Assembly: GCA_964621195.1 (NCBI GenBank)
Contig: CAZULJ010000004.1
Coordinates: forward strand, 16,620-80,619
Direction of reading: 5' to 3'
Length of the DNA: 64,000 nucleotides
DNA from: an uncultured Candidatus Saccharibacteria bacterium
GTDB taxonomy: Bacteria; Patescibacteriota; Dojkabacteria; SC72
A model generated the notes under the pieces. That model was not told the origin of the DNA, made no database searches, and saw only the letters and a program-made list of their open reading frames with translations. Of this stretch, positions 1 to 64,000 are shown one piece after another (within the stretch, counting starts at the first letter, position 1; each line of letters opens with the position of its first letter). The position numbers and the translations under genes were made by a program.

Positions 1-583
1 AGCTCTTACTCTGTTTGTACTTTAACCTATTAGACTCAACAGTTTCGGTGGCCTCTTCTCTTGTGGCAAGGATCTGCTGTTGCATAACTTCCATAGTAGG
101 ATACTGCTCCTCCTTTGAAGCTCTTGCAGCAACCTGAGTACCACAATATGGACAGAATTTAACACTTTTACCAATCAGTACCTCGCAGTTTGGACATTTC
201 TTTTTTATTTCATTACCACAGTTTGTACAAAAAACATACCCTGGTAATAGCTGATTACCACACTTTGTACAATCTCCTAACTCAGATGTTTCGTATTTAA
301 GATATCTTCGCTCAAGATCTGCCCAATATATCTGCTCTATTGTCTCACTCGGTCTAATTATCAAATATATTATCAATCCTGGGATATTTAATAGTGTAAC
401 TAGGAGAAGATATACAACCCTGATAGTCATATTTGAAGTTCTCTCTCCAGAGTCCACCCAAACCCAACCTATTAGCACTAACCAAAATATTAACAACAAG
501 ACGAATAGAAAGCTCCCAAACATATTGAAATCCATATTACCTACGAAATCAAAAAATCCTAGAACAAAGTTTTCGAGATTCAT
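1..583 (-). CDS. Zinc-ribbon domain membrane protein. Partial: the N-terminal part is in the window and the gene runs off the 5' edge.
   Basis: My minus-strand translation from ATG at 583 reads MNLENFVLGFF...LFVLLLIFWLVLIGW (TM helix), followed by two CxxC...CxxC pairs (CTKCGN...FCTNCGN; CPNCE...FCPYCGT). The ORF continues past position 1. It is absent from the ORF track because it is incomplete. Confidence 0.4.
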   Translation of the reverse strand, partial: MNLENFVLGFFDFVGNMDFNMFGSFLFVLLLIFWLVLIGWVWVDSGERTSNMTIRVVYLLLVTLLNIPGLIIYLIIRPSETIEQIYWADLERRYLKYETSELGDCTKCGNQLLPGYVFCTNCGNEIKKKCPNCEVLIGKSVKFCPYCGTQVAARASKEEQYPTMEVMQQQILATREEATETVESNRLKYKQSKS

Positions 584-666
584 ATTTTTAATATAGACAA
601 TTAATGATGGGGCGTACAACAAATTATCTCAGGCAAATGTTTTTTTTACAAGGGGGAAAAGAATAA

Positions 667-750
667 TGGTCGAGGAGGGAATCGAACCCTCATGCTATTA
701 CTAGCACGGGATTTTGAGTCCCGCGTGTCTGCCAGTTCCACCACTCGACC
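667..750 (-). tRNA. tRNA-Leu (anticodon CAA), long variable arm, CCA not encoded
   Basis: The reverse complement reads GGTCGAG-TG-GTG(D)...CGGGA CTCAAAA TCCCG (anticodon loop, CAA), variable hairpin TGCTAGTAATAGCA, T arm GAGGG TTCGATT CCCTC, acceptor CTCGACC and discriminator A. Confidence 0.8.
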
Positions 751-791
751 AGTGCATGTATTATATCCCAAATATCTTTAGCTTGTACACA

Positions 792-2108
792 CTATTTACG
801 ATCCCTATACAAATTCCTAAAGCTAGCGATTTCATTTACAAATGCAAGCTCTACCATACCTGTAGGACCATTTCTGTGCTTTGCAAGAAATATATCTGCA
901 GTACCCTTTCTTTCTGTATCAGGATTCCATGTTTCTTCCCTATCTACAAATATTACGACATCGGCATCCTGCTCAATAGATCCTGACTCTCTAAGATCGG
1001 ATAGCTGAGGTCTTCTTCCTTGTCTCTGTTCAATTGCACGAGATAGCTGTGAAAGGGCAACAACAGGTACATTTAATTCTTTTGCGAGATTTTTTAAACC
1101 TTGTGATATTTCTGATACTTCAAGAGTTCTGCTCTCTTTGCTGCTTCCGTGCATCAATTGCAAATAGTCTACAAAGATAATATCTACACCATGCTCTAAA
1201 GCTAATCTTCTAGATTTTGTTCTTACCTGATTAATATGTTGACCTGCCATATCGTCTATGAAGATATTAGCATCACCAAGCTCACCCATTGTATTGGCTA
1301 ACTTAATAATCTTCTCATCATTTAATTTGTTTGTCCTAATTTCCCAAAAAGGTATACCAGATTGCATGCCTAGTAGCCTATCCATAATCTGCATATTGGA
1401 CATTTCTAGGGAAAAGAATGCGACATTCTTCTTTTCAACCAAAGAGGCATGCCTCATCATATCCAAGGCTAATGAGGTTTTACCAACAGATGGCCTTGCA
1501 GCAAGTATAATTAAGTCGGACTTTTGGAAACCACCAAGCAGTACATCTAAGTCTCTAAATCCAGTAGAAATACCAGAGTAATCGTCAGTGCTTTTTGCAT
1601 GCGCTGCTCTCTCGTATGCATCTTTTAACAGTTCCTTAACATGAACAAAGTTACTCTTAACACCCTCTTGAGCAACATTAAAAAGAAGTGTCTCTGACTT
1701 ATCAACAACTTCAGATATATCCATAGTCTCATCAAAAGAGAGAGTAGTTATTTGTGACGCAGAGGAGATTAACCCCCTTCTTGTAGCATTCTCTTTTACA
1801 ATATTCGCATACTCCTCCACATGAGCAGAGGTGGGAACAAAGGATGCTAACTCAGTAAGATATGCACGACCACCAACCTTCACCAATATTTTCTTCTTCT
1901 TTAATCTATCAGATATTGTTACTAGATCTATTGGTAAACCATGTTCAAAAAGCTCTAAAATATTTTGATATATCAAAGCATGACGATCATCATAGAAATG
2001 GCCAGGCTGTAACCACCCAGAAACATTTATCAAAGCGTCTTTGTCCAAAAGCATAGAACCAAGGACAGATTTCTCAGCTTCAATATTTTGTGGTGGTATT
2101 TTCTCCAT
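792..2108 (-). CDS. dnaB: Replicative DNA helicase DnaB
   Basis: N-terminus PQNIEAEKSVLGSMLLD (DnaB N-domain). Walker A GKTSLALD, a RecA-like C-terminal domain, and FIDDMAG / DYLQLM motifs. Confidence 0.9.
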   Translation of the reverse strand: MEKIPPQNIEAEKSVLGSMLLDKDALINVSGWLQPGHFYDDRHALIYQNILELFEHGLPIDLVTISDRLKKKKILVKVGGRAYLTELASFVPTSAHVEEYANIVKENATRRGLISSASQITTLSFDETMDISEVVDKSETLLFNVAQEGVKSNFVHVKELLKDAYERAAHAKSTDDYSGISTGFRDLDVLLGGFQKSDLIILAARPSVGKTSLALDMMRHASLVEKKNVAFFSLEMSNMQIMDRLLGMQSGIPFWEIRTNKLNDEKIIKLANTMGELGDANIFIDDMAGQHINQVRTKSRRLALEHGVDIIFVDYLQLMHGSSKESRTLEVSEISQGLKNLAKELNVPVVALSQLSRAIEQRQGRRPQLSDLRESGSIEQDADVVIFVDREETWNPDTERKGTADIFLAKHRNGPTGMVELAFVNEIASFRNLYRDRK

Positions 2109-2115
2109 TTATTTT

Positions 2116-2763
2116 TTAATTAAGAAATATTACCTCCATATTCTTCTGCTCCTGCTCAGGAGAAGGAGATACGTTTATATATGACTCATCTCTAACATTT
2201 GTAAAACCAAAGTATTTAATAAAGTCTTCCCTACTCTTTATATCCTTACCAACTTTTAGCCCATCCTGTTTGTATGCACATGGGAGGAGTATTGTAGGAT
2301 CTACATTGTTAATAACTTTCTCAATTTTGTCATAATCGATAAAGAGAGATCCATTACCTATTGGTAGAATCAATACATCAACATCTCCAAGATCTTTAGT
2401 AGAAGATGTATCGAAGCTATTATCTAAAAGTCCCATGTATACAACACGCAAGATTGTTTCATCAATTAAATAGAAAGGAGCCTCAACATCTCTTCTTACC
2501 ATAACTCCACCAATCTCAAATTCTCCAGGGGATGATATTTCAATAATGGATTCTCTGTGCTCAGGCTCAACTTTCTTTAAGAGATCATTCTCCTTTAGGA
2601 TCTCTTCTTTACCTATTAATTTCTTATCTGTATACAAAACAACATCTGTCTTTACTTTAGTAAAACTCAATCCACTTTCTTTTAATGCAAGAGGATCCGT
2701 AATTAATGATATTTCGCCAACTGTTAATTGAAAGGTTGACCATCCGAGATTTTTTATCTTCAT
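2116..2763 (-). CDS. MBL-fold (beta-lactamase superfamily)-like protein, apparently degenerate because the His ligands are missing
   Basis: 215 aa. The pattern DVDVLILPIGNGSLFIDYDKIEKVI...TILLPCAY resembles the metal-dependent hydrolase (Lactamase_B_3-like) fold. The whole protein contains only one His. Confidence 0.4.
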   Translation of the reverse strand: MKIKNLGWSTFQLTVGEISLITDPLALKESGLSFTKVKTDVVLYTDKKLIGKEEILKENDLLKKVEPEHRESIIEISSPGEFEIGGVMVRRDVEAPFYLIDETILRVVYMGLLDNSFDTSSTKDLGDVDVLILPIGNGSLFIDYDKIEKVINNVDPTILLPCAYKQDGLKVGKDIKSREDFIKYFGFTNVRDESYINVSPSPEQEQKNMEVIFLN

Positions 2764-2817
2764 ATATACATCTAATTATATTATTGGGCAGTCATATTCT
2801 AGAGTATACCAGATTGT

Positions 2818-3039
2818 TTAATCTGATAATCCAAGGGATTTCTTTACATCTTCCACAAGGGTTTCTTTCATCTGATTTTTTACTAGCTCAAGCTTAAGAC
2901 TCTCCAGAGAAGAGATCACAGCCTGTAGCTGTGTCATAAGTTTCTCCTCCTCAGTGCCACCAACTATCATCCTCTTTATACCTCCTACCTGCCCCTCGAT
3001 TCTACTCACTCTGTTTTGAATCCTTTTAGAATACTTCAT
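2818..3039 (-). CDS. CsoR/RcnR/FrmR-family (DUF156) small transcriptional regulator-like protein
   Basis: 73 aa. RVSRIEGQVGGIKRMI...LMTQLQAVISSLESL matches the signature helix arrangement of the CsoR family. The protein has no Cys or His. Confidence 0.5.
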   Translation of the reverse strand: MKYSKRIQNRVSRIEGQVGGIKRMIVGGTEEEKLMTQLQAVISSLESLKLELVKNQMKETLVEDVKKSLGLSD

Positions 3040-3129
3040 ATCTGTGTTAAGTATATTTTTTTAGAAGTAGGAAATCAAGAATATTGTTGTATAGAAATTG
3101 ATATTGCAAAGTGATACGATATCAAAGAT

Positions 3130-3522
3130 GCAAAAGCTACAAATAAACCAGACACACACGATATACAGGAAAAGAGCAAGATCAATATTCATCTTCCTTT
3201 TACCAATTGCAGTATTTCGACTCTCAGACTCAATTCTTTTATATATATTTCCAACTCATGGCCGTTAAATGATGCTGTATACAGTGATTTGCAAAAGAGA
3301 CTTGAGGAACACCGGGTTCACTTAATGGGCATCTCTAATGCTGGATATTCGTTTGCATATATACTTGCTCCACTGCTAATGGGATACGTTTTCGATCTCT
3401 TTGGATTTTACAAATCATTTTCCCTGCTTGGCCTTGTGCTTGCAATCTCTTCGAACCATCTAATTTTCTTTACACCAAGAAAGCTTAGAATGCCACAAAA
3501 GTCTCTGGATCAAATTAAATAG
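3130..3522 (+). pseudogene. Remnant of an MFS-type transporter C-terminus, split across two frames
   Basis: A short ORF at 3130..3273 (IFIFLLPIAVFRL...) and the ORF at 3289..3522 (GISNAGYSFAYILAPLLMGYVFDLFGFYKSFSLLGLVLAIS) together look like the last TM helices of a major facilitator protein. There is no intact upstream portion. Confidence 0.3.
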
Positions 3523-3593
3523 TTCTTGACAGTTTTAGCACTCGTAGCTATACTTTGCTAACAATACATATTTAAATTTTTATTTAAATTACT

Positions 3594-4031
3594 ATGAAGA
3601 TTGTAAAGATAAATCAAAAACCTCAAGACAGTTACTATACCCCCATAAGGTCTTTAATGGACGAATTCTTCAGTTATCCATTACTTGACAGATGGGAAAG
3701 ACCATTCGAAGATTTCTCTGCCGATATATGGGAGGAAGATAACAAGATCTTTGTGAAGATGGCAATGCCAGGCATAAAGAAGGAGAACATCAAGATATCA
3801 GTAACTGGTGATATTCTAACAATAGAAGGAGAGAACAGTGAAACCAAAGAGGAGAAAGATGGAAAGAAATATTTCCTCAAGGGCTTTCAGAGTTGCTCCT
3901 ACTCTCAGAGGTTTAACCTTCCTTCTATAATCAATCCAGACGAAGTTAATGCAAAGTTTGAGGATGGTGTACTAACTGTCGAATTACCAAAGGCAAAAGA
4001 ATCTCAAACAAAACAGATAGAGATAAAGTAG
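3594..4031 (+). CDS. Hsp20/alpha-crystallin family small heat-shock protein
   Basis: 145 aa. The alpha-crystallin domain ends in FEDGVLTVELPK. Typical length. Confidence 0.85.
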   Translation: MKIVKINQKPQDSYYTPIRSLMDEFFSYPLLDRWERPFEDFSADIWEEDNKIFVKMAMPGIKKENIKISVTGDILTIEGENSETKEEKDGKKYFLKGFQSCSYSQRFNLPSIINPDEVNAKFEDGVLTVELPKAKESQTKQIEIK

Positions 4032-4046
4032 CTTAGAATAGAAAGA

Positions 4047-4076
4047 AACGGGGCGTATGCCCCGTTTTTCTTTTTG
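4047..4076 (+). terminator. Rho-independent terminator after the hsp20 gene
   Basis: AAACGGGGC-GTAT-GCCCCGTTT hairpin followed by TTCTTTTTG. Confidence 0.65.
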
Positions 4077-4096
4077 TGATGTAGTATAATCAATGA

Positions 4097-5218
4097 ATGC
4101 AAAAAGAGAACATACTGTTAATCATAAGTGTTATCCTTTCGATCGCAATACTAGGTTTTTCAATATATATATCCATACCTAAAAACACAACACAAAATGA
4201 AGATATTAACACTGAAGAAGACAGTACACCGGAGCCAGAGGAATTAGTAAACGAAGTGGTAACTGAAGAAGAGCAGGAGATACCCGAAACAACTTTCACC
4301 CAATCGGCATGGATACCCTCCTGGGATTTTAAAAAAGGATTTGAGAGTCTAAAGTTAAGAAAAGAAACAATAACTAGGGTACATCCAGTACTCTACTCTT
4401 TAAACAATAATGGTACACTAATGGATAGAAAACCCTCGGAGAGTACTCTTGCAGAGTTTCTTGCATATACAAAGACAGAAAATATTCTAGTAATACCAAC
4501 GGTAGGTTCATATGACTTTAAGATAATGGAAAGTGTACTAAACTCTGAGGTATATATAGAAAAGAGTGTAAATGAGATTGTTGAGCAGGTAGAGAAGTAT
4601 AACTATGATGGTATCGATATTGATTATGAAAAAATAAAGACTGCAAACAGAGTACAATATCTCTCATTTCTTTCAAAACTATCTACAAAATTAAAAGAGA
4701 AAGGCAAACTCCTTTCTGTTACAGTTTCGGCTAAAACTAGAGACAGTTCAGTAGATACTCTTTATGCACAAGATTGGATAGAGATAAACAAGGTTGCAGA
4801 CAGTGTGAATATAATGACATACGACTATACACTACAAAGCTCAACCATACCTGGACCCATAGGTCCATTAGATTGGATATCCGATGTCATAGAATACTCT
4901 AAAGGGAAAATAAACCCTCAGAAAATATTCCTAGGCATACACCTTTACTCATATCTCTGGAAGGAACAGAAGGCTACTGCACTCACCTACTCTTCGACTA
5001 CAAGTATACTTTCAAATAGTAAAATAGAGAGAAAATATCTCGAAGATTTTGCAGAAGGCTATGCATCGTATACATGTGCAGATGGATCCAAATGTATTCT
5101 CTTCTACCCCACTAAAGAAGGAGTAAAGGAGAGAATTGAAATATCAAGAGAGAATAAGCTTGCTGGTGTAGTATACTGGAGACTAGGAGATGATGGAAAC
5201 ATTTTAGATACAGAATAG
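4097..5218 (+). CDS. Glycoside hydrolase family 18 (chitinase-like) protein with N-terminal membrane anchor
   Basis: N-terminal TM helix. The GH18 catalytic motif is DGIDIDYE (DxxDxDxE). Overall TIM-barrel-like length. Confidence 0.7.
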   Translation: MQKENILLIISVILSIAILGFSIYISIPKNTTQNEDINTEEDSTPEPEELVNEVVTEEEQEIPETTFTQSAWIPSWDFKKGFESLKLRKETITRVHPVLYSLNNNGTLMDRKPSESTLAEFLAYTKTENILVIPTVGSYDFKIMESVLNSEVYIEKSVNEIVEQVEKYNYDGIDIDYEKIKTANRVQYLSFLSKLSTKLKEKGKLLSVTVSAKTRDSSVDTLYAQDWIEINKVADSVNIMTYDYTLQSSTIPGPIGPLDWISDVIEYSKGKINPQKIFLGIHLYSYLWKEQKATALTYSSTTSILSNSKIERKYLEDFAEGYASYTCADGSKCILFYPTKEGVKERIEISRENKLAGVVYWRLGDDGNILDTE

Positions 5219-5380
5219 ACTAAACCTATTAAGATCCCTCAAGAGATCTTTCTTCACGGCAAGGGTAACAGAAATGTTGCAGATCTTACTGTAAAGCTCT
5301 ATGAAACAGTTTTTAAGATATAAATTCATAGATCTTTGTTCTAGACACTACCATATTCATCTGCTATAATTCTACCCGTT

Positions 5381-5716
5381 ATGAAAAGAGATATTCATCC
5401 AAAATACAACAAGAGTTTGAAAGTAGTATGTTCATGTGGTAACACATTTGTTACAGGTTCTACACTAGAAAGTGATACTTTAAACGTAGAACTTTGTTCA
5501 AAATGTCACCCATTCTTCACTGGAGAACAAAAAATTGTAGACACTGACAATGTTGTTAAGAAGTTTGAAGAAAGAGCTCAGAAAGCTGCAAAGATGTCTT
5601 TCAGAAGTAAGAGAGAGAAGATGGAAGCAAGAAAGCAGAAGAAAGATACAACAGTAAAGAGTTCTTCAACTCTTACACTCAAAGATATGCTTGCAAACGC
5701 GAACATTTCTAAGTAA
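5381..5716 (+). CDS. rpmE: 50S ribosomal protein L31, with a Lys-rich C-terminal tail
   Basis: MKRDIHPKY...CSCGNTF...[10 protein letters not shown] is the zinc-ribbon L31 signature. Confidence 0.85.
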
Positions 5717-5740
5717 CACACTCCCTATACATCAATATTA

Positions 5741-6850
5741 ATGATATCATCCATAGATATGGACATAAATGCTGTAAAAGAAAAATATTCAAAGAACAAA
5801 GCAAGGGAAGAGAAAGAAGCATTGGAGCAGAGAATGATCAATGCTCATAATACAGGGGATAATATATCTCAGATTAGTATAGATCTCACCTACTACTCCC
5901 AACTATCCTCGTACATAGAACAGATACTCTCCCTAACCAAGGCATATGAAGAAGCCGAAGAAATTGTAAAGGAGAATTCGGACCCCGATCTTACAGAGAT
6001 GGCCAAAACTGAGATGGAAGAAATCGAAGAAAAAATCCCCCTATTAGAGAAAGAAATTGCAATATTGCAGATAGATAGAACATTCCATGATGAGGATGAC
6101 AATAGGTCTGCAATACTTGAAATTAGAGCTGGTGCAGGTGGTGATGAAGCGAGCCTGTTTGCCGCAGATCTATTCAGAATGTACAAGAATTTCGCATTAA
6201 AAAATGGTTGGGATATGCAAGTAATAGAGAGTAATATATCTGAAGGTGGTGGTTACAAGGAAGTAATTGCACAAATTAATGGTAAGAATGTATATAAAAA
6301 ACTTAAGTACGAGAGTGGTGTACACAGAGTACAAAGAGTACCTGTTACAGAATCCTCAGGAAGAATACACACCTCTACAGCCTCTGTCGCGATATTACCA
6401 GAAGCAAAAAGTATTGATATTGAGATAAAACCAGAAGATATAAGAATAGATGTTATGAGAGCTTCAGGCGCTGGTGGTCAATGTGTTAATAGAACAGACT
6501 CCGCAGTAAGAATAACCCACTTCCCAAGTGGAATAGTTGTAAGTTGCCAAGAAACAAAACATCAGAGCCAAAATAAAGAGAAAGCTATGGCTTTGTTAAG
6601 ATCTAGACTGTATGAAAAGAAAAGACAAGAAGAGGCAGAGAAAAGATCCAATCTGAGATCCTCACAAATCGGTAGTGCTATGAGAGCAGAGAAGATTAGG
6701 ACATATAACTTTCCACAGAATAGAATTACAGATCATAGAATAAAAAAATCATGGCATAACATAGAAACAGTATTGGCTGGAGAAATAGATGACATGGTTG
6801 ATGATATAAGAGAGGGAATACAGTTAGAACTTCTTAAGGATGTACAGTAA
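5741..6850 (+). CDS. prfA: Peptide chain release factor 1
   Basis: GGQ motif (SGAGGQCVNRTDSAVRITH). The PVT tripeptide (RF1-type PxT) is present in VPVTESSGRIHTS. Confidence 0.9.
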   Translation: MISSIDMDINAVKEKYSKNKAREEKEALEQRMINAHNTGDNISQISIDLTYYSQLSSYIEQILSLTKAYEEAEEIVKENSDPDLTEMAKTEMEEIEEKIPLLEKEIAILQIDRTFHDEDDNRSAILEIRAGAGGDEASLFAADLFRMYKNFALKNGWDMQVIESNISEGGGYKEVIAQINGKNVYKKLKYESGVHRVQRVPVTESSGRIHTSTASVAILPEAKSIDIEIKPEDIRIDVMRASGAGGQCVNRTDSAVRITHFPSGIVVSCQETKHQSQNKEKAMALLRSRLYEKKRQEEAEKRSNLRSSQIGSAMRAEKIRTYNFPQNRITDHRIKKSWHNIETVLAGEIDDMVDDIREGIQLELLKDVQ

Positions 6851-7661
6851 TCTACAGGATGCCTACCTTTTTCAACAACTACTTACTAGAATCGGATATC
6901 CCGATTACAAAAGAATCTCACTAGAGATTGCAGAATACATAGGATCGAATCCCGATATTAAAAGAGAAAATATTGAGAAGAGATTACTTAATGGGGAGCC
7001 CTGGGAATATATTCGTGGATATGCAGAGTTTTGTAATCTACAATTCCTAGTTACAAAGGACACCCTTATACCAAGAGTAGAAACAGAAAAGCTGGTACAC
7101 AGCGTTATTGAAATTATCAAAAAAGAAAATATCAAAAGACTAGTAGATGTAGGCACGGGAACTGGATGTATACCGATTTCAGTAAAGAAGTATTTGGGAG
7201 AAGATTACGTACTAAATATTCATGCTACTGATATATCACAAAGTGCACTCAAGATTGCAAAACGGAATGAAGAATTGATAACTCGGAGTATTGATATAGA
7301 TTGGCTAAATACAAATCTAATAAAAGATGTCGAGGATCTCTCAAACGAAAGTATCTTAACAGCTAATCTGCCATATATTCCCACTGAACAGTATTTAAAA
7401 CTAGACCACTCCGTTATTAATTACGAACCAAGAGAGGCATTAGATGGTGGTAAAGATGGCTTGAAACTCTATAGAGATCTTTTCAAAATGATGAATAAAA
7501 AGAATTACTACCCCAAATATCTCTTTATAGAAACAGAGGAATCTATATATGAGAAAACCTATACACTTATTAAAGAGTTCTTCAAAGTTTCTGAGATTAC
7601 AAAACAGAAAGACTGCTTCGAAAGAGATAGGTTTTTAATAGTAAAGACCCCTACTCTTTAG
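6840..7661 (+). CDS. prmC: Release factor glutamine N5-methyltransferase PrmC/HemK
   Basis: Overlaps the prfA stop. SAM motif VDVGTGTGCI. The NPPY-family motif is present as NLPY. The position after prfA is as expected. Confidence 0.75.
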   Translation: MYSNLQDAYLFQQLLTRIGYPDYKRISLEIAEYIGSNPDIKRENIEKRLLNGEPWEYIRGYAEFCNLQFLVTKDTLIPRVETEKLVHSVIEIIKKENIKRLVDVGTGTGCIPISVKKYLGEDYVLNIHATDISQSALKIAKRNEELITRSIDIDWLNTNLIKDVEDLSNESILTANLPYIPTEQYLKLDHSVINYEPREALDGGKDGLKLYRDLFKMMNKKNYYPKYLFIETEESIYEKTYTLIKEFFKVSEITKQKDCFERDRFLIVKTPTL

Positions 7662-8829
7662 CTTCCTCTAATACAACTTTCACAGTTCTTGTAGCTCCAG
7701 CATTCCAAAGCTCCAAGGATATCTCCTCTCCGACATCAAATGACTGAACAAGGGAGGCAAAAGAGTTTGCAATCTTCTTTCCATTTATCGTAGTAATAAT
7801 ATCTCCCCTTTCTATGCCAGCCTTTGCTGCAGGTCCAACAGGGTCAGTATTTACAACCAATGCTCCAGCTACAACATCTGTATAGTACAAGGCTTCATAT
7901 TCTGAGATCATTTGATACGAGATACCGATATATGGCTTTATAAATTTCCCATATGTTCTGTACTCCTCAAGTCTCTCCTTTACAACATTTATCGGCAAAG
8001 CAAAAGATATATTATCTGCACCCGCACTAGTCGCAAAGTTAACACCCACTACTTTACCCTCCGTACTAATCAATGGTCCACCTGAGTTTCCAGGATTTAC
8101 TGCGGCATCAGTTTGGATAACATCTTCATATACTTTTGTTGTAGATCCAAACCAACCAGACGAGGTTGTTACAGATCTACTTAAGCCGCTAATAACTCCG
8201 GTTGTAACACTCCCTGCATACTCGCCCAATGGCGTTCCTATTGCTATAACTGTTTGTCCAACAAGTAAGTTTGAGGAGTCACCTAATTCAATAGCTTTTA
8301 GATCCTTTGCGTCTACTTTTAGTATTGCAATATCATTGCTATCGTCCCTTAATATCTCAACAACGGAGTGCTCCTTTCCATCACTTGTTATTACAACATA
8401 TGCTGCAGTAGAATCTGAAACCACGTGCTGATTTGTTATTATAATTCCATTACTATCAACTACAAAGCCAGTTCCTATCTTACTAACACTATCAACCAAC
8501 CCCTCACCCCGTTGAAGTGAGAGTTGGGATACTGCTACACTAACAACAGATTCTGTAGAGTTCTTAACAACATTTATTACAACGTTCTCCTCTTGAGTTA
8601 CGGTTATACTTACATCTTTCTCCTGGTTATTCTCAACCTTCTGATCATTACCAAAGAGTAGTATGTCCTGTAAAGCTGGTGAAATTCTTAATATTAGAAG
8701 TACTGATACTGAGAAGAAAAGCAGCATGGTAATAATCACCAAGGATAAACCAAAAACTCTTAGATGTTTGTAATTATCAAAGGAGAGTGTATATTTTCCC
8801 TTCTTCTCTTTAATTTCAGTCTTTTCCAT
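7651..8829 (-). CDS. HtrA/DegP-family trypsin-like serine protease with PDZ domain
   Basis: N-terminal TM. TNQHV (His), D, and GNSGGPL (Ser) catalytic triad motifs. C-terminal PDZ. Confidence 0.85.
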   Translation of the reverse strand: MEKTEIKEKKGKYTLSFDNYKHLRVFGLSLVIITMLLFFSVSVLLILRISPALQDILLFGNDQKVENNQEKDVSITVTQEENVVINVVKNSTESVVSVAVSQLSLQRGEGLVDSVSKIGTGFVVDSNGIIITNQHVVSDSTAAYVVITSDGKEHSVVEILRDDSNDIAILKVDAKDLKAIELGDSSNLLVGQTVIAIGTPLGEYAGSVTTGVISGLSRSVTTSSGWFGSTTKVYEDVIQTDAAVNPGNSGGPLISTEGKVVGVNFATSAGADNISFALPINVVKERLEEYRTYGKFIKPYIGISYQMISEYEALYYTDVVAGALVVNTDPVGPAAKAGIERGDIITTINGKKIANSFASLVQSFDVGEEISLELWNAGATRTVKVVLEEAKE

Positions 8830-8847
8830 ATTTACATTAATAAAAAT

Positions 8848-10065
8848 TTATTTATTAAGTAACTTAATAGCTTCATCTAATTGTCTATCAAATCCAGCAA
8901 CAAAATCTTCTGTCGTATTCTCCACTTCAACATCAGGAACTACTGGGTTATCCCTGCTTATCCAAGTACCGTCTGGTAGTAACCATTTTAATATTGTGAT
9001 ATGCAAACTAGATCCTCCATTTAGGTCTAGCACACTCTGTGCAGTACCCTTACCATATGTTTTCACTCCTACTATTTGTGCCACATTGTTTTGTTTCAAT
9101 GCCCCAGAAAAGATCTCTGATGCAGAAGCACTACCCTCATCTACAAGAACAACAACAGAGGTATTCAAAAGTTTTGCACCCGCTCTCGCTACAAAATCTT
9201 CCCTATTTCCATCTCCATCTTCTTGCATTGAGATTAATGTCCCCTTTTCAAGGAATTCAGAAGCAGAGTAAACTGCAGCATCGAAGTATCCTCCAGGATT
9301 ACCTCTAAGATCAACAATAATTTTCTTTGTACCCTTCTTTGCGATTTCATCAACCACAGAATCCCATTTCTCAACCCAATCTTGATATGAGGAGTCTGTA
9401 AATCTTGCAATATCTATTAATGCAATATCCTTTTTTGCACCTATAAAAGATAACGTCATACTTGGGACTGTAATCTGTCCTCTTGTTATCTCAATGGTAA
9501 CTGGCTCTAAATCTCCCTTATGTAGAATCTTTAAAACAACCTTTGTACCTGACTCTCCCCTTATCTTTTGTACAATATCATATATGTTATCCTTGCTCTT
9601 AACCTCGTAATCATCCACAGCTAATATATAGTCGCCAGGCCTAATACCCGCATCTTTTGCTGGTGAACCATCTAATGGAGATACAATTATAATTGATCCA
9701 TCATCATATCCTAACTCTGCACCAATTCCTTCAAAATATTTACCCTCATTTGCTTGATTAAATTCCTCCGTTTCTTCAGGAGTTAAAAATAGTGTTGCAG
9801 GATCTCCATACGAATCAACCATACCCTTAATTGCACCAAACATCATATCCTGATCCTCAACCTTGTCCTTTTCTACATACCTACTCTTCATAACATTCCA
9901 CACTTCCCAGAAGAGATCTTGATTTGCAGAAGGTGTGTTATCAAATACCTCTAAAGTTGGTACATTAACACTTCTACCAAAGATAATACCAAAGGCAAAG
10001 GATACAACAAGAAGTACTAATATCCAAAGATTCTTTATACTATTTCCGTTATTTTCCACAAGCAA
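8848..10065 (-). CDS. C-terminal processing peptidase (S41, CtpA-like)
   Basis: N-terminal TM. PDZ (GIRPGDYILAVDD). S41 motifs IIVDLRGNPGGY and a catalytic Ser/Lys region. Confidence 0.85.
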   Translation of the reverse strand: MLVENNGNSIKNLWILVLLVVSFAFGIIFGRSVNVPTLEVFDNTPSANQDLFWEVWNVMKSRYVEKDKVEDQDMMFGAIKGMVDSYGDPATLFLTPEETEEFNQANEGKYFEGIGAELGYDDGSIIIVSPLDGSPAKDAGIRPGDYILAVDDYEVKSKDNIYDIVQKIRGESGTKVVLKILHKGDLEPVTIEITRGQITVPSMTLSFIGAKKDIALIDIARFTDSSYQDWVEKWDSVVDEIAKKGTKKIIVDLRGNPGGYFDAAVYSASEFLEKGTLISMQEDGDGNREDFVARAGAKLLNTSVVVLVDEGSASASEIFSGALKQNNVAQIVGVKTYGKGTAQSVLDLNGGSSLHITILKWLLPDGTWISRDNPVVPDVEVENTTEDFVAGFDRQLDEAIKLLNK

Positions 10066-10115
10066 GAGAAACTAAACTAAAGTATTCCTGAAATTATATT
10101 ACCCAGAGGGTTGTA

Positions 10116-11174
10116 TTACAAATCTACAAAGTCCAGATAACCGATATGAAGCAGGGACTTACCTTTCTTACCGAAATTGACAAATACATACTCTGAGTCT
10201 CCCTGTATATCCTCAATCCTACCAATATATCCATAAGTGGAGGGAGCTCTTGATATTACATACTCGTTTATATATTTATCTACAAACCAATCTCTGTTCA
10301 CATCCTCGCTATTTGAAATAACGAAGAGTTGATTTTCGGTTCCATCTAATACTACCAAATGATCTTTCAAAGATATGAGCTTCTCGACAAAGAGTTGATC
10401 GCAATGGACGGAACCAAAGCCCCCTAGTACCGCAACTGGCAATCCAATACTTCGAAACTCCTTGTAAGAAATTGCATATGTTAGAATTGCCACAGCACCT
10501 CTTTCAAACAGCTCATAGGCTACCTGATCGTAAAGATATGGACCAACCCATACGATTTTGCCTGAATAGTCATTCTCCAAGATCTGTTCGGTAACAATAC
10601 TGTACCCGTCGGAGAGGATCTCTAGCTTACCAAAAAATTTACTCTCTGTTTTTGTAGTAGCGACAACATCAACACAGATAGAGTCTGCAGTGATAATTAT
10701 TCCATCATTTGGATTTACGGTATTTACGTAACCCTTGAAGTCACTCTCGAATACAACCCTACTCTCCTCTCCAAGCACATCCAAGTATCCCTTCTCCAAT
10801 CTAGACAGGTCTAAAATACCAGAGACAGGAGCAATAGCGTCTGTAATTGTTAAACCTCCAGTAGATATCCTTTGTGCTAAGGTTTCACCCTCCTCTACAT
10901 ACTCACCATCTATTCTTGTTATATATTTATATGAATCTTCCGCCTTACAACCAATAGCTTTCGGTAAATATACCGATTTCTTTATGCCACTAACCATACT
11001 CTCGAAGATCTTGTCCCCCTCCTTTATATAGCTTCCCTGTTTTACAGAGACTCTCTCCTTACCCGTAAGAGGTATACTAAATTTGTAATCCTTGTATTTT
11101 TCAAACAATCTACTCCTTATTTCCATTGTTCCATGTCTGCAATTTATCTTTGTTGTCTCTAGGTCTTGGTCCAT
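10116..11174 (-). CDS. Hypothetical protein. The start is possibly at 11126.
   Basis: 352 aa with no motif I recognise. It overlaps the upstream gene, so the two are co-transcribed. Confidence 0.35.
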   Translation of the reverse strand: MDQDLETTKINCRHGTMEIRSRLFEKYKDYKFSIPLTGKERVSVKQGSYIKEGDKIFESMVSGIKKSVYLPKAIGCKAEDSYKYITRIDGEYVEEGETLAQRISTGGLTITDAIAPVSGILDLSRLEKGYLDVLGEESRVVFESDFKGYVNTVNPNDGIIITADSICVDVVATTKTESKFFGKLEILSDGYSIVTEQILENDYSGKIVWVGPYLYDQVAYELFERGAVAILTYAISYKEFRSIGLPVAVLGGFGSVHCDQLFVEKLISLKDHLVVLDGTENQLFVISNSEDVNRDWFVDKYINEYVISRAPSTYGYIGRIEDIQGDSEYVFVNFGKKGKSLLHIGYLDFVDL

Positions 11175-12486
11175 ATACTACTGGACGGATTCTACAATCT
11201 ACAACGAGGGAATCATACCTTAACCCTCCGTGTGTAGAGATAAATGAAATCTCTGTTGATGGGAAATGTGTAAATACTGCACCATTTTTCAATTCACCCT
11301 CGATAATTACCTTGTTTAATACTTTAGGGATAGAAAATATCTCAAAGTTAGGATTTAAAGCATAGATCTCCCTTTGCTCAAAATCTTGAGATACAATCTT
11401 TCCGGAAAACAGAATCTTGTTTCTACCTTTGGATTGATTAATCTCTGGTATTAGTAATTTGCTAGCACAGGGTAGAACATCTCCCTTAATAACCATTATT
11501 TCATCTGAATCGGATGCTAAAACAAGATTCCTACCATAACTAACTATTCTATGTTCGGGATCTACAAAAATATCAAATATACCTTCAAGCTCAAAACCAT
11601 CTATTATAGAGAGCAATAGCTCTCTCCTTTTAATAAGTTTTGGTAATTTACCAGTTATTACAATCGCAGAGTTTTTCCTTCCCATAGACTCAAACTTCTC
11701 TCTGTTGTTCTCCTTTATAGAAAGATTTTGTATTGTAAGGAAAGATCTCAATATATCTTCAATAATTGGGTCAGATATATAATCTGGTGTATTTACCACA
11801 AAGTTTGCCCATTTGTTTAATACTTCATCAGAACTAGATTCTATAGAAAGAAAGGCTTCAAGTTTTGAGTTCTTTACTGAATCTATTAAGGCAATCTCAC
11901 TACTCCAGTTCGTCTTACTGACTAAGAACTCACTACCCAATACCTTTTCCTTACTAAATATACCGGAAGAAGAAGTCTTCTCTTTCGCACGATATACTGT
12001 GAAGTGAGAGAGATCTAAATCTGTCCATATTAAATCCGTGTAGCCTAACCTAGTCCTTAACCCCTCTAGAAGATTTCTCATAAAAAGATCATCTACCACT
12101 CTTAGAGCAATATCCTTGGAGAAATCTTTTAAAGAAAGATATATCCTATTAAAGAATGGTTGATTATCATCTATTAAGACTTTTACACCATTTACACCTA
12201 CACCTTCATCATCGAAATCTTTTACCTTAAAAACTCCCTGCCAATTACGATCAACAAAGTTCCATTCGAAATTCTTCTCTAAGGAATCGAAGTACTCAGA
12301 CCAAAAAGCCTTGTTGAAGACAATATCATCCATTCTAAATTTTAAAGGTGAAAGATCTACAGTGTCCGAAAGCATATATGTCTTTTGTGCAGAGAAATCA
12401 GTATATGCTAGATTCGCAAAGATATGGTTATCTTTTATTAAAAGTGTTAAATATGCATTTTTTTTGAGAATGGGCAGAGTACTCAT
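11110..12486 (-). CDS. Hypothetical protein
   Basis: 458 aa with no recognised catalytic motif. Translationally coupled to the downstream 352-aa ORF. Confidence 0.35.
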   Translation of the reverse strand: MSTLPILKKNAYLTLLIKDNHIFANLAYTDFSAQKTYMLSDTVDLSPLKFRMDDIVFNKAFWSEYFDSLEKNFEWNFVDRNWQGVFKVKDFDDEGVGVNGVKVLIDDNQPFFNRIYLSLKDFSKDIALRVVDDLFMRNLLEGLRTRLGYTDLIWTDLDLSHFTVYRAKEKTSSSGIFSKEKVLGSEFLVSKTNWSSEIALIDSVKNSKLEAFLSIESSSDEVLNKWANFVVNTPDYISDPIIEDILRSFLTIQNLSIKENNREKFESMGRKNSAIVITGKLPKLIKRRELLLSIIDGFELEGIFDIFVDPEHRIVSYGRNLVLASDSDEIMVIKGDVLPCASKLLIPEINQSKGRNKILFSGKIVSQDFEQREIYALNPNFEIFSIPKVLNKVIIEGELKNGAVFTHFPSTEISFISTHGGLRYDSLVVDCRIRPVVYGPRPRDNKDKLQTWNNGNKE

Positions 12487-12529
12487 TACGTAATCAGTTT
12501 ACCAGTTAAATGTATTTTTGGGAATTGAA

Positions 12530-12558
12530 CAAAGAAAAAGGGAGCTTTCGCTCCCTTT
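12530..12558 (-). terminator. Rho-independent terminator closing the rpsF-ssb-rpsR operon
   Basis: On the minus strand: GGGAGC-GAAA-GCTCCC followed by TTTTTCTTTG, directly after the rpsR stop. Confidence 0.55.
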
Positions 12559-12579
12559 ACAAATTCATATCAAAAAGAG

Positions 12580-12924
12580 TTATGCCTCTCTTGCAACATA
12601 TGGTAACAATGCCATATATCGAGCCCTTTTAATTGCTCCCCTTAACTGTTTCTGATGCTTATGACAAGCTCCAGACTTTTCAGTAGCAATTATCTTTCCT
12701 CTTACAGATGTAAATTTCTTTAATTGATATACATCCTTGTATGAAACACTCTTAACGCCAGAATCACACAAAGGACATGAAAGATTTTGAATTATCTTTC
12801 TTCTTCTCCTTATCTTCTTCTTTCCACCATAGTTATCATCTGTTTCCTCCTCAGTTACACTCTTTTCATCAAAAACATCCTCTAGGGTGGGTGTACTTAT
12901 TTTTTTCTCTTCTATCTCACTCAT
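12580..12924 (-). CDS. rpsR: 30S ribosomal protein S18, with N-terminal extension
   Basis: CPLC...YKDV..LKKF..RGKI...HQKQL..AIKRARYMALLPY. Confidence 0.85.
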   Translation of the reverse strand: MSEIEEKKISTPTLEDVFDEKSVTEEETDDNYGGKKKIRRRRKIIQNLSCPLCDSGVKSVSYKDVYQLKKFTSVRGKIIATEKSGACHKHQKQLRGAIKRARYMALLPYVAREA

Positions 12925-12943
12925 TACTTACTTATCTCCAAAA

Positions 12944-13399
12944 TTAAAATGGTAAATCTGCATCTTCAAGAGGATCTTCATCTGAAGAACTCTCTTCAAC
13001 AGGCAATTCTTCTACTTGCTCTTCAGGACGTGGTGCTTCTGAAACTCCATTACCTTGCTTTCCCTTGTTGTCCAAAAGAATCATATCGTTAACTCTTACT
13101 TCTGTTTTGTATCTTGTAGATCCATCTTCAGCTTCCCATGACCTTGTTGTTAGTGAACCCTCGATATATACCTTCATTCCTTTAGCAAGTAATTGCTGAC
13201 AAATTTCTGCCATCTTGTTCCAAGCTACAATATTATGGAACTCTGCAACCTCTTTCATATTACCATCTTGGTCCTTCCAAGATTTGTTTGTTGCTAAACC
13301 AAAAGTTACAACAGGTGTACCACCAGTTGTATATCTAAGCTCAGGCTCTCTTGTTAAATTACCAATCAACTGAACTTTGTTTAAAGACCTCGCTGACAT
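12944..13399 (-). CDS. ssb: Single-stranded DNA-binding protein
   Basis: OB-fold N-terminus NKVQLIGNLTREPELRYT. Acidic tail ending DADLPF. Confidence 0.9.
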   Translation of the reverse strand: MSARSLNKVQLIGNLTREPELRYTTGGTPVVTFGLATNKSWKDQDGNMKEVAEFHNIVAWNKMAEICQQLLAKGMKVYIEGSLTTRSWEAEDGSTRYKTEVRVNDMILLDNKGKQGNGVSEAPRPEEQVEELPVEESSSDEDPLEDADLPF

Positions 13400-13461
13400 T
13401 TTTGTATATTTATAAATTTAACTTACCTAATATTACCAGCCAAAAATAAAAGATTTCTGAA

Positions 13462-13821
13462 TTAAATCTCAATCTCCTTCTTCTTAATCCTTTTACCAAT
13501 CTCCTCTGGATGATCTGCCTCTACAATCATAAATCTTAAGATCTCTTGCCTTAATTGCAAAAGTCTTTTCATCTCGTTGATTATTGAAGGTGAAGATTTA
13601 AAGTTGTAAACAATATAGTAACCCTCGTTATGACCATTTATCTTGTAGGAAAGATATCTCTTACCCCAAACATCTACATCCAAAACCTCTCCATTTTCTT
13701 TCTCCATCATATCCATAAAATCCTTATGAATACTCTTCCTTAAATCGTCAGGAAGTAATGGCTTCAAAGCAACCATCATCTCATAGTTTCTCATCTTTTT
13801 TACTCTATCTGTTGACATCAA
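13462..13821 (-). CDS. rpsF: 30S ribosomal protein S6
   Basis: YEMMVALKP...GKRYLSYKINGHNEGYYIVYNF. Sits in the classic rpsF-ssb-rpsR order. Confidence 0.85.
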   Translation of the reverse strand: MMSTDRVKKMRNYEMMVALKPLLPDDLRKSIHKDFMDMMEKENGEVLDVDVWGKRYLSYKINGHNEGYYIVYNFKSSPSIINEMKRLLQLRQEILRFMIVEADHPEEIGKRIKKKEIEI

Positions 13822-13890
13822 AAAACAATCTATTAAATTAATATCAATGCGAATGGATTTTATCAGAAAAAATCCTAGATTACAATTATA

Positions 13891-15015
13891 TTAGCCATTT
13901 GCAAGGATGACAATATAGTCTCCATCCTGGACAATATATTCCTTACCATGATTTTTAACTAAACCCTTCTCCTTAGCACTATTCCACCCTCCCGAATCGA
14001 TCATAGCATCAACATTTACAACATCTGCAGTGATAAAATTTTTGCCTAAATCTGTATGAATAACTGATGCCGCACTTTTTACATTTGCACCACTCTCTAT
14101 GGTCCAAGCATTACACTCTTTTTTTGAACCAGTATAGAAGGTTAAGAGATTTAATCTTTTGTATGCATACTGTATTACATCTTCAACTGTAACTGGCTTA
14201 GAGCCTAATAACTCAACATACTCTTCAAGTTCACTTTCATCCATATTAGCAAGATCCGAAAGCAATTTTACATCTACTCTTATTACAAATTCCCTCTTTT
14301 CATCCTTAGATATCTCAGCTAGTTTATTCTCCCAAATTGAAATGCTTTCCTCATCTAACCCCTCCTTACAGTTCAGAAGAAAGAGTCGCTGCTTCGAGGT
14401 TAAGAGATACAAATCTCTAACAAAGTTAGATTCCTCCTCAGAAAATATTAAATCTATAACCGGAATCCCCTTATTAAGATTTTCAATAATTTTCTTTAAC
14501 ACATCTATTTGCATCTGTGTATCCCTCGTAATTCCTGATCTTGAGTTTCTAATAACAGAGTCTAACTTCTTCTCCACAACATCCAAATCCTTTAGTATAA
14601 GTTCTGATTGAACAATTTCAAAGTCCTCTACTGGATCTACACGATTGTATACATGCACTATTTCATTACTTGTGAATGCTCTTAGAACATAAATAATTAC
14701 ATCAACCTCTCTTATATGTGCGAGGAATTGATTACCAAGTCCCTCCCCTTTTGAGGCCCCCTTAACTAACCCTGCAATGTCAACGAAGGTCATCACAGAG
14801 GGAACTCTCTTCTCAGCCTTAAAAAAATCTACCATCTTATCCAATCTTGTATCAGGAATCTCTACAACACCAACATTTTTATCTATAGTACAAAATGGAA
14901 AGTTCTCTGCAGGTACGGACTTTTTAGTTAATGCATTAAATAGGGAAGATTTCCCAGCATTAGGTAGCCCCACTATTCCAAGTGACAAAGTATGTGATCT
15001 TACAACTTCTCCCAT
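13891..15015 (-). CDS. ychF: Ribosome-binding ATPase YchF (Obg-family)
   Basis: G1 motif GIVGLPNAGKSSLFNALT and a TGS C-terminal domain. Confidence 0.9.
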   Translation of the reverse strand: MGEVVRSHTLSLGIVGLPNAGKSSLFNALTKKSVPAENFPFCTIDKNVGVVEIPDTRLDKMVDFFKAEKRVPSVMTFVDIAGLVKGASKGEGLGNQFLAHIREVDVIIYVLRAFTSNEIVHVYNRVDPVEDFEIVQSELILKDLDVVEKKLDSVIRNSRSGITRDTQMQIDVLKKIIENLNKGIPVIDLIFSEEESNFVRDLYLLTSKQRLFLLNCKEGLDEESISIWENKLAEISKDEKREFVIRVDVKLLSDLANMDESELEEYVELLGSKPVTVEDVIQYAYKRLNLLTFYTGSKKECNAWTIESGANVKSAASVIHTDLGKNFITADVVNVDAMIDSGGWNSAKEKGLVKNHGKEYIVQDGDYIVILANG

Positions 15016-15097
15016 AAAATAAAGAAAAATATTAAACCCCCAATTATATCACCAAAAAGCTCTTTAAAAGATACTCTTTCTAAAGTAAGATATTCCC

Positions 15098-16936
15098 ATG
15101 AACAGGATAATACTAAAGTTGCTTCTCACATTAACGATTCTCTTTACCTGCGTTTATACTTTAAATGCAAGTGATTACGATTTCTCAATACAAAACAACA
15201 CCACAATTCAATACACAACAGGTGATGAATATGTCAGTGTTAAGACTGAGTATATACGTGAAGTAAAAAATAGTGACTTCTACTATTCCACACAGGGAGA
15301 GAAAATCTTTCACATACCAGATCTACCAAAGAGTAAGCAGTATGAGCTTGAATTAGAAAGACAATTTAAGAAAGACTCCTTAAAGGTAGTTGATAACAAT
15401 GGGAAAGCCATTCCCTTTACAGTAGAAGATCTTGAATATGGAAGCGGTATATATGTAAAAGTTCCAAACTATAGACAAACAACGTATGGAAACCCATACA
15501 AGATCTATGTTGAGTATAGGACTCACGATTTAGTAAAAAGAGTTTACGATCACGTAATACTTTTAGCACCAGCATTACATGAGGATACGGAATTCGAACA
15601 GATAGATAGTAATACAGGGACAAAGACCTCTTTTAGCTATGATTTGCATATAGTTACAGACAGTGATATTGCTCCTCTTTCAAATATTTATCCTAAAAGT
15701 TTTCAGGAAGAGACCAAAGATAGTAAAACCACATATACATTCGCATCAAAGGATAGGGTTGGGAACTCTCCTTCCTTAGAATTTGGGACGGACCAGATTT
15801 ACAGATTCGAGCTTAAGTACAACACACCTAAGACAGATAGCTTAATACCAGAGAAATATTCATCAGTATTTAATGCTCTTTCTACAAATATATATGAGAT
15901 ATCACTACCTAGAGAGTTTGCAGAGACAAATCAGAAGGTGAAAATAGAGGAGATATTACCTACTCCTTCTAAGATTTCCCAGGACCTTGAGGGCAATATA
16001 ATTGCAAGGTTTGAGGTCCCCGCAAACAAAAGTAGTGCAATCTTAATTACTGGATATATCTTTGTCCAACAAAGTGAGTATGATCAAAGGCCTTTAATTC
16101 CAAACCTAAGCATAGAGGAGTATGCCGAAATGGTAGAGAAGGATTCTAACCTAAACAAATATCTTACCTCCTCCAAATTCTGGGAATCTGACGATCCATA
16201 TATACAAGATGAGGCAAAAAAACTTGTAGAGAGTAGTAGCTCCTTTTTAAACTTAGTTGAAAATGATTACAGATATATAAATGATAGACTTGAGTACGAT
16301 GAGAGTAAGGCAAACAGTGACAATGAGAGAATAGGAGCAAGGGCAGCACTACAAGGTGGTGGTTCTGTTTGCATGGAGTATGCAGACTCAATGATTGCAA
16401 TACTTAGAGCGCAAGGGATTCCTGCCCGCGCTGCACTTGGATACTCTAATTTAAATGTATTAAGTAAGACAAACGAGGAAGGTAGTACTAGGCATCAATG
16501 GGTACAAGTATGGATACCCGATTACGGGTGGTTAAGCATTGATCCTACATATGAGAGCGAGAACATGCTTATTGGCCAAAATATTGAGAAAGTTCTTTGG
16601 GAGACATTCTACAATGAAGATCTTACAAATATTAAAATTTACTCTGCAGATAGTACTACCAATGAAGATTTTTCAGACTATTCTGTAAAAATATATGCCG
16701 TTTCTGAATCTCCTAATCTCGATACATTACTCGATTACTCGGATGTAAGGTCTGTGGAAGATACAAAAAATACACCAGAAGATACACTTAATACTTTTGT
16801 TAAAACAACAACAATTGGTAAATCGGTAGTTATCTTACTCCCAATATTAACAATACTAGGAATATTAATAGCCCTACTGTCATTAACTACATACATCTTC
16901 AGACAGATTAAAGCTCGTAAAGCTCATCAAGGTTAA
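15098..16936 (+). CDS. Secreted transglutaminase-like cysteine protease domain protein, with signal peptide and C-terminal TM
   Basis: The transglutaminase core is GGGSVCMEYADSMIAILRAQGIPARAALGY...HQWVQVWIPDYGWLSIDPT (Cys-His-Asp). N-terminal signal and C-terminal hydrophobic anchor. Confidence 0.6.
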   Translation: MNRIILKLLLTLTILFTCVYTLNASDYDFSIQNNTTIQYTTGDEYVSVKTEYIREVKNSDFYYSTQGEKIFHIPDLPKSKQYELELERQFKKDSLKVVDNNGKAIPFTVEDLEYGSGIYVKVPNYRQTTYGNPYKIYVEYRTHDLVKRVYDHVILLAPALHEDTEFEQIDSNTGTKTSFSYDLHIVTDSDIAPLSNIYPKSFQEETKDSKTTYTFASKDRVGNSPSLEFGTDQIYRFELKYNTPKTDSLIPEKYSSVFNALSTNIYEISLPREFAETNQKVKIEEILPTPSKISQDLEGNIIARFEVPANKSSAILITGYIFVQQSEYDQRPLIPNLSIEEYAEMVEKDSNLNKYLTSSKFWESDDPYIQDEAKKLVESSSSFLNLVENDYRYINDRLEYDESKANSDNERIGARAALQGGGSVCMEYADSMIAILRAQGIPARAALGYSNLNVLSKTNEEGSTRHQWVQVWIPDYGWLSIDPTYESENMLIGQNIEKVLWETFYNEDLTNIKIYSADSTTNEDFSDYSVKIYAVSESPNLDTLLDYSDVRSVEDTKNTPEDTLNTFVKTTTIGKSVVILLPILTILGILIALLSLTTYIFRQIKARKAHQG

Positions 16937-18416
16937 CAGCCTTTTTACCCTCTTCCATTCTATCTTCAGTAGTAGCATACAAGGTCATAAGGATATCACC
17001 CTTCTTTATCTTCTCTCCAGGCATCTTGTATATATATATTCCTGCATTCTTTATCTTTGGAGTTCCAAGTGCTCTTGCAATCTCTACGATTTCCCTTGTC
17101 CACATATACTTTATTGTTCCCTCCCTATCTGATACAACATCATATGTTAACTCTCCAGCTTTTAAATCTTCAGCTTTTACAACCTGCTTGGCCCCTTGAG
17201 CCTTCGCTATATCCCAGAATTTCTTCAATGCTTTGCCAGTATCAAGTATCTCAAGAGCAATTTTTTTACCCTCACCCTTCTTTGCCTTACCATTGTGTTC
17301 AAATATTTCAGCAGCCATATCTAATACCGTCTCTTCCATACCAAGGGGGCGTTTCTCACTTCGCTCCAATATTCTAAGACAGTCCCTCATCTCAAGTACA
17401 GGTCCAACACCATTACCATCAGGACCTTTCACTACTCTCCTAAAGGTTACACACTTAATACCAAACTTATCAAAGAGTTTCTCAAATTCTCTCTCAAGAA
17501 ATTCTAGGTCATCTGGTCTCTCCAACTTTGTTCCCTTACCATATGGGAGATCTATAAGGACAGAGGTTACTCCCATTGCAATCTTTTTTGCAACGATACT
17601 CACCAAGACCTTTTGGAACTCCTGTATCTTTAAAGATCTTTCAACATTAATAATCTCATCATCTGCTGGAGCTAGATACAAAGATCCTCCCCATATCATA
17701 CAAGCACCCTCTTTCTCTACTACTTCGTACACTCTCTTTTTTGTTAGAGCTACTGGCATTACTGTCTCTAATATATCTGTCGTTCCAGCCGGAGAGGTTA
17801 TTGCTCTTGTGGAACTGTTGGGTATTACCAAACCGCTTGCTGCAAGTATAGGAACAAGTACAGGGGTAATACCTTTTCCAGCCGTACCACCGATAGAGTG
17901 CTTATCTACGACTAGATCCTTGTTCTTTTTTATATATTTGAAATCCAATATCTCTCCAGATTCGGCCATACCTTTGGTCATCCATTTGATTTCGTCGTCG
18001 CTAAAACCTGGATTAAAAAATGTTGAAACAAAAAATGCAACTTCTGTCTCCTTTAACTTTCTTGATCCAATATCTTCCATAATTGCAAGCAATTCCTCCT
18101 GGTTGAGCCTCTGTCCAGAGATCTTCTTCTTTATTGCCTCTAAGGACTTCCCAGGCTCTTGTATATCTACAAGGACCTTTGCACCGTTTGGTATATGATA
18201 TTCTTCAGGAATCTCCTCATACAGACCCACTTCCCCTATAGATACCTCGCTATCAGAAATTATAACTTTTACGTAAAGCTCAATGTCCTTGTAACCCAGT
18301 AAAACTATATCTCCTTCATGTATACCTAGGTCATCAGCATCACTTTGGTGAACAACAATGAAGAGATCTTTACCGGCTCCGAGATCAACTTTCTTACTCT
18401 TAAGATATAGCGCCAT
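16908..18416 (-). CDS. AMP phosphorylase (archaeal-type, thymidine phosphorylase family, DeoA-like)
   Basis: About 500 aa with the extra N-terminal domain. DKHSIGGTAGKGITPVLVPILAASGLVIPNSSTRAITSPAGTTD closely matches the AMPpase/TP active-site block. Confidence 0.75.
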   Translation of the reverse strand: MALYLKSKKVDLGAGKDLFIVVHQSDADDLGIHEGDIVLLGYKDIELYVKVIISDSEVSIGEVGLYEEIPEEYHIPNGAKVLVDIQEPGKSLEAIKKKISGQRLNQEELLAIMEDIGSRKLKETEVAFFVSTFFNPGFSDDEIKWMTKGMAESGEILDFKYIKKNKDLVVDKHSIGGTAGKGITPVLVPILAASGLVIPNSSTRAITSPAGTTDILETVMPVALTKKRVYEVVEKEGACMIWGGSLYLAPADDEIINVERSLKIQEFQKVLVSIVAKKIAMGVTSVLIDLPYGKGTKLERPDDLEFLEREFEKLFDKFGIKCVTFRRVVKGPDGNGVGPVLEMRDCLRILERSEKRPLGMEETVLDMAAEIFEHNGKAKKGEGKKIALEILDTGKALKKFWDIAKAQGAKQVVKAEDLKAGELTYDVVSDREGTIKYMWTREIVEIARALGTPKIKNAGIYIYKMPGEKIKKGDILMTLYATTEDRMEEGKKAVNLDELYEL

Positions 18417-18440
18417 TATAGTTAGTTATTTTAGTTTATT

Positions 18441-19379
18441 TCAAAAAAGCCAAGGGTACTTTGCTTTCACAACCTCAGCAATTTCTTTAGGTTTCAGTAT
18501 ACCAAATTCGGTCAAGATTCCAGTAATCAAAGAGTTATCTACTATCTCGAATGCAGGATTAAAAATCTTAAGCTCTTTAGGAGCGTCTTCCCATAACTCC
18601 CTACTCTCACGAACCTCAATCTTGAGTTCATCTCCCCCTATCTGAGGGTCTACCTTTAAAAGTGGTGAAACAACATACAATGGCTTACTTGCATGGTAAG
18701 CAGACATAGCAATACCCCAACTTCCAATCTTGTTAACACAGTAGCCCTTTGTAGTCAGTTGGTCACAGCCAATAAAGACTGCACCTATCGAAACAGAGCC
18801 TCTACCGATAACAAAAGACTCTGCAGCACTATCTGCAATCAAAGTAGTAGAAATACCTGCCTCCAAAAGACTTTTCGCAGTCTTATGCCCTTGAAAAAGA
18901 GGTCTTGTTTCAGTACAAACCGCATCAAATGAGTCTTTTCCTTGCGCAATCCCTTTTATTACAGAAACTGCCGTAGAAGAATGACAATGAGTTAATATAT
19001 TTTCTAAAAATCTTACCTGAGGTACACAGTAATCAATAATGGCTCTCTTTGTGTCAGCAATAAGGTATAGATAGTTGTCACAGTATTCCTCTAAACGCTG
19101 TTTCATACTATCCAAGGATGGTAAATCAGCATTCTTCGATTCATAAGTATGTTCTACAAAACGGACACCATTTTTAGCTAAAGGCTCATTTGATCTAGCA
19201 TTGGCCAACCTATTACCTACCTCAAGAAACTCTTTGTAAAACAGGCTAGAATCTCTGGTTTCGGACTCCTGTATATATGTCTTCATTCCTTCTAAGGTAG
19301 CAATAGCAACATTGGTTGCACCCTGAATGTTCAACTCTTTTATATCTTTTTCGATATCAAGTATCTTTTTGATCTCCAT
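18441..19379 (-). CDS. Ribose-1,5-bisphosphate isomerase (eIF-2B alpha/beta/delta-like, e2b2/MtnA family)
   Basis: 312 aa. GATNVAIATLEG and a Rossmann-like C-terminal half typical of the eIF2B-related isomerases. Adjacent to AMP phosphorylase. Confidence 0.6.
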   Translation of the reverse strand: MEIKKILDIEKDIKELNIQGATNVAIATLEGMKTYIQESETRDSSLFYKEFLEVGNRLANARSNEPLAKNGVRFVEHTYESKNADLPSLDSMKQRLEEYCDNYLYLIADTKRAIIDYCVPQVRFLENILTHCHSSTAVSVIKGIAQGKDSFDAVCTETRPLFQGHKTAKSLLEAGISTTLIADSAAESFVIGRGSVSIGAVFIGCDQLTTKGYCVNKIGSWGIAMSAYHASKPLYVVSPLLKVDPQIGGDELKIEVRESRELWEDAPKELKIFNPAFEIVDNSLITGILTEFGILKPKEIAEVVKAKYPWLF

Positions 19380-19380
19380 A

Positions 19381-20808
19381 TTACTTTAGTTCGAACTCTT
19401 CATTTAACTTAGGTACATCAGTATCAATATTTAACTCTGTTTGTATATTACCCGCAAAACCAATAGCTATTTCCTCATCACCATGGGTTATAAAGATCTT
19501 CTTAGGTGTATGACCAAAACTTCTTAACCAATATCTTAAATCTCTTTGATCTGCATGGGCAGAGAAGCCTCCTAAAGTATGAATTTGAGCATTTACCTCT
19601 ATCTGTTGCCCCATTACAGTTATTTCTTTTTCCCCATTAACAAGCCTTCTTCCTAAGGTCCCTTCAACTTGATAACCAACAAATATCATATGCGTATTGG
19701 GCTTATGTATATGATTTTTAATGTGATGAACTATTCTTCCACCAGTACACATACCACTACCTGCGATAATAACTACGCCAGATTTTGATATCAGTCTCTT
19801 CGATTCTTCGGCAGAATCTATAGTGAAAAGTCCTGGGAAATTAAAAGGATCGTCACCTTTATCCAAAAGCCTTCTGGCGTCCTCATCGTAAAAAGTAGGA
19901 TACTGCTTAAATACTGCAGTAGCTTTTGAAGCCATAGGGCTATCTAGATATATTGGAACTTGGTTAAGTAATTTGTTTTCGACAAACAAATTTATCTCAT
20001 ACAAAAGCTCTTGTGTTCTTTCGATTGCAAATGATGGTATTAGTACATTACCACCCTCCTCCTGGGCCTGTTTAAGAATAGAGAGTAGCTCTAATACTGT
20101 CTCATCTTTGTTTTTATGCAATCTATTCCCATATGTAGCCTCACATATTACATAATCAGCCTCTCTGACTAGGTCGGGATCTCTAACAATTCTTGATCCT
20201 GGTTGACCCAAATCTCCTGAAAATACAATCTTCCTTTCTCTACCAGCTTCCGTATTTACCCAGAATTCAATCAATGCAGAACCAAGAATATGACCAGAGT
20301 CTCTAAATCTAAATTCAATACCATTATGCAAGTTAACTGATGCTCCATAAGGATATACTTCAAACAGCCTAATCATCTCCTCAACATCTTGTTCAGAGAA
20401 TAGTGGCTTTCTCTTCTCATACAAAGATCCTTCAGCAGCAGAACCTCTAAAGGATTCCTCTCTCCTACTTTTAGATTCCCATCTCTCATAAGATTCAAGC
20501 TGTAGCTTTGCTGCGTCTAAAAGTACAATCTTTGCCAAATCCCTTGTTGGCTGTGTAGCAAAGATTCTACCCTTGAAACCCTGCTTAACAAGTACAGGAA
20601 TTCTCCCACAGTGATCAAAATGAGCATGTGTAAGAAATATTGCATCTAGTTCAGTAGGATTAAATGGGAAAGATTCATAGTTTAATGCTTCTAAATCATC
20701 TTTTCCCTGAAAAGCACCACAATCAACTAAGAATTTAAACTCACCAGTATCAACGTAATAACAAGATCCAGTAACTGTTCTTGTAGCTCCACAAAATTTT
20801 ATCTTCAT
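19381..20808 (-). CDS. MBL-fold beta-CASP family ribonuclease (RNA-metabolising metallo-beta-lactamase)
   Basis: HAHFDHCG (HxHxDH), followed by beta-CASP and a C-terminal RNA-specificity region. 475 aa. Confidence 0.7.
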   Translation of the reverse strand: MKIKFCGATRTVTGSCYYVDTGEFKFLVDCGAFQGKDDLEALNYESFPFNPTELDAIFLTHAHFDHCGRIPVLVKQGFKGRIFATQPTRDLAKIVLLDAAKLQLESYERWESKSRREESFRGSAAEGSLYEKRKPLFSEQDVEEMIRLFEVYPYGASVNLHNGIEFRFRDSGHILGSALIEFWVNTEAGRERKIVFSGDLGQPGSRIVRDPDLVREADYVICEATYGNRLHKNKDETVLELLSILKQAQEEGGNVLIPSFAIERTQELLYEINLFVENKLLNQVPIYLDSPMASKATAVFKQYPTFYDEDARRLLDKGDDPFNFPGLFTIDSAEESKRLISKSGVVIIAGSGMCTGGRIVHHIKNHIHKPNTHMIFVGYQVEGTLGRRLVNGEKEITVMGQQIEVNAQIHTLGGFSAHADQRDLRYWLRSFGHTPKKIFITHGDEEIAIGFAGNIQTELNIDTDVPKLNEEFELK

Positions 20809-20843
20809 CTCGGGCAGTCTAGAAATTAATTAACATCTAAATA

Positions 20844-22262
20844 TTACAACATACGTCTGGCTTCCTCCAGCAATTTTTCTTTTGTATTCAAAAGAGGATC
20901 CTCAATTACCATATCTAGAAGGTTTTTCAATATCTCCCCCATCTTAGGACCAGGCTCCACCCCTATACCCCTCAAATCCTCCCCACTTATATCTAAATCT
21001 GTAATCTTAAGGGCCATATCCTCCTGTCGAACTCTTGAAATGTGCTTTTGTAACTCTTCTAACTCTGTTGGCTTAAATGCAGAACTAGGATTTGAACTAG
21101 CATCCGCAATTCTTAGTTTAAAAAGATCTTCAACATTCTCATCACCAACCCTTTTTAAAAATCTTCGAACAGCAGCATCACTCCATTGAGTTAACAGTAT
21201 TTTCTCCATATCCTCATGACTTACCTCCCCTTCAATATGAGGGTAGTAGAACATATGATTCTGAACCAAATTCTTTACTCTATTAATTTCTGAGTTAGGA
21301 AATTTCATTCTCTTAAGAATACTTTCCACCATATCAGCACCCATTTTGTCATGACCATAGAAGTGACCATTACCCATATCTGTACGTGGCTTTGCAATAT
21401 CATGCAACAATGCAGCAAGCTTAACGCTATCCTCTGCAGCATCACAAGTTTTTAAACTATGCCAATATACATCATGGGCATGATACAATTTCTGTTCAAC
21501 ACCATAGCCCTCCAAAAGCTCTGGCAAAAATATATTTAACAGGCCAGTTACTCTTAAAAGCTCTATACCCTTAGAAGGCTTGGAAGAGTTTAACAAAAGC
21601 TTCATAAACTCATCCCTTATTCTTTCCATAGAGACCTGCTTGGCAACAGGTAGTGCCTCTTTAATAGCAAGAAGTGTCTCCTCCTCTATTTCAAAATCAA
21701 GTTGAGAAGCAAGTCGACAAGCCTTAAAAGCACGCAAACCATCCTCCTTAAATCTTTCAAGAGGAGTACCTACAGCTCTTATCAATTTCAGATTAATATC
21801 GGTAATACCACCAAAAGGATCATAGATATTCCACTCCTGATCCTGCACATTCCCCTCGATAGTAGCATTAGATAAATCCATAGCCATTGCATTGATAGTA
21901 AAATCCCTTCTTCCAAGATCCAAATCAAGATCATTTACAAACTGGACTTTAGTTGGCCATCTTCCATCAACATAATCAGATTCACTTCTAAAAGTAGTTA
22001 CCTCAACCTGTTTTGTTTCTCCAGACTCATCTGGAACAAGCGCAAGAACAGTACCAAATTTCGCACCAGTAGATACAGACTTAGGAAAAATCTCTAACAT
22101 CTCATCTGGCTGAGCATTTGTAGCTAAATCGTAATCATGAGGTATCTTACCCATTAAAATATCTCTTAGAGCACCACCTACTAGGTAAACATCATAGCCC
22201 TCTTTACTAAGCGTTCTCGCTACTTTTTGTACATATGATGGTATTGTATATCGTATTTTCAT
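20844..22262 (-). CDS. cca: CCA-adding tRNA nucleotidyltransferase with HD domain. The start is probably Met at 22262.
   Basis: Pol-beta-type NTase head GGALRD...DYDLAT. HD motif HDIAKP. Confidence 0.8.
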   Translation of the reverse strand: MKIRYTIPSYVQKVARTLSKEGYDVYLVGGALRDILMGKIPHDYDLATNAQPDEMLEIFPKSVSTGAKFGTVLALVPDESGETKQVEVTTFRSESDYVDGRWPTKVQFVNDLDLDLGRRDFTINAMAMDLSNATIEGNVQDQEWNIYDPFGGITDINLKLIRAVGTPLERFKEDGLRAFKACRLASQLDFEIEEETLLAIKEALPVAKQVSMERIRDEFMKLLLNSSKPSKGIELLRVTGLLNIFLPELLEGYGVEQKLYHAHDVYWHSLKTCDAAEDSVKLAALLHDIAKPRTDMGNGHFYGHDKMGADMVESILKRMKFPNSEINRVKNLVQNHMFYYPHIEGEVSHEDMEKILLTQWSDAAVRRFLKRVGDENVEDLFKLRIADASSNPSSAFKPTELEELQKHISRVRQEDMALKITDLDISGEDLRGIGVEPGPKMGEILKNLLDMVIEDPLLNTKEKLLEEARRML

Positions 22263-23443
22263 TTTCTTCTTTTCCTTAGGAAATAGTACCAAAGTATTGA
22301 TACAACAACAAGGAAGGAAAATCCGATAACTAGATATTTTGGGAAATAGAATATACCAGTTTTTGGGAGAACAGCTAAACCCAAAACTTGCTCGAAATCA
22401 TCTTTTACCTCAGGGTTTTCTACCTCCCCCTCATTATTTACAACATCCATCTTTATAACGTCGGAATATATTTCATATGGTATCCTTTCTATACAAAAAG
22501 ATTCCACAAAAGGCTTAACTCTAGAAGATACATAGTTTAGCGATTGCCCATTTAAGGATCTCACACCATACATAATTGCGGACTCACCAACTATATTTGA
22601 TTCCTGATTCTCACCAACAACTGCACACTCTCTAACAGTATTTGGATTTGATATTTTTGCATAACCGAAATCTGTTTCATCAGAGATATCGAGAACATAT
22701 TCATACATACACTCCTCATATGGCAGGAAATCCCTTGTCAAAGAGTATTCACCATGCTCAAAAAGTATATCTTCTTCATAGCTTTCAGTTATATTTCTAA
22801 CATACACACGCAAAAGCACTCTTCCATTCAATACTTCTGCCTCCCATCTCTCAAAAATTATTGGAGAGATAACCTGCAAAGAATCAAGCCTGAAAAAGCC
22901 CGAAGAGGCCTCATTCACAATACCAAGTCCCTCATATCTATGGACAAAACCACCCCTGGGATAGTTCCAAGATATAACCCGAAATGGAACTTCCTCAAAA
23001 TCTCCCTCCACATTTACAACCCTTCTAAGATCACCTCTTGATCTATCATATCTTGAAAGAAAAAGATTCAAGGATTCAATATATACCTCTCCATCTGACA
23101 TATTTTGATAGAAATAGACTACATCGACAGTAGCGCCAGGAGGTAAAGAAACTGAATCATATACGCCTGGACGTCTAACTAAGCCGTATAAAGTATCGAA
23201 ATATACAAACTCATCAAAGAATGAAGCTCCATACAAAAGAGATGAACTACTTCCAGAAATGCTATTGGAATTAAAATTTATACAGTTAGGACAGACTCCT
23301 GGGTCAGGAACACTCCCAATACCAAAAGCTACAGTATCATAGAATCTGTTTTCTATTAGGTCACCACTTGGAAAGAAATTATCTGCATATAAATAGGAGG
23401 AAAAACAAAGAAGCAATACAAAGGAGAAAAATACAGATCTCAT
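22259..23443 (-). CDS. LPXTG-type cell-wall-anchored surface protein
   Basis: N-terminal signal peptide. The C-terminus reads LPKTG + hydrophobic stretch + RKRRK-stop, a canonical sortase sorting signal. Confidence 0.6.
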   Translation of the reverse strand: MRSVFFSFVLLLCFSSYLYADNFFPSGDLIENRFYDTVAFGIGSVPDPGVCPNCINFNSNSISGSSSSLLYGASFFDEFVYFDTLYGLVRRPGVYDSVSLPPGATVDVVYFYQNMSDGEVYIESLNLFLSRYDRSRGDLRRVVNVEGDFEEVPFRVISWNYPRGGFVHRYEGLGIVNEASSGFFRLDSLQVISPIIFERWEAEVLNGRVLLRVYVRNITESYEEDILFEHGEYSLTRDFLPYEECMYEYVLDISDETDFGYAKISNPNTVRECAVVGENQESNIVGESAIMYGVRSLNGQSLNYVSSRVKPFVESFCIERIPYEIYSDVIKMDVVNNEGEVENPEVKDDFEQVLGLAVLPKTGIFYFPKYLVIGFSFLVVVSILWYYFLRKRRK

Positions 23444-23514
23444 ACTCTATTGGAAACAAGTTATATACCCAAAGATGGTACATACCAAATATGAAGAAAT
23501 CTTGAAAAATATAA

Positions 23515-23603
23515 TGGCGGAGAGAGTGGGATTCGAACCCACGGTACGGAAACCCGTACAACGGTTTTCAAGACCGTCACATTCGACCACTCTGTCATCT
23601 CTC
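23515..23603 (-). tRNA. tRNA-Ser (anticodon TGA), long variable arm, CCA encoded
   Basis: GGAGAGA-TG-...ACGGT CTTGAAA ACCGT (anticodon TGA). Long variable hairpin. T arm GTGGG TTCGAAT CCCAC. TCTCTCC-G-CCA. Confidence 0.8.
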
Positions 23604-23688
23604 CAAGTAGCTCGGAAATTATATCATGCCTTCTTACTTTTTTCCCATATTTGACTACTTACGAATGATTACAATATCATTTTGATAT

Positions 23689-25587
23689 ATGAACATACAA
23701 AGATACCTTAAGATAATTGCAATATTGATCCCATCAATACTACTCTCCATTCCTGCAATATCCTTTGCTGCAGAGCTCGATTCAACAAACTTTAAAATCG
23801 TGGGAGCAACTACTCAAGGGGGGGGAATTGTAGAATCAACATCCGGCAATTACAGTGCCCTACTAAATGTTGGCTCAATCTCTAGTGACCCAAGAATATA
23901 TTCCACCTTGTATAAAGTAGGATCAAGCCCTGAGACACCATTCTTACCATCCGCCCCTATAATTTCATGTTTTGATGCCACCAGCACAAGCCATAGTGAG
24001 TGTTCAATCGGATCCTCTGGGATATCTTCTGCTGGTATGACTAGCCTTTGCGGAGATGGCGGTTGTTATGACAAAGCTAGATTCGAACTATCAGATTACC
24101 CCTATCACTATCAAACAAATGACTCAAGATTGGTTTCTTACTGGCCCATGGATGAACTTGCGAATGATACCTGCGCTGGAGGACAAGATGTCTGTGACCT
24201 AAAAAGTAGCAATCATGGTACTGATTACGGTGCAGGGATTACGACTGGAAGATTCGCAAGGGGCAGAGAGTTCACAGGAGGTACAGACTATTTAGATATG
24301 GGTAATAACTCTTCGCTAGATCTAACCTCACAAGGAACAATATCTGTTTGGGTAAAATCAGATAGGACATACCCTAGCGATGATGCAACAACTAAATTCA
24401 GGTGGATTCTCTACAAAACAAATGGTGGTGGAGTTGGGGAACAAAGTTATTGGTTTGACTGGTATGGAACAAATACTTCAAGAACCTTTAGAGCAAGAAT
24501 CTCTAATGCTGCAGGCGCATCAAATGGTTTTTCAATCTCTAACTATGACATGGGAACAGAGTGGAAACACTTTGTATTAACTTTCGATGGCTCTCTAGTT
24601 AAGTTATTTATAAATGGCACCCTATACGGGAGTGTAACACAAACAATTAGTGCTCAAGTAATAACAGCTCCGGTAAAAATTGGTGGTGCGTATGGATGGG
24701 ACGGATTAATTGACGAGGTAATGATATACAATCAAGCGTTAAGTGACAGTGAAGTAGAAGCTCTCTATCAAGAAACCGCATTAGCTGTAAATCCTGCAGA
24801 CACACTCTACTCTGTTATGATATCTACAGATAACTTTGTATCTGATATTCGATATATCGACTCTTCCACATTTATGCCCGAAAGTATTTCAACCCACAAT
24901 CTTTCCGACTTTATGCCAGAGGATAACTGGGAAGCAGAATTGTTAAACCTAAAGGGATTAGAACCAAATACCACCTACTACCTAAGAGCTGTTGCCCTCC
25001 AAGGATCTTTTACGCAAACAGAACCTGGTCCTGTTCGATCTACTACTACGGGTATCCCAGAAGTATTCTTCGATATAGATATTGCAGATGAATCTGGGTA
25101 TACAGCAGAAAGCTCTCCCCCACACTCTATACAATTTACTGGAGCATATGAACTGATCGGAGGGTCTGCCGCAATTACTGCACAAAATAGAATTTGGTTA
25201 GACGGAAATACCAACTCAAGTGGAGGATACGCCATCATTATGAATGGAACAAATGGTGGTCTATATAGCCCCACCACATTACAGACTATAACCTCGGCGA
25301 CAGCAGATCTTAATGGTGTAAGTTCTGGATTTGGATTACAAAGTGAATATATAGATTACAGTACCGATGGACCAACCCTTGGGTTTATATCCTCAACTAC
25401 AGACTATAGCGGAACAGGTAACGAGGTCGGAATTATTTCTACAACAGCCAACAAAATATATGACGCAGATGGCCCAATTATTGATGGTAGAATGGCATTA
25501 AAAGTGATTGCAAAACCAGGTACCTCATATACTGCTGCCACTGACTATTCAGAGACAATATTCCTAATCTTCGTTCCTAGATATTAA
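23689..25587 (+). CDS. Secreted protein with LamG/concanavalin-A-like lectin domain
   Basis: Signal peptide. YWPMDE...ISVWVK...WKHFVLTFDGSLVKLFINGTLYG...IDEVMIYNQALSDSEVEALY matches the Laminin_G_3 pattern. Confidence 0.6.
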   Translation: MNIQRYLKIIAILIPSILLSIPAISFAAELDSTNFKIVGATTQGGGIVESTSGNYSALLNVGSISSDPRIYSTLYKVGSSPETPFLPSAPIISCFDATSTSHSECSIGSSGISSAGMTSLCGDGGCYDKARFELSDYPYHYQTNDSRLVSYWPMDELANDTCAGGQDVCDLKSSNHGTDYGAGITTGRFARGREFTGGTDYLDMGNNSSLDLTSQGTISVWVKSDRTYPSDDATTKFRWILYKTNGGGVGEQSYWFDWYGTNTSRTFRARISNAAGASNGFSISNYDMGTEWKHFVLTFDGSLVKLFINGTLYGSVTQTISAQVITAPVKIGGAYGWDGLIDEVMIYNQALSDSEVEALYQETALAVNPADTLYSVMISTDNFVSDIRYIDSSTFMPESISTHNLSDFMPEDNWEAELLNLKGLEPNTTYYLRAVALQGSFTQTEPGPVRSTTTGIPEVFFDIDIADESGYTAESSPPHSIQFTGAYELIGGSAAITAQNRIWLDGNTNSSGGYAIIMNGTNGGLYSPTTLQTITSATADLNGVSSGFGLQSEYIDYSTDGPTLGFISSTTDYSGTGNEVGIISTTANKIYDADGPIIDGRMALKVIAKPGTSYTAATDYSETIFLIFVPRY

Positions 25588-25682
25588 GTCAAAATATCTA
25601 TTGACATGGTTGATTGGTATATGTAATCTGTAATCATAATACTAGTTTGTTTTTTTTACTCTAATTTTTAACTCTGCCCAAT

Positions 25683-26804
25683 GTGAGAAGTCTAGGAACT
25701 CTCTTAAGGATAGCGATACCAACATTTTTGATAGTTGGGTTTACCTCATTTTTCATATTCTTTTCTGCACAAGCAGCCTCCCTTACTGCCGTATATATGT
25801 ACTACAGTAGAATTCAAGCTGGACTTAACGGTACTGGTGGGCAAGCAGTACAATTTGTACTAGCAGTTGCACCAGCACAAAATATGGGATCTGGTGGTAC
25901 AATCACAATTGAGTATCCAGATGCAGCCGATGGAACTTGGTGTAGAGGTGCTGGAGCATTAGGAATTTCTGCAGTTGCATCCTCAGAGGCAGACTTGGCA
26001 ATAACATACTGGGATATTGACTCTGCTCTTCCAAACAGTGGTACTGCACTTGCAGCTGCATGTACACAAGGTTCTGGAACAAGCTCGGTAGATACAATAA
26101 CTATTACAAATGTCGGAGCATTAACAGCAGGTACAACATACGGTGTTCAGATTTCTAGCAGCACTGGAGTATTGGGAACCAATGGTACTGCTGGTCAGCA
26201 TGAAATAACTGTAACTGTTGAGAGTGGTGCAACTATTGACTCAAAGACCTTCAAGATTTCATTAGTATCTAATGACTCTGTAGTCGTTAGTGCTACAGTA
26301 TCTGACGCCCCAAGTGTAAACTGTTCAATAAGTACGAATACTGTAAACTTAGGAACCCTTTACCCTGGTGGTGCATATGCAATAGGAACTCATACTATCT
26401 CTACCTCTGCAACTTCTGGATATTACTGGGCTGCATACGGCACGGGAGATGGTTCAACAGATGCTGGTCTTTACAAATCGACCGCCACTACATACTTAAT
26501 AGCATCGGGGACAACTGCAACCTTAGATCTTACAGTCGCTGGTAGTGAAGGTTTCGGAATGACCGTATCAGATCCAGATAGTACTGGTGGCGCCGTAGTA
26601 TCTACAAACTTTGTTGATACAACAGCTGGAACCTTTGGTACACTCGATAGGTTGTATAGTGGAGCAAAGATGATTCTTTCACAAAATGGTGCACAGGGTA
26701 CATCTGAAAATGCTACAATTACATACGGTGCAAGAGCAAGCGCATCAGCACCTGCTGGTTCATACCAAGAAACTGTAACCTTCATTTGTGGTGGTTACTA
26801 CTAG
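25683..26804 (+). CDS. Secreted Gly/Thr/Ser/Ala-rich protein of unknown function
   Basis: N-terminal hydrophobic signal/anchor. Low-complexity T/G/S-rich composition. Part of a same-strand cluster of exported proteins. Confidence 0.4.
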   Translation: MRSLGTLLRIAIPTFLIVGFTSFFIFFSAQAASLTAVYMYYSRIQAGLNGTGGQAVQFVLAVAPAQNMGSGGTITIEYPDAADGTWCRGAGALGISAVASSEADLAITYWDIDSALPNSGTALAAACTQGSGTSSVDTITITNVGALTAGTTYGVQISSSTGVLGTNGTAGQHEITVTVESGATIDSKTFKISLVSNDSVVVSATVSDAPSVNCSISTNTVNLGTLYPGGAYAIGTHTISTSATSGYYWAAYGTGDGSTDAGLYKSTATTYLIASGTTATLDLTVAGSEGFGMTVSDPDSTGGAVVSTNFVDTTAGTFGTLDRLYSGAKMILSQNGAQGTSENATITYGARASASAPAGSYQETVTFICGGYY

Positions 26805-26814
26805 TACTTAGATA

Positions 26815-27777
26815 ATGATATTGAAAATACTTAAGGAATATAACAGAATATTTTTACTGCCCACAATTTTACTCTGTTTAAGTGTGATACCAACATTCGC
26901 ACAGAGTAGTCTTTCAATTGGCGTCTCCCCTACTTCCAAAGTATTAAAAGTTCAACCAGGAGATACATATACTGATGAGGTTGTCTTCTGGAATCTTTCA
27001 CAAGATGCAGACACCTATCAAATCTATGTAAGAGGCTTTAGACAGATAGAGAATCAACCAGGAACAGCAATAATTCTAACCGATGAAGAGGAAGCAAAAT
27101 CTTTGTACTCCGCATCAAAGTGGGTAACACTTGAGAAAGATACTTTAACTCTTGAGCCTAACAAGAATACAAAGCTTAGATATACAATTAATGTTCCTTT
27201 AGATGTTACAGAGGGTGAATACAACGCTCAAATATTTCTAATATCTGAATCTGCAGGAGGAACACAAGGTTCCGTTACATTTGCAAACTTAGCAGCTGGC
27301 ATGCCCCTACTACTTCAGATAGGTGACGAATTTGTAGAGAATGCTGAGCTTCTAAGGTTCACAAGTGACAAGAAGACTTACGAGAAGATAAATATAGATT
27401 TTCTAACACAAATAAAGAATTTAGGAGATACACATATAACACCCACAGGTGAGATTGTAGTAGAAAATATATTTAAACAAGAAGTGGCGAGAATACCATT
27501 CAACAGAAATAGACAAAGCTTACTAAGAGATAATCTAGGCAACTATATAGACAACTGGAGCCAACCAGGATATCTCTCCCCTAACAATGCCCTCGCAATT
27601 GGACCAATGAAGGCTACACTTCTAGTGACATATAGAAGTATACAGCCAGGATTTGCTACTCTCTCTTCTGAGATCTCTTTCTGGATAATTCCTTGGAAGA
27701 TTCTTTTGGCTATTCTCTTACCTATCCTTACTGCTATAATTGTAGTAATAAGTAAGAAAAGACTAAAAAGAAGATAA
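26815..27777 (+). CDS. Cell-surface protein with signal peptide and C-terminal TM anchor plus basic tail. Possibly DUF916-like.
   Basis: Signal peptide. SIGVSPTSKVLKVQPGDTYTDEVVFWNLSQD resembles the N-terminal pattern of WxL-locus DUF916 proteins. The C-terminus is ILLPILTAIIVVISKKRLKRR. Confidence 0.4.
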   Translation: MILKILKEYNRIFLLPTILLCLSVIPTFAQSSLSIGVSPTSKVLKVQPGDTYTDEVVFWNLSQDADTYQIYVRGFRQIENQPGTAIILTDEEEAKSLYSASKWVTLEKDTLTLEPNKNTKLRYTINVPLDVTEGEYNAQIFLISESAGGTQGSVTFANLAAGMPLLLQIGDEFVENAELLRFTSDKKTYEKINIDFLTQIKNLGDTHITPTGEIVVENIFKQEVARIPFNRNRQSLLRDNLGNYIDNWSQPGYLSPNNALAIGPMKATLLVTYRSIQPGFATLSSEISFWIIPWKILLAILLPILTAIIVVISKKRLKRR

Positions 27778-28658
27778 TGAAATTCCTTAAAATATTCTTT
27801 ATATCAATATATCTTTTGATATCCTTCGGTAAAAATACCCTTTATGCAAACACCCTATCGCCTTCTATCAATGAGATAACAGTATCTCAAGGACAAAGAA
27901 CATACTCCACTGTAACTTTTCAAAATGATGGGGAAAAAGACACAGAAGTATTAATAAAGATATATTCATACAATCCTCAAACAGATGAAATATCAGAAAA
28001 TAGTGAGGATCTATTTCTTAAGGCTGACACAGATACATTTTTGATAGAGGCAGGACAGAAGAAAAGCATACAGTACGAAATAGCTCCGATATCAAATATG
28101 GAGTTAGGAACATACTTTAACCTACTCACACTCTTGCCCGAAGCAGACCCAGGAAACGTTTCAATAGCACAGGGGATCTCTCAACTAGTTGTATTAAATC
28201 TAGTATCTGCAGAAGACGAAGTATTGGGTATTACAACGAATGACTTCTCACCCAAAATCGAACTTGTAAGTAAAGGAATACCATATATACTTCCTTTAAA
28301 GATTAGATATATATATGTTAACCAATCAAATTTTGTTTTAACACCCTCTGGTAGGATAGAGGTATTTAACAAGAGGGGTGATTACATGCCAAAATATATA
28401 TATGTAAATCAAGAAGGCGAGAAATTATACCCAGGTGAGCAACTAGAAAAAACCGTTGAGATACATAACTGGCACCTATCAGATCTATTCTCAGACAGAT
28501 ATGTACTGGGAAACTTTACAAATGGTTTGGATAGTAATCCGAAACTTACAGAAATATCCGTACCTTCATATACAATTGAAATATTTGCAGCGCTTGTTGT
28601 ACTAATAGTAGGATATCTCTTTATCAAATCTCTTAGAGAAGACAAAAAGGGATCCTAG
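27777..28658 (+). CDS. Cell-surface protein with signal peptide and C-terminal TM anchor. Paralog-like of the upstream gene.
   Basis: SINEITVSQGQRTYSTVTFQNDGEKDTEVLIKIY has the same pattern as the upstream protein. C-terminal anchor IFAALVVLIVGYLFIKSLREDKK. Its start overlaps the upstream stop. Confidence 0.4.
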   Translation: MKFLKIFFISIYLLISFGKNTLYANTLSPSINEITVSQGQRTYSTVTFQNDGEKDTEVLIKIYSYNPQTDEISENSEDLFLKADTDTFLIEAGQKKSIQYEIAPISNMELGTYFNLLTLLPEADPGNVSIAQGISQLVVLNLVSAEDEVLGITTNDFSPKIELVSKGIPYILPLKIRYIYVNQSNFVLTPSGRIEVFNKRGDYMPKYIYVNQEGEKLYPGEQLEKTVEIHNWHLSDLFSDRYVLGNFTNGLDSNPKLTEISVPSYTIEIFAALVVLIVGYLFIKSLREDKKGS

Positions 28659-29554
28659 AACATCCCCAAAACCTCCTGTGTAGTCCTAAAGCCTATCTTC
28701 GCAACCTTATTTAATTCTTCAGGCCCATGAAGTTTTACAAACTCTTTTGCAGACTCTACAACATTAGAAGCACCCTTGGGGAAATTAAAGTAATACTCCT
28801 TGTTCATTCTGTCCCACTCTTCTAAAAATACCCCTCTCGCAATTATAGATGCTGCAGCGACAGCAATATCTGATTCCCCTTTATGGAATTGAATAAGGTT
28901 TACAACCTTACCTAATTCGCCAAGCTCACTTGTAACCCTGTTTTTAGAAGATGAGAATTGGTCTATAACAACGGTATTGCATTCAATATCCTTGGACCTA
29001 AGATCAGAAAGCCCCTTCTCTATTACAAGACTATGCTGTTTTGCTAAAAGAACAGAAGCATTGTTATACTTTTTAGAAAGATCATTGTATTCTTGAGGTG
29101 ATACAACAGACACATAGTAGTGTGGATACCCTTTTATCGATTCAAACATTTTCCTAATTTTACAGTCTGTAAATTTTTTAGAATCTCCAAATCCTAAAAG
29201 AGAAACCTTCTTTGCAAATTCTTCATCTACAAAACATGAGGCTACAACCAAAGGACCAAAGTAATCACCCTTACCTACTTCATCTACTCCAAGATGAGGT
29301 ACAAAATTTTCTAATGATATGCCGTTTTCTTCTTCCTGTATATTTGCAATTATACTAGTAAAATCCTCACCTCCTTGAAAAACAAGCTTCCCACTTAGAT
29401 ACAGTATAGCCAAAGAACCCCTCGGACTCCTAAATCTAAATTCAACATACTGATTACTATCAAACTCCAATACCCAATCATTAGCTAAAAGGACATCTTT
29501 AACTCTCCCATGATCATTCTTTTTAACAGATATTGTGAAGGTATTGTTTGCCAT
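28655..29554 (-). CDS. rnhC: Ribonuclease HIII
   Basis: N-terminal roughly 80-aa domain, then the RNase HII/HIII motif GVDEVGKGDYFGPLVVA. 299 aa. Confidence 0.75.
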   Translation of the reverse strand: MANNTFTISVKKNDHGRVKDVLLANDWVLEFDSNQYVEFRFRSPRGSLAILYLSGKLVFQGGEDFTSIIANIQEEENGISLENFVPHLGVDEVGKGDYFGPLVVASCFVDEEFAKKVSLLGFGDSKKFTDCKIRKMFESIKGYPHYYVSVVSPQEYNDLSKKYNNASVLLAKQHSLVIEKGLSDLRSKDIECNTVVIDQFSSSKNRVTSELGELGKVVNLIQFHKGESDIAVAAASIIARGVFLEEWDRMNKEYYFNFPKGASNVVESAKEFVKLHGPEELNKVAKIGFRTTQEVLGMF

Positions 29555-29560
29555 ATATCT

Positions 29561-31003
29561 TTATATCTTCTCTATTACCTGACCAGTAGCAGTATCTAAA
29601 ACTTTGTATCCTTTTTCAGAAAGAAGATCTCTTAATCGATCAGACTCACTAAAATCTTTTCTCTCACGAGCAATCTTTCTTTCCTCTAAAAGATTTAATA
29701 TATCTTCAGATATTTCGTCCTTTTCAGTTAAAGACTCTTTTAGATTGAGACCTAGAACTTTATCAAAGTCATATACCGTAGCAAGAATATCTTCTGGTGA
29801 ATTATCAGATTTAAGTAGTTCATTTAATATTGCAAAAGATTCGGACATGTTTAAATTTTCTTCCAATGAGTGTCTGAATCTATCTACATACTCAGCAAGA
29901 ATACTTCCACTACCATCTGCAACTTTCTTTAAGGATTCGACCCTATTTACAATCTTCAACCTTGCATTTCTTGCCCCTTGCAAAGCCTCATTTGAAAATC
30001 TTAGCTTTACTCTGTAATTAACAGATACAAACAGAAATCTTAAATCAAGAGGATCAAATCCCAACTCAACAATATCTGGAAGGGTTAAAGCATCACCCTT
30101 ACTCTTGGAAAGTTTTCCCTCATCTGCATCAACGATAAATTCATTATGGACCCAATATTTAACAACAGGATGACCACATGAACCAATATTTTGTGCCCTC
30201 TCATTAGGATGATGAACAGATATATGATCAATACCTCCAGTGTGGATATCAAATCTCTCTCCTAAGTGAGATATACCCATTGCAGAACACTCAATATGCC
30301 AACCAGGGAATCCATCTCCCCAAGGGGAACTCCAATGCATCAAATGATTAGAATACTTACCTACCCTTTTCATCCAAAGTACAAAGTCTGCAGGATTTCT
30401 CTTACCAATATCTTGCTCCACCTCATCTCTAACGCCTATCTCCTTCTCATCTAGTTTTTGCCCAGTAAAGATTGTGTAATCCTCAATCTTTGTAATATCA
30501 AAATATACTGCCTGATCAGTCTCGTATGTATACCCATTCTTCTCCATCTCTTTTATCTTCTCTATCATCTCATCAACATATGAAGTAGCTCTCAACCAAC
30601 CATACGCAACAAGATCTTTCAAATCTAAATCAGGCTTTACTTCATCTCCACTTGGAGAGAGAATATTTAATTTACTAAAATCTTCTAACACCGTCTTTAT
30701 ATATTGATTCGAGATATCCAAAGGATCCTTACCACTTTGAGAAGCAGCTTTTTCAATCTTGTCCTCACCAAAATCCTCATCTTTAGTCATATGTCCAACA
30801 TCTGTGAAGTTCATAACTCTCTTTACTTCAAAACCAAGATACAAAAGAGCCCTGTGAAGTACATCCCAACTTACATATGCACGAATATTTCCAACATGCA
30901 TTCTACTGTAGACTGTTGGTCCACAGTTATACATCGATATCTTCCCCTCCTCTATTGGCACAATATCAACCACTTTTCTATCTAATGTCGAGTACAACCT
31001 CAT
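29561..31003 (-). CDS. cysS: Cysteinyl-tRNA synthetase
   Basis: MYNCGPTVY...HVGN (HIGH) and KLSKS (KMSKS). The Zn-binding Cys is in context. Confidence 0.9.
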   Translation of the reverse strand: MRLYSTLDRKVVDIVPIEEGKISMYNCGPTVYSRMHVGNIRAYVSWDVLHRALLYLGFEVKRVMNFTDVGHMTKDEDFGEDKIEKAASQSGKDPLDISNQYIKTVLEDFSKLNILSPSGDEVKPDLDLKDLVAYGWLRATSYVDEMIEKIKEMEKNGYTYETDQAVYFDITKIEDYTIFTGQKLDEKEIGVRDEVEQDIGKRNPADFVLWMKRVGKYSNHLMHWSSPWGDGFPGWHIECSAMGISHLGERFDIHTGGIDHISVHHPNERAQNIGSCGHPVVKYWVHNEFIVDADEGKLSKSKGDALTLPDIVELGFDPLDLRFLFVSVNYRVKLRFSNEALQGARNARLKIVNRVESLKKVADGSGSILAEYVDRFRHSLEENLNMSESFAILNELLKSDNSPEDILATVYDFDKVLGLNLKESLTEKDEISEDILNLLEERKIARERKDFSESDRLRDLLSEKGYKVLDTATGQVIEKI

Positions 31004-31021
31004 TTAAAAAGAAACAAAATA

Positions 31022-31648
31022 TTAAATATCTCTACGGCCCTCAAGAGCCCTCTTTAGCGTAAGTCTATCTGCATACTCTAAGTCTGCACCTGTAGGCAAA
31101 CCCATTGCTAATCTAGTAACCTTCAACTTACCATCCTTAATACTATCACTAAAAAGATCAAGGATATAGCTTGCGGTTGCTTCCCCTTCTAAGCTCGGGT
31201 TTGTAGCAACAATTAGCTCCACAATGTTTTCGGTATCTTTAATTGTGCTTAAAACCCTCCTTCTAAGATCGTCAAACCTAAGTTCGTCAGCACCAATACC
31301 CTCTGCAGGAGAAATTACACCACCAAGTACAAAATACAAACCCTCATATATTGCAGAATTCTCAAAGGCAACAACATCGAGTGGTTCCTCCACTACACAA
31401 ATCTTTGTCCTATCTCTCTTCTCATTACCACATATATCACAAATATCCTTATCTGACACATTGTAACAACTCTTACAAAACCGTGTGCTTTCATCCATAT
31501 CCAGTAATGCCTGACCAAGCTTACTCGCCTCTTTGTTGGGAGATCTAAGATAGTGGTAGGTCATTCTAGCGGCAGACTTTGGTCCAATACCTGGTAACTT
31601 GCTTAACTCATTGATAACTTTTTCTACAGAAAGTGGAAGTACAGACAT
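31022..31648 (-). CDS. recR: Recombination protein RecR
   Basis: HhH LPGIGPKSAARM. C4 zinc finger CKSC...CDIC. Toprim domain. Confidence 0.9.
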   Translation of the reverse strand: MSVLPLSVEKVINELSKLPGIGPKSAARMTYHYLRSPNKEASKLGQALLDMDESTRFCKSCYNVSDKDICDICGNEKRDRTKICVVEEPLDVVAFENSAIYEGLYFVLGGVISPAEGIGADELRFDDLRRRVLSTIKDTENIVELIVATNPSLEGEATASYILDLFSDSIKDGKLKVTRLAMGLPTGADLEYADRLTLKRALEGRRDI

Positions 31649-31649
31649 A

Positions 31650-31940
31650 TTAACCTAATATACTCTTCAGTTGATCAAGATCCATATCTTTTGCCATCTC
31701 TTTCTGTAAATTCTTTTGATAGTCTTTAAAAGCCTCTTTCATATCTTTCTTAAACCTATCTAACATATCAGGATCCATAAGGGTATCATCTACCCAAATA
31801 TCTTCAAACTCTTGAGCACCATTCATAAAAATCTTAAGCATTCCATCCTTAGATTCCCCAACAATTTTCTTCTCTCGCATCTTGTTCTGCATCTTCTTCG
31901 CCTCTTGTTGCATCTTTATTAGTTCAACGGGATTTAACAT
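31650..31940 (-). CDS. ybaB: Nucleoid-associated protein YbaB/EbfC
   Basis: 96 aa. MQQEAKKMQNKM... is the typical YbaB start. Sits between dnaX and recR. Confidence 0.75.
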   Translation of the reverse strand: MLNPVELIKMQQEAKKMQNKMREKKIVGESKDGMLKIFMNGAQEFEDIWVDDTLMDPDMLDRFKKDMKEAFKDYQKNLQKEMAKDMDLDQLKSILG

Positions 31941-31994
31941 ATGATTACTAAATCAAATTATTCTATACCGGATTATACATCAAAAAAGTATGTA

Positions 31995-33611
31995 TTACAT
32001 ACCTGCAAATATGGCATCTACATCTACAGATATCTTCTTTTTCTTAAACTCAGATTTTACCTTTTCCTCTTTTTTCTCTTCTTCTTTTTTCTTCTCAAAA
32101 ACAGGCATATTCTTCAATACAACATCTGCACAGGATTGTATTTTGGGTTTTACAGTATCATTTACTGTACAACTCACCCTACACAAGGCCCCTACTACTT
32201 CACTAATTGATGAAGATATTAGTTGCTTGCTTTGGTAGTCATCTATTTGATCCTTGTAGAATTTGAATGGAACTTCAATATTTACAAGATCTCCATCTAC
32301 ACTTGAAACCCTAGATACGCTCAGGAATGCTGAAAGAGTATTGTTAACAGGCTTTACTTTTGCAACAATATCCTTCCAACTACTCTGTATTTCCTTCTCA
32401 CTTATTACTCCAGCATCAGAGTTAACAACCTCCACTTTCTCACTTGCTTTCTCCACTATCGTAGAATCATTCTTCCTAACTACCTCTTTAACAACCTCCT
32501 TTTCAATCTTCTTCTCTTGAATAGGTTTGCTCTGAACAGCTCCATCTAAGACACAAAACTCTGGGATAAGCATTTGCATAAGGAGGGTTTGATTAGTCGT
32601 ACCCTTCAAATCTCTTTCTACCCTTAAGAAAGAAGATATTAGAGACATTAGACTTTTCTGATCAATATTCTTTGAAAAAGAGTAATTAGAAAGATCTTGA
32701 CCAGTTATCTTTGCAACAAGAACCTCTCTTAGAATCTCTAATGTATATGATACAAATTGTGGTAAGTTTGTTCCCTTACTCTCAAGTTCATCAATACATT
32801 TGAGAGCCTCTGCACTATCACCCTCAATCAAATATCTAAGGAAGGAATCTACCATATTAAATTCTGGAATACCCAACACCTGCCTTGTTTCTGATTCTGT
32901 AATTGATCGAGTATCAGAGTCTTTTGGTTGCCCATTTAGAACAACATCTAACAATGAGAGAGCATCCCTATAGCTTCCTCTAGCATTGCGAACTAGGATA
33001 TTCATTGCCTCTTTCTCAATCTTTAACTTCTCTTTTTTAACTATTTCTTCCAATGTCCTCCTTATCTCTTCATCACTTCCAAGTCTAAAATCATATCTCT
33101 GACATCTTGAAAGTATTGTTGCTGGTAACTTATGAACATCTGTAGTAGCAAGTATGAACATAATGTGTGCAGGAGGCTCCTCTAGAGTCTTTAGGAGGGC
33201 GTTGAATGCCTCATTGGTCAACATATGTACCTCATCGATAATGTAGACTTTAAAACGCCCCTCTGAGGGTGAGAACTCTATACGCTCCTTTAACTCCCTG
33301 ATCTGATCTATACCTCTGTTTGAGGCCGCATCGATCTCAATTAGATCCATGAAGGTACCTTCAGATATAGACTTGCATATATCACAATCATTGCAGGGGT
33401 TACCATCTTTAAGCGGTGTCTTACAATTCACTGCCTTTGCTAATATTCTAGCAGTACTAGTTTTACCAGTACCTCTAGAACCTACAAAAAGATATGCGTG
33501 AGCTAGTTGGTCACTTTTTACAGCATTCTTTAAAATCTTCGTGATATGATCTTGCCCAACAAGCTCGTCAAAACTCTGGGATCGATATTTTCGGTACAGG
33601 ACTGTAGACAT
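31995..33611 (-). CDS. dnaX: DNA polymerase III subunit gamma/tau
   Basis: YRKYRSQSFDELVGQ...AYLFVGSRGTGKTSTARILAKAVNC. Zn module CNDCDIC. SRC motif. Confidence 0.85.
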   Translation of the reverse strand: MSTVLYRKYRSQSFDELVGQDHITKILKNAVKSDQLAHAYLFVGSRGTGKTSTARILAKAVNCKTPLKDGNPCNDCDICKSISEGTFMDLIEIDAASNRGIDQIRELKERIEFSPSEGRFKVYIIDEVHMLTNEAFNALLKTLEEPPAHIMFILATTDVHKLPATILSRCQRYDFRLGSDEEIRRTLEEIVKKEKLKIEKEAMNILVRNARGSYRDALSLLDVVLNGQPKDSDTRSITESETRQVLGIPEFNMVDSFLRYLIEGDSAEALKCIDELESKGTNLPQFVSYTLEILREVLVAKITGQDLSNYSFSKNIDQKSLMSLISSFLRVERDLKGTTNQTLLMQMLIPEFCVLDGAVQSKPIQEKKIEKEVVKEVVRKNDSTIVEKASEKVEVVNSDAGVISEKEIQSSWKDIVAKVKPVNNTLSAFLSVSRVSSVDGDLVNIEVPFKFYKDQIDDYQSKQLISSSISEVVGALCRVSCTVNDTVKPKIQSCADVVLKNMPVFEKKKEEEKKEEKVKSEFKKKKISVDVDAIFAGM

Positions 33612-33683
33612 AGTGGTTACATATTAAACTACAGTTAACATCCCCACAAGTAAAAAATATTTACACGGACAGAAACTCCATCT

Positions 33684-36083
33684 CTATGAACCTTTTATAG
33701 CTAGCACTGCCTCCTTAAGAAGCTGTGTATACAAACCGTAACCAATAGAGTTAATAGTACCACTCTGTTTCTTACCAAGAATATCCCCCGCCCCTCTAAT
33801 CTCTAAGTCTCTACTTGAAAGAAGAAAACCAGAACCAAGGGACTGAGACTCCTTGATTGCTTCCAAGCGCAAAGAGGAATCTCCTTTTAGAGACTCATAA
33901 AAGAAGCAAGCATACGCCCTCTTCTGCCCCCTTCCTACTCTACCTCTGATTTGGTACATCTGAGAAAGACCAAGTCTGTTAACATCATCTACTATCAAAG
34001 TATTAGCGTTAGAGATATCCAAACCATTCTCGATAATGGTTGTACAAAGAAGCACATCAATTTCACCATTGAGGAAAGAGTCCATCACATTTATTAGACG
34101 ATCCCCAGAAAGCCTCCCATGTGCCACCTGTATCTTAATATCTGGAATCATCTCTTTTATCTTCTCTTCAACAAAATATATGCTCTCAATACTGTTGTGA
34201 AGGTAGTAAACCTGTCCACCTCTTTGAATCTCTCTTAATATACACTCCTTTACCTTCTCATAACTGAAAGATGCAAATTCATTTGAAATCTCAATTCTAC
34301 CTGAGGGAGGAATGGCTAAAACAGAGATATCTCTAACGCCAAGTAGAGACATATTCAATGTCCTAGGGATTGGAGTGGCAGTCATAGAGAGGACATGGGT
34401 GTCTACTCTTCTACTCTTAAGCTTCTCCTTTTGCTTTACACCAAACTTCTGTTCTTCGTCGATAACAAAGAGACCTAAATTTTTAAATTTAACAGTATCT
34501 GCAATCAAGGCATGAGTTCCAATCAAAATATCAACCTTCCCATTTTTTAATTCCTCTAAAACCCTTTCTCTCTCTTTGTTACTCTGCAATCTTGAAAGCA
34601 CCTCTATCCTAAATGGATATTTCTTAAATCTCTTCCTAAAAACTCTTAGATGTTGATTTGCCAAAACTGTTGTAGGAGCAAGTACTGCAACCTGCATACC
34701 ATGGTTAGCTACCGCAAAGGTTGCTCTCATACCAATCTCCGTCTTTCCAAATCCAACATCTCCTACTAGTAACCTATCCATTGGACGGCCGCTACTTAGA
34801 TCTTCTGATATTTTTTTTGTAGCAAGGTATTGATCCTCGGTATCTGTAAATTTAAATTCATTTGAAAATTTCCAATACTCATCCATAGAGATGTCATCTC
34901 CCAAGATATTTATACCCTGAGAGATCTCTCTCATGGCATAGATCTGAAGAAGCTCCTTAGCAACATCTTCCACATCCTCTTTTGCTTTTGTAGATATTCT
35001 CTTCCACAGACCACTACTTAGACCCGTTAATCTAGGTTGATATTTACCACTCGCGATGTATTTCATAATCTTTGAGGATGCAGAGAATGGTATAAACAAG
35101 CGATCGTTACCGGCATAGGCAATCTCAATATATGTCCCACCCTCTCTTTCAGATACTCCAACAAATTTACCAATACCATGATCTTCATGTACAACAAAAT
35201 CCCCCGGTACTATCTTCTTTAAAATCTCAACGGATGATTGATCAATATCTTTAGACATCTTACTACTACTTAGTTCTAACTCACCTAACACCTCCCTATC
35301 TGTAAGGACTAGAAGTTTAGCTTTCTCATATACAAAGCCCTTTTTAAGAGAACTTTCTGTAACATCACTAACCTCATACACCCTATCAAACAGCTTCCTA
35401 TCACTATCAAGGATATTAACCTTAAGAATATCTTTGGATATATACCAAATCTCATAACCCCTCTTTTTGTAAATACTCAGGAACTCAGAAAAAGCTCTCT
35501 CTCGATACCCAACAGAGGGCATATTAACAAGCCTAGAGATACCAAAATCAATAGATTCTTTTAAAAGGAAAGGATCATTTACAAACCTAATCTGTAATAT
35601 ATCTACACCATTTTCATTTGATACAAAGCTACCTTCATTCTTTCTGAATATTCTAACGCTATCAACATCCTCAACCTTTTTCCTACTATCTGGCTCCACA
35701 ATTGCAATCTCCTCTATTTCTTCTCCAAAGAGGGTTAGCCTTAGAACATACTTGGAGCTAAACGGCCAGACAATATATGTATCACCCAAGACAGAAAATT
35801 CACCAGTAGACCAGACCCTTTCTACTTTTTCATACCCCAAATTCAACAGAAGTGAAGAGTCCAATCTATCTCCAACTTTTACTACAGAGCAACTTAGCTG
35901 CGTATTACTATCATATGGCAGTAAATATACAGCTTTCTTACTTACCTTACCTATTAACTCTGTAACAAACTCCTCAAAGCCAGAAGGTATATACAGGACA
36001 GTATCTGGGTCAAAACCCTTTATATCTGCTTTCTTTCCAAAATCATCAAGAAATGTTTTAATCATAACAGGTAATTCTATCAA
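33684..36083 (-). CDS. mfd: Transcription-repair coupling factor Mfd. Short form lacking most of the UvrB-homology N-terminus.
   Basis: CarD/RNAP-interaction domain GDFVVHEDHGIGKFVGV. SF2 helicase motifs GDVGFGKTE, DEEQ, and translocase/TRG-like region. 799 aa versus about 1150 typical. Confidence 0.75.
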   Translation of the reverse strand: MIELPVMIKTFLDDFGKKADIKGFDPDTVLYIPSGFEEFVTELIGKVSKKAVYLLPYDSNTQLSCSVVKVGDRLDSSLLLNLGYEKVERVWSTGEFSVLGDTYIVWPFSSKYVLRLTLFGEEIEEIAIVEPDSRKKVEDVDSVRIFRKNEGSFVSNENGVDILQIRFVNDPFLLKESIDFGISRLVNMPSVGYRERAFSEFLSIYKKRGYEIWYISKDILKVNILDSDRKLFDRVYEVSDVTESSLKKGFVYEKAKLLVLTDREVLGELELSSSKMSKDIDQSSVEILKKIVPGDFVVHEDHGIGKFVGVSEREGGTYIEIAYAGNDRLFIPFSASSKIMKYIASGKYQPRLTGLSSGLWKRISTKAKEDVEDVAKELLQIYAMREISQGINILGDDISMDEYWKFSNEFKFTDTEDQYLATKKISEDLSSGRPMDRLLVGDVGFGKTEIGMRATFAVANHGMQVAVLAPTTVLANQHLRVFRKRFKKYPFRIEVLSRLQSNKERERVLEELKNGKVDILIGTHALIADTVKFKNLGLFVIDEEQKFGVKQKEKLKSRRVDTHVLSMTATPIPRTLNMSLLGVRDISVLAIPPSGRIEISNEFASFSYEKVKECILREIQRGGQVYYLHNSIESIYFVEEKIKEMIPDIKIQVAHGRLSGDRLINVMDSFLNGEIDVLLCTTIIENGLDISNANTLIVDDVNRLGLSQMYQIRGRVGRGQKRAYACFFYESLKGDSSLRLEAIKESQSLGSGFLLSSRDLEIRGAGDILGKKQSGTINSIGYGLYTQLLKEAVLAIKGS

Positions 36084-36097
36084 TTAAGGGTATAATT

Positions 36098-37333
36098 ATG
36101 AAGTTAAATTGTTTTATCTACACTATGTTTATTGCACACGGACCAATATCATACATTGCAAATGAAATAGTACAAAAGGAAGAGATATTGAAATTAAGCA
36201 AAGAAGAAAAGATTGGGATAGCCCTTTTTAGTATATTTTTTGGGATACTTCCTGACTTCGACCTCTTTGCATTAAGTATGACCAATATTCCTCCTTTCCA
36301 GCATCATCAGTATTTTAGTCATAGTATTCTCTTCTTCATACTGTTGTGGCTACTTCTTAGAATCTCCATATACATTGGATACCGTCTACTTAAAAGCTCC
36401 TACAAAGCAAAGGTTAGTAAAGAGTTCTTGGACATATTGCAGAAGTCCTTTTTAATAGGGGTAATGTCACACCTTCTTGCAGATATTCTCTTTTCACACT
36501 CACAGATCTTTCTACCATTAAAGTATGAGGTCACAATTTTAGGGGATCTATTCGCAAAAAACTACTTTGGGTCATATCTGTTTTCAGTATCTACGACTGT
36601 AGAAATATTCCTAGTATTAATATTTGTATATCTTTTTTACAAAAAATTTCTTAAAGAAAGCTCTCTCTTTCTCTACGGAATATACACACTACTTGGGATA
36701 TCCTTTGTAATGATTCTTTTCAATATGTATATGAACAGGAATCTCTACAACAAATCAACACTAAGAGAGAATGGATTAATTGTATATGATGCAGATTACG
36801 ACTCACTAATAGATTACAAGGACAAGGATACAGATAACGATGGTATCGGTAACATTGAAGAGGCAGATAGGTATAGACTCAAAGAGGATGCAAGAAAGAT
36901 CCTAGAAGGAGAGTACATGACAGTTGGTAGTAATGGATATTGGAGTAGTGTAAAAGAGATGTATGGGGCTTTTAATTCATACAGATTAATATCTCAGGTT
37001 TTTTTTAATCAAAATACCCCCATAGAGCCTGTATTACAAGATTATGCAAGAACTGAATACAATATTAATGATTACACTGTTTCCCAAAAGTATGCAGATT
37101 TACTGTATATGTATATGAACAACCATACAAGGTTAAAAGATTTCGATGTAAATGTAGAGCAAGGGAAATTGTTCTTTGTTCTTGATGAGAGTGAAAACCT
37201 TGTAAATATGGGTATCGTACTTAGCAATGATGAGGTCGGAATAATACTACCTGATGATACAAGAACATCTATTCACAAGACAGAAGACATACTATCAAGA
37301 TACAATGGGTTTACTTTGAAGGTAGAAAGGTAA
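36098..37333 (+). CDS. Polytopic membrane protein with YdjM/DUF457-like (membrane-bound metal-dependent hydrolase) N-terminal half, plus a soluble C-terminal domain
   Basis: Multiple TM helices with His-containing motifs (HGPISY, LPDFDL, HHQYFSHS, HLLAD) followed by a roughly 200-aa hydrophilic domain. Confidence 0.35.
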   Translation: MKLNCFIYTMFIAHGPISYIANEIVQKEEILKLSKEEKIGIALFSIFFGILPDFDLFALSMTNIPPFQHHQYFSHSILFFILLWLLLRISIYIGYRLLKSSYKAKVSKEFLDILQKSFLIGVMSHLLADILFSHSQIFLPLKYEVTILGDLFAKNYFGSYLFSVSTTVEIFLVLIFVYLFYKKFLKESSLFLYGIYTLLGISFVMILFNMYMNRNLYNKSTLRENGLIVYDADYDSLIDYKDKDTDNDGIGNIEEADRYRLKEDARKILEGEYMTVGSNGYWSSVKEMYGAFNSYRLISQVFFNQNTPIEPVLQDYARTEYNINDYTVSQKYADLLYMYMNNHTRLKDFDVNVEQGKLFFVLDESENLVNMGIVLSNDEVGIILPDDTRTSIHKTEDILSRYNGFTLKVER

Positions 37334-37868
37334 CGATCTCCTCTATTGAGGATGATATCGCTTCTCTGAGAGAGTCAGTCTCATCCTGGGTATATTTCAT
37401 AAGGACGTAATCCTTCCCAGGGATCTTCCTATCTCCCCTATCCTCTATACCTATTCTTACTCTTGTAAAATCTTCACGGCCAAGGGTACCCTCCACACTT
37501 ATAACCCCGTTATGCCCATTTGGTGACTTTCCTTCCTGTATTTTGTATTTACCCAATTCAATGTCTAGGTCATCATGAGCTAGTATGAACCTCTCGAACT
37601 TAAACTTTTCAGAGATTGATCTAACTGCTAGACCAGATCTGTTCATGTATGTAAGTGGTTTTTGTAATATACATACTAATTCTCCATCCTTTTTTATCTT
37701 ACAAATTTCTGAAAAAAAGAGTTTACCTTCATCTTCCCAATCTGAGACCTGCAATCTTCCCTCCCCTTTCATTCTTTCTCTCAACATCTCCACAAAAAGA
37801 AAACCGGCATTATGCGGTGTATTCTCATACTCTTTACCTGTATTTCCCAACCCAGTTATTAACAACAT
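37311..37868 (-). CDS. pth: Peptidyl-tRNA hydrolase
   Basis: LITGLGNTGKEYENTPHNAGF. 185 aa. Confidence 0.85.
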   Translation of the reverse strand: MLLITGLGNTGKEYENTPHNAGFLFVEMLRERMKGEGRLQVSDWEDEGKLFFSEICKIKKDGELVCILQKPLTYMNRSGLAVRSISEKFKFERFILAHDDLDIELGKYKIQEGKSPNGHNGVISVEGTLGREDFTRVRIGIEDRGDRKIPGKDYVLMKYTQDETDSLREAISSSIEEIVTFLPSK

Positions 37869-38305
37869 ATCTTCTTGTACTTTAAAAGTAATTCTTCCTG
37901 CAAGAGAAACATTTCCTCATTTGGAGAGTCATTCATACTCTCTGTGTGATCATATCCTAATATATGCAATGTACCATGAACTATCAACCTTAAAATTTCT
38001 TCCTCAAAACTTTCTCCTTGGAAACTTCTATATACATACTCCGGTGAAATATATATTTCACCATTCTTCCCCTCCTCATCTATATTGAAAGAGAGTACAT
38101 CTGTAGGTGCATCTATATCTCTGTATTGAAGATTTAAGTCTTGAATATATTCATCCTTTACAAAAATGATATTTACATCCTCCACAGGATATTCTGAAAA
38201 AAGTTTCAGAAAGCCCTTTGAGATTTCATCTAAAGAGATATTAAAGGTTGGTTCTACCTCTGTAAGTAAATCTGTATTGAATATTTCAACTGATATATTT
38301 CCCAT
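37859..38305 (-). CDS. ybeY: rRNA maturation endoribonuclease YbeY
   Basis: HGTLHILGYDH (H3xH5xH zinc motif). 148 aa. Confidence 0.85.
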   Translation of the reverse strand: MGNISVEIFNTDLLTEVEPTFNISLDEISKGFLKLFSEYPVEDVNIIFVKDEYIQDLNLQYRDIDAPTDVLSFNIDEEGKNGEIYISPEYVYRSFQGESFEEEILRLIVHGTLHILGYDHTESMNDSPNEEMFLLQEELLLKYKKICC

Positions 38306-38748
38306 TAAGAGAGTAATTTTTGAACGATTTCCCTAACTACATTTCCATCTGCCTTACCATTTAGCTCTTTCATCACCATACCCATCACTTTTCCCATTTC
38401 TCTTTGATCTTTTGCCCCACTCTCTGTGATAACTTTCTTTACAACAGTCTCTACCTGAGTAGCATCCATCAGTGCAGGTAAATATCTTTTTAAAACTTCT
38501 AGCTGATTCTTTTCTTTTTCTAGGAGATCCTCTCTTCCCATTTTTGTAAACTCTGTGATTGAGTCTTCAACCTTTTTACTTTCTCTTCTTAGTACCTTAA
38601 CAACCTCCTCATCTGTTAATTTCTCACCCTTTGAAATTTCCTCATTCTTAACAGTTGCCAAAACCATCTTGAGAATATCAGATTCTGAAGAATTCCCAAT
38701 CTTACTAGCATTAAACATATCTTTACGGATATCTTCTACAAGAGACAT
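38305..38748 (-). CDS. GatB/YqeY domain protein
   Basis: 147 aa. Overall YqeY-like pattern (DIRKDMFNASKIG...ESDILKMVLATVKN). Context with ybeY/rpsU. Confidence 0.65.
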   Translation of the reverse strand: MSLVEDIRKDMFNASKIGNSSESDILKMVLATVKNEEISKGEKLTDEEVVKVLRRESKKVEDSITEFTKMGREDLLEKEKNQLEVLKRYLPALMDATQVETVVKKVITESGAKDQREMGKVMGMVMKELNGKADGNVVREIVQKLLS

Positions 38749-38765
38749 ATGAAAAAAGTAAAAAT

Positions 38766-38966
38766 TTACTTAGCTCTTCTTCTAGCAGATCTTCTTCTTC
38801 TCTTCATCTTAGCCCACTCCCTTCTCTTTTGAATATCAAGATCAGCTTCCTTTACTCTATATACTTTCTCTCTGTATGTTTCAAGGATCTTCTCTCTCAT
38901 AACTTCTCTGTGAAGCCTTTTGAGTGCACTATCTATATTTTCATTGGCATGAACTATAACTGCCAT
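38766..38966 (-). CDS. rpsU: 30S ribosomal protein S21
   Basis: 66 aa. Basic C-terminal tail KRRRRSARRRAK. RLHREVMREK... Confidence 0.85.
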   Translation of the reverse strand: MAVIVHANENIDSALKRLHREVMREKILETYREKVYRVKEADLDIQKRREWAKMKRRRRSARRRAK

Positions 38967-39014
38967 GAGGTTTACCTCCTTTAAATTAAAGCGACTGGAT
39001 TATATCACACAATT

Positions 39015-40565
39015 TTACCTGTTTGCTACTTTCCTTTCAAATTTCTCTCTGTATTTGAAGTCTTCCTTTCGTACAAAGGTACTGTTTGGAAGATTGTAGA
39101 CAACTACACCAAATACTACTAATACAAACCCAGCAAGTATTCTAGAAGCGGTAGTATCAAAGAGACCTGTCTGTGGTACCTCAGGTTCTGCGATTTCACA
39201 ATCCGCTGTAATATTTGCTGTTGCTGTTATGGCATCAGAATCAACGGGTGTTAATGTTACTGTATTTGCATAAGTGTCAAAGTTATCCTTATCTATCACG
39301 AGCTTATAGTTTAGCACTTTCGATGCTCCTGCGTTTATTGTAAGAGGAGAAGATGAATAATCCCACAAGATTTTACCATCTGCGTATGAGCCTGGAGATG
39401 TAATCGTCGATAACTGTACAAATGAGCTTATAACTTTACTATCAAGAGTATCTTCTACCTTCGTTATTTGCCCTGCACCATCACCCGTGTTCCTGATAGT
39501 TATTGTATATAAAAGTTCTGATTTAGGATCTTCTGTATTCTCATCAATACACTGTTCTACTACAGCCTTACTTATATCCCAATCTGGGTTAGTTTCCTCT
39601 TCCAAAAGAGTGAAGCTAGTACTTACAGCACAAGCAGTACTGGTAGCACCCTTTTTATCTTCCCAACTCAAAGTGAGTGTATGAGAACCTGTAGATAGTT
39701 TACTTCCAGTTTTACTTAGATCTCCCGTAATCAATGATTCCGTAGCCTGTTCAGTAACTTTGAAACATTTTGTAGCACTTGGCGAAGTACACTCTGGAAT
39801 GGCAACACCATCAAGCTTTACAACTATTTTTGACTTATTAATTCCATCTTTATCTTTTGCCTTTACACCAAAAGATATATTGGTTTCATAGGCAATACTA
39901 CCAGTAGGTTTGGTAACCCATTCTCCACCATCGCAAACATTTGCAGGAGTACAGTCATCCTCTGCATAGGGGTTCTTACATTCATCTTTTTTACCGTAGC
40001 ATGGATGACCAGGTTTGTATTCTTCGATAGTGACCGATCCATTGTTGACATTACACATAGCAATATACGCTTTACACGTACCGGAAGCTTTTGCATCGAC
40101 TTGCCCCTGTGTACCACTGGGGAATGTACAGTTTACGCCACAACCATTGCTCCAAGAGTCACAAACACACTTAACAACAGGAGTATCGTCACAAGCTTTT
40201 GTGCCAAATTCTCCTTTACGACCTGCATCTTCACAAGCATCTGCACAGGAGCCTGAATTTGTTGTCACCCAATTTCCATCACAACATTTACATCTCTTTG
40301 CATCACCACAAGCGACAGTACCACACAGCTCTCCATTCTCGTAACAATCCATAAATCCGCTATTGTTTTTACACCATTCGCTATCGTAACAAGCCGCAGT
40401 AGCTGCTGCAGAACATCCAGTACCACCACCACCCGCATCACTATCTGTAGGGTCTAATTGACTCTCTTGATTAACTCTCCATATCAAGAAACCAAGAAGT
40501 GCAGAAAGCAAAACTATTGAAATTGCAAATATGATCTTACTAGTATTTGTTAATCTAACAGCCAT
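39015..40565 (-). CDS. Cys-rich surface protein with DUF11-like repeat domain and C-terminal VPQTG plus hydrophobic anchor
   Basis: N-terminal TM/signal. About 35 Cys in residues 50-260. LLYTITIRNTGDGAGQITKVEDTLDSKV is DUF11-like. The C-terminus is EPEVPQTG followed by a hydrophobic segment and a charged tail. Confidence 0.45.
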   Translation of the reverse strand: MAVRLTNTSKIIFAISIVLLSALLGFLIWRVNQESQLDPTDSDAGGGGTGCSAAATAACYDSEWCKNNSGFMDCYENGELCGTVACGDAKRCKCCDGNWVTTNSGSCADACEDAGRKGEFGTKACDDTPVVKCVCDSWSNGCGVNCTFPSGTQGQVDAKASGTCKAYIAMCNVNNGSVTIEEYKPGHPCYGKKDECKNPYAEDDCTPANVCDGGEWVTKPTGSIAYETNISFGVKAKDKDGINKSKIVVKLDGVAIPECTSPSATKCFKVTEQATESLITGDLSKTGSKLSTGSHTLTLSWEDKKGATSTACAVSTSFTLLEEETNPDWDISKAVVEQCIDENTEDPKSELLYTITIRNTGDGAGQITKVEDTLDSKVISSFVQLSTITSPGSYADGKILWDYSSSPLTINAGASKVLNYKLVIDKDNFDTYANTVTLTPVDSDAITATANITADCEIAEPEVPQTGLFDTTASRILAGFVLVVFGVVVYNLPNSTFVRKEDFKYREKFERKVANR

Positions 40566-40602
40566 TAGAGCAGTAAATAAATTTTTCTATCTTAAAGATA
40601 TA

Positions 40603-41745
40603 CTATCTAAACAGAGTCTGCAACTGGTCAATATTAAATATATCTTTAAGCATTATTCCAATAATTAAAAGTATTAGAAAACCAAAGCTAACATTGATAA
40701 TTATTGCCTCTACCTTCGGATCTAAATCTTTCCTTAGAACACCCTCTATCAAAAGTATAAATGCCCTACCACCATCTAATGCTGGAATAGGTAAAAGATT
40801 CATAATTGCAAGGGAGATAGAAAGATCTGCAACTATACCTAAGAATACAAAGATACCCAAAGTCTTGAAGTAATCTATTACAAAATATATACCCACAGGA
40901 CCACTTACAGTGTTTGATAGAGAGGAATAGTCACCACTCTCCTGTGCTTCGGAGAATAGATTCCCTAATACATAACCGGTTAGTTTTACAACATTGAAGG
41001 AGTGTGCGACGCCAGAGAATATTCTGTTTTCGTTGTAATCAAGATAAACAGCATAGTTATCACCAATATACATCCCTACTTTACCCTCTTCATTTACAGG
41101 TACTAAGAATGTATTACAGACCTCATTCTCAAGCTCACATGCTTCAATCTGTGTATTTGTATTTGCCTTCTCAGCAAGAATCTCTTTTAAATCAGAATAG
41201 TCATCTATACTCTCACCACCAATACTTTTGATGTAACCTTCTTGGTACATACCAGAATCTAAAGCCCCACTATCCTCAGTTAATTGATATGGAAGATCAG
41301 ACACCCTTTCAGAGGTTATCTTTGCCCCTATGGGATTAAACTCTGAATATTCTCTACCGATATTTAATCTCCAGCCACTAGAAGAAAGGAATATTGTATA
41401 GAGAATTATTGCAAGAAGTACATTCATTGTTACACCAGCAAGCATAACAAAGATTTGAGCAAGTTTACTCTTGTTTTTAAGATTGCCCTTATCAGTTCTT
41501 ATCTCCTCTTCTGAGGTAGGATCACCATCTCCTAAAATCTTTACATAGCCACCAAAGGGAAGGATACGAATATTGTAGGTAGTTTCTCCAACCGTTTTCG
41601 AAATGATCTTCGGACCAAAACCTACCGAAAAATCAAAAACTTTTGCACCAACTAGCTTTGCTGCTAAAAAATGCCCTAATTCGTGAACAAAGGTTAGTAA
41701 GCTAATTACCAGTATTAAAAGAAGGATATTGATAATAACGGACAT
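40603..41745 (-). CDS. rseP: RIP metalloprotease RseP (site-2 protease, M50 with PDZ)
   Basis: HELGHFLAAK (HExxH), a central PDZ-like region, and C-terminal LDGG. Confidence 0.8.
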   Translation of the reverse strand: MSVIINILLLILVISLLTFVHELGHFLAAKLVGAKVFDFSVGFGPKIISKTVGETTYNIRILPFGGYVKILGDGDPTSEEEIRTDKGNLKNKSKLAQIFVMLAGVTMNVLLAIILYTIFLSSSGWRLNIGREYSEFNPIGAKITSERVSDLPYQLTEDSGALDSGMYQEGYIKSIGGESIDDYSDLKEILAEKANTNTQIEACELENEVCNTFLVPVNEEGKVGMYIGDNYAVYLDYNENRIFSGVAHSFNVVKLTGYVLGNLFSEAQESGDYSSLSNTVSGPVGIYFVIDYFKTLGIFVFLGIVADLSISLAIMNLLPIPALDGGRAFILLIEGVLRKDLDPKVEAIIINVSFGFLILLIIGIMLKDIFNIDQLQTLFR

Positions 41746-41767
41746 ATATATTTTGGGGCAAGATTAA

Positions 41768-42313
41768 TTAGAAAGTTAAAAGATCTTTCTCTTTTGTATC
41801 TTTTAGCTCTTCGATTTTTGTATTTGCATCCTTAACTACCTTTTCAGCTTCAGCCCTTAGTCTTTCTGCATCATCTTCAGAGAATCCAGATCCTAGGGAT
41901 TCATCAATATCTTTCATAAACTTCTGCCTTACCTGCCTTACCGCAATCCTTGCATCTTCTACCCTATCTTTCATAACTTTTACATAGTCTCTTCTTCTCT
42001 CTTCTGTTAATTCAGGAATTGTAACTCTGATATGATCACCCTCTGAAGACGCCCCAAAACCTAGATTTGCTCCAGAGATTGAACTCACAATGTTATCTAC
42101 TATTGATTTATCCCAAGGTATAACTAAGAGAGATCTTGTATCGGAGGCATTTACATTGGCATAGTTTTTAAGAGGAGCTTCTGTTCCATATGCTTTAACA
42201 GAAATATCCTGTACAAGCTCTGGAGTTGCTCTTCCCGTCCTTATTTGAGAAAGATCTTCTACAAGGTTATCTACACACTTTTGAATATCTACTTTAAATG
42301 TATCTAAATCCAT
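41768..42313 (-). CDS. frr: Ribosome recycling factor
   Basis: 181 aa. LSQIRTGRATPELV... Confidence 0.9.
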   Translation of the reverse strand: MDLDTFKVDIQKCVDNLVEDLSQIRTGRATPELVQDISVKAYGTEAPLKNYANVNASDTRSLLVIPWDKSIVDNIVSSISGANLGFGASSEGDHIRVTIPELTEERRRDYVKVMKDRVEDARIAVRQVRQKFMKDIDESLGSGFSEDDAERLRAEAEKVVKDANTKIEELKDTKEKDLLTF

Positions 42314-42372
42314 TTAGATAAGTGTAACAACTTATAACTATATGATATTTCAATTTCGCTTTAATCTCAAGA

Positions 42373-43089
42373 CTACTTACCAAATTCCCAGATCAGAATT
42401 CTCCTAATCTCTATTGGTTCACCAAGCTTTGAGATAGCTTCATCAAGTAGATTCTTAATAGTTTTGCTTTCATCTTTAAACCATTTCTGATCTAAAAGAC
42501 ATTTCTCTTCATAGAACTTCTTAAGTTTACCCTCTACTATTTTCTCTGCAATATTTGCAGGTTTACCCTCTGCTTCGGCTTCTTTTTGGAAAATGGTTTT
42601 CATTTCTGCCATCTTTTCCTCAGAGACACTTTCTCTTGAAATATATACTGGCTTCATAGCTGCAACTTGAAGTGCTACTTCGTGTACAAAGCTTCTAAAG
42701 TCTTCGTTCCTTGCTACAAAATCTGTCTTACAGGTAGCTTCTACTAATGCGACGAGCTTCTGTTCTTTTCCGTGTACATATGTTTCAATTATGCCCTCAC
42801 CAATAGGAGATGCACAGTCTGGTTCAATTGGTTCATCCCAACCTCTTTCTTTTATTAAAGCTACCGCCTTTTCAAAATCTTTTTCGGACTCTTCAAAAGC
42901 AAGCTTACAAAGACCTATCTTTGCGCCAGTAAGATTGTGTAATCTGTTGATAACATCGCTTCTGCTATTAATATACTCAATAGCCTTTTCCATATCACCA
43001 TCACTTTTAGCCAAAGCTTCTTTACATAAAACCATTCCTGCTGAAGTTTTTGCTCTAAGCAACTTTATATCCTCGATAGATGCTCCCAT
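42373..43089 (-). CDS. tsf: Elongation factor Ts
   Basis: N-terminal UBA-like domain (LRAKTSAGMVLCKEAL) and CKTDFVARNEDF core. Position after rpsB. Confidence 0.75.
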   Translation of the reverse strand: MGASIEDIKLLRAKTSAGMVLCKEALAKSDGDMEKAIEYINSRSDVINRLHNLTGAKIGLCKLAFEESEKDFEKAVALIKERGWDEPIEPDCASPIGEGIIETYVHGKEQKLVALVEATCKTDFVARNEDFRSFVHEVALQVAAMKPVYISRESVSEEKMAEMKTIFQKEAEAEGKPANIAEKIVEGKLKKFYEEKCLLDQKWFKDESKTIKNLLDEAISKLGEPIEIRRILIWEFGK

Positions 43090-43107
43090 TCTAGTAAAAA
43101 ACTCAAG

Positions 43108-44259
43108 TTATTTAATAGCTTTTAAGATATCCTCAACTGCTTTCTCACCTATTCCCTTGATCTCTTTCAAATCACCCTTATCCTTCCCAGTCAAATCTTC
43201 TACAGTATGAAGCCCTGCCTCATGTAAAGCTTTCTCTATTCTTGCGGAAAGTCCCAAATCCTCTATCTTTCTAGAATTTGACTCTGCCTTTACTGCCTCA
43301 GCTGCTGCAAAATCTTCTTCAATATTCTTTTCTCTCTTTACAACCCTTACAACACCTGATGTCTGAACATCAGTTTTTCCCTCTCTCATTGCTTTCATTC
43401 TTAATCTATCTTCCTCTTCCATTTTCTCTTGTCTTTCCCTCTCTTCGAGGAATCTAGCCTTCATATTCTTAAGGTTTGCGCCATGATTTGTTCTAAGCGC
43501 TCTCAAAGATTCAGACTTTTTACCACCCTTTATTACCTCTTCAAAAAGAGATATGAAGAGTGAGATACTCTTAATTGAATCATCGTTAGCAGGTATTGCA
43601 TAATCAACTAGATCAGGATCACAGTTGGTATCTATTAATGCTAAAACTGGAATACCTGCAATGATCGCCTCCTTTATTGCGTTCTTCTCCACCTTACTAT
43701 CAATTACCACAAGCATCTTAGGTAATTCATCCATAAACTTGATACCTTCATATACTTTGTTCATTCTTTCTACTTCTCTTTCCATTAAAAGGACCTCTTT
43801 TTTAACGAGATCTCCGCCACCTGAAGCCAAGGTTTCTTCCATCTTTACAAGAGTTTGAATACTCTTCTTAATATGATCAAAGTTTGTAAAAAGACCACCT
43901 GGCCACCTCTTAGTAACATAGAACGCTCCAGAGGATTTCGCACTGCTCTCTACTAGTCCAGCTGCCTGTCCCTTTGTACCAACAATCAATACGTTCCCCG
44001 TATCTACAACAGAATTAAGCTCAGTAAGAGCCTTCTCTAAAAGTTTTCTTGTCTTTACAAGATCAATTATATGAACTCCATTCCTCGTCTCATAGATGAA
44101 TTTTTTCATCTTAGGATTCCATGCGCTAGCCTTGTGTCCAAAGTGTGCACCTGCCTTGAGGAATGTAATTAATTCTGGAATTTCAACTTTAAGGCTTTTC
44201 TTTTCTGTCTCTGCCTTTGGTTTTGCAACCTTCTGTAAGACATTTTTTGTTTCTTCCAT
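43108..44259 (-). CDS. rpsB: 30S ribosomal protein S2, with about 130-aa C-terminal extension containing an HhH motif
   Basis: The S2 core is LKAGAHFGHKASAWNPKMKKFIY...VIDSKVEKNAIKEA. The extension ends in LGLSARIEKALHEAGLHTVEDLTGKDKGDLKEIKGIGEKAVEDILKAIK. Confidence 0.9.
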   Translation of the reverse strand: MEETKNVLQKVAKPKAETEKKSLKVEIPELITFLKAGAHFGHKASAWNPKMKKFIYETRNGVHIIDLVKTRKLLEKALTELNSVVDTGNVLIVGTKGQAAGLVESSAKSSGAFYVTKRWPGGLFTNFDHIKKSIQTLVKMEETLASGGGDLVKKEVLLMEREVERMNKVYEGIKFMDELPKMLVVIDSKVEKNAIKEAIIAGIPVLALIDTNCDPDLVDYAIPANDDSIKSISLFISLFEEVIKGGKKSESLRALRTNHGANLKNMKARFLEERERQEKMEEEDRLRMKAMREGKTDVQTSGVVRVVKREKNIEEDFAAAEAVKAESNSRKIEDLGLSARIEKALHEAGLHTVEDLTGKDKGDLKEIKGIGEKAVEDILKAIK

Positions 44260-44349
44260 AATTTTTTCCTTTTACACCTATCTCTGTGGGTAGATACTCT
44301 CTATCCAGGAAATACCAGAGATATGTGAGATAAATAAAATACGAACCTG

Positions 44350-44378
44350 ATTATATACATAAAAGAGTCAGATTTCAA
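44350..44378 (-). promoter_or_regulatory. Candidate sigma70-type promoter for rpsB-tsf
   Basis: On the minus strand, TTGAAA-N17-TATAAT lies about 90 nt upstream of the rpsB start. Confidence 0.35.
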
Positions 44379-45003
44379 CCGTACTCCATCCTTTACTACC
44401 TACTACAATGTGATCAAGCAAGGGTATACCAACCAATTCCATTGCAAAGGATATCTTCTTCGTTAATTCTACATCTTCAATACTAGGCGTACAATCACCT
44501 GAAGGGTGGTTATGAGCCATTAATACGAAAGCTGCGTTACAAGAAATTGCTGGATACAAAACATCTCTAGGTTGTACAGATGCACAATTCAAAGATCCAA
44601 TAGCAATTACTTCTCTCAGGATATATTCAAACCTAGAATTGAGACAAAGGATATCAACCCTCTCCTTTTTCAATTTATACATATCCTTAAATATTTCATA
44701 AGCTTCACTTGAAGTCACAACCCTAATTGAGTCCTTTTCAAAGTTACCATATACCCTCCGACCCAGTTCAATACCCGCAATTATCTTCATCGCTAAGATA
44801 TCCCCTACACCCTTAATAGAGGAGAATGTTCTAAGAGATATCTTTTCACCAACCCTATTACTCTCTTGAATCTGCTTAAGTAATAGGTATGAAATCTTTT
44901 TGTAGCTATACCCCTTGATACCACTACCTACAAGAATCTGTAAAAGTTCAATGTCTGAGAGGGAATCTATACCTTTTAGAAGAAATTTTTCTCTAGGTAA
45001 CAT
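44368..45003 (-). CDS. radC: DNA repair protein RadC (JAB/MPN domain)
   Basis: HNHPSG...PS.ED motif. N-terminal HhH region. Confidence 0.85.
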   Translation of the reverse strand: MLPREKFLLKGIDSLSDIELLQILVGSGIKGYSYKKISYLLLKQIQESNRVGEKISLRTFSSIKGVGDILAMKIIAGIELGRRVYGNFEKDSIRVVTSSEAYEIFKDMYKLKKERVDILCLNSRFEYILREVIAIGSLNCASVQPRDVLYPAISCNAAFVLMAHNHPSGDCTPSIEDVELTKKISFAMELVGIPLLDHIVVGSKGWSTVEI

Positions 45004-45039
45004 ATACCTAAAGAATACACGGAGGATGTGAAAGCTAGG

Positions 45040-47187
45040 TTAACTCTTTGTCTTTTTCTTACGAGCAACCTTTTTGATATATTTACAATCGGGATACCCA
45101 CTACAACCTGTGAAAGATCTACCCCATTTACTCCTTCTTTCTACTAAATTCTTACCACACTCTGGACAGACCTCATTTAAAAGTAGAGGGACTGTCCCCT
45201 TACACTCTGGATACTTCTCACATGCCCAGAACTTTCCATACTTACTGTTCTTTAAAAGAAGTTTTGCCCCACAAACAGGACAACTTTCCGGTTTAAAATA
45301 TTTCTTAAAGTCGAGAGATTCTTCACCACCACTAATATCCTTCATACCCTTACACTCAGGGAATCTACTACAGCTTAAGAACTTACCATACCTACCAAGT
45401 CTTACAATCATCTCAGAGTTACACTCTGAACATTTCTCTTCAGATTTGGAGAGTATAACTACATCGTCTTTTTGGACATTCTCGTCTGCTTTCTTAATAT
45501 CAGAAATTAGAGGTTTAAATTCCTTATCTATGAATGGTACATATCGGATTTTCCCCTGAGCGATAAGGTCAAGACCCTCTTCAACTCCAGCGGTATACTT
45601 GTAATCAACTAAGTTTTGGAAGTTACCCTTAAGAAAATGTGTAACCACCCTTCCTATATCTTTTGGTAATAGATATTTGCCCTCCTTTGTAACATAGTCC
45701 CTAGCCTGGATTGTGCCAATGATTGTTGCATATGTAGAAGGCCTACCAATGCCTAAAGATTCCAACTTCTTTACAAGCGAAGCCTCAGTATATCTAGGTT
45801 TTGGTTGAGTAAATTTCTGTTCGTAGAAAAAATTCAATTTATCAAATATATCCCCTTTCTTTACGTTACTAATCTCCTGAATTAACTCCTCACTCTCATT
45901 TCCCCCTCCATAGAGGATTCGGTATCCATCGAAAAGAGTTTTCTGTGCACCTACAGAAAAAACATACTTATGCTTCATTTGCTCAACAGGCTCAAAGTAA
46001 AGAGTCATATTCTCAACCCCCTTCTCCTTCATCTGAGAAGATACCGCTCTTTTCCATATCAGATCGTACAATCTAGCCTCTGCCTCTCCAAATTTCTGCG
46101 AGATAAATTCTTTGGAGATTGAAAAATCGGTTGGTCTAATAGCTTCGTGAGCCTCTTGGGCATTCTTACTTCTGTTTTTGTAATACCTAGGAGATGCGGG
46201 TAAATAGTCATTTCCGAATTTCTTTAATATTGTATCCCTAATCTCTCTTACCGCCTTATCGGCTAGGTAAACAGAGTCTGTTCTCATATATGTAATATAT
46301 CCCGATTGATACAGAGACTGTGCAAGAGCCATAGTTCTTTTTGCAGAGAATCCCAATACATTGTTAGCAGCCTGCTGAAGTGTGGAGGTAGTGTATGGTG
46401 GATATGGATTTTTTTTTACTTCTTTTTTTACAACATCCGTTACTAAGTACTTTGAATTACCAAGGTCACTCTCTAAAACGGTAATCTCCTCCTTTTTTGT
46501 TGGAATATATTTTTTAGAATCTCTTCTTAGTAATTTAATACGTAATTTCTCACCATCTTTTTGGACATCAACAAAAAAATCCCAATATTCATCTGGGATA
46601 AAGGACTCACGCTCCTCTTCTCTTTCTACGACCAGTCTTAAGGCTACAGACTGTACACGTCCAGCAGAAAGGCCATACCAGATCTTTTTCCAAAGTAATT
46701 CCGAAAGTTTGTAACCAAACAATCTATCTAATACACGCCTAGCCTTTTGAGCTTCGACAAGATTTTCATTTACAACGGATGCGTTCCCAATTGCTTCTGT
46801 TATAGCTTCCTTTGTAATTTCGTGGAATGTGACCCTCTTTGCATCTTTCAGAGACAAAGATTCTTTAACATGCCAAGCAATAGCTTCTCCCTCACGATCA
46901 GGGTCCATTGCCAAATATACATTCCCGTCCTTAGGAACAGCCTTTTTCAAATCTTTTATTATCTTACCTTTACCATATATCGTTTCAAAAAGAGGTTGGT
47001 AGTCATTTTCGACATCTACCCCAAGTTTACTCTTAGGTAAATCGATAACATGGCCGACAGTGGCCATAACTTTGTACTCATCCCCCAAATACTTATTTAT
47101 CGTCTTCGCTTTCGCTGGGGACTCTACAATTAATAGATTTTTGTAATTTTGTTCTTTTTTAGCCATAAACGCAGTAAAAATACACAA
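45040..47187 (-). CDS. topA: DNA topoisomerase I with C-terminal Zn-ribbon repeats
   Basis: Toprim N-terminus LLIVESPAKAKTI. Catalytic Tyr region. Three CxxC...CxxC ribbons at the C-terminus. Confidence 0.9.
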   Translation of the reverse strand: MCIFTAFMAKKEQNYKNLLIVESPAKAKTINKYLGDEYKVMATVGHVIDLPKSKLGVDVENDYQPLFETIYGKGKIIKDLKKAVPKDGNVYLAMDPDREGEAIAWHVKESLSLKDAKRVTFHEITKEAITEAIGNASVVNENLVEAQKARRVLDRLFGYKLSELLWKKIWYGLSAGRVQSVALRLVVEREEERESFIPDEYWDFFVDVQKDGEKLRIKLLRRDSKKYIPTKKEEITVLESDLGNSKYLVTDVVKKEVKKNPYPPYTTSTLQQAANNVLGFSAKRTMALAQSLYQSGYITYMRTDSVYLADKAVREIRDTILKKFGNDYLPASPRYYKNRSKNAQEAHEAIRPTDFSISKEFISQKFGEAEARLYDLIWKRAVSSQMKEKGVENMTLYFEPVEQMKHKYVFSVGAQKTLFDGYRILYGGGNESEELIQEISNVKKGDIFDKLNFFYEQKFTQPKPRYTEASLVKKLESLGIGRPSTYATIIGTIQARDYVTKEGKYLLPKDIGRVVTHFLKGNFQNLVDYKYTAGVEEGLDLIAQGKIRYVPFIDKEFKPLISDIKKADENVQKDDVVILSKSEEKCSECNSEMIVRLGRYGKFLSCSRFPECKGMKDISGGEESLDFKKYFKPESCPVCGAKLLLKNSKYGKFWACEKYPECKGTVPLLLNEVCPECGKNLVERRSKWGRSFTGCSGYPDCKYIKKVARKKKTKS

Positions 47188-47248
47188 TGTTTAAATATAT
47201 GTCAAACAAAGACCTCATTCATATTACACTAATTCTATGAAAAATCCC

Positions 47249-49267
47249 TTACTCGACTAAACCTGTCTGTACCATCCATAGAATCATTTCCCTCATTACC
47301 GCAGAAGCATTTGAACTCATACCACCATCTTCTAAAAATATTGAAAAGGAATATTTAGGATTCTCATATGGAAAGAAACCACCAACCCAAGCATGAGTAT
47401 CCTCATATATACCTTTCTCGTTTACCTTACCAAACTCTGCGGTACCTGTTTTTGCTGCGACTGTGACACCAGTTCCAGACAATGAACCAACTATACCTCT
47501 AGAACCGTTTACAGTCTCCCACATACCCTTTCTAACAATCTCCAATGCAGATTTTGATACAATGTTTTCTTCCAATATTTCAAACTCCAATGGATATTCC
47601 AAACCATTCCCATCGACAAGTTTCTTAGCAACATGAGGCGTATACAAGGTACCACCATTGGCAATCGCAGCCATCCAGTTTGACATCTGTATTGGAGTAA
47701 CAAGGGTTATACCCTGGCCAATAACAGAGTTACAGGAATCACCCTCTGGATACCATACGGGCTCCAACCAAGGGCTAGTAGTATTCGCCAACTTTATCTT
47801 GTTCTCTGGGGAGGGTAAACGTCCTTTTGCTTCCCCTGGGATATCAATATTGGTATATTCACCAATACCAAATCTTTCTAAATATGGGACTAATTCATCC
47901 ATATCCCAATCTCGGATCATTTCACAAAAGAAAATATTTGATGACACAGCAAGTGCATCTACGACTGTTAGTGATCCATATACATGCTTTCTAAACTCCT
48001 GGAAGGGAGCCCCATTCGAAAAGGTATATCCCGCCCTACTTACATATACTGTATTTTTAGTAATAGCCTTAGAGTCTAGACCTGCAGCCGCTACGATAGT
48101 TTTAAAGGTTGAGCCTGGTGGCATTTGCGCTGCAAGGGCACGGTTTAGGAGAGGATTCTGTTTGTTTTCCAAAATCTTAGAATACTCCTCCTGGGATATC
48201 CCACCAATAAATAGGTTACCGTCGTAGCTTGGGTAGCTTACAATCGCCAGTATCTCCCCACTATTAACATCCTGAATAACTCCCGCTGCCCCTGCCGCAT
48301 TGTTTTTGGTAACAGCATCTGCAAGTAGTTCATATAATTTAACCTGGGCTTCTTTGTTGATAGTTAAATACAAATTGTTACCTGGTACAGGAGCAGACAC
48401 AAGATATGGCTCCTTTGTTACAGATTTACCAAATGCATCTACTTCCTCGGCCAATTGACCATCTTTACCCCTGAATTCTAAATCGTAATACTTCTCAAGC
48501 CCTGATTTACCAACAATATCTCCGGAAGTAAGAACCTCAGAATTCTCAATATCTTCAGCAGATACCTCACCTGTATATCCAAGTATATGAGTAAAATATT
48601 CACCATATAGATAGTGCCTTTTATTTCCGTTATCAATAAGAACACCAGGCATATCAGCCAACCTTGCTTTTATCTTGATAACAGTATCATTGTCTAAGTC
48701 AGTACTTATTAAGATCTTACTAAAATATGGACTCGAGGCATGTATAGAATAAATACGCTCAGAGATAGACTCGTACACGACCCCCTCTTGTGTGTCCTCT
48801 TTCTTCCAATTCTCACCGACAATACCCCCCAGGGTATCAAGACTCTCCTCTAGCATTTTGTTGTCTAAGCCCCCATCCTCAGTAATATATGGCTCCAAGG
48901 AGAGATACAGGTTCATAGAGGCGACGTTCTCTACCAGCTTGTTCCCGTTTATATCAAAAACTATGCCCCTATCAGCTGAAACTTTTGTAAGCCTAATCTT
49001 GTTCCTAGCAGACCTTTCTGCCATCTCCCCTCCCTGTACAATCTGGAGCTTTGTAATAGAAGATATTAACAAACCGAATGTCACAAAAAATATCAAAAAT
49101 GCATACAAGAAGTTCCAAGGAGATACATCCAACACCTTGCTACCATTTAATAGGCCGTTTGAGACATACTCTTTCAAATTAGGGGACTTCCCACTCTTCC
49201 AATTCGAAGTGGCCTTATTCAGCTTCTTACCATTCAATTTTTTATCAAAATTCAAAGAAGTACCCAT
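47249..49267 (-). CDS. mrdA: Penicillin-binding protein 2 (elongation transpeptidase)
   Basis: STFK, SSN, KTGTA motifs. N-terminal TM. Position after mreBCD. Confidence 0.85.
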   Translation of the reverse strand: MGTSLNFDKKLNGKKLNKATSNWKSGKSPNLKEYVSNGLLNGSKVLDVSPWNFLYAFLIFFVTFGLLISSITKLQIVQGGEMAERSARNKIRLTKVSADRGIVFDINGNKLVENVASMNLYLSLEPYITEDGGLDNKMLEESLDTLGGIVGENWKKEDTQEGVVYESISERIYSIHASSPYFSKILISTDLDNDTVIKIKARLADMPGVLIDNGNKRHYLYGEYFTHILGYTGEVSAEDIENSEVLTSGDIVGKSGLEKYYDLEFRGKDGQLAEEVDAFGKSVTKEPYLVSAPVPGNNLYLTINKEAQVKLYELLADAVTKNNAAGAAGVIQDVNSGEILAIVSYPSYDGNLFIGGISQEEYSKILENKQNPLLNRALAAQMPPGSTFKTIVAAAGLDSKAITKNTVYVSRAGYTFSNGAPFQEFRKHVYGSLTVVDALAVSSNIFFCEMIRDWDMDELVPYLERFGIGEYTNIDIPGEAKGRLPSPENKIKLANTTSPWLEPVWYPEGDSCNSVIGQGITLVTPIQMSNWMAAIANGGTLYTPHVAKKLVDGNGLEYPLEFEILEENIVSKSALEIVRKGMWETVNGSRGIVGSLSGTGVTVAAKTGTAEFGKVNEKGIYEDTHAWVGGFFPYENPKYSFSIFLEDGGMSSNASAVMREMILWMVQTGLVE

Positions 49268-49272
49268 ACTTA

Positions 49273-49788
49273 TTATCTCAATCTTATTTTCTCAAAGCTC
49301 CTACTATCTCCTATAGATGAAGATGCTATATCCGCTACAAAGGTTATTAACACAGAAACCACGCTATTTATCACAAACGATAGTACAACAGACGAGGTAA
49401 AAGAAGGCAAAACTTTATCACCTAAAAAGGAATCAAGGGAATATCTCAGGACATATGCCAAAAGAAACACAAAAAAGATAACCAAATACCTTGAGACCCT
49501 ACCCTCGACCGGAACGACATTAGCAACCAAACCAAATGCAGAGAGCCCTAGCCCTGCAACTAATATGCTTATACCGAAATTCGAATGGGCAACAACATCC
49601 AATGCAAGCCCCGCGATTATCAATACCGCAATTACAACCTCAGAACGAATTTTGCCAAAGAAATTCAGCGCAAACAAAAAGTAAAAGGAAAAACTCCCAA
49701 ACGCAACAAAAAGCGAATCAAGAAAGACTAGTATTACGGTAAAGATTGTAATTAAAAAAACTGATAGCATGCTATTTAATCCTAACAA
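49273..49788 (-). CDS. mreD: Rod shape-determining protein MreD (probable)
   Basis: 171-aa polytopic membrane protein between mreC and mrdA. Confidence 0.5.
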   Translation of the reverse strand: MLGLNSMLSVFLITIFTVILVFLDSLFVAFGSFSFYFLFALNFFGKIRSEVVIAVLIIAGLALDVVAHSNFGISILVAGLGLSAFGLVANVVPVEGRVSRYLVIFFVFLLAYVLRYSLDSFLGDKVLPSFTSSVVLSFVINSVVSVLITFVADIASSSIGDSRSFEKIRLR

Positions 49789-50587
49789 ATACAGTAATTA
49801 AATTAGAGTAATCAAAAATTGGAGATACAAAGCCTGACTTAGATGTTGAAGCAAGATTTTTGGATAAACTGACCAATCGGCCCAATGTAAGTAGCTCCCC
49901 AATCCTTTCATCTCTTAATACAACTAGGTCACCATCCGAGACCTCTGCATTTATACCAATATTTTCTATCTTAATACCCTCAAGTGTCCCAGCGACAACC
50001 CCCTTAGACTTAATATATGAATCCAATGGGGACTCTACAGTGTACTCTTGCGAGAGAACTACTACCTCGTAACTACTCGCCCTATTTGTAGGCAAACGAA
50101 CAGCAGATCCATTTAAATCGACTTCTGAACAAACACCAACAAAGACACCTCCAACATATACGATATCACCCTCCGAGACACCATCAATAGATCCGACATT
50201 TATATATACAACCCCATCCTCCGACTCCCCTAAAACCTTCGCCATGAGAGATTTAGAATCACTGTTCAACAAAGAGCTGCTAGACTTAAGTGCTGAGTAC
50301 TCTTCTTGATCAATGGGGCTAAATGTTGAAGCTTTAAGCTGTATTAGCTCATCCCGGAGCATTTCGTGCTCCTCTATATATGAGGATGCATCTAGGAGTG
50401 CACTTCCCCAACCAGATATTGAATTCCCAATATTGTACCCACTTGAAGAAACAGGTTCAAACACATATGCAAAAAACGATCTAAAAGGAGAAACAATATT
50501 AAAGTAAGAAAGAAGGACGAAAACAACCCCTACCGGAATTAACAAAAGATATTGATATGATTTTATCTTCGAAATTGGGTTTGTCAT
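49772..50587 (-). CDS. mreC: Rod shape-determining protein MreC (probable)
   Basis: N-terminal TM, a coiled-coil region and a beta-rich C-terminus, immediately downstream of mreB. Confidence 0.6.
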   Translation of the reverse strand: MTNPISKIKSYQYLLLIPVGVVFVLLSYFNIVSPFRSFFAYVFEPVSSSGYNIGNSISGWGSALLDASSYIEEHEMLRDELIQLKASTFSPIDQEEYSALKSSSSLLNSDSKSLMAKVLGESEDGVVYINVGSIDGVSEGDIVYVGGVFVGVCSEVDLNGSAVRLPTNRASSYEVVVLSQEYTVESPLDSYIKSKGVVAGTLEGIKIENIGINAEVSDGDLVVLRDERIGELLTLGRLVSLSKNLASTSKSGFVSPIFDYSNLITVFVRIK

Positions 50588-50598
50588 TTAAAAAGGTC

Positions 50599-51654
50599 TT
50601 AAATAAGCTCTTCCCAGGATTTTTGGACTTTTTGTAACAGGTCTATATGATCAAGCATAGAGGCTGTTCCCCTTGCAACAGCTGAAAGTGGATCCTCAAC
50701 AATCTTAACTGGGATATTCAACTCCTCCATCCAGAATTTATCCAACCCCTTAATCAATGCCCCCCCACCTGCAACATGTATACCGTCATTGTATATATCT
50801 TTTAAAAGCTCCGGAGGAGTATCTTCAATAGCATCTTTAACAGCTTCAGTTATTTGAGTCAAAGAAACCATAATTGCTTCACGAACCTCTATACTACTGA
50901 AGTTAACAGACTTTGGTAGGCCTGTTAACAGATCTCTACCTTGAATTACAACCTCTTTCTCTTCCTTCATTGGAGATGCTGACCCTATTTCTATCTTTAC
51001 ATCTTCAGCAGTTCTTTCACCAATTAAAATATTGTATTTATCACGGACATAATTAACTACATCTATATTCATCTCATCTCCCGCAATTCTAATAGTATTG
51101 TCTACAACAATATCACCCAAGGAAAGTACAGCAATTCCAGTAGTACCACCACCGATATCAACAATCATGCTTCCAGAGGCCTCTTCAATTGGCAATCCAA
51201 CACCAATAGCTGCTGCCATAGACTCTTCAACTATAAAAACTTCACGAGCGCCAGCAGTCTTTGCAGCATCAATTACCGCCTGCCTTTCGACTTCAGTAAC
51301 GGAAGAAGGGACTCCAACAACAACCCTTGGTCTTGGTATTTTAAAACCCTTAACATAGTTGCTGTGAGCACTGTTAATAAAGTGGTGAATCATTGCCTGT
51401 GTGGTATCGAAGTCTGAGATAACACCATCTCTTAAAGGTCTTACAGCCACAATATTCGCAGGCGTTCTACCAATCATCTCCCTAGCCTTTTGCCCAACAG
51501 CCAGCACCTGTTTGCTCCTCTTATCGATTGCTACAACAGATGGTTCTGAAACGACAATGTCTTCGCCACGCAAATATACCATTGTATTTGCAGTACCAAG
51601 GTCTATACCAAGATCGTATGTAAATATTTCCCAAAGGGAATCAAATACTGACAT
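50599..51654 (-). CDS. mreB: Rod shape-determining protein MreB
   Basis: Actin-fold motifs LGIDLGTANT, VVGVP, DIGGGTT. Confidence 0.9.
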   Translation of the reverse strand: MSVFDSLWEIFTYDLGIDLGTANTMVYLRGEDIVVSEPSVVAIDKRSKQVLAVGQKAREMIGRTPANIVAVRPLRDGVISDFDTTQAMIHHFINSAHSNYVKGFKIPRPRVVVGVPSSVTEVERQAVIDAAKTAGAREVFIVEESMAAAIGVGLPIEEASGSMIVDIGGGTTGIAVLSLGDIVVDNTIRIAGDEMNIDVVNYVRDKYNILIGERTAEDVKIEIGSASPMKEEKEVVIQGRDLLTGLPKSVNFSSIEVREAIMVSLTQITEAVKDAIEDTPPELLKDIYNDGIHVAGGGALIKGLDKFWMEELNIPVKIVEDPLSAVARGTASMLDHIDLLQKVQKSWEELI

Positions 51655-51735
51655 CCAGCAAAAAGTAATGAGCTTAATTGAATGATTTTATCACTAAAAT
51701 TTACTCAAGACGAGGAAATAATATGTACCAGGGGA

Positions 51736-51945
51736 TTAAGCCTCTTTCTGAAGCCTTTTATAACATTTCATACAGGTACTGATACTCTGTACATCACCCT
51801 CTACCTCAACCTTTATCTTTCTTAGATTGGGCTTGAATGAACGAGTACTCTTTGGAGCTTTATACTTCCAACCTATTGAATGATGATGCTGAATTCTTCT
51901 TCCAGCAACTGCAGATTTTCCACACAATTCACAAACTTTTGCCAT
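51736..51945 (-). CDS. rpmB: 50S ribosomal protein L28
   Basis: MAKVCELCGK...GRRIQHHHS... 69 aa. Confidence 0.85.
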   Translation of the reverse strand: MAKVCELCGKSAVAGRRIQHHHSIGWKYKAPKSTRSFKPNLRKIKVEVEGDVQSISTCMKCYKRLQKEA

Positions 51946-51975
51946 TTCTTTATTAATTGAACATTTATAAGCTAG

Positions 51976-52638
51976 ATGATATTATCAAAAAGATTTCTAT
52001 TTATCAAGTTTAAGATGCTAGATTATTCAATATCGCAAGAATTTATCTTTTGGATTCTGGTAGCAATACCCTCTATTCTTGTTGCATCTACAGTACATGA
52101 ATACGCACATGCATACAGTGCATTCAAGCTTGGAGATGCAACAGCCAAGGCAGAAGGCAGACTTACTCTTAATCCATTAAAACATATAGACCCAATAGGT
52201 GCAATCTTTATGATCCTATTTAGATTCGGATGGAGCAAACCAGTACCAATAAATGAGTACAACTTCGAAAAAAGAGAATTGCATACGGCATTTGTAGCCT
52301 TCGCGGGCCCACTCTCCAATCTCATCCTTGCAACAGCAACCGCATTACTATACCAGCTGGTTCCAACGGGAGGACTTGTAGCATATTTACTATATAACTT
52401 TGCAACTATAAATGTTGCTTTAGCGGTATTTAATCTAATACCGATCCCCCCACTAGATGGGCATAAGATAGTTAGAGCATTGCTGCCAAAGAATCTTCGA
52501 TACTACTGGGAGCTTCTAGAAAAGTATTCAATCATATTAATACTACTAATTATCCTACCCTTCTCCCCTCTTTCTAAGCTACTCTTTAATTTTATAGAGT
52601 CAGCACTAAGAACAATCCTTTCCACACTTGGGTTTTAA
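51976..52638 (+). CDS. M50 family (site-2 protease-like) membrane metalloprotease
   Basis: HEYAHAYSAF (HExxH in a TM helix), LDGG-like motif PLDGHK. Polytopic. Confidence 0.65.
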   Translation: MILSKRFLFIKFKMLDYSISQEFIFWILVAIPSILVASTVHEYAHAYSAFKLGDATAKAEGRLTLNPLKHIDPIGAIFMILFRFGWSKPVPINEYNFEKRELHTAFVAFAGPLSNLILATATALLYQLVPTGGLVAYLLYNFATINVALAVFNLIPIPPLDGHKIVRALLPKNLRYYWELLEKYSIILILLIILPFSPLSKLLFNFIESALRTILSTLGF

Positions 52639-52678
52639 GAGCCTTTGATACTACCCTCAAATTGTTATAAAATATACT

Positions 52679-52817
52679 GTCCCGGTTGGGAAAAGAGGTT
52701 CATAGCTCTACAAGCAAGAGCTCGGATCCCCAAAATCGCTCAAGCCCTTGGGTTTGAGTTGAGGGAATCCACTTATCTGGTAAGGGCTCTATGATCCCTC
52801 TCCGACCGGGCGTTTTT
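52679..52817 (+). ncRNA. Unassigned structured RNA candidate of about 140 nt
   Basis: GC-rich relative to its surroundings. The 5' CCCGGUUGG pairs with the 3' CCGACCGGG. An internal long-range helix pairs AGAGGUUCAUAG with CUAUGAUCCCUCU. Local hairpin AGCUCU-ACAAGCA-AGAGCU. A U-run follows. No ORF on either strand. Confidence 0.3.
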
Positions 52818-52860
52818 GTTGACTATCTCCAACGTATATATTAAACTTGCGATTGTACTT

Positions 52861-52937
52861 GCCGAAGTAGCTCAGTTGGTCAGAGCAATTGTTTTGTAAA
52901 CAATAGGTCGAGAGTTCGAATCTCTCCTTCGGCTCCA
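52861..52937 (+). tRNA. tRNA-Thr (anticodon TGT)
   Basis: GCCGAAG-TA-GCTC AGTTGGTCA GAGC-A-ATTGT TTTGTAA ACAAT-AGGTC-GAGAG TTCGAAT CTCTC-CTTCGGC-T-CCA. Confidence 0.85.
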
Positions 52938-52941
52938 TTAA

Positions 52942-53024
52942 GCAGAGGTGGCGGAGTGGTCAAACGCATCGGACTGTAAATCCGACTCCTTCGGGATTCA
53001 CTGGTTCAAATCCAGTCCTCTGCA
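52942..53024 (+). tRNA. tRNA-Tyr (anticodon GTA), long variable arm
   Basis: GCAGAGG...GGACTGTAAATCC (anticodon GTA). Variable hairpin. T arm CTGG TTCAAAT CCAG. CCTCTGC-A. Confidence 0.85.
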
Positions 53025-53090
53025 TTCCCCCTATTGTCTTTTTTAATCCTTGATATATACTTTGTATATATAACTTTTGTATATCCTTCC

Positions 53091-53825
53091 ATGAGCGAAA
53101 TGATAGGAATAATAGTATTTGCAATTGGAGCAATAATTCCAATAGCCGCAGTAGGTTTAGTTGTATATTTCATCGTTCAGGCAGCAAAAAGCAAAGATGG
53201 AAAGGATATCAAACTCAAAGTATCAGCAAAAACACTTTTCCCAGTATATCTTTATATAATCTCATTCTTAACACTTGGAATTGCATTGATCGGAGCCTCT
53301 ACAGCGATAAGAGCTGGTCTCTCTTTCCAGTTTGGAGTTCCATTTGCATATACTCTCTACCAAGGAAACAACTTTGAAGAGGCAAAGATGTATGACCCAG
53401 GTCTTCAAAGAGATGATTACGAAGTTTGCTATGAAGGGGAACCAATAACGATAGGAGAGAACGAATACTGTGTAAACAACCAGCAGCAGACAACGGATCT
53501 TGTTAATGGAATAACTATTTTCATTTCAATGGTAATACTTTTTGCAGTACATCAGTTTGCACTAAGCAGAATACAAATGAAGGACAGATTAGAATGGTTA
53601 AACAAATTCTATACATTTGCTTCCTTAATCCTGTATAGCCTAATTGGGTTAATATCTATCCCAACCTCTATTTACCAACTAACCAACTATCTAATAACCA
53701 ACCCAGAAAGCTACGCATACTCTACACCAGAGGCTCCGGCAATGGCTATTGCAATAGCAATAACAAGCTTGCCTCTATGGATATACTTCCTTAATAGAAC
53801 ATCCAACTTAAGAGAAGAAGATTAG
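53091..53825 (+). CDS. Polytopic membrane protein of unknown function. The start is moved to the Met after tRNA-Tyr.
   Basis: About 6 TM helices and a conserved-looking Cys pair (YEVCYEGEP...EYCVNN) in a loop. The ORF as given in the track overlaps tRNA-Tyr, so an internal start at MSEMIG is used. Confidence 0.45.
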   Translation: MSEMIGIIVFAIGAIIPIAAVGLVVYFIVQAAKSKDGKDIKLKVSAKTLFPVYLYIISFLTLGIALIGASTAIRAGLSFQFGVPFAYTLYQGNNFEEAKMYDPGLQRDDYEVCYEGEPITIGENEYCVNNQQQTTDLVNGITIFISMVILFAVHQFALSRIQMKDRLEWLNKFYTFASLILYSLIGLISIPTSIYQLTNYLITNPESYAYSTPEAPAMAIAIAITSLPLWIYFLNRTSNLREED

Positions 53826-53866
53826 GTCTGTAAAAATTCGATAACTTTGTATATAATCAAGTCCAA

Positions 53867-53943
53867 GCTGGATTAGCTCAGTTGGTTAGAGCACATTCAT
53901 GGTAAGAATGAGGTCCTGAGTTCGACTCTCAGATCCAGCTCCA
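53867..53943 (+). tRNA. tRNA-Thr (anticodon GGT)
   Basis: GCTGGAT-TA-GCTC...CATTC ATGGTAA GAATG...CTGAG TTCGACT CTCAG-ATCCAGC-T-CCA. Confidence 0.85.
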
Positions 53944-53945
53944 TC

Positions 53946-53978
53946 TATATACTCTCTTTTCGAAGAGAGAAATATATA
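53946..53978 (+). other. Extended palindromic hairpin immediately after tRNA-Thr(GGT)
   Basis: TATATA-CTCTCTT-TTCG-AAGAGAG-aAATATATA. There is no clear U-run. It could be a processing or termination element. Confidence 0.3.
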
Positions 53979-54102
53979 AAAGCCTACGGTAATATAGGGA
54001 ATACAATTAGATTTTGACTTTAGGTTTTCGTTAATCGTATGGCATATTACTACTAACCAAAGTTATCCTCTAAATAGTAACACAAATTGAGAGTAAAAAC
54101 AT

Positions 54103-54131
54103 TTGACCTAACCTTAATATTTCAATATAAT
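54103..54131 (+). promoter_or_regulatory. Candidate sigma70 promoter for rpmG / tRNA-Trp / secE-nusG
   Basis: TTGACC-N17-TATAAT, about 50 nt upstream of the rpmG ATG. Confidence 0.45.
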
Positions 54132-54182
54132 ACTTTGTATTTCCCATAATATCCTAGTTATTAATTTTGACGCGTAAAAAAG

Positions 54183-54347
54183 ATGGCAAAAGTTAAGAGA
54201 GATATAATTGCTTTGAAGTGTACAGTATGTGATAGTAAGAACTACACCTCTTACAAAACAAAGAACATAAAAGAGAAGATTGAGAAGAACAAATATTGTC
54301 CAGTATGCCAAAAACATACTGTTCATAAGGAGACAAAAGTTAAGTAA
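54183..54347 (+). CDS. rpmG: 50S ribosomal protein L33 (zinc-ribbon type)
   Basis: The ORF track did not list it because it is under 60 aa. My translation is MAKVKRDIIALKCTVCDSKNYTSYKTKNIKEKIEKNKYCPVCQKHTVHKETKVK. Conserved position before tRNA-Trp and secE. Confidence 0.8.
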   Translation: MAKVKRDIIALKCTVCDSKNYTSYKTKNIKEKIEKNKYCPVCQKHTVHKETKVK

Positions 54348-54367
54348 TTAAGCTGTTTTACAGACAA

Positions 54368-54439
54368 GGGCCCATAGTTTCAATGGTAAAACAGTGGTCT
54401 CCAAAACCATAGTTCTCCGTTCGAGTCGGAGTGGGCCTG
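54368..54439 (+). tRNA. tRNA-Trp (anticodon CCA), CCA end not encoded
   Basis: GGGCCCA-TA-GTTT CAATGGTAA AACA...GTGGT CTCCAAA ACCAT-AGTT-CTCCG TTCGAGT CGGAG-TGGGCCT-G. Confidence 0.8.
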
Positions 54440-54450
54440 CTTGAAAGAAT

Positions 54451-54660
54451 ATGAATACATTAAAAAATATAATAATAGAATTAAAGAAAACTGAATGGCC
54501 AAGTATGGGCCAATTAGTGAAATTAACAGTATATACCCTACTCCTTTGTGGTATAATCGCTTTGCTAATACTGGGAGTAGATTTAGTACTATTCTGGCTC
54601 AGAGATCTTTGGATTGGAGAACAGGATGGAACCATTAGTAATTTAATATTAAATATATAA
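54451..54660 (+). CDS. secE: Preprotein translocase subunit SecE
   Basis: 69 aa. ELKKTEWPS...single TM helix. Position directly before nusG. Confidence 0.75.
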   Translation: MNTLKNIIIELKKTEWPSMGQLVKLTVYTLLLCGIIALLILGVDLVLFWLRDLWIGEQDGTISNLILNI

Positions 54661-54668
54661 ACTTAGGA

Positions 54669-55220
54669 ATGGCAGACGCAGTAAAAAAGGCAAATCCAAA
54701 AGCTAAGTGGTATGTTCTAAACATTAGGACTGGATATGAGAATAGTATAAAGAAAGAACTTCAACAAAGAATTGAAGCAACAGGCTTACAAGACAAGATT
54801 GAAGAGATTTTTATCCCTGTACAGAAGAAGATTTTCGTAAAGAAAGGTAAGCAGGATGTAAAAGAAGATAAGCTATTCCCTGGATATGTATTAATAAAGA
54901 TGGAATTAGATGAGAACACATGGGATATAGTAAAGAATACTGAAGGTGTTAGAGGTTTTGTAAAAACAGATAAATATCCAAAACCATTACCAGAAGCTGA
55001 GGTAAAAGCAATTATGAAATTTATGGAAGCCGAACAGCCATCATACCAAAGCTCATTTAGCGTAGGAGAAGCCGTAAAGATCTCAGATGGAGCATTTGCA
55101 GGCTTTATAGGTAGTGTCCAATCCATTGACAATACAAAAGGTAAGATAAAAGTCCTCATATCTTTCCTTGGTAGAGAAGCGCCTGTTGAACTTGATTTCT
55201 CACAAGTCAACAAGCTTTAA
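54669..55220 (+). CDS. nusG: Transcription termination/antitermination factor NusG
   Basis: NGN domain KWYVLNIRTGYENSIKKEL. C-terminal KOW (GEAVKISDGAFAGFIGSV). Confidence 0.9.
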   Translation: MADAVKKANPKAKWYVLNIRTGYENSIKKELQQRIEATGLQDKIEEIFIPVQKKIFVKKGKQDVKEDKLFPGYVLIKMELDENTWDIVKNTEGVRGFVKTDKYPKPLPEAEVKAIMKFMEAEQPSYQSSFSVGEAVKISDGAFAGFIGSVQSIDNTKGKIKVLISFLGREAPVELDFSQVNKL

Positions 55221-55245
55221 AATATATATTTGATTAGTAAAGAAA

Positions 55246-55671
55246 ATGGCAAAGGAAATAAAAAAGATAATAAAAATTACAATCCCAGCAGGACAAGCAA
55301 CCCCTGCACCTCCAATTGGTCCAACATTGGCACCATATGGAATATCAACACAGGAATTCTGTATGCAATTCAATGAAAGAACTAGAGAAGGAAATGGTAT
55401 TCTTACACCAGTAATAATTACAATTTACGAAGATAGATCTTTTGAATTTATTACAAAGACTCCTCCTACATCAGAATTGATAAGGAGAGAGATAAAGATG
55501 AAAAAAGGCTCTGCAAGACCTAACTTAGAAAAAGTTGGAAAACTTTCAAAAGACCAAATCAAAAAGATTGTAGAGGTTAAGATGCCAGATTTAAACACTT
55601 CTGATCCAGATCAAGCAGCAAAAATAGTTGCTGGAACTGCAAGACAGATGGGTGTTGAGACTGAAATATAA
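55246..55671 (+). CDS. rplK: 50S ribosomal protein L11
   Basis: IKITIPAGQATPAPPIGPTLAPYGI... Confidence 0.9.
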   Translation: MAKEIKKIIKITIPAGQATPAPPIGPTLAPYGISTQEFCMQFNERTREGNGILTPVIITIYEDRSFEFITKTPPTSELIRREIKMKKGSARPNLEKVGKLSKDQIKKIVEVKMPDLNTSDPDQAAKIVAGTARQMGVETEI

Positions 55672-55690
55672 CGTATAAAAAACATATAGA

Positions 55691-56380
55691 ATGAAAAGAG
55701 GAAAGAAATATATAAAAGCAGTTAAGAATCTAGACAGGAATATAGCATATACTGTTGAATCTGCAGTAAAAGAAGCAAAGAAGACTTCTTACAGTAGCTT
55801 TGTAGGTACATTGGAAGTACATTTTGATATAAAGATTCCAAAAGATAGAGATCCAAAGTCAATCAAAGGTGCTCTTGCCCTACCACACTCTAGTGGAAGT
55901 AAGAACGTTAAGGTTGCAGTCTTTGCATCTCCAGATATGGATAAAGTTGCAAAGGAAGCTGGTGCAGAGTTTGTAGGTTTAGATAACCTAATAAAGGATG
56001 TAAAAGCTGGAAAGATAGAATTTGATGTAGCAATTGCGACACCATCTGCTATGCCTGAGATTGCAATCTTAGGAAAGGAATTAGGTCCTAAAGGCCTTAT
56101 GCCTAATCCAAAGAACGGAACAGTAACAGATGATATTGCACAAGCAGTATCTGAATACAAAAAAGGGAAACAGACTTTCTCATGCGATACCTCTGGAGTA
56201 ATACATATGACAGCGGGTAAATTAGATATGGATGATGAGAAATTAGTAGAGAACGTACATGCATGTGTAATAGCATTAGAAGAAGTATTAGGAAAGGTAT
56301 ATACACAATCAATGGATAGGATGCATTTAGCACCTACAATGGGACCAAGTTTCAAAATTGAGTACAGTAAGCCAGAGTAA
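55691..56380 (+). CDS. rplA: 50S ribosomal protein L1
   Basis: MKRGKKYIKAVKNLDRNIAYTVESAVKEAKK... Confidence 0.9.
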   Translation: MKRGKKYIKAVKNLDRNIAYTVESAVKEAKKTSYSSFVGTLEVHFDIKIPKDRDPKSIKGALALPHSSGSKNVKVAVFASPDMDKVAKEAGAEFVGLDNLIKDVKAGKIEFDVAIATPSAMPEIAILGKELGPKGLMPNPKNGTVTDDIAQAVSEYKKGKQTFSCDTSGVIHMTAGKLDMDDEKLVENVHACVIALEEVLGKVYTQSMDRMHLAPTMGPSFKIEYSKPE

Positions 56381-56403
56381 TTATTAAATTCTTCGATTAC
56401 TAT

Positions 56404-56433
56404 AGACCTCCTATACAGGAGGTCTTTTTCTTT
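56404..56433 (+). terminator. Hairpin plus U-run after rplA (terminator/attenuator)
   Basis: AGACCTCC-TATACA-GGAGGTCT followed by TTTTTCTTT. Confidence 0.5.
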
Positions 56434-56573
56434 ACCAAATGATTTGAGACTCTAAATATCATTTACCAGAGCGGGTTTTTAATATATAATTCTCACCAGC
56501 AAACCAACTATGGGCAAATAGCCCACGTCGCTCTGTAACAATTGTTCTTGACTCAAGACAAGGAGATTTTAGA

Positions 56574-56858
56574 ATGGCAACCAAAACCGACAACAAATGC
56601 AAAGGCTGCGATCGCTCAGGTGAAGAGTGCTTGGGGTGTACATCCGATTTAGATGCATCCGAGCTTCTCGAAATATTCCTCGGGGAAAAAAGTGAGGAAG
56701 AGCAGATTCAATTTTTCGTAGAAATACTTAAAGTTGGACCTCAAGATGCAGCAGATTTGCTGACATCCTTCCTCGGAAAAAGAACCGAAAGTGAGCAAGT
56801 TGAATTCTTCGAGCGATTGCTAGAGAAGGAGGGGTTAGGACCAATCGATATCGAATAG
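56574..56858 (+). CDS. Small acidic Cys-motif protein with an internal tandem repeat, inserted between rplA and rplJ
   Basis: AAGGAG SD 8 nt before the ATG. 94 aa. CKGC-x7-CLGC. Two roughly 29-aa repeats, ELLEIFLGEKSEEEQIQFFVEILK and DLLTSFLGKRTESEQVEFFERLLEK, with conservative substitutions. Local GC is above the window average. Confidence 0.4.
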   Translation: MATKTDNKCKGCDRSGEECLGCTSDLDASELLEIFLGEKSEEEQIQFFVEILKVGPQDAADLLTSFLGKRTESEQVEFFERLLEKEGLGPIDIE

Positions 56859-56898
56859 CTTTACTGGTACACGTCGACTGGTTGGTTCTGCTAAAAGC

Positions 56899-56952
56899 AA
56901 GAGAGGACGGTAGATTGCAATCTACAACTAGCATCATATGCCGTCCTCTCTT
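56899..56952 (+). promoter_or_regulatory. 12-bp perfect-stem hairpin with a roughly 30-nt loop in the rplJ upstream region
   Basis: The arms AAGAGAGGACGG and CCGTCCTCTCTT flank a loop containing the 16-nt palindrome GTAGATTGCAATCTAC. Confidence 0.4.
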
Positions 56953-56980
56953 GACTGAACCATTGCCAATCATATATAAT
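56951..56980 (+). promoter_or_regulatory. Candidate sigma70 promoter for rplJ-rplL
   Basis: TTGACT-N18-TATAAT. The -35 overlaps the 3' arm of the hairpin. About 95 nt upstream of the rplJ ATG. Confidence 0.4.
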
Positions 56981-57073
56981 CCCCTTAGTAATTATCCTAA
57001 GAAACATGGTACAAAAATAAATCCATGCGAGGAAACTGATAATTCAAAAATATTAATTAATTAAGTACATACG

Positions 57074-57595
57074 ATGTCTAAAAGTCGTACTCAAAAGGAA
57101 GAGCTACTTAAAAAGTATAAAGATTTGATTGAATCAAAAGCTGGATACCTTTTAGTTAACTCAGATAAGATTGACACTGCAACAGTAACAGGTCTTAAAA
57201 TCCAATTAAAGGATGTAGATGCAAACTTTACAGTTGTCAAAAACAGTATCTTTAAGGTTGCACTTCAAGATACAGATCAACCATTACAAGTACAGGAATT
57301 TGAAGGTCCAACAGCTATTATTGCATTTGAACAAGATCCGACAGCACCAGCAAAATTAGTAAAAAAGATGCAAAAAGAAACTGAACTATTGGAACCAAGA
57401 AGTGGTGTATACGAGGGAGAGTTCTTAAGCGCAGAGAGAGTAATGCAGTTAGCAGATATCCCATCAAAGGAAGTCTTGCTATCAAGATTAGTAGGAACTA
57501 TGAATGCTCCTTTAACTGGCTTTATGAATGCAGTTACTGGCAATGTAAGAGGTTTAACAGTAGTACTTAAAGGTATTGCTGAGAGTAAATCTTAA
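57074..57595 (+). CDS. rplJ: 50S ribosomal protein L10
   Basis: 173 aa. LVNSDKIDTATVTGLKIQLKD... Confidence 0.9.
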   Translation: MSKSRTQKEELLKKYKDLIESKAGYLLVNSDKIDTATVTGLKIQLKDVDANFTVVKNSIFKVALQDTDQPLQVQEFEGPTAIIAFEQDPTAPAKLVKKMQKETELLEPRSGVYEGEFLSAERVMQLADIPSKEVLLSRLVGTMNAPLTGFMNAVTGNVRGLTVVLKGIAESKS

Positions 57596-57631
57596 TATAT
57601 AGTTATATTTTAATTTATTTTATTTACCTAA

Positions 57632-58036
57632 ATGTCAGACGAAGCAAAAACTCTTCCAACATTAACAGAGAATGCACAGAAAGTAATCGAAATGGTTGAG
57701 AAAATGACCGTTTTAGAACTTGCAGACCTTGTTAAGGTTATGGAAGACAAATTCGGAGTAAGTGCTGCAGCTCCAGTAGCAGTAGCAGCAGCTCCAGCAG
57801 AGGCTGCACCTGCAGAAGAAGAGAAATCTTCATTCAATATTGTTCTTAAAGAAGCAGGAGCAAACAAGATCGGAGTAATCAAAGTAGTAAGAGAGATTAC
57901 AGAGCTTGGATTAAAAGAAGCAAAGGATCTTGTAGAGGCTGCACCACAGACAGTAAAAGAGTCTGTAAAGAAAGAGGATGCAGAAGCTATCAAAGCAAAG
58001 TTCGAAGAGGCTGGTGCAACTGTAGAGTTAGCATAA
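57632..58036 (+). CDS. rplL: 50S ribosomal protein L7/L12
   Basis: Ala/Glu-rich hinge. C-terminal domain [24 protein letters not shown]...[14 protein letters not shown]. Confidence 0.9.
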
Positions 58037-58058
58037 TAGCTTACCTAGATATAGAATT

Positions 58059-58088
58059 AAGAGGTCTTGAAAAAGACCTCTTTTTTTT
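58059..58088 (+). terminator. Strong rho-independent terminator after rplL
   Basis: AAGAGGTCTT-GAAA-AAGACCTCTT followed by TTTTTTTT. Confidence 0.75.
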
Positions 58089-58167
58089 CCCACGGCTATA
58101 TTCGACAATGAATACCAAGACAAAGTATAATGTGGCGGATATATTCTAATTTTTCAGAATATTAAAA

Positions 58168-58833
58168 ATGTTTGATACAACAAGCTTAACACAGTGGGTT
58201 TTAGATCATGGAGTCCCCCCTACTGCATTAGAGCTACTAATGGCAATTTCTGTATTAGCGACTGTGGTAAGTATCGCAAGATATGTCATAGGTTCAAAAA
58301 CATATGGCATATATGCACCAATACTTCTCGCAATCGCATATTCATATACAGGGTTAAAATACGGACTTTCAGTAACACTACTAGTCATTCTTACCTCTTT
58401 AATCTCCTACAGCATACTTAAAAAGATTAGAATGCACTACTTAACTAGAATCGCTACCAACTACACGATACTCTCAATGTTACTAATCCTCTTCTTTGTA
58501 TTAATAGATCGATTTGGACTAGGATTGGACAATATGCATAATATTCCCCCTCTCGCATTCATATCAATAGCTGCACTCTCTGACTTCTTTATCAAACAGT
58601 ATGTAAAGAAATCACTTGAAGGATCTTTACTCACACTCTTTGGAACAATAACTGTTGCAATAGTTGGTTGGTTTGTAATATCTAGAGAAATAATCTCGGA
58701 ATATTTGATCCTAAATCTATGGATACTACCCGTACTAACAATCGTAAATATCCTACTAGGACAATTTACAGGGTTAAGAATCAGAGACTATTTCAGATTT
58801 AGACTAAGCAACAAAGATGACTCTAGCAATTAA
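58168..58833 (+). CDS. Seven-TM integral membrane protein, first gene of the ATP-grasp operon
   Basis: 221 aa. I count seven hydrophobic helices of about 20 aa each. Cytoplasmic basic tail RIRDYFRFRLSNK. The stop overlaps the next gene. Confidence 0.55.
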   Translation: MFDTTSLTQWVLDHGVPPTALELLMAISVLATVVSIARYVIGSKTYGIYAPILLAIAYSYTGLKYGLSVTLLVILTSLISYSILKKIRMHYLTRIATNYTILSMLLILFFVLIDRFGLGLDNMHNIPPLAFISIAALSDFFIKQYVKKSLEGSLLTLFGTITVAIVGWFVISREIISEYLILNLWILPVLTIVNILLGQFTGLRIRDYFRFRLSNKDDSSN

Positions 58834-60295
58834 CAATAGGTATAGCCAAATATTAGGCTTAAACCGAAGGAATCAAGAGTATGTGAGACCATACAATCCT
58901 CCTTCTGCCAAAGCTATTGCTGACAATAAAATACTAACAAAGAGAGTCCTAAAGAAAGAGTTAATACAAACACCGGAGGTCTACAAACTTGTAAGAACCA
59001 AAAAGCAATTACAATTTTTAGATTGGGATAGCTTACCAAAAAGCTTTGTTATAAAGCCCAACAAAGGAACAGGTGGAAATGGAATAATCGTATTCTACGG
59101 AAAGAAAAAAGGACAAGATGCATGGATAAGACCAAATGGATCAGTTATGACAAAGAGAGATATAATTCTTCATATAGAAAATATACTAGAGGGTAGATTC
59201 TCGATGGGTTCTCGTAACGACATTGCTATCATAGAGGAAAGAATTAAGACAGATTCCCTACTAAAGCAGTACTCATACAAAGGCGTTCCAGATATTAGAA
59301 TAATCTGCTTCAACGAGGTTCCCGTAATGGCTATGCTAAGATTACCAACTAAAAGATCTAATGGTACTGCAAATCTGCACTCGGGCGCAATATGTACAGG
59401 TATAGACTTAGAATCAGGTATTACGACCTACTCTATGCATATGAAGGCCTCTGCCTTTAGAACAGATTCCTACAAGCTTGTAGACTCAACCTTAGATCTT
59501 CAAGAGAATAAACCTCTAAGTGGTATTCAAATACCGTACTGGAACGAGATGTTAGAAATCGCACTTAAATGCCAGAAAGCAAGTAAACTCGGATACCTTG
59601 GTGTAGACATCGCAATAGATGCAGAAAAGGGCCCTGTTGTATTTGAAATAAATGCTAGACCAGGCCTCGGAATACAAGTAGCGAACCAAGCTGGTCTTAG
59701 ATGGAGGTTAGAGAAAGTAAAGGACCTGAATATAAAGAGTATAAAACATGGGATTAGAGTCGCAAAGAATCTCTTCGGAGGAGAAATTGAGGAAAATATT
59801 GAAGCTATCAGTGGTAGAAAGGTACTCAACATAGTTGAAAAAGTTACCCTCTTTAACAAAGGGACCGAGATAAGCAAGATTAAGAAGGCAAAGAAAATGC
59901 AAAAGGAAATAGTAAAGGCCTTCATGGACACCGGGATACTGACATCCAGAATCTCTTCCATACTTGCAAACAGGATAGGTTTTCTAAAAGCTGGGAAAGA
60001 TTTTGAGTCTTTAGATGTACCAAAAAGATTTGGAAGTTTCAAAGAAGCACAGGACTACATGGATAAGTATGAAAAGGATATCTGTACACGATACCCTGAT
60101 ATAAAAAGACTTGCTAAGATCTTAGAAGATGGAGAAATAAAAATAAGACCAGTATTTGAGATACCCATTAAAATATCTGACTCTATAAAAATAACAGAGT
60201 TTGTATCTACAGATTCCAAAGAAAATCTCTACCCAGTTGTCATAGGTAGGGCTGAACTATCCGGTTTCCTTATCGATACAAGTAATACATTCTAA
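58817..60295 (+). CDS. ATP-grasp amidoligase, RimK-related / sugar-transfer-associated ATP-grasp-like, with about 170-aa C-terminal extension
   Basis: FVIKPNKGTGGNGIIVF (ATP-grasp B-loop region)...LGYLGVDIAIDAEKGPVVFEINARPGL (C-terminal Mg/ATP motif). 492 aa. Confidence 0.6.
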   Translation: MTLAINNRYSQILGLNRRNQEYVRPYNPPSAKAIADNKILTKRVLKKELIQTPEVYKLVRTKKQLQFLDWDSLPKSFVIKPNKGTGGNGIIVFYGKKKGQDAWIRPNGSVMTKRDIILHIENILEGRFSMGSRNDIAIIEERIKTDSLLKQYSYKGVPDIRIICFNEVPVMAMLRLPTKRSNGTANLHSGAICTGIDLESGITTYSMHMKASAFRTDSYKLVDSTLDLQENKPLSGIQIPYWNEMLEIALKCQKASKLGYLGVDIAIDAEKGPVVFEINARPGLGIQVANQAGLRWRLEKVKDLNIKSIKHGIRVAKNLFGGEIEENIEAISGRKVLNIVEKVTLFNKGTEISKIKKAKKMQKEIVKAFMDTGILTSRISSILANRIGFLKAGKDFESLDVPKRFGSFKEAQDYMDKYEKDICTRYPDIKRLAKILEDGEIKIRPVFEIPIKISDSIKITEFVSTDSKENLYPVVIGRAELSGFLIDTSNTF

Positions 60296-60314
60296 AATAT
60301 TTCTCAAAGAAACT

Positions 60315-61292
60315 ATGAAAACATACGAAGAATATTTACAAGAAGCAGGTAATGTACATCTAGCCTACTACGTTGAAGCTGCAGATACGCTGGGCATAAA
60401 GTATGAGATCGTAAAAAGATCCCTTCTAGCAAAATTTTCAAACGATACGAAACATTGGTTCATAATTAATACTGCTACACCTCTTACCAATACAACAAGT
60501 ACTACAATTGCTAAGAGAAAAAACCTAACAAACGAGATCCTGTACAAGGCTGGGATACCAGTACCAAGGCAAGTTGTTTTAAGAAATAAAAATGAAGCTA
60601 TAAAGTTTTTTGAAGAGTACAAAACCATAGTCATCAAACCCTCTCAACAATTGGGAGGGAATGGTGTGACCTTACTACCAAAAGATAAAGGACAGGTAAT
60701 AAAGGCATTTAAAAGTGCAGATAAGTCTTCAAAGGCAAAAGATGAGAACAGAGTAATTGGAGAAGAATTCATAGAAGGAGAAAACTACAGATTCCTAGTA
60801 GTAGGAGATTCTGTTGTAGGCATTGTGAGAAGAAAGGCAGCTTTTGTGGTTGGAGATGGAAATAACAGTATTAAAAAATTAATAGAGGAGAAAAACAGAG
60901 AGAGAAAGAGTAACCTACTTAAGCCAATCCCTATAGATACTGAAGTTAAATTAAGATTAGAGAATCTTAAAATAAATCTCAATACCGTGCCAAGTGAAGG
61001 CGAAGAAGTTATACTTAGATACAACTGTAACCTAAGTACTGGTGGTACAACACAGGAGTGTTCATCCCAAGTACATGAATACTACAAAGAGATTGCCGTC
61101 AGTGCTGTGAAAGCAATTGGAACAGTATTTGGGGGAGTCGATATAATTACTCCAGATATTACACAACCTGCAAAATGCGGAGTAAATGAAATAAACTACA
61201 ATCCAGGTCTAAGACTACACTACAAAGTAGATGAAGGAGAGGCAGTAAAGGTTGCAATACCAATAATGGAATATATATCAAAAAATATTTAA
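60315..61292 (+). CDS. ATP-grasp ligase, cyanophycin-synthetase-like
   Basis: IVIKPSQQLGGNGV...ENYRFLVVGDSVVGIVRRKAAFVVGDGNNSIKKLIEEKN...NLSTGGT...GVDIITPDI...VNEINYNPGL parallels the CphA ATP-grasp domain. Confidence 0.6.
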   Translation: MKTYEEYLQEAGNVHLAYYVEAADTLGIKYEIVKRSLLAKFSNDTKHWFIINTATPLTNTTSTTIAKRKNLTNEILYKAGIPVPRQVVLRNKNEAIKFFEEYKTIVIKPSQQLGGNGVTLLPKDKGQVIKAFKSADKSSKAKDENRVIGEEFIEGENYRFLVVGDSVVGIVRRKAAFVVGDGNNSIKKLIEEKNRERKSNLLKPIPIDTEVKLRLENLKINLNTVPSEGEEVILRYNCNLSTGGTTQECSSQVHEYYKEIAVSAVKAIGTVFGGVDIITPDITQPAKCGVNEINYNPGLRLHYKVDEGEAVKVAIPIMEYISKNI

Positions 61293-61309
61293 TCTTTTTC
61301 TAAAACAAA

Positions 61310-63007
61310 ATGTTTAAAACATTACAAGGTTTAAATCTAGAGTCCCAGTATACAACTGTAAAAATATCATTAGAAGGATCAAATATTGGAGAGATAACAA
61401 AACTTCTTGATCAAATAAGTTCCTTCCACCCTATCTTTCTCTATGAATATATCCTCTCTCCGAAGGAACTTTCAATACGTTCAAAATTACCTGAAATATG
61501 GAGAGAAGCTGCTAATACACTCAACCAACTCTCAAAAGAGGAAATAAAATATGAAGATGCTCATGATATTCTGGTCAATACAATCATCTCAAAGAGGGTT
61601 AAATCAATGTCTACCATACCAATACTACACGCTGCTCACCAAAAGAATATCGAAACGAACTTAGCAGTATTGAGCAAATCAATAGTAGATGGATACGATT
61701 TAGGATACAACAGTACATTTAATAGATACTATGTACTTGGGTGTGGTAAGGGTTCCTCAGTTACCGTTTCAGTAGGATCATCAAAAGATTCAACCTACGG
61801 ATTTAAGATCCAAAGAGATAAATGGACAACAAACAGAATAATAGATAGATTGTGTCTGCCACTTCCTAAGTGGGAAGTAATAAATTCAGAAGAACATCTA
61901 GAGAAAGTTTGGGATAACTATGCAAAACCTTTAGTAATCAAGCCAACAGGTTTAACAGGAGGAAAAGGAGTAAGTGTAGGAATTAAAACACTTGAAGAAG
62001 CAAAGATGGCATTCAAAAGGGCAAAGAAAGATACAGATAGTAAGATAAGATCTCCCTGGCAAACAAAGATAATGATCCAAGAGCAAGTAAAAGGAGAAGA
62101 CTATCGACTACTCGTTGTAAATGGAAAGCTTGAGATTGCCACTAAAAGAATCCCTGCGTTTGTTGAAGGTGATGGAAAAAAGACTATCGAAAAATTAATA
62201 GAGGAAACAAACAAAGATCCAAGAAGGGATATAAAAAATCCGACCCATATACTAAAGCCAATAATCATAGATGAGCCACTTCTCGAACTACTAGAAAAGA
62301 ATGGCTTAACTCTTAAATCTATTCCAGAAAAAGGTTCAAGAGTATATGTAAGAAACATTGCAAGCATGAGCCAAGGAGGTATAACAGAGGACTTTACTGA
62401 TGAGGTAAGTAAAGAAATTAAACTTCTAGTTGAAAGTATTGCACAATCAATACATGCATTCACACTAGGTGTTGATGTGATTTGCCAAGATATTACTAAA
62501 CCATTAACCAAGGAGAATGGTGCTATCTTAGAAATTAACACAATGCCCGAAGCATACCTGAATTTCTTTCCAGTAATTGGTAAACAAAGAGGATACGTTG
62601 CAGATACTTTTGTAGAGGGCTTACTCTCTGAGAATAAGTGTAAAAAGATAGTTGTTGTAGGACAAAGCATTAGCGATATCCCTACGAACTTAAGAAGATG
62701 GTGGAAGATTAAGAACGAAGATACTGTAGGAGAAATTGTAGAAGATCGTTACTACATAAACGGTATGCAAATAAATGAAGATCTAGAAAGAATACAGGCA
62801 TTTGAAGCTATAAAATGTAATGCTTCACTAGATGTAATAATTCTCCATCATAGAGACTGGAATGATGTTGCCGAATTTGGACTAGGATTTGATCATATAG
62901 ATACCCTTCTCATAACCAAAGAAGAGGCAAAGGACAGAGAAAAAGTAAAATTGATGAAGAAGTATAGAGGTATGAAATTAATAAATAAAATAGAGATAAT
63001 CTCCTAA
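61310..63007 (+). CDS. ATP-grasp ligase, cyanophycin-synthetase N-terminal-like. The C-terminal region lacks a Mur-ligase P-loop.
   Basis: LVIKPTGLTGGKGVSVG...EDYRLLVVNGKLEIATKRIPAFVEGDGKKTIEKLIEETNKDPRRD...SMSQGGIT...GVDVICQDI...ILEINTMPEAY. 565 aa. Confidence 0.65.
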   Translation: MFKTLQGLNLESQYTTVKISLEGSNIGEITKLLDQISSFHPIFLYEYILSPKELSIRSKLPEIWREAANTLNQLSKEEIKYEDAHDILVNTIISKRVKSMSTIPILHAAHQKNIETNLAVLSKSIVDGYDLGYNSTFNRYYVLGCGKGSSVTVSVGSSKDSTYGFKIQRDKWTTNRIIDRLCLPLPKWEVINSEEHLEKVWDNYAKPLVIKPTGLTGGKGVSVGIKTLEEAKMAFKRAKKDTDSKIRSPWQTKIMIQEQVKGEDYRLLVVNGKLEIATKRIPAFVEGDGKKTIEKLIEETNKDPRRDIKNPTHILKPIIIDEPLLELLEKNGLTLKSIPEKGSRVYVRNIASMSQGGITEDFTDEVSKEIKLLVESIAQSIHAFTLGVDVICQDITKPLTKENGAILEINTMPEAYLNFFPVIGKQRGYVADTFVEGLLSENKCKKIVVVGQSISDIPTNLRRWWKIKNEDTVGEIVEDRYYINGMQINEDLERIQAFEAIKCNASLDVIILHHRDWNDVAEFGLGFDHIDTLLITKEEAKDREKVKLMKKYRGMKLINKIEIIS

Positions 63008-63008
63008 C

Positions 63009-63962
63009 ATGAAATATTTAATAATTGATAAAAGACAGAGGGTTGAAACCGGGAATGAGGATAAAATTGCAACTGCCAACTTAAGAATAATTGAAGAATT
63101 GGACAAGAAAGATATACCCTACTCTCTTGTATACAATGATGAAATAGAGTTTCAAATAATCGATAGTGAAACATCGATATTTGTAAAAGGCGAAGATATA
63201 CGAGAATATACTCATATACTGTTTAGAGGACATGCTTTACATAACGAAATTGAGTATCAATATAAAAGATATATCATCGATTACATAGATCAATATAACC
63301 TAAAAAATCCAAAAGAAAGGATATTAATACAAAATAGCGAAGCAATAAAAACCCTTCCATATTACAATAAAATAGCACTCGGTTTGTTCTGTTCTCAAAA
63401 TGACATCCCCTACTTCAATACCTATTACAGAACAGACGGCAACTATATTGCACACAGAACGACCCTAGAGACATACCCCGTCATAATGAAAGAGTATTCC
63501 GGGGCAAATAGAGTTGAAATTATTGATGGAAAAGAAAAAATTAAAAAGAATGTATTTAAGATAACTCACGAAGATGATTACAGGCAGGAAGGATTACAAG
63601 GCCAGGACCACTCTAGGTTCTTTATACAGGAGTTCTCGGATAGTGGTATGGATATCAGAATATTCGTAAAATTGGGCAAGGTAATTGCTGGATGGAAGAG
63701 GAAAGCGACCGAAGGTTTCATGACCGTAAAGGACGGAGAATACTCCATGTACAACAACCCAGAGAAGGCCGATAAAGAACTTGCAGAGAATGTTGCACAG
63801 AAACTCAATGCGGATTTTATTGCTGTAGATCTTATGTATCTCAACAACAAACCATTACTACAGGAAGTTAGTTATCATCCAGGATTTAAAGCTTACGAAA
63901 CAAAGATCGAAGGAGAACCAGTAAATATTGCAGAGGCAATTATAACTGCCTTTAAAGGATAG
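63009..63962 (+). CDS. ATP-grasp ligase, RimK/glutathione-synthetase-like
   Basis: FIQEF...GMDIRIFVKLGKVIAGWKRKATEGF...ADFIAVDLMYLNNKPLLQEVSYHPGFKAY parallels RimK (LVQEY...[25 protein letters not shown]...LDVAGVDIL...LVMEVNASPGL). Confidence 0.6.
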   Translation: MKYLIIDKRQRVETGNEDKIATANLRIIEELDKKDIPYSLVYNDEIEFQIIDSETSIFVKGEDIREYTHILFRGHALHNEIEYQYKRYIIDYIDQYNLKNPKERILIQNSEAIKTLPYYNKIALGLFCSQNDIPYFNTYYRTDGNYIAHRTTLETYPVIMKEYSGANRVEIIDGKEKIKKNVFKITHEDDYRQEGLQGQDHSRFFIQEFSDSGMDIRIFVKLGKVIAGWKRKATEGFMTVKDGEYSMYNNPEKADKELAENVAQKLNADFIAVDLMYLNNKPLLQEVSYHPGFKAYETKIEGEPVNIAEAIITAFKG

Positions 63963-64000
63963 CTAAATACCAACCTTCTTAAATACTGACTTCCAAAGTT

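What the first reader, a model, noticed from the sequence alone, without database searches (positions are those of the whole stretch)
16908..19379. Archaeal-type AMP salvage pair: AMP phosphorylase next to ribose-1,5-bisphosphate isomerase
The 502-aa phosphorylase has the extra N-terminal domain and the DKHSIGG...TSSRAITS block typical of AMPpase rather than bacterial thymidine phosphorylase. The adjacent 312-aa eIF2B-like protein fits the R15P isomerase. In archaea, and reportedly in several candidate-phyla bacteria, these two feed a form III RuBisCO. No RuBisCO is present in this window.
Basis: partly seen in the sequence, partly recalled or inferred. Interest (0 to 1): 0.5.

Follow-up and report, generated by a model that had tools for sequence, protein, structure and literature searches.

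The report
Known AMP-salvage gene pair in Dojkabacteria
Two adjacent genes in this candidate-phylum (Dojkabacteria/WS6) genome encode an archaeal-type AMP phosphorylase and a ribose-1,5-bisphosphate isomerase, a nucleotide-salvage pair that feeds RuBisCO and was already described for this phylum in 2016, so the finding is real but ordinary.

Summary
Both ORFs exist exactly as stated: 16908-18416(-), 502 aa, and 18441-19379(-), 312 aa. They lie 24 nt apart on the same strand.

The phosphorylase has the NP-II core plus an extra N-terminal domain of about 90 residues. Its best solved relative is T. kodakarensis AMP phosphorylase (300 bits, against at most 113 for pyrimidine or thymidine phosphorylases).

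The isomerase keeps the catalytic Cys and Asp and most phosphate ligands of T. kodakarensis R15P isomerase. It lacks the MtnA-specific insertion and N-terminal extension. Its family includes proteins fused to RuBisCO.

Homologue names place the window in Candidatus Dojkabacteria (WS6, CPR). The window holds no RuBisCO, and its own genome could not be searched. A MAG whose AMP phosphorylase is 83% identical, with the same gene order (HGW-Dojkabacteria-1), carries a form II/III RuBisCO. So does a more distant Dojkabacteria contig that holds both genes.

Wrighton et al. 2016 and Jaffe et al. 2019 already describe this pathway in Dojkabacteria.

Caveats: both proteins score below NCBI's strict equivalog cut-offs, my distance tree for the isomerase was inconclusive, and no CPR enzyme of either type has been assayed.

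The parts
16908..18416 (-). AMP (nucleoside-monophosphate) phosphorylase homologue, 502 aa (deoA-type, NP-II fold). Its 3' end overlaps the convergent transglutaminase-like gene by 29 nt.
   Evidence: ORF. Pfam Glycos_trans_3N, Glycos_transf_3 and PYNP_C. PRK04350 449.7 bits (cut-off 434) and TIGR02645 442.1 (cut-off 434.6) are met; TIGR03327 AMP_phos 448 (cut-off 535) is not met. Best PDB hit is 4GA5 Tk AMP phosphorylase at 300.7 bits. NP-II ligand residues K172, H173, S174, S202, R204, T212, S273, K277 are conserved.
18147..18416 (-). N-terminal extra domain of the phosphorylase (about residues 1-90), absent from bacterial thymidine and pyrimidine phosphorylases.
   Evidence: The Pfam core begins at residue 93. 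PyNP/TP chains align only from query residue 86-95 onward, whereas full-length Tk AMP phosphorylase aligns from residue 9.
18441..19379 (-). Ribose-1,5-bisphosphate isomerase homologue, 312 aa (e2b2, IF-2B fold). Catalytic Cys132 is at 18984-18986 and Asp206 at 18762-18764.
   Evidence: ORF. Pfam IF-2B 183.7 bits over the full length. TIGR00511 is the best NCBIfam model at 170.9 bits (cut-off 314.1, not met). Best PDB hits are Tk and P. horikoshii R15P isomerase at 114 bits. Residue table. Family members fused to RuBisCO.
19381..20808 (-). Beta-CASP metallo-beta-lactamase ribonuclease, 475 aa, immediately upstream. Its stop codon lies 1 nt from the isomerase ATG. It is probably co-transcribed; any functional link to the pair is only inferred.
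   Evidence: Pfam Lactamase_B, Beta-Casp and RMMBL. The junction sequence is shown. Adjacency is conserved in the related loci that extend upstream of the isomerase gene.
20844..22292 (-). CCA-adding tRNA nucleotidyltransferase, 482 aa, next gene upstream on the same strand. It is a conserved neighbour; whether it belongs to the same transcription unit is not shown.
   Evidence: Pfam PolyA_pol, PolyA_pol_RNAbd, HD and tRNA_NucTran2_2. The order is conserved in the related loci that reach that far.

Best explanation
The two genes encode the first two enzymes of the archaeal-type AMP (nucleoside-monophosphate) salvage route, also called the pentose bisphosphate pathway, in a Candidatus Dojkabacteria (WS6, CPR) bacterium. 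The phosphorylase cleaves AMP, and probably other NMPs, with phosphate into the free base plus ribose-1,5-bisphosphate. The isomerase uses Cys132 and Asp206 to convert ribose-1,5-bisphosphate to ribulose-1,5-bisphosphate. A RuBisCO encoded elsewhere in the genome, most likely form II/III as in close relatives, then adds CO2 and water to give two 3-phosphoglycerate, which enter lower glycolysis. The pair is probably co-transcribed: a 24-nt gap separates the two genes, and the upstream RNase gene ends 1 nt before the isomerase start. Shown here: gene existence, family placement, conserved catalytic and ligand residues, conserved adjacency, RuBisCO fusions within the isomerase family, and RuBisCO in related genomes. 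Inferred: substrate specificity, co-transcription, and the presence of RuBisCO in this particular genome.
For: Phosphorylase: it meets the cut-offs of the archaeal-type models, scores 448 bits on AMP_phos, and only 200 on pyrimidine-NP. The nearest solved structure is Tk AMP phosphorylase, including the N-domain. All NP-II phosphate and nucleoside ligands are conserved. Isomerase: the best model is TIGR00511 and the best solved relatives are Tk and Ph R15Pi. Cys133, His134, Ser135, Asp202, Asn212, Lys213, Lys238, Arg254 and Arg63 (Tk numbering) are all conserved, and the MtnA-specific insertion is absent. The family profile scores R15Pi at 327 bits against MtnA at no more than 220. Family members are fused to form III-c RuBisCO, for example P0200, P0271, P0272 and the Gottesmanbacteria protein P0275. 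The pair is adjacent in every related locus that covers it, down to 58% identity. RuBisCO in relatives: the HGW-Dojkabacteria-1 AMP phosphorylase is 83.3% identical with the same gene order, and that MAG's 733,750-bp scaffold carries a form II/III RuBisCO (L047). RuBisCO MHC1716842.1 and AMP phosphorylase MHC1716991.1 lie on one 320,735-bp Dojkabacteria contig. Literature: all CPR genomes with RuBisCO carry both homologues, Dojkabacteria included (PMC5113843; PMC6389311; PMC9868632). In haloarchaea, NMP phosphorylase occurs only in species with RuBisCO (PMC9700705).
Against: Neither protein reaches NCBI's equivalog cut-off: AMP_phos 448 against 535, and ribulose_e2b2 171 against 314. The phosphorylase scores equally well on TIGR02645, a family labelled only 'putative thymidine phosphorylase'. 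Arg20, Lys24 and Lys136 of Tk R15Pi are Gln, Asn and Ser here. A neighbour-joining tree placed the window's clade outside a (Thermococcales R15Pi + MtnA) group in 157 of 200 bootstraps and with R15Pi in only 33 of 200. Small R15Pi and MtnA profiles score the window about equally, 118 against 129 bits, although the RuBisCO-fused P0200 behaves the same way. RuBisCO is not in the window and is not within 10 kb of the pair in 15 related metagenome loci. Its presence in this genome is untested. In the papers I read, no CPR AMP phosphorylase or R15P isomerase had been assayed.
Confidence: 0.8

Rival explanations
1. The pair makes ribulose-1,5-bisphosphate, but this lineage has no RuBisCO. [quoted passage not shown]
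For: There is no RuBisCO in the 64-kb window or within 10 kb of the pair in 15 related loci. The phylogenies of deoA and e2b2 follow organism phylogeny in CPR, while RuBisCO is sparse and laterally transferred. A RuBisCO-free route from R15P isomerase exists in haloarchaea. I could not show RuBisCO in the closest large genome, JBMNHC01, whose AMP phosphorylase is 82% identical.
Against: In haloarchaea, the RuBisCO-free route goes with absence of NMP phosphorylase, and NMP phosphorylase homologues occur only in species with RuBisCO. A relative with an 83%-identical AMP phosphorylase and the same gene order has form II/III RuBisCO. None of the genes directly flanking the pair is an aldolase or a HAD phosphatase. 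In Dojkabacteria, RuBisCO sits far from the pair, between infB and rpsO or groES, so its absence from the window is expected.
Confidence: 0.1
2. The genes are an ordinary pyrimidine or thymidine nucleoside phosphorylase next to methylthioribose-1-phosphate isomerase (MtnA) of methionine salvage, as NCBI's 'thymidine phosphorylase' name for the homologues suggests.
For: NCBI names the homologues 'thymidine phosphorylase'. PRK04350 carries that title. The isomerase scores 162 on eIF-2B_rel and 131 on mtnA, not far below its 171 on e2b2. A four-sequence MtnA profile scores it 129 bits against 118 for a two-sequence R15Pi profile.
Against: Y_phosphoryl scores 200 against a cut-off of 409, and the TP/PyNP equivalogs score 139-181 against cut-offs of 269-571. 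The N-terminal domain is absent from TP/PyNP. The isomerase lacks the MtnA N-terminal extension and the 8-residue CNAGxLATxxxG insertion, and it has Lys instead of Thr/Ser at the 5-phosphate position. Family members are fused to RuBisCO. Only 10 of 200 bootstraps group it with MtnA.
Confidence: 0.03
3. The eIF2B-like protein is a non-catalytic regulatory or ligand-binding protein like the eIF2B alpha/beta/delta subunits, and its adjacency to the phosphorylase is plain synteny.
For: It belongs to the IF-2B fold. The whole region is syntenic across Dojkabacteria, so adjacency alone is weak evidence.
Against: The catalytic Cys and Asp are absent from human eIF2B alpha (Ala and Glu at those positions) but present here, and they are conserved in 137 and 138 of 138 family representatives. 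Bacteria have no eIF2. Family members are fused to RuBisCO.
Confidence: 0.02

Closest known systems
CPR nucleoside/AMP pathway with RuBisCO (Wrighton et al. 2016, ISME J, PMC5113843; Jaffe et al. 2019, MBE, PMC6389311)
   Same: Same phylum (Dojkabacteria/WS6), same two genes (deoA-type AMP phosphorylase and e2b2-type R15P isomerase), and the same inferred role feeding form II/III, III-like or III-c RuBisCO. JGI already annotates the homologues as 'AMP phosphorylase'.
   Different: Nothing substantive. This is another member of that set. RuBisCO lies outside the window, as is usual for form II/III carriers. Only 1 of 80 form II/III loci had an e2b2 homologue within 6 kb.
Thermococcus kodakarensis AMP metabolic / pentose bisphosphate pathway: Tk-AMPpase (PDB 4GA4-6), Tk-R15Pi (PDB 3A11, 3A9C, 3VM6) and form III RuBisCO
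   Same: The phosphorylase has the same domain architecture, including the N-terminal domain, and is 38% identical. The isomerase has the same catalytic Cys/Asp and the same 1-phosphate and 5-phosphate ligands Ser135, Lys213, Lys238, Arg254 and Arg63.
   Different: Sequences are divergent and fall below the equivalog cut-offs. Arg20, Lys24 and Lys136 of the isomerase ('initial binding site' residues, PMC6423476) are Gln, Asn and Ser in the CPR family. The phosphorylase has Lys at the E. coli TP Lys84 position, where Tk has Val. The host is a bacterium, and the partner RuBisCO in relatives is form II/III, not III-b.
MtnA (S-methyl-5-thioribose-1-phosphate isomerase; PDB 2YRF, 1T9K)
   Same: Same IF-2B fold, the same catalytic Cys and Asp, and the same Asn-Lys and Arg ligands for the 1-phosphate.
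   Different: MtnA has an N-terminal extension of about 30 residues, an 8-residue insertion after the catalytic Cys, and Thr/Ser where R15Pi and the window protein have the 5-phosphate-binding Lys.
Non-carboxylating pentose bisphosphate pathway of haloarchaea (Sato et al. 2022, PMC9700705)
   Same: It uses an R15P isomerase to make RuBP from nucleoside-derived ribose.
   Different: It enters via a nucleoside phosphorylase plus a ribose-1-phosphate kinase, not an NMP phosphorylase, and it disposes of RuBP by a phosphatase and an aldolase. NMP phosphorylase homologues occur only in RuBisCO-bearing haloarchaea.

Membership tests
AMP phosphorylase (EC 2.4.2.57; TIGR03327; Tk-AMPpase type) | NP-II core: helical N-domain, alpha/beta domain and PYNP C-terminal domain | tested here: met
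   PF02885, PF00591 and PF07831 all score above their gathering cut-offs.
AMP phosphorylase (EC 2.4.2.57; TIGR03327; Tk-AMPpase type) | Extra N-terminal domain of about 85-90 residues preceding the NP-II core | tested here: met
   The core starts at residue 93. Residues 9-89 align to Tk-AMPpase residues 7-87. The full-length chain scores 300.7 bits against 282.7 for the N-terminally truncated chain.
AMP phosphorylase (EC 2.4.2.57; TIGR03327; Tk-AMPpase type) | Score at or above the curated cut-off of the equivalog model TIGR03327 | tested here: not met
   448 bits against a cut-off of 535. The broader models are met: PRK04350 at 449.7 against 434, and TIGR02645 at 442.1 against 434.6.
AMP phosphorylase (EC 2.4.2.57; TIGR03327; Tk-AMPpase type) | Closer to characterised AMP phosphorylase than to thymidine or pyrimidine nucleoside phosphorylases | tested here: met
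   300.7 bits to 4GA5 against at most 112.6 to any PyNP/TP chain. 38% identity to Tk against 26% to E. coli TP.
AMP phosphorylase (EC 2.4.2.57; TIGR03327; Tk-AMPpase type) | Conserved phosphate and nucleoside ligands of the NP-II active site (E. coli TP Lys84, His85, Ser86, Ser113, Arg115, Thr123, Ser186, Lys190) | tested here: met
   All are conserved, as K172, H173, S174, S202, R204, T212, S273 and K277. These residues do not separate AMP specificity from nucleoside specificity.
AMP phosphorylase (EC 2.4.2.57; TIGR03327; Tk-AMPpase type) | Phosphorolysis of AMP/NMP to base plus ribose-1,5-bisphosphate | not testable with these tools
   This needs an enzyme assay. I found no assay of any CPR homologue in the papers I read.
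AMP phosphorylase (EC 2.4.2.57; TIGR03327; Tk-AMPpase type) | Occurs in a genome that also encodes R15P isomerase and a form III-type RuBisCO | tested here: inconclusive
   The R15P isomerase homologue is adjacent. RuBisCO is absent from the window, and the rest of the genome is out of reach. RuBisCO is present in HGW-Dojkabacteria-1, whose AMP phosphorylase is 83% identical. It also lies on the same 320,735-bp contig as a 60%-identical homologue.
Ribose-1,5-bisphosphate isomerase (EC 5.3.1.29; TIGR00511; Tk-R15Pi type) | IF-2B fold over the full length, without the MtnA N-terminal extension | tested here: met
   PF01008 covers residues 18-297 of the protein and positions 2-280 of 280 in the model. 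The protein is collinear end to end with Tk and Ph R15Pi, whereas MtnA chains start 30-50 residues earlier.
Ribose-1,5-bisphosphate isomerase (EC 5.3.1.29; TIGR00511; Tk-R15Pi type) | Score at or above the curated cut-off of TIGR00511 | tested here: not met
   170.9 bits against a cut-off of 314.1. It is still the best-scoring model, ahead of eIF-2B_rel at 162 and mtnA at 131.
Ribose-1,5-bisphosphate isomerase (EC 5.3.1.29; TIGR00511; Tk-R15Pi type) | Catalytic Cys133 and Asp202 (Tk numbering; PMC6423476) | tested here: met
   They are Cys132 and Asp206 in the window protein, within THCHSS and GCDQ motifs. They are conserved in 137 and 138 of 138 family representatives.
Ribose-1,5-bisphosphate isomerase (EC 5.3.1.29; TIGR00511; Tk-R15Pi type) | Ligands of the two phosphates: Arg20, Arg63, Ser135, Lys136, Lys213, Lys238, Arg254 (plus Lys24 of the 'initial binding site') | tested here: inconclusive
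   Arg63, Ser135, Lys213, Lys238 and Arg254 are conserved. Arg20 is Gln19, Lys24 is Asn23 and Lys136 is Ser135. The same substitutions occur in the RuBisCO-fused P0200, and Gln replaces Arg20 in 133 of 138 family members.
Ribose-1,5-bisphosphate isomerase (EC 5.3.1.29; TIGR00511; Tk-R15Pi type) | Phylogenetic grouping with characterised R15Pi to the exclusion of MtnA | tested here: inconclusive
   In the neighbour-joining bootstrap, 33 of 200 trees grouped it with R15Pi, 10 of 200 with MtnA, and 157 of 200 put it outside both. Distances are saturated at 1.7-1.9. The family profile favours R15Pi, at 327 bits against no more than 220.
Ribose-1,5-bisphosphate isomerase (EC 5.3.1.29; TIGR00511; Tk-R15Pi type) | Functional link to RuBisCO | tested here: met
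   Family members are fused to form III-c RuBisCO. P0200 is 726 aa and 37% identical to the window protein. Many other proteins combine PF01008 and PF00016. The fusion was also reported by Jaffe 2019.
MtnA (methylthioribose-1-phosphate isomerase; TIGR00512) | N-terminal extension, CNAGxLATxxxG insertion after the catalytic Cys, Thr/Ser at Tk position 238, and a score above the model cut-off | tested here: not met
   None of the three sequence features is present. TIGR00512 scores 131 against a cut-off of 279.
Thymidine / pyrimidine nucleoside phosphorylase (TIGR02644, TIGR02643, PRK05820, PRK06078) | Score above the family cut-offs; about 430-440 aa with no N-terminal extra domain | tested here: not met
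   Scores are 200/409, 139/571, 181/269 and 139/559. The protein is 502 aa and has the extra domain.

The most novel reading that the evidence does not exclude
The pair may be the distal end of a conserved Dojkabacteria transcription unit: unknown secreted protein, CCA-adding enzyme, beta-CASP ribonuclease, R15P isomerase, AMP phosphorylase. In this reading, a 5'-NMP-releasing beta-CASP RNase is physically coupled to NMP phosphorolysis, so RNA turnover or scavenged RNA is channelled straight into RuBisCO-dependent carbon and energy gain. The RNase stop codon lies 1 nt from the isomerase ATG, and the order holds down to 58% AMP phosphorylase identity. However, the whole region is syntenic in this phylum, and published PER-1 neighbourhoods differ, so the link may be no more than inherited gene order.
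Probability: 0.2. Interest if true: 0.4.

Novelty: already known. Interest (0 to 1): 0.15.

Why it matters
The pathway gives metabolically minimal CPR bacteria a way to turn scavenged nucleotides into 3-phosphoglycerate, and so into ATP through lower glycolysis. It is also a textbook case of an 'archaeal' pathway in bacteria. That significance was established by Wrighton et al. 2016 and Jaffe et al. 2019, and this window adds only another example. The practical value is for annotation. NCBI's pipeline calls these genes 'thymidine phosphorylase' or hypothetical because they fall below the equivalog cut-offs, which hides the pathway in many Dojkabacteria MAGs.

Tried and rejected
1. I looked for RuBisCO next to the pair. 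tblastn with four RuBisCO forms on the window and 19 related loci found nothing.

2. I tried to obtain Dojkabacteria RuBisCO sequences through the form III-c half of a fusion protein. That search returned only Gottesmanbacteria and other Patescibacteria, with no link to this lineage.

3. I tried to place a RuBisCO in the same samples as the window's own contigs (SRR33038822, SRR31966179, SRR31966181, JGI 3300010351). Look-ups of P0392, P0393, P0394 and P0399 hit other samples only. One sample, ERR13731100, holds both a 74%-identical AMP phosphorylase and a RuBisCO, which is weak evidence.

4. I checked the closest large genome, JBMNHC01 (724,554 bp, AMP phosphorylase 82% identical). I could not show or exclude a RuBisCO there.

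5. I matched 'longest_contig' values between the AMP phosphorylase and RuBisCO hit tables. Only the 320,735-bp contig matched. These values describe the cluster representative only, so a lack of matches carries no information.

6. I built a neighbour-joining tree of the isomerase family rooted on eIF2B alpha. Distances were saturated and the result was inconclusive. No maximum-likelihood program was available.

7. A sigma-70-like promoter match lies in the isomerase/phosphorylase spacer. Its -10 box overlaps the phosphorylase ATG, and the region has fewer promoter-like hits than shuffled sequence (12 against a mean of 23), so I treated it as a chance match.

8. No supplementary files of the two key papers were held, and the Aono 2012 enzymology paper was not held.

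9. I did not run structure prediction or fold search, because R15Pi, MtnA and eIF2B share one fold and the result would not discriminate between them.

Full report
**Observation**

The two ORFs are at exactly the stated coordinates. They are 16908-18416 on the minus strand (502 aa, ATG start) and 18441-19379 on the minus strand (312 aa, ATG start). A 24-nt spacer separates them.

Both are clearly genes. The larger one carries the three Pfam domains of the nucleoside-phosphorylase-II fold, with its core starting at residue 93. The smaller one matches Pfam IF-2B over essentially its whole length at E 6e-54.

'DKHSIGG' is present at residues 171-177. The quoted 'TSSRAITS' is the T. kodakarensis version; the window reads 'SSTRAITS'.

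**Organism**

The closest homologues of the phosphorylase, at 58-85% identity, are named Candidatus Dojkabacteria or candidate division WS6 by NCBI. JGI already calls them 'AMP phosphorylase'. The window has 34-41% G+C. The genes I scanned or read from the translations are mostly housekeeping genes, which fits a small CPR genome.

**The phosphorylase**

- On NCBIfam it reaches the cut-offs of the archaeal-type models: PRK04350 at 449.7 against 434, and TIGR02645 at 442.1 against 434.6.
- It scores 448 on the AMP phosphorylase equivalog TIGR03327, whose cut-off of 535 it does not reach.
- Pyrimidine and thymidine phosphorylase models score only 139-200, far below their cut-offs.
- Among solved structures the best match is T. 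kodakarensis AMP phosphorylase at 300.7 bits, aligned from residue 9 and so including the N-terminal domain. The best pyrimidine-nucleoside phosphorylase scores 112.6 bits and aligns only from residue 93.
- Aligned with the E. coli thymidine phosphorylase taken from MG1655, every classical NP-II phosphate and nucleoside ligand is conserved. Identity is 38% to the archaeal enzyme and 26% to E. coli TP.

These data put it in the AMP phosphorylase branch of the fold. They do not prove AMP specificity, which no sequence feature I could test defines.

**The isomerase**

TIGR00511 (R15P isomerase) is the best NCBIfam model at 170.9 bits. That is below its cut-off of 314 and not far above eIF-2B_rel (162) and mtnA (131). 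The best solved relatives are the R15P isomerases of T. kodakarensis and P. horikoshii at 114 bits, ahead of MtnA at 96.5 bits or less.

I built a reference set from PDB sequences whose identity I checked by search: B. subtilis MtnA, human eIF2B alpha, and the T. maritima, P. horikoshii and A. fulgidus MtnA homologues. I aligned these with 138 family representatives from an exhaustive HMMER search. Using the residue roles given in PMC6423476, the alignment shows the following.

| Tk R15Pi residue | Window residue | Status |
|---|---|---|
| Cys133 (catalytic) | Cys132 | conserved |
| His134 | His133 | conserved |
| Ser135 | Ser134 | conserved |
| Asp202 (catalytic) | Asp206 | conserved |
| Asn212, Lys213 | Asn216, Lys217 | conserved |
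| Lys238 | Lys242 | conserved |
| Arg254 | Arg257 | conserved |
| Arg63 | Arg62 | conserved |
| Arg20 | Gln19 | replaced |
| Lys24 | Asn23 | replaced |
| Lys136 | Ser135 | replaced |

MtnA proteins differ by three features: an N-terminal extension, an 8-residue insertion after the catalytic Cys (CNAGxLATxxxG), and Thr/Ser in place of the 5-phosphate-binding Lys238. The window protein has none of these. Human eIF2B alpha lacks the catalytic Cys and Asp.

A profile of the 139-member family scores the two characterised R15P isomerases at 327 bits, the four MtnA sequences at 206-220, and eIF2B alpha at 149.

A neighbour-joining bootstrap was not decisive. The window grouped with Thermococcales R15Pi in 33 of 200 replicates and with MtnA in 10 of 200. 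It fell outside both in 157 of 200, with pairwise distances saturated near 1.8.

The strongest functional clue is a gene fusion. Representative P0200 (726 aa) joins an isomerase domain to a form III-c RuBisCO. That domain is 37% identical to the window protein and shares its Gln20 and CHSS features. Many further proteins combine PF01008 and PF00016. Jaffe et al. also reported this fusion.

**Context**

The following order is conserved in the related loci long enough to show it, down to 58% phosphorylase identity:

- a 394-aa protein with no family match;
- the CCA-adding enzyme;
- the beta-CASP ribonuclease;
- the isomerase;
- the phosphorylase, all five on one strand;
- then a convergent transglutaminase-like gene, YchF, S6, SSB and S18.

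The RNase stop codon is 1 nt from the isomerase ATG. No terminator-like site lies between the genes, and promoter-like matches are fewer than in shuffled sequence. Co-transcription is therefore likely but not shown. Because the whole region is syntenic, the RNase link is only a hypothesis.

**RuBisCO**

The window holds none, and none lies within 10 kb of the pair in 15 related metagenome loci.

I scanned one genome per GTDB species with three form II/III sequences and found 299 loci. Many are in Dojkabacteria. PDB entry 9DYP proved identical to the RuBisCO of WS6 bacterium GW2011_GWC2_36_7.

In Dojkabacteria the gene sits after nusA-infB and before groES-groEL or rpsO-pnp, far from the salvage pair. 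Only 1 of 80 form II/III loci had an e2b2 homologue within 6 kb.

Two links tie the pair to RuBisCO within single genomes:

- RuBisCO MHC1716842.1 and AMP phosphorylase MHC1716991.1 lie on one 320,735-bp Dojkabacteria contig. That phosphorylase is 60% identical to the window's.
- HGW-Dojkabacteria-1 encodes an AMP phosphorylase (PKN03031.1) that is 83.3% identical to the window's, in the same gene order. Its 733,750-bp scaffold carries an intact 489-aa form II/III RuBisCO (L047).

A third cluster, at 77% identity, is named only 'candidate division WS6 bacterium' with Rifle-aquifer accessions. Some members are RIFOXY..._33 bins. Wrighton et al. list 33%-GC WS6 genomes of that series with III-like RuBisCO. 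I could not confirm they are the same genomes, because the names are truncated.

I could not test the window's own genome, and attempts at sample-level matching failed.

**Comparison with the literature**

- Wrighton et al. 2016 report that all CPR genomes with RuBisCO, including six Dojkabacteria, carry both AMP-pathway homologues. [quoted passage not shown]
- Jaffe et al. 2019 analyse deoA, e2b2 and RuBisCO across CPR and DPANN and note that Dojkabacteria frequently encode several RuBisCO forms.
- A 2023 mat study again reports the three genes in Dojkabacteria MAGs.
- In haloarchaea, NMP phosphorylase is found only in species that also have RuBisCO. This argues against a RuBisCO-free use of the pair.

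**Verdict**

Remaining uncertainties are the lack of any biochemical test of CPR enzymes, scores below the equivalog cut-offs, the unresolved deep phylogeny of the isomerase, and the untested presence of RuBisCO in this particular genome.

Noticed in passing
window 58817-63962 (+): Four consecutive ATP-grasp genes of 492, 325, 565 and 317 aa run to the window end. They match ATPgrasp_ST at 230 bits and RimK-like or GARS_A-like domains. This may be a peptide or poly-amino-acid ligase cluster of unknown product.
   Followed up: partly
window 19381-20808 (-): The beta-CASP RNase upstream of the isomerase scores 416 bits on NCBIfam 'type VII CRISPR-associated Cas14' (cut-off 800) and 332 bits on aCPSF1 (cut-off 580). 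It is a stand-alone beta-CASP nuclease without the aCPSF1 N-terminal part, and its stop codon is 1 nt from the isomerase ATG.
   Followed up: partly
L020 (LBSF01000049.1) 5885-7249: PDB entry 9DYP/9DYR, labelled only 'ribulose-1,5-bisphosphate carboxylase', is 100% identical to the form II/III RuBisCO of candidate division WS6 bacterium GW2011_GWC2_36_7. A Dojkabacteria RuBisCO structure therefore already exists.
   Followed up: yes
L100 10001-11431; L110 10001-11428; L127-L129: In Dojkabacteria the form II/III RuBisCO gene sits in a conserved housekeeping context: dnaJ, nusA, infB, RuBisCO, then either groES-groEL or rpsO-pnp. It appears to be inserted into the classical nusA-infB-rpsO-pnp neighbourhood.
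   Followed up: partly
proteins P0200, P0271, P0272, P0275; P0123, P0124, P0248: Some R15P-isomerase homologues are fused to form III-c RuBisCO. In P0200 the isomerase is N-terminal; the domain order of the others was not read. Other family members carry N-terminal extensions of 85-400 residues that are low-complexity or highly basic.
   Followed up: partly
window 19311-19325 (isomerase residues 19-23): The CPR isomerase family has IQGA(T/S)N where Thermococcales R15Pi and MtnA have (I/V)RGA. Gln replaces Arg20 in 133 of 138 representatives, and Lys24 and Lys136 are also lost. Substrate capture or the AMP activation described for the archaeal enzyme may differ.
   Followed up: partly
window 16908-16936: The 3' ends of the phosphorylase gene and the convergent transglutaminase-like gene (15098-16936, +) overlap by 29 nt. 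In related loci the 3' ends overlap or lie within about 90 nt.
   Followed up: partly
window 22259-23443 (-) and 23689-28658 (+): A 394-aa protein has no Pfam match. By eye from the translation (no prediction tool was run), it has a hydrophobic N-terminus and a C-terminal hydrophobic segment with a basic tail. It heads the co-oriented gene run and evolves fast: 28-47% identity where its neighbours keep 65-88%. Beyond the tRNA-Ser gene, on the other strand, lies a cluster of apparently secreted proteins, judged from hydrophobic N-termini in the translations; one carries a Laminin_G_3 domain.
   Followed up: no
window 17901-17903 (phosphorylase Lys172): The window enzyme has Lys at the position of E. 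coli TP Lys84 (DKHSIGG), as do all 30 sampled Dojkabacteria homologues. The characterised T. kodakarensis AMP phosphorylase has Val there (DVHSIGG).
   Followed up: no

Follow-up and report, generated by a model that had tools for sequence, protein, structure and literature searches.

What structure, if any, do four adjacent genes for exported proteins specify in an uncultured, ultra-small Candidatus Dojkabacteria (WS6) bacterium of the CPR? The window, i.e., the whole 64,000-nucleotide stretch of DNA analysed here, does contain the four-gene cluster first seen by an initial annotation, with open reading frames P1 to P4 all running in the same direction on the + strand between positions 23689 and 28658 (Table 1). 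P1 and P2 are 95 bp apart, P2 and P3 10 bp apart, and P3 and P4 overlap by 1 bp. The initial annotation offered a surface complex, an adhesin locus or a pilus-like locus as readings, of which the exported gene cluster itself stands and the pilus-like option agrees best with our reading, the Pam pilus being a much closer known system than the WxL complexes then invoked. We consider it probable that the cluster represents a compact, divergent Pam-type pilus operon, and a Pam pilus rather than a WxL complex provides the best fit to the observations below. Known from cryo-EM structures and models in a preprint of 2026, the Pam pilus is CPR-specific, and in Candidatus Mycosynbacter amalyticus (Saccharimonadia) it consists of the pilins PamA, PamB, and PamE, the tip protein PamT, the chaperones PamC and PamD, and the terminator PamR (bioRxiv 10.64898/2026.03.03.709456).

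Table 1 Position and character of the features discussed (nucleotide coordinates refer to the window, residues to the respective protein)
Feature	Nucleotides	Strand	Residues	Remarks
P5	22259..23443	-		394 aa; LPKTG sortase-substrate-like surface protein; upstream of P1, opposite strand
tRNA-Ser gene	23515-23604	-		between P5 and P1
Sigma-70-like promoter, best match	23651..23680	+		TTGACT-18-TATCAT, 10/12; 9 nt upstream of P1 start codon
P1	23689..25587	+		632 aa; open reading frame; putative tip adhesin; signal peptide aa 1-27 (heuristic)
P1 conserved N-terminal module		+	28-~135	ELDSTNFKIVG..., four invariant Cys
P1 LamG / concanavalin-A-like lectin insertion	24094..24789	+	~136-367	Pfam match aa 197-356
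P1 FN3-like segment		+	~368-454	
P1 C-terminal domain	25051..25587	+	~455-632	pilin-type candidate; end ...DYSETIFLIFVPRY
P2	25683..26804	+		373 aa; Pam-type major pilin candidate; signal peptide aa 1-31 (heuristic)
P2 N-domain	25788-26267	+	~36-195	nine-strand beta-sandwich (AF2 model)
P2 linker / putative donor strand	26268-26321	+	~196-213	NDSVVVSATVS; AF2 low confidence at 204-210
P2 C-domain	26322-26801	+	214-373	end AGSYQETVTFICGGYY
P3	26815..27777	+		320 aa; putative pilin chaperone (PamC/PamD class); two Ig-like domains, TM helix; DUF916/WxLIP-like, PapD-like chaperone fold
P3 domain 1		+	~35-144	plus strand 162-169
P3 disordered loop		+	148-159	
P3 domain 2		+	~177-291	
P3 signal peptide and membrane anchor		+	294-319 (TM helix)	signal peptide (heuristic); KKRLKRR tail after the helix
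P4	27777..28658	+		293 aa; fast-evolving distant P3 paralogue; signal peptide, beta domains, TM helix aa ~259-289, basic tail

Export of all four proteins was part of the initial annotation, and each of P1-P4, like the neighbouring P5, does begin with basic residues and a hydrophobic core that lead up to a candidate cleavage site of the AxA type. Signal peptides were called with our own heuristic, which placed the candidate cleavages of P1 to P5, in order, at SFA|AE, AQA|AS, TFA|QS, LYA|NT, and LYA|DN.

The skewed composition of P2, already remarked upon, is genuine (T, A, G, and S make up 52% of residues), and its AF2 monomer model (mean pLDDT 83) places nine N-domain strands within residues 36-195. 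Together with the signal peptide, the linker, the C-domain, and the paired cysteines (positions 87, 127, 214, and 369 are invariant across the family), the model displays the build of a Pam pilin. The curated Pam pilin model NF058581 (CPR_Pam_pilin_C) detects P2 with 24.8 bits (E = 1.9e-5), below its cutoff of 55 and over model positions 55-148 only, and matches just 3 of 29 close P2-family members at E < 0.01. A P2-family profile searched exhaustively against a library of 1.84 billion proteins retrieved only 169 representative clusters, yet it extended full-length to P0324 (E = 6.6e-29, profile positions 12-373) and P0331 (E = 3.3e-24), both of which pass the NF058581 cutoff (143.1 and 68.7 bits, respectively). 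Among distant members of the family, 31 of 48 match the curated pilin model and 7 match PamT. Conversely, a bridging profile built from six distant matches, two of them above the NF058581 cutoff, recovered P2 with 170.8 bits across positions 25-357 of 359, and the alignments revealed motifs common to the P2 family and the distant pilins (FPDAxDxxWCRTAG, TTKYGV, DQVxVTATV, and AGSYxxTxT). By profile comparison and predicted structure, P2 is thus a full-length homologue of Pam pilins with their two-domain build. A point against the Pam reading is linker conservation: the donated linker is reported to be among the most conserved regions of Pam pilins (bioRxiv 10.64898/2026.03.03.709456), but that of the P2 family (0.71-0.78) does not stand out from the remaining sequence (0.83-0.91 in parts of the C-domain). 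The restriction of the Pam system to CPR fits, since all named homologues belong to Candidatus Dojkabacteria / WS6 apart from a weak match (25% identity) on a contig labelled Gammaproteobacteria (L063).

In Firmicutes, WxL/Csc clusters encode a WxLIP protein (DUF916, DUF3324, and a TM segment) alongside WxL proteins of small and large size (PMC10599100), and WxLIP structures are available as PDB 9i25 and 9i1y. The top Foldseek match of the AF2 monomer model of P3 (pLDDT 80.7) in the PDB is the Enterococcus faecium WxLIP 9i25_C (E = 1.7e-12, TM-score 0.42-0.50), 9i1y being matched too, followed by RbmA (6e-10) and the chaperone-usher chaperones CfaA (2e-9), CsuC (2e-8), and DraB (3e-7); all of these have Ig-like sandwiches, a common fold, and no TM-score exceeds 0.5. 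The modelled fold of P3 is therefore WxLIP- and PapD-chaperone-like, the latter at the fold level only, as no PapD_N, PapD_C, or Fimbrial matches were obtained in the Pfam searches. P3 itself scores 20.4 bits against PF06030 (DUF916; cutoff 27.3), and sub-threshold matches to Pfam WxLIP_PGBD/DUF916 recur in 28 of 32 P3-family members (E < 0.01, best E = 1.1e-5), with DUF916 also matched in a further family set (15/19). No NCBIfam model recognises P3-type proteins. The C-terminal TM helix and basic tail described initially for both P3 and P4 are borne out, with at least two K/R residues in 32/32 P3-family and 25/25 P4-family members, and the anchored architecture as a whole is conserved in 32/32, 25/25, and 19/19 proteins. 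PamC and PamD are likewise membrane-anchored, PapD/FimC-like chaperones with a C-terminal TM helix (bioRxiv 10.64898/2026.03.03.709456), and it is in architecture that we liken P3 and P4 to PamC, PamD, and PamR (WP_260763277.1, WP_260763284.1, and WP_260763282.1). Beyond Dojkabacteria, almost all of 29 other Pam-type loci, which come from metagenomes and more distant lineages and have different flanks, have a P3-family gene next after that of the pilin, and the pilin-adjacent proteins of these lineages align with the P3 family at an hhalign probability of 100% (E = 9e-43).

The strongest alternative is a non-filamentous, WxL/Csc-like surface complex, in which WxLIP-like P3 and P4 would hold P1 and P2 at the cell surface by supplying what is missing from the C-terminal beta-sandwich of each, with no polymerisation, and P5 would act as a wall-anchored member like CscD in lactobacilli. 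The top structural match, the recurrent DUF916 matches, the shared build (signal peptide, two Ig domains, TM helix), and the pairing of a larger with a smaller partner, probably with a common C-terminal domain, next to an LPXTG protein all speak for it. The resemblance to DUF916 noted initially thus holds up, but membership in a WxL system does not, because P1 and P2 lack a WxL domain or dual W-x-L motif: neither matches Pfam WxL at E ≤ 1, P2 has no W-x-L at all, and the only one in P1 lies inside the LamG domain. The DUF3324 component that had also been suggested found no match in P3, P4, or the family searches. P5 is encoded on the opposite strand, past a tRNA gene, and the pilins to which P2 is homologous over its entire length appear as filaments in cryo-EM. 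We therefore regard a complex of this type as unlikely.

P4 was initially described as a paralog of P3, a relationship that is apparent between profiles (hhalign 94.8%, E = 5e-8, 211 columns) but not in pairwise comparison (BLASTP E = 0.65). Identity within the P4 family ranges from 31 to 54%. P4 scores 49.2 bits against a profile of the pilin-adjacent proteins from other lineages and shows no matches to DUF916/WxLIP. In a Pam-type pilus, P4 would be a second chaperone or, alternatively, a terminator and membrane anchor comparable to PamR.

The "LamG lectin" label given to P1 is correct for the domain (Pfam Laminin_G_3, E = 4.7e-21, residues 197-356) but not for the core component, since LamG is a lineage-specific insertion in a conserved protein of ~400 aa. 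Most P1 orthologues are of this shorter length, with conserved N- and C-terminal parts that flank the insertion; the LamG region is missing as a single clean gap from a 399-aa orthologue (L008), and long forms are limited to the window and four other loci (L041, L054, L057, and L062). The part of P1 most conserved across genomes is the C-terminal domain, with tblastn covering about the last 41% of the protein. This domain aligns with the P2 C-domain over 134 columns, collinearly to the last residue (29% identity, E = 5e-4, hhalign probability 31%), compared to E = 0.12-0.21 for control pairings, which is suggestive only, and the two probably share the same strand-acceptor fold. At the other end, NCBIfam PamT (NF058579) matches P1 residues 8-83 at 19.8 bits, below its cutoff of 240, and PamT matches occur in 5 of 32 P1 orthologues (best E = 9.3e-6). 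Based on the likeness of its C-domain to P2, a weakly PamT-like N-terminus, a variable or inserted lectin, and the parallel with a LamG-bearing archaeal fimbrial subunit, TafC (see below), P1 is likely the tip adhesin.

The order P1-P2-P3-P4 is kept in 63 species-level genomes wherever the contig is long enough, so that the cluster is far beyond chance. Since synteny in Dojkabacteria spans the whole chromosomal region, including its housekeeping flanks, gene order within the class is nevertheless weak evidence of functional coupling. This shared synteny, along with P4 and P5 having no family assignment, would be compatible with functionally unrelated secreted proteins (for instance, envelope proteins together with a glycan-binding LamG protein) that merely sit in a syntenic core-genome region. 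We judge this very unlikely given that a pilin gene and a P3-family gene adjoin in nearly all of the 29 distant-lineage loci, amid different flanks, that the genes of the cluster are tightly spaced or overlapping, and that a common C-domain is probable for P1 and P2. As sigma-70-like sites in the region do not exceed the number expected from shuffled sequence, the best match may be an operon promoter but does not count as evidence for one.

P5, the divergently encoded LPKTG protein also noted initially, is real: it exceeds the TIGR01167 cutoff narrowly (16.9 bits vs. 15.9), matches no Pfam family, and ends in LPKTG, a TM segment, and RKRRK. The gene next beyond it encodes a CCA-adding enzyme, and in 31 of the 32 loci having this upstream gene P5 occupies the same position (26-46% identity), with the sorting motif kept in 17 of 20 orthologues. 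P5 is thus a neighbour of conserved position and a possible member of the system at most. That a sortase joins P5 and the cluster proteins into a Gram-positive-type pilus or a wall-anchored adhesin set is the least credible reading, and we all but dismiss it, because P1-P4 lack LPXTG, P1 (...VPRY) and P2 (...CGGYY) end without a TM segment, the anchors of P3 and P4 are plain TM helices, and no open reading frame >120 aa in the window contains the TLxTC sortase motif.

A possible sequence of events for a Pam-type pilus can be drawn up by analogy with the Pam pilus, which is the basis for inferring both that a filament assembles and what each protein does in it. All four proteins would be exported by Sec, and P3, perhaps along with P4, would remain tethered to the membrane, where it may donate a beta-strand, probably the loop-strand at residues ~148-169, to cap the incomplete Ig-like C-domain of freshly exported P2 and P1. 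With its acceptor-type C-domain and an N-terminal part that varies and faces outward, P1 would initiate the fibre and come to lie at its tip as an adhesin, bearing the LamG lectin in the window genome. P2 subunits would then join at the base by donor-strand exchange, the linker strand NDSVVVSATVS of each inserting into the C-domain groove of the preceding subunit, to yield a thin, linear filament without usher, ATPase, or sortase. P4 could serve as a second chaperone, or as a PamR-like terminator that holds the finished fibre on the membrane. By the same analogy, the fibre would probably serve to attach the bacterium to a host cell, a partner cell, or a glycan surface, in keeping with the episymbiotic way of life in the CPR.

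Compared to known systems, the cluster shares with the Pam pilus a CPR host, an operon without usher, ATPase, or sortase, and, encoded beside the pilin, exported proteins of two domains that end in a TM helix. P2 and Pam pilins have in common the signal peptide, the nine-strand N-domain, the linker strand, the Ig-like C-domain, paired cysteines, a ...AGSYxxTxT... C-terminus, and full-length profile homology via proteins that pass the curated model. The cluster differs in belonging to another class, Dojkabacteria, which is unnamed in the preprint (bioRxiv 10.64898/2026.03.03.709456), and in sequences that fall below the curated Pam cutoffs. It has one pilin gene where the Pam pilus has three, a multi-domain presumed tip protein of 400-632 aa (with LamG here) where PamT is a single-domain protein of 241 aa, no recognisable separate PamR, a role that P4 may fill, and a conserved LPXTG-protein neighbour. 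A further point against the Pam reading is the neighbourhood: pam operons are reported to lie near ATP synthase genes, but no ATP synthase, CorB, or MFS genes flank the cluster. Pam pilins have been seen as filaments by cryo-EM, whereas a filament of the Dojkabacteria proteins is a prediction.

With WxL/Csc systems, the cluster shares the fold match of P3 to WxLIP, the weak but consistent DUF916 matches, the build, a larger and a smaller partner, an LPXTG neighbour, and possibly a mechanism, as a strand of the anchored protein is in both cases predicted to complete the beta-sandwich of its partner. It differs in that the partners are devoid of WxL domains and motifs, in the absence of any DUF3324 match, in having Pam-type pilins that would be expected to polymerise, and in a CPR rather than a Firmicute host. 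Haloarchaeal tat-fimbriae (tafi; TafA/TafE/TafC/TafF) carry the LamG-bearing minor subunit TafC at the tip, while termination and anchoring of the fibre fall to a membrane protein (PMC11821415). They resemble the pilus proposed here as usher-less fibres with modelled donor-strand assembly on a single-membrane cell. The NCBIfam TafC model matches the LamG region of P1 (E = 1.1e-14), a likeness confined to that domain (54 bits vs. a cutoff of 410). Tafi subunits are instead single-domain and exported by Tat, and no chaperone-like genes are described for tafi. Finally, chaperone-usher pili (Fim/Pap, CFA/I, and Csu) rely on an outer membrane and an usher, neither of which applies to the cluster: no usher-like gene occurs among its four genes, and the flanking genes are housekeeping genes. 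Its chaperone-like proteins, in turn, have a membrane anchor. Pam pilins donate the inter-domain linker as a strand and not an N-terminal extension as in chaperone-usher pili, and the Pam filament is linear, whereas that of chaperone-usher pili is coiled.

The four open reading frames proposed by the initial annotation were recovered at exactly the predicted coordinates, all on the forward strand, and form a tight cluster in which P1 and P2 are separated by 95 bp, P2 and P3 by 10 bp, and P3 and P4 overlap by 1 bp. Signal peptides and C-terminal helices were called with our own heuristic rather than SignalP. On this basis, the N-termini of P1-P4 and of the divergent neighbor P5 are signal-peptide-like with AxA-type sites, in line with the export originally suggested, and a hydrophobic helix followed by a basic tail was found in P3 and P4, not in P1 or P2, as expected from the proposed C-terminal anchoring. 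The LPKTG neighbor is also real, although P5 barely passes TIGR01167. Scans for promoters and terminators gave no excess over shuffled expectation. The 245-bp gap between P5 and P1 contains a tRNA-Ser gene; in 27 of 44 related loci, the P1 orthologue likewise has a tRNA-Ser shortly upstream.

Position of the surface-protein cluster, its neighbors, and other loci in the window
Feature	Position	Strand	Length (aa)	Description
P1	23689-25587	+	632	LamG protein
P2	25683-26804	+	373	Thr/Ala/Gly/Ser-rich protein
P3	26815-27777	+	320	Membrane-anchored protein
P4	27777-28658	+	293	Membrane-anchored protein
P5	22259-23443	-		LPKTG + TM + RKRRK end; TIGR01167
tRNA-Ser(tga)	23515-23604	-		
Transglutaminase-like protein	15098-16936	+	612	
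Phosphorylase/IF-2B-family pair	16908-19379	-		AMP/pyrimidine-nucleoside-phosphorylase-like gene adjoining IF-2B-family (ribose-1,5-bisphosphate isomerase-like) gene
DUF11-domain protein	39015-40565	-	516	
ATP-grasp cluster	58168-63962	+		7TM_transglut membrane protein, then four consecutive ATP-grasp genes (ATPgrasp_ST, then RimK-like)

All homologues of P2, P3, and P4 came from Candidatus Dojkabacteria / candidate division WS6 (CPR), and none of them was annotated. Across the 63 loci detected in a scan of one genome per species, the P1-P2-P3-P4 order was kept wherever the contig extended far enough, between conserved housekeeping flanks (beta-CASP RNase, CCA-adding enzyme, then P5 on one side; RNase HII, CysRS, and RecR on the other). 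Since both gene order and flanks are kept, the cluster is part of the Dojkabacteria core genome and not an island, and synteny within the class is therefore weak evidence of functional coupling. Many loci labeled "uncultured Candidatus Saccharibacteria bacterium" (L002, L004, L007, and others) share synteny, at 60-80% identity, with Dojkabacteria genomes, and this label is probably a placeholder. One weak P3-like match (L063, 25% identity) lies on a contig labeled Gammaproteobacteria. Elsewhere in the window, the DUF11-domain and transglutaminase-like proteins may be further envelope or surface proteins, the ATP-grasp genes possibly form a cluster of peptide or amino-acid ligases, and the phosphorylase and IF-2B-family genes make up a pair typical of an archaeal/CPR nucleotide salvage route.

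P2, noted earlier as a G/T-rich protein and indeed 52% Thr, Ala, Gly, and Ser, provided the clearest link to a known system. Its C-terminus matches the NCBIfam model NF058581 ("Pam pilus system pilin subunit") at 24.8 bits, below the cutoff of 55. Two filaments have been solved from the CPR parasite Ca. Mycosynbacter amalyticus, and Pam pilins consist of an N-domain folded as a nine-strand beta-sandwich, one linker strand, and an Ig-like C-domain, which is truncated and takes up the linker of the neighboring subunit (bioRxiv 10.64898/2026.03.03.709456). In the AF2 model of P2 (pLDDT 83), residues 36-195 form exactly nine strands, the linker (204-210) is of low confidence, and residues 214-373 make up a beta C-domain. 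The P2-family profile matched only 169 representative clusters in an exhaustive search of 1.84 billion proteins, and among 48 distant full-length matches, 31 match NF058581 and 7 match PamT, the Pam tip protein. Two of these bridging pilins, P0324 (E = 6.6e-29 to the P2 profile) and P0331 (E = 3.3e-24), pass the NF058581 cutoff at 143 and 68.7 bits, respectively. Conversely, P2 scores 170.8 bits against a profile built from bridging pilins only, with the match spanning the whole profile, and common motifs were seen by eye in the alignments. Homology of P2 to Pam pilins can be regarded as established by these sequence comparisons, P2 falling below the curated cutoff because its sequence is too divergent.

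A Foldseek search with the whole P2 model yielded nothing beyond tandem-Ig proteins of a generic kind, namely integrin legs and MSCRAMM adhesins, at TM ~0.2, and was uninformative owing to the two-domain geometry. Searches of PDB sequences with P2 alone, the P2 profile, or the P3 profile gave no meaningful match, and no Pam pilus entry was among the best 50-60 PDB matches listed. Contrary to expectation, the linker did not stand out as the best-conserved segment across the P2 family. Several P2-profile matches are very large (P0294, 2159 aa; P0381, 2595 aa; P0402, P0403, P0412, and P0421), some with a full P2-like module and others with 8-28 tandem repeats matching the last N-domain strands (profile positions ~155-205).

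In the AF2 model of P3 (pLDDT 80.7), a signal peptide precedes two beta-sandwich domains, and a TM helix lies at the C-terminus. The best structural matches of P3 in the PDB were the E. faecium WxLIP structures 9i25_C (E = 1.7e-12) and 9i1y, followed by RbmA and then the chaperone-usher chaperones CfaA, CsuC, and DraB. Weak matches to DUF916 (WxLIP_PGBD) were detected in 28 of 32 P3-family members. The proposal that P3 and P4 are paralogs holds at the level of distant profile similarity (94.8% probability, E = 5e-8) but not by pairwise BLASTP, which found no similarity between P3 and P4 and none between P1 and P2; both relationships are visible by profile comparison only. Across 29 metagenomic loci retrieved with bridging pilins, the pilin-adjacent gene almost always encoded a full-length P3-family member. 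These pilin-adjacent proteins are homologous to P3 (hhalign E = 9e-43). Each begins with a hydrophobic segment and ends in a TM helix plus basic tail, and 15 of the 19 show some match to DUF916. Compared by description alone, the P3-family architecture matches that of the chaperones PamC and PamD, reported as PapD/FimC-like with a C-terminal TM helix (bioRxiv 10.64898/2026.03.03.709456). A search of the P3-like neighbors of Pam pilins against NCBIfam for PamC, PamD, and PamR models gave no match. P4 may be a second chaperone or a PamR-like terminator.

In lineages outside the Dojkabacteria set (L064-L085, e.g., L082:9945-10958), anchored proteins adjoining the pilin gene carry a conserved juxtamembrane cytoplasmic motif, (K/R)(K/R)YN(R/Q)WI(I/V)KKA, directly after the TM helix. 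This motif, which P3 and P4 of the window lack, might serve to dock a partner in the cytoplasm. At L074, two P3-like genes in tandem are followed downstream by a P1-like gene in opposite orientation (4551-5138, - strand), so the arrangement of the operon varies beyond the core set of Dojkabacteria.

The LamG domain reported in P1 was confirmed (Laminin_G_3, E = 4.7e-21). P1 orthologues are mostly ~400 aa, and LamG (residues ~136-367) is a clean insertion found only in the window and four other loci. The conserved N-terminal module (ELDSTNYKIVG...) has four invariant Cys and a weak PamT-like match, and the C-terminal domain aligns end-to-end with the P2 C-domain (E = 5e-4, probability 31%; controls, E = 0.12-0.21), which makes it a probable pilin-type domain. 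FimH and PapG are two-domain tip adhesins with a variable N-terminal part and a pilin-type C-domain, and P1, with its variable lectin-bearing N-terminal part and probable pilin C-domain, follows the same logic. Haloarchaeal tat-fimbriae offer a further parallel, as their tip carries TafC, a LamG protein (PMC11821415). By analogy, we infer that P1 is the tip protein. Short proteins made of a pilin C-domain only are encoded upstream of the pilin gene at L085:1437-2234 (46-bit PamT match), L087:9031-9828, L079:3-497, and L080:1-738; these lineages have a simple PamT-like tip, in contrast to the larger P1 of Dojkabacteria.

From the homologies and architectures observed, we infer an order of assembly and polymerization in which P1-P4 would all be exported by Sec, after which membrane-tethered P3 and/or P4 would capture the incomplete C-domains of P1 and P2 through a donated strand. 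The candidate capturing strand is the P3 disordered loop 148-159 with strand 162-169; the analogous element of WxLIP is a hairpin, for which completion of the WxL sandwich has been predicted (PMC10599100). P1 would then start the fiber, each P2 linker would be inserted into the preceding C-domain during elongation, and the fiber would be held at the membrane, perhaps via P4.

Other surface systems were less compatible with the cluster. A sortase pilus is unlikely, as the pilins lack LPXTG and the suggested sortase check, carried out within the window, found no sortase motif; the absence of an usher in the cluster speaks against a chaperone-usher pilus. The WxL/Csc complex initially invoked is also unlikely, as the WxL domains that define it are absent from the cluster; the likeness to DUF916 is nevertheless real at the fold level and, weakly, in sequence. 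Published pam operons have an ATP synthase neighborhood (bioRxiv 10.64898/2026.03.03.709456), which was sought at the cluster's locus and not found; forward-strand genes at 54-64 kb of the window encode NusG, ribosomal proteins, and the ATP-grasp cluster. We read the locus as a compact operon of the Pam type, from one more class of CPR, composed of one pilin, a probable multi-domain tip protein sometimes with a lectin, and two anchored DUF916-like helpers.

Pam pili were first described in 2026 from one cultivated Saccharimonadia parasite and are thought to make first host contact (bioRxiv 10.64898/2026.03.03.709456). If our reading is right, the system reaches another CPR class, Dojkabacteria/WS6, where it was missed by current curated models with every component annotated as "hypothetical", and exists there in a minimal version whose four genes encode a tip, a pilin, and two anchored helpers, attractive for reconstitution and multimer modeling. 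Host or substrate specificity may reside in the tip protein, which is variable and carries a LamG lectin in some genomes only.

It is conceivable, if doubtful, that a single ancient "anchored-chaperone" system of monoderms branched into the Pam pili of CPR and the WxL/Csc complexes of Firmicutes. The common core would be a Sec-exported, membrane-tethered, DUF916-type two-Ig protein completing the C-terminal incomplete beta-sandwich of its secreted partners. Pam "chaperones" would then be WxLIP homologues, and either WxL complexes may be short donor-strand assemblies or Pam pili their polymerizing descendants. The Dojkabacteria operon combines a small and a large partner (P2 and P1), with a probable C-domain in common, with two DUF916-like proteins and has an LPXTG neighbor; it would represent an intermediate-looking form exposing this link. 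The Pam preprint mentions neither Dojkabacteria, WxL, DUF916, nor LamG (bioRxiv 10.64898/2026.03.03.709456), nor does it draw the link, seen in structure and weakly in sequence, from the anchored proteins that accompany pilins to enterococcal/lactobacillal WxLIP (DUF916). This link suggests a testable mechanism common to two separately studied systems, namely strand complementation by a membrane-tethered chaperone.

Follow-up and report, generated by a model that had tools for sequence, protein, structure and literature searches.

A small, fast-evolving cysteine-knuckle gene in the rplA-rplJ spacer of Dojkabacteria

Comparison with related loci shows that the open reading frame at 56574-56858 of the window (the whole 64,000-nucleotide stretch of Dojkabacteria DNA that was analysed) is a genuine protein-coding gene under protein-level selection. 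Its product belongs to a previously unannotated small-protein family that is fixed to the ribosomal stalk gene cluster. The gene is small, fast-evolving and a separate unit; our best guess, held with moderate confidence, is that its product is a zinc-stabilised interaction adaptor that acts in trans and is possibly linked to translation.

The small gene and its product

The rplA-rplJ spacer measures 693 nt (rplA stop at 56380, rplJ start at 57074), which bears out the first-pass annotation's description of an unusually long spacer of about 690 nt. The 94-codon frame with an AAGGAG Shine-Dalgarno (SD) sequence that it reported is likewise present, the SD lying 8 nt before the ATG. The features of the coding sequence are as follows.

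56574-56858, + strand: small-protein coding sequence, 94 aa, a family A member of the genes that occupy the rplA-rplJ slot
56598-56639, + strand: Cys4 knuckle CKGC-x6-CLGC, residues 9-22, presumed zinc site (from family cysteine conservation)
56649-56741, + strand: repeat copy 1, predicted helical hairpin, residues 26-56 (from self-alignment; helices 28-37 and 41-54 in the AlphaFold model, pLDDT 84-89)
56745-56846, + strand: repeat copy 2, predicted helical hairpin, residues 58-91 (from family alignments A2/A3; helices 56-67 and 72-85 in the AlphaFold model)

Shuffled spacers contain an open reading frame of at least 94 codons in 2.4% of cases, which makes length by itself weak evidence for a gene; conservation in relatives is decisive. 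The GC content of the frame is 0.45, with 0.56, 0.34 and 0.44 at the first, second and third codon positions (GC1, GC2 and GC3), and its GC3 exceeds that of all 48 long open reading frames in the window (0.296 +/- 0.034, maximum 0.367). This codon-position analysis agrees with the earlier remark that local GC is above that of the ribosomal neighbours, whose GC3 is 0.21-0.25. The product, which includes the peptides SEEEQIQFFVEILK and TESEQVEFFER, is acidic (net charge -13, pI 4.3).

The four cysteines (C9, C12, C19 and C22) are arranged as CKGC-DRSGEE-CLGC. In the family alignments (A2/A3) three of them, C12, C19 and C22, do not vary and C9 hardly does; the four-Cys knuckle noted at first pass thus stands, with a spacing of x6 and not x7. 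Among homologues the spacing ranges from x3 to x8, and some members are arranged as CxxCPC...CP. We infer that the knuckle binds zinc and thereby stabilises a very small fold. The AlphaFold model is of low confidence in this part, with pLDDT values of about 43-50 across residues 1-20, about 50 over the knuckle and below 50 at residues 14-18, and in comparison with zinc-finger structures by PDB sequence profile search a RanBP2-type finger scored a non-significant E = 1.4.

The knuckle is followed by a tandem repeat. Its self-score (76, BLOSUM62 local alignment) compares with 22.2 +/- 4.2, and a maximum of 42, in 2000 shuffles; the repeat proposed earlier is therefore upheld, while its copies are 31-34 aa long and not about 29. 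The model places four helices, described as amphipathic, at pLDDT 83-89. Over an ungapped stretch of 30 codons (from residues 30 and 61) the copies are identical at 16/30, 18/30 and 12/30 of first, second and third codon positions, and that the third position is least alike fits divergence under protein-level constraint. Copy 2 is the counterpart of the single module in all other family A members and carries the LxxEGLxP(I/L) motif, in which L83, E86 and L88 are invariant in A2 and A3 and G87 is at least 90% conserved. Among family A members the C-terminal LxxEGLxPI module is duplicated only in the window species, which shows a tandem duplication that yielded two helical hairpins.

Distribution and evolution of the slot families

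Some 20 distinct homologues were found, all of them in Dojkabacteria, on the same strand and between rplA and rplJ. Profile searching against 5.8 billion proteins returned 11 matches (56-94 aa, none annotated), exhaustive phmmer of 1.84 billion representatives added just two, and all database matches with fetched context sit between rplA and rplJ. Metagenomes were scanned productively with L10; the family alignment was too divergent for this purpose, and the open reading frame itself gave no match. A six-frame search of 844 kb of Dojkabacteria loci (identified below by L numbers) gave 27 hits to family A, 19 to family B and 17 to family C, every one of them on the + strand in the spacer. The first-pass annotation had raised the prospect of a spacer that is non-coding and free of homologues in relatives; what the relatives hold in the slot are coding homologues. 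Four contigs encode the exact 94-aa protein, and since they are identical across the entire spacer they are uninformative on strain variation.

Proteins of the three families are 50-150 aa long. Family A members are small and mostly acidic (pI 4.0-5.1 in almost every one), with a Cys4 knuckle at the N-terminus followed by a linker helix and, at the C-terminus, a helical module ending in LxxEGLxP(I/L), and their genes usually end 170-255 nt upstream of rplJ. Neither the window protein nor family A, B and C representatives had a match at or near threshold in Pfam, NCBIfam, PHROGs or PADLOC, a PDB sequence profile search reached a best E of 0.68, there was no fold match, and in the literature on small cysteine-rich proteins of Dojkabacteria we found nothing relevant. 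P0002, a protein of 632 aa in which the repeat ILGNLxEEEQxxWFxKFIE occurs eight times and which has no Pfam domain, matched the module at E = 3.6e-8; we take this as similarity of helix composition, there being no evident link. The 22-codon frame of L005 (MSEEERILFFESVLEAEGLNPL) was considered as a minimal functional module and set aside, as its alignment identifies it as a deletion remnant lacking the -10 region and the knuckle.

Evidence for protein-level selection comes from six homologue pairs of 56-63 codons each, for which dN/dS was 0.19 (L004/L006, dS 0.50), 0.09 (L028/L073), 0.17 (L039/L074) and 0.11-0.19 (among L018, L071 and L076). Together with the codon-position pattern of the repeats, these values substantiate the earlier suggestion that the repeats are under selection as protein. 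Between the window and L004, dN is 0.60 for the small gene, 0.148 for the neighbouring 7TM gene, 0.043 for L1 and 0.023 for L10. Family A changes at two to four times the rate of the genes next to it, yet under purifying selection.

Families A, B and C have in common a Cys-knuckle N-terminus, a promoter, a strong SD, a closing helix and a terminal hairpin. In profile-profile comparison the families match one another weakly, and at the knuckle only (P about 0.001-0.002), and the case for common ancestry therefore rests mainly on this architecture and on intermediate forms: L039 and L051 are B-like at the N-terminus and A-like at the C-terminus, and L048, L123 and L129 are similar. Families also coexist in tandem (C and A in L014, A and B in L029). 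All three are absent from about half of the 94 distinct spacers, and in some genomes two or three slot genes, or kilobases, separate the gene from rplJ (L029, L019, L045).

This patchiness could mean that the slot is a recombination hot spot holding an accessory cassette, that is, an interchangeable small gene, possibly related to conflict (competition, defence or selfish elements) and with no tie to the ribosome. We consider this rather unlikely, although several observations speak for it: (i) the GC3 and SD of the gene are outliers for the genome; (ii) in 24 of 47 cases the relative that is nearest by L1 and L10 does not share the family, having another one or none, as for L056 (family B) and L124 (family C), which are 97% identical in L1 and L10; (iii) L078, whose L10 is 95% identical to that of the window, holds a family B gene; and (iv) other spacers carry unrelated genes (RelE-like toxin/antitoxin-like and epimerase-like frames, membrane mini-proteins). 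Against it, there is no PHROG or PADLOC match, homologues were not found beyond Dojkabacteria or away from the slot, and in the spacers that we read we noticed no integrase, transposase or repeat boundaries. Moreover, the layout shared by the three families and the intermediate forms between them fit divergence in place, with differential loss of tandem paralogues such as those of L014 and L029, better than import. The related suggestion of horizontal acquisition, made at first pass, loses its footing for similar reasons. GC3 is 0.46 in the L004 orthologue, the one relative measured, so that high GC3 is a family trait, a strong SD is present in all homologues checked, and relatives with the same slot, high GC3 and regulatory layout argue against recent foreign acquisition.

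Transcript architecture and the rplJ leader

The elements that flank the coding sequence, all predicted, are listed here in order.

56404-56432, + strand: rplK-rplA intrinsic terminator, 9-bp stem and T run (terminator scan)
56462-56490, + strand: putative small-gene promoter, -35 TTTACC (56462-56467), 17-nt spacer, -10 TATAAT (56485-56490) (promoter scan, 10/12 matches)
56498-56510, + strand: long-range helix, 5' arm, located where the mRNA is predicted to begin, pairing with 56879-56892
56560-56565, + strand: SD AAGGAG, 8 nt upstream of the ATG (predicted pairing energy -9.6 kcal/mol, taking the 16S tail to be canonical)
56879-56892, + strand: long-range helix, 3' arm, 21 nt past the stop codon, forming 13 pairs with 56498-56510, with a bulged C at 56888
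56898-56953, + strand: terminal hairpin CAAGAGAGGACGG...CCGTCCTCTCTTG, 15-bp stem, no U tract (inverted repeat and fold)
56951-56980, + strand: rplJ promoter, -35 TTGACT, 18-nt spacer, -10 TATAAT (promoter scan, 11/12 matches), the downstream boundary of the small gene
56981-57073, + strand: rplJ 5' leader with two covarying stems, 56995-56997/57031-57033 and 57005-57009/57023-57027 (RNAalifold)

Taken together, the predicted signals show the small gene as a separate transcription unit, bounded upstream by the rplK-rplA terminator and downstream by the rplJ promoter. The terminator, for which relatives have an equivalent hairpin (AGACCTC..GAGGTCTTTTT), separates it from the upstream operon, and a CTTTAC(A/C)-N17-TATAAT-like site occurs at the equivalent place in every family A, B and C locus. 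The terminal hairpin, whose 3' arm overlaps the rplJ -35, was found in 40 loci as 17 distinct stems of 10-17 bp with covarying inner pairs, and was not seen in L061, the one empty-spacer locus examined. It probably marks where the small mRNA ends or is terminated; since it has no U tract, read-through into rplJ is possible.

The minimum free energy fold of 56495-56962 contains the long-range helix and is better than 100 of 100 shuffles (z = -4.4), with the SD mostly unpaired. In relatives the arms of this helix covary (CAAACCAACC/GGTTGGTTTG, ACAAACTTACC/GGTAAGTTTGT, GTCTACCGAG/CTCGGTAGAC, TTGACAGACTAAT/ATTAGTCTGTCAA and others), and at least eight uninterrupted Watson-Crick pairs are formed by 66% of cognate arm pairs vs 9.6% of non-cognate ones. 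There is precedent for long-distance closure of the 5' and 3' regions of an mRNA in the hok-family type I toxin mRNAs (the fbi element) and in the Bacillus subtilis hbs mRNA. As in these, the predicted 5' end of the small mRNA pairs just past the stop codon and the pairing is kept by covariation. Unlike the hok family, the product is soluble and acidic and not a small hydrophobic membrane-active toxin, and no antisense RNA was identified at the small gene. A closed, GC-rich mRNA with an SD would probably follow a regime of stability and initiation unlike that of the surrounding A/U-rich, SD-less ribosomal mRNAs.

Given this fold, the covariation of the closing and terminal helices and the rate at which shuffled spacers yield a frame of this length, one could suppose that the region is a structured non-coding RNA in which the frame is incidental. 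We think this extremely improbable, for dN/dS lies at 0.09-0.19, start, SD and frame are kept in the roughly 20 distinct homologues in spite of very different nucleotide sequences, and the Cys positions and EGL motif are conserved across the family. A dual role of the transcript as a structured mRNA is possible and forms part of our main explanation.

The position of the gene ahead of rplJ had also suggested that it is part of an L10 regulatory leader. This did not hold up: the frame ends at 56858, upstream of the rplJ promoter, and the leader persists in genomes that lack the frame. The real rplJ leader of Dojkabacteria is, on the evidence of covariation, a separate element at 56981-57073, with compensatory changes in 6 of its 8 pairs across 37 diverse loci (RNAalifold). 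The preceding promoter (CTTGACC-N17/18-TATAAT) is kept in essentially all Dojkabacteria loci, and genomes with spacers of 131-142 nt and no frame still keep both promoter and leader. The small gene shares its rplA-rplJ location with the L10 leader of E. coli rplJ (Rfam L10_leader, RF00557) but lies upstream of the rplJ promoter, and neither its region nor the Dojkabacteria leader matches that family; a search of 54000-59000 with Rfam returned no RF00557 match up to E = 1, and across the whole window none reached the gathering score.

A related idea is that the frame is a cis-acting uORF or leader peptide that controls rplJ-rplL by attenuation via the downstream hairpin. The geometry is suggestive, as the frame stops 21 nt short of the closing helix's 3' arm and roughly 40 nt short of the hairpin that overlaps the rplJ -35, through which transcription might continue. 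We nevertheless allow it only a slim chance. The rplJ promoter and covarying leader occur without any frame in the 131-142-nt spacers, purifying selection over the full protein length and three alternative families of 50-150 aa are unlike leader peptides, and in L029, L019 and L045 extra genes or kilobases intervene between the slot gene and rplJ.

Translation signals and possible role

In SD strength the gene ranks second among 60 gene-like frames of the window (median -1.6 kcal/mol), behind rpsU, which encodes bS21 and has an extended SD (TTTAAAGGAGGT, AAAGGAGGT; -13.4 kcal/mol); these are the only two with a classical SD. All energies were computed against an assumed anti-SD; the window contains no 16S rRNA. 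In relatives the energy reaches -7 in 45 of 46 slot genes vs 0 of 256 starts of rplK, rplA, rplJ, rplL, nusG and the 7TM gene, and the extended SD of rpsU is present in three of four relatives (L152-L154 but not L151). By this measure a strong SD is shown to be a conserved hallmark of the slot genes and rpsU in an otherwise SD-less genome.

As the best-guess explanation has it, the acidic helical module would be a protein-protein interaction surface, the protein would be a small trans-acting adaptor or modulator, and the window protein with its duplicated module would be bivalent. The target is probably within the translation apparatus; our reasoning for this is the fixed place of the gene in the stalk gene cluster and the SD-dependent translation that it has in common with bS21. 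Mimicry of the stalk receives no support from comparison of the module with the L12 N-terminal domain, which revealed no similarity. The first-pass annotation's alternative of an anti-sigma-like protein also falls away: the 94 aa include no histidine and hence no HxxxCxxC (ZAS) motif, and the neighbours are rplK, rplA, rplJ and rplL, with no sigma factor.

The zinc-finger mu-proteins of Haloferax volcanii are small, one-domain proteins with two CxxC or C(P)xCG knuckles, and bL31, bL33, bL36 and uS14 are small zinc-knuckle proteins of the ribosome. With both groups the slot protein shares a size of 50-100 aa, two close CxxC pairs, a presumed structural zinc and the lack of an enzymatic domain, and with the ribosomal proteins it also shares being encoded among translation genes. 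It differs from both in that there is no detectable similarity of sequence or fold, in being acidic and not basic, and in its C-terminal LxxEGLxPI module, its confinement to one candidate phylum and one slot, and its fast evolution.

That the product is a lineage-specific ribosomal or ribosome-associated protein would account for the constant position within the stalk gene cluster, the Cys4 knuckle and the strong translation signal of its own. There is precedent in bL38 of Bacteroidetes, which was found as a small gene within a ribosomal operon (PMC7797042). However, the protein is acidic and hypervariable, with a dN four times that of the neighbouring membrane protein, and has no similarity to L12 or to any ribosomal protein family. 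In addition, several genomes lack the gene and the families alternate; a family missing from about half of the spacers is dispensable or replaceable, which argues against a core ribosomal role. We regard a ribosomal protein as very unlikely.

We give still less weight to the notion that the product is a substrate of the ATP-grasp, 7TM-transglutaminase and MATCAP-like cluster that follows rplL, whether by C-terminal ligation and trimming of amino acids, as known for RimK on S6 and for tubulin tails, or as the precursor of a graspetide-like peptide. Four RimK-like ATP-grasp genes, a 7TM_transglut gene and a MATCAP peptidase do lie 1.3-7 kb downstream, family A has a conserved acidic tail (sometimes ...EGLEELEEE), and some ATP-grasp-modified peptides have repeated modules. 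Yet almost every Dojkabacteria locus has the cluster after rplL, whether the spacer holds family B or C or is empty (L025, L061). Being nearly universal, it shows no co-variation with the frame, and a co-occurrence test cannot discriminate. Furthermore, rplJ-rplL, with its own promoter, intervenes between the two, and the C-terminal residues are variable (PI, PIDIE, PIQ, VIE, PISVA, EE).

A more far-reaching scenario draws on Bacteroidia, where bS21 autoregulates rpsU, whose rare strong SD restricts its translation to ribosomes lacking bS21 (PMC9976891, PMC7797042, PMC13000453) and where bS21 has a less basic C-terminal domain with Tyr54 that holds the 16S tail (PMC7797042). As there, the present genome is essentially without SD sites and its rpsU has an extended SD. 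Unlike Flavobacterium, where the SD is on rpsU only, a second, non-ribosomal gene family with a strong SD is found here, and the window bS21 ends in a highly basic C-terminus (...QKRREWAKMKRRRRSARRRAK) in place of the less basic one with Tyr54, so that a Bacteroidia-type mechanism is at most a possibility. By analogy, Dojkabacteria may run a similar regime in which ordinary mRNAs are SD-less and the anti-SD is normally unavailable, while rpsU and the hypervariable slot mini-proteins form a "free anti-SD regulon" translated by a subset of ribosomes (for example those without bS21), the mini-proteins, the duplicated one of the window among them, acting back on the ribosome at the stalk or platform. 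We offer this as speculation that is unlikely to be right.

For annotation of Dojkabacteria a simple rule follows from our work: long rplA-rplJ spacers hold one to three SD-led mini-genes and then a distinct rplJ leader RNA. Bacteria of the candidate phyla radiation, to which Dojkabacteria belong, have pared-down ribosomes and have seen almost no biochemical study. The findings raise the question of whether the bS21/anti-SD circuit, so far described in Bacteroidota, occurs in a very distant phylum and extends beyond rpsU; if it does, this would be control based on ribosome heterogeneity outside Bacteroidota, with a second, non-ribosomal class of targets.

A family of small Cys-knuckle proteins between rplA and rplJ

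Gene order in this part of the window is rpmG, tRNA-Trp, secE, nusG, rplK, rplA, a 693-nt spacer (56381-57073), rplJ and rplL. The nearest public relatives of the L10 protein are MAGs named Candidatus Dojkabacteria or candidate division WS6 (at most 96% identity), and homologues of the window's bS21 carry the same names; this places the organism in Dojkabacteria, within the candidate phyla radiation. The 94-codon ORF that the first-pass annotation had described in the spacer (here ORF94) was confirmed overall, together with its Shine-Dalgarno (SD) site, four-Cys knuckle, repeat and high GC content, although the knuckle (C9, C12, C19, C22) reads CKGC-x6-CLGC, not with the x7 spacing first given. 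Repeat copies 26-56 and 58-91 aligned with a score of 76 versus 22 +/- 4 for 2000 shuffles, and they differ most at codon position 3. GC content is 0.45, and a GC3 of 0.44 exceeds that of every one of 48 long window ORFs (mean 0.296, sd 0.034, maximum 0.367). In a predicted fold of 56495-56962 the coding region is heavily base-paired, for example GCGATCGCTC (56608-56617) with GAGCGATTGC (56811-56820), and such pairing may explain the raised GC content.

Features of the rplA-rplJ spacer, and rpsU:
56404-56432, + strand: predicted intrinsic terminator of rplA
56462-56467 (TTTACC), 17-nt spacer, 56485-56490 (TATAAT), + strand: promoter-like site of ORF94
56498-56510 with 56879-56892: long-range helix, 13 pairs, one bulge
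56560-56565, + strand: SD site AAGGAG, upstream of the ORF94 start
56574-56858, + strand: ORF94, 94 aa
56898-56953, + strand: terminal hairpin CAAGAGAGGACGG...CCGTCCTCTCTTG, downstream of the long-range helix
56951-56980, + strand: rplJ promoter, CTTGAC(C/T)-N17/18-TATAAT, conserved in essentially all loci
56981-57073, + strand: rplJ leader, about 95 nt, conserved in essentially all loci
38766-38966, - strand: rpsU (bS21), with extended SD TAAAGGAGGTAAACCTCATG (-13.4 kcal/mol) at about 38974-38982

A single-sequence search of the product against 5.8 billion proteins returned nothing but the self-match, and an exhaustive phmmer search over 1.84 billion representatives yielded two more, a 79-aa relative and a repeat protein. 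The latter, P0002, has 632 aa in eight repeats of about 56 aa (ILGNLxEEEQxxWFxKFIExE(E/G)I) that resemble the ORF94 module; the match (E = 3.6e-8) is summed over repeats, and P0002, which has no Pfam domain, looks unrelated. It was synteny that revealed the relatives, in loci fetched around rplJ homologues (67 from genomes, 73 from metagenomes). In nearly all Dojkabacteria the spacer is long (median 758 nt, range 131-3682; under 200 nt in 4 of 94 distinct spacers), and from weak tblastn matches to ORF94 within it we traced a family, A, in which an N-terminal Cys4 knuckle is joined through a linker helix to a C-terminal module, ...EEExx(F/Y)FExxLxxEGLxP(I/L), that usually ends the protein. A 13-member profile matched 11 database proteins of 56-94 aa, all unannotated and none with a Pfam domain; each case for which the context was fetched lies between rplA and rplJ. 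An HMM search of the ORFs in all six frames of 844 kb of loci put 27 of 27 family A matches on the + strand within this spacer, and most of the genes stop 172-235 nt upstream of the rplJ ATG. Two C-terminal modules occur only in the window species (the window and L001-L003), all other distinct members having one. In a close relative with a 349-nt spacer (L005, 2425-2493) most of the small gene has been lost; what is left, probably a decaying remnant, is a 22-codon ORF (MSEEERILFFESVLEAEGLNPL) corresponding to the C-terminal module, with the terminal hairpin intact and the promoter -10 gone.

Homologue pairs with unsaturated synonymous divergence gave dN/dS of 0.09-0.19, which indicates purifying selection on the protein, as the annotation had proposed. 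What it had named as counting against a gene, a spacer conserved as non-coding with the repeats as RNA structure, does not fit the coding relatives that the homologue search and spacer comparison brought out. ORF94 is real, and the protein-level reading is right. On sequence comparison the gene is also fast-evolving yet constrained, since against its orthologue in the closest genome (L004; 41% identity) dN is 0.60, versus 0.023 for L10, 0.043 for L1, 0.006 for L12 and 0.148 for the product of the 7TM_transglut gene that follows rplL. The L004-L006 comparison likewise puts dN of the ORF at two to three times the value for most neighbours, and at about sixfold the L10 value. The suggestion of horizontal acquisition was not upheld: the L004 orthologue has a GC3 of 0.46, versus 0.18-0.26 in its neighbours, so GC-richness is a family trait and not a mark of recent import, and searches of PHROGs and PADLOC gave no match.

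The same slot houses two further families, B, with (Y/F)PCCxC...C...CP(A/V)A followed by helices, and C, which is basic, about 125-150 aa long, and runs from MCxFCExKxYCxDC to a C-terminal ...DPNW; additional small groups likewise begin with a Cys knuckle. In profile-profile comparison, A shows weak links to both B and C, confined to the knuckle (P about 0.001-0.002). There are intermediates with a B-like N-terminus and an A-type C-terminus (L039, L051, L074) or ending in ...YLxxxGLGxx (L048, L123, L129, L133), and tandem genes, C+A in L014 and A+B in L029. Of 47 nearest neighbours by L1 plus L10 identity, 24 have another family or none; one locus, L078, has an L10 95% identical to that of the window, yet a family B gene. 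Such turnover reflects either differential loss of tandem paralogues or allele exchange by recombination.

Architecture of the mRNA and the rplJ leader

The promoter-like site is kept across families A, B and C. The long-range helix has its 5' arm at the predicted mRNA 5' end and its 3' arm 21 nt past the ORF94 stop; it is retained in the minimum-free-energy fold of 56495-56962, which beats 100 of 100 shuffles (z = -4.4). Both arms covary, with at least 9 different helix sequences over the three families (CAAACCAACC/GGTTGGTTTG, TGGAAATCAATG/CATTGATTTCCA, ACAAACTTACC/GGTAAGTTTGT, TTGACAGACTAAT/ATTAGTCTGTCAA and GTCTACCGAG/CTCGGTAGAC, for example). Eight or more uninterrupted Watson-Crick pairs form in 66% of cognate 5'/3' pairs versus 9.6% of non-cognate ones, and duplex energies differ between the two sets (P = 1.6e-10). 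The terminal hairpin is present in 40 loci, where 17 different stems (10-17 bp) covary at their inner pairs. It lacks a U tract, and the -35 of the rplJ promoter overlaps with its 3' arm.

It had also been proposed that ORF94 forms part of an L10-operon leader. This is not the case, because ORF94 lies upstream of the rplJ promoter, and promoter and leader are kept even in loci with a 131-142-nt spacer and no ORF. RNAalifold of 37 diverse leaders gave stems 56995-97/57031-33 and 57005-09/57023-27, with compensatory changes in 6 of 8 pairs and invariant loop sequences (UAAGAAAC and UAAAUCC). Rfam did not recognize the leader, which is probably the counterpart in this clade of the L10 site for autoregulatory binding.

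An exception to SD-less translation

No SD precedes rpmG, secE, nusG, rplK, rplA, rplJ, rplL, the 7TM_transglut gene or the ATP-grasp gene. The starts at 54183, 54451, 54669, 55246, 55691, 57074, 57632, 58168 and 58817 have A/U-rich leaders without GGAG-type motifs, and the genome is essentially SD-less. Scored against an assumed canonical 16S tail (the actual tail lies outside the window), only rpsU and ORF94 (-9.6 kcal/mol) of 60 gene-like window ORFs pair strongly, the median being -1.6 kcal/mol. The rpsU product reaches the Pfam threshold for Ribosomal_S21, and public sources call it S21. Across loci, none of 256 distinct rplK, rplA, rplJ, rplL, nusG and 7TM starts reached -7 kcal/mol, versus 45 of 46 slot genes; slot-gene starts were the best-SD choice among early in-frame candidates, a slight bias in their favour that is far exceeded by the gap between medians (-9 versus about 0). 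Of four further Dojkabacteria genomes examined, three share the extended rpsU SD (TTTAAAGGAGGT; L152-L154, about 283-296), and HGW-Dojkabacteria-1 (L151) does not. Elsewhere in the window, GGAGGT precedes a 50-aa ORF (2818-2970, - strand) that matches CsoR-type metal-sensitive repressors over the C-terminal two-thirds of that family (Pfam Trns_repr_metal, 24 bits, cut-off 22.8); this may be a further small gene led by an SD, or a gene whose start is misassigned.

Such an arrangement typifies Bacteroidia, where bS21, bS18 and bS6 sequester the anti-SD and translation of the sole SD gene, rpsU, falls to ribosomes lacking bS21 (PMC7797042, PMC9976891, PMC13000453); a term search of these papers found no mention of candidate-phyla-radiation bacteria. 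An SD-less genome with an SD on rpsU is the signature that underlies bS21 autoregulation there, whereas the very basic C-terminus of the window's bS21 is unlike the Bacteroidia signature (PMC7797042). We regard the parallel as suggestive and unproven. A simpler explanation would be that an SD is required by an mRNA as GC-rich and strongly folded as this one, and not by the A/U-rich leaders around it. SD-dependence would be common to ORF94 and rpsU in an SD-less genome.

Possible role of the protein

AlphaFold2, with an 11-sequence alignment, modelled the ORF94 product at a mean pLDDT of 73, with low confidence in the knuckle and four helices (28-37, 41-54, 56-67, 72-85) at 83-89, so that each repeat would be a helical hairpin. 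Family A is mostly acidic (pI 4.0-5.1; net charge -13 for ORF94), which makes direct nucleic-acid binding unlikely. The main rival to the adaptor mechanism favored below is that ORF94 is accessory, sits in a hot spot and has nothing to do with the ribosome. Unrelated genes inserted in other Dojkabacteria spacers indicate a hot spot for insertions in general as well; by inspection they include a RelE-like toxin with an antitoxin-like ORF, NAD-dependent epimerase-like genes and repeated small-membrane-protein units (L059, about 2050-2644, - strand; L036, L046, L053; L064, L065).

Immediately beyond rplL (58168-63962 and past the window end; L001 11595-18556) are the 7TM_transglut gene and four ligase genes of the RimK/ATP-grasp type, with a MATCAP-like carboxypeptidase gene on the opposite strand. 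The 7TM_transglut and first ATP-grasp genes, the two that were checked, follow rplL across Dojkabacteria. The cluster suggests a ligase/peptidase system that adds and trims C-terminal residues, beside the stalk genes.

ORF94 is a member of a new Cys-knuckle mini-protein family that is restricted to this lineage, locked in position and evolving rapidly, and whose mRNA architecture is distinctive. We favor the possibility that zinc stabilises a mini-domain which displays a conserved acidic helical module for interactions, present twice in the window species, and that the protein would act in trans as an adaptor, possibly linked to translation.
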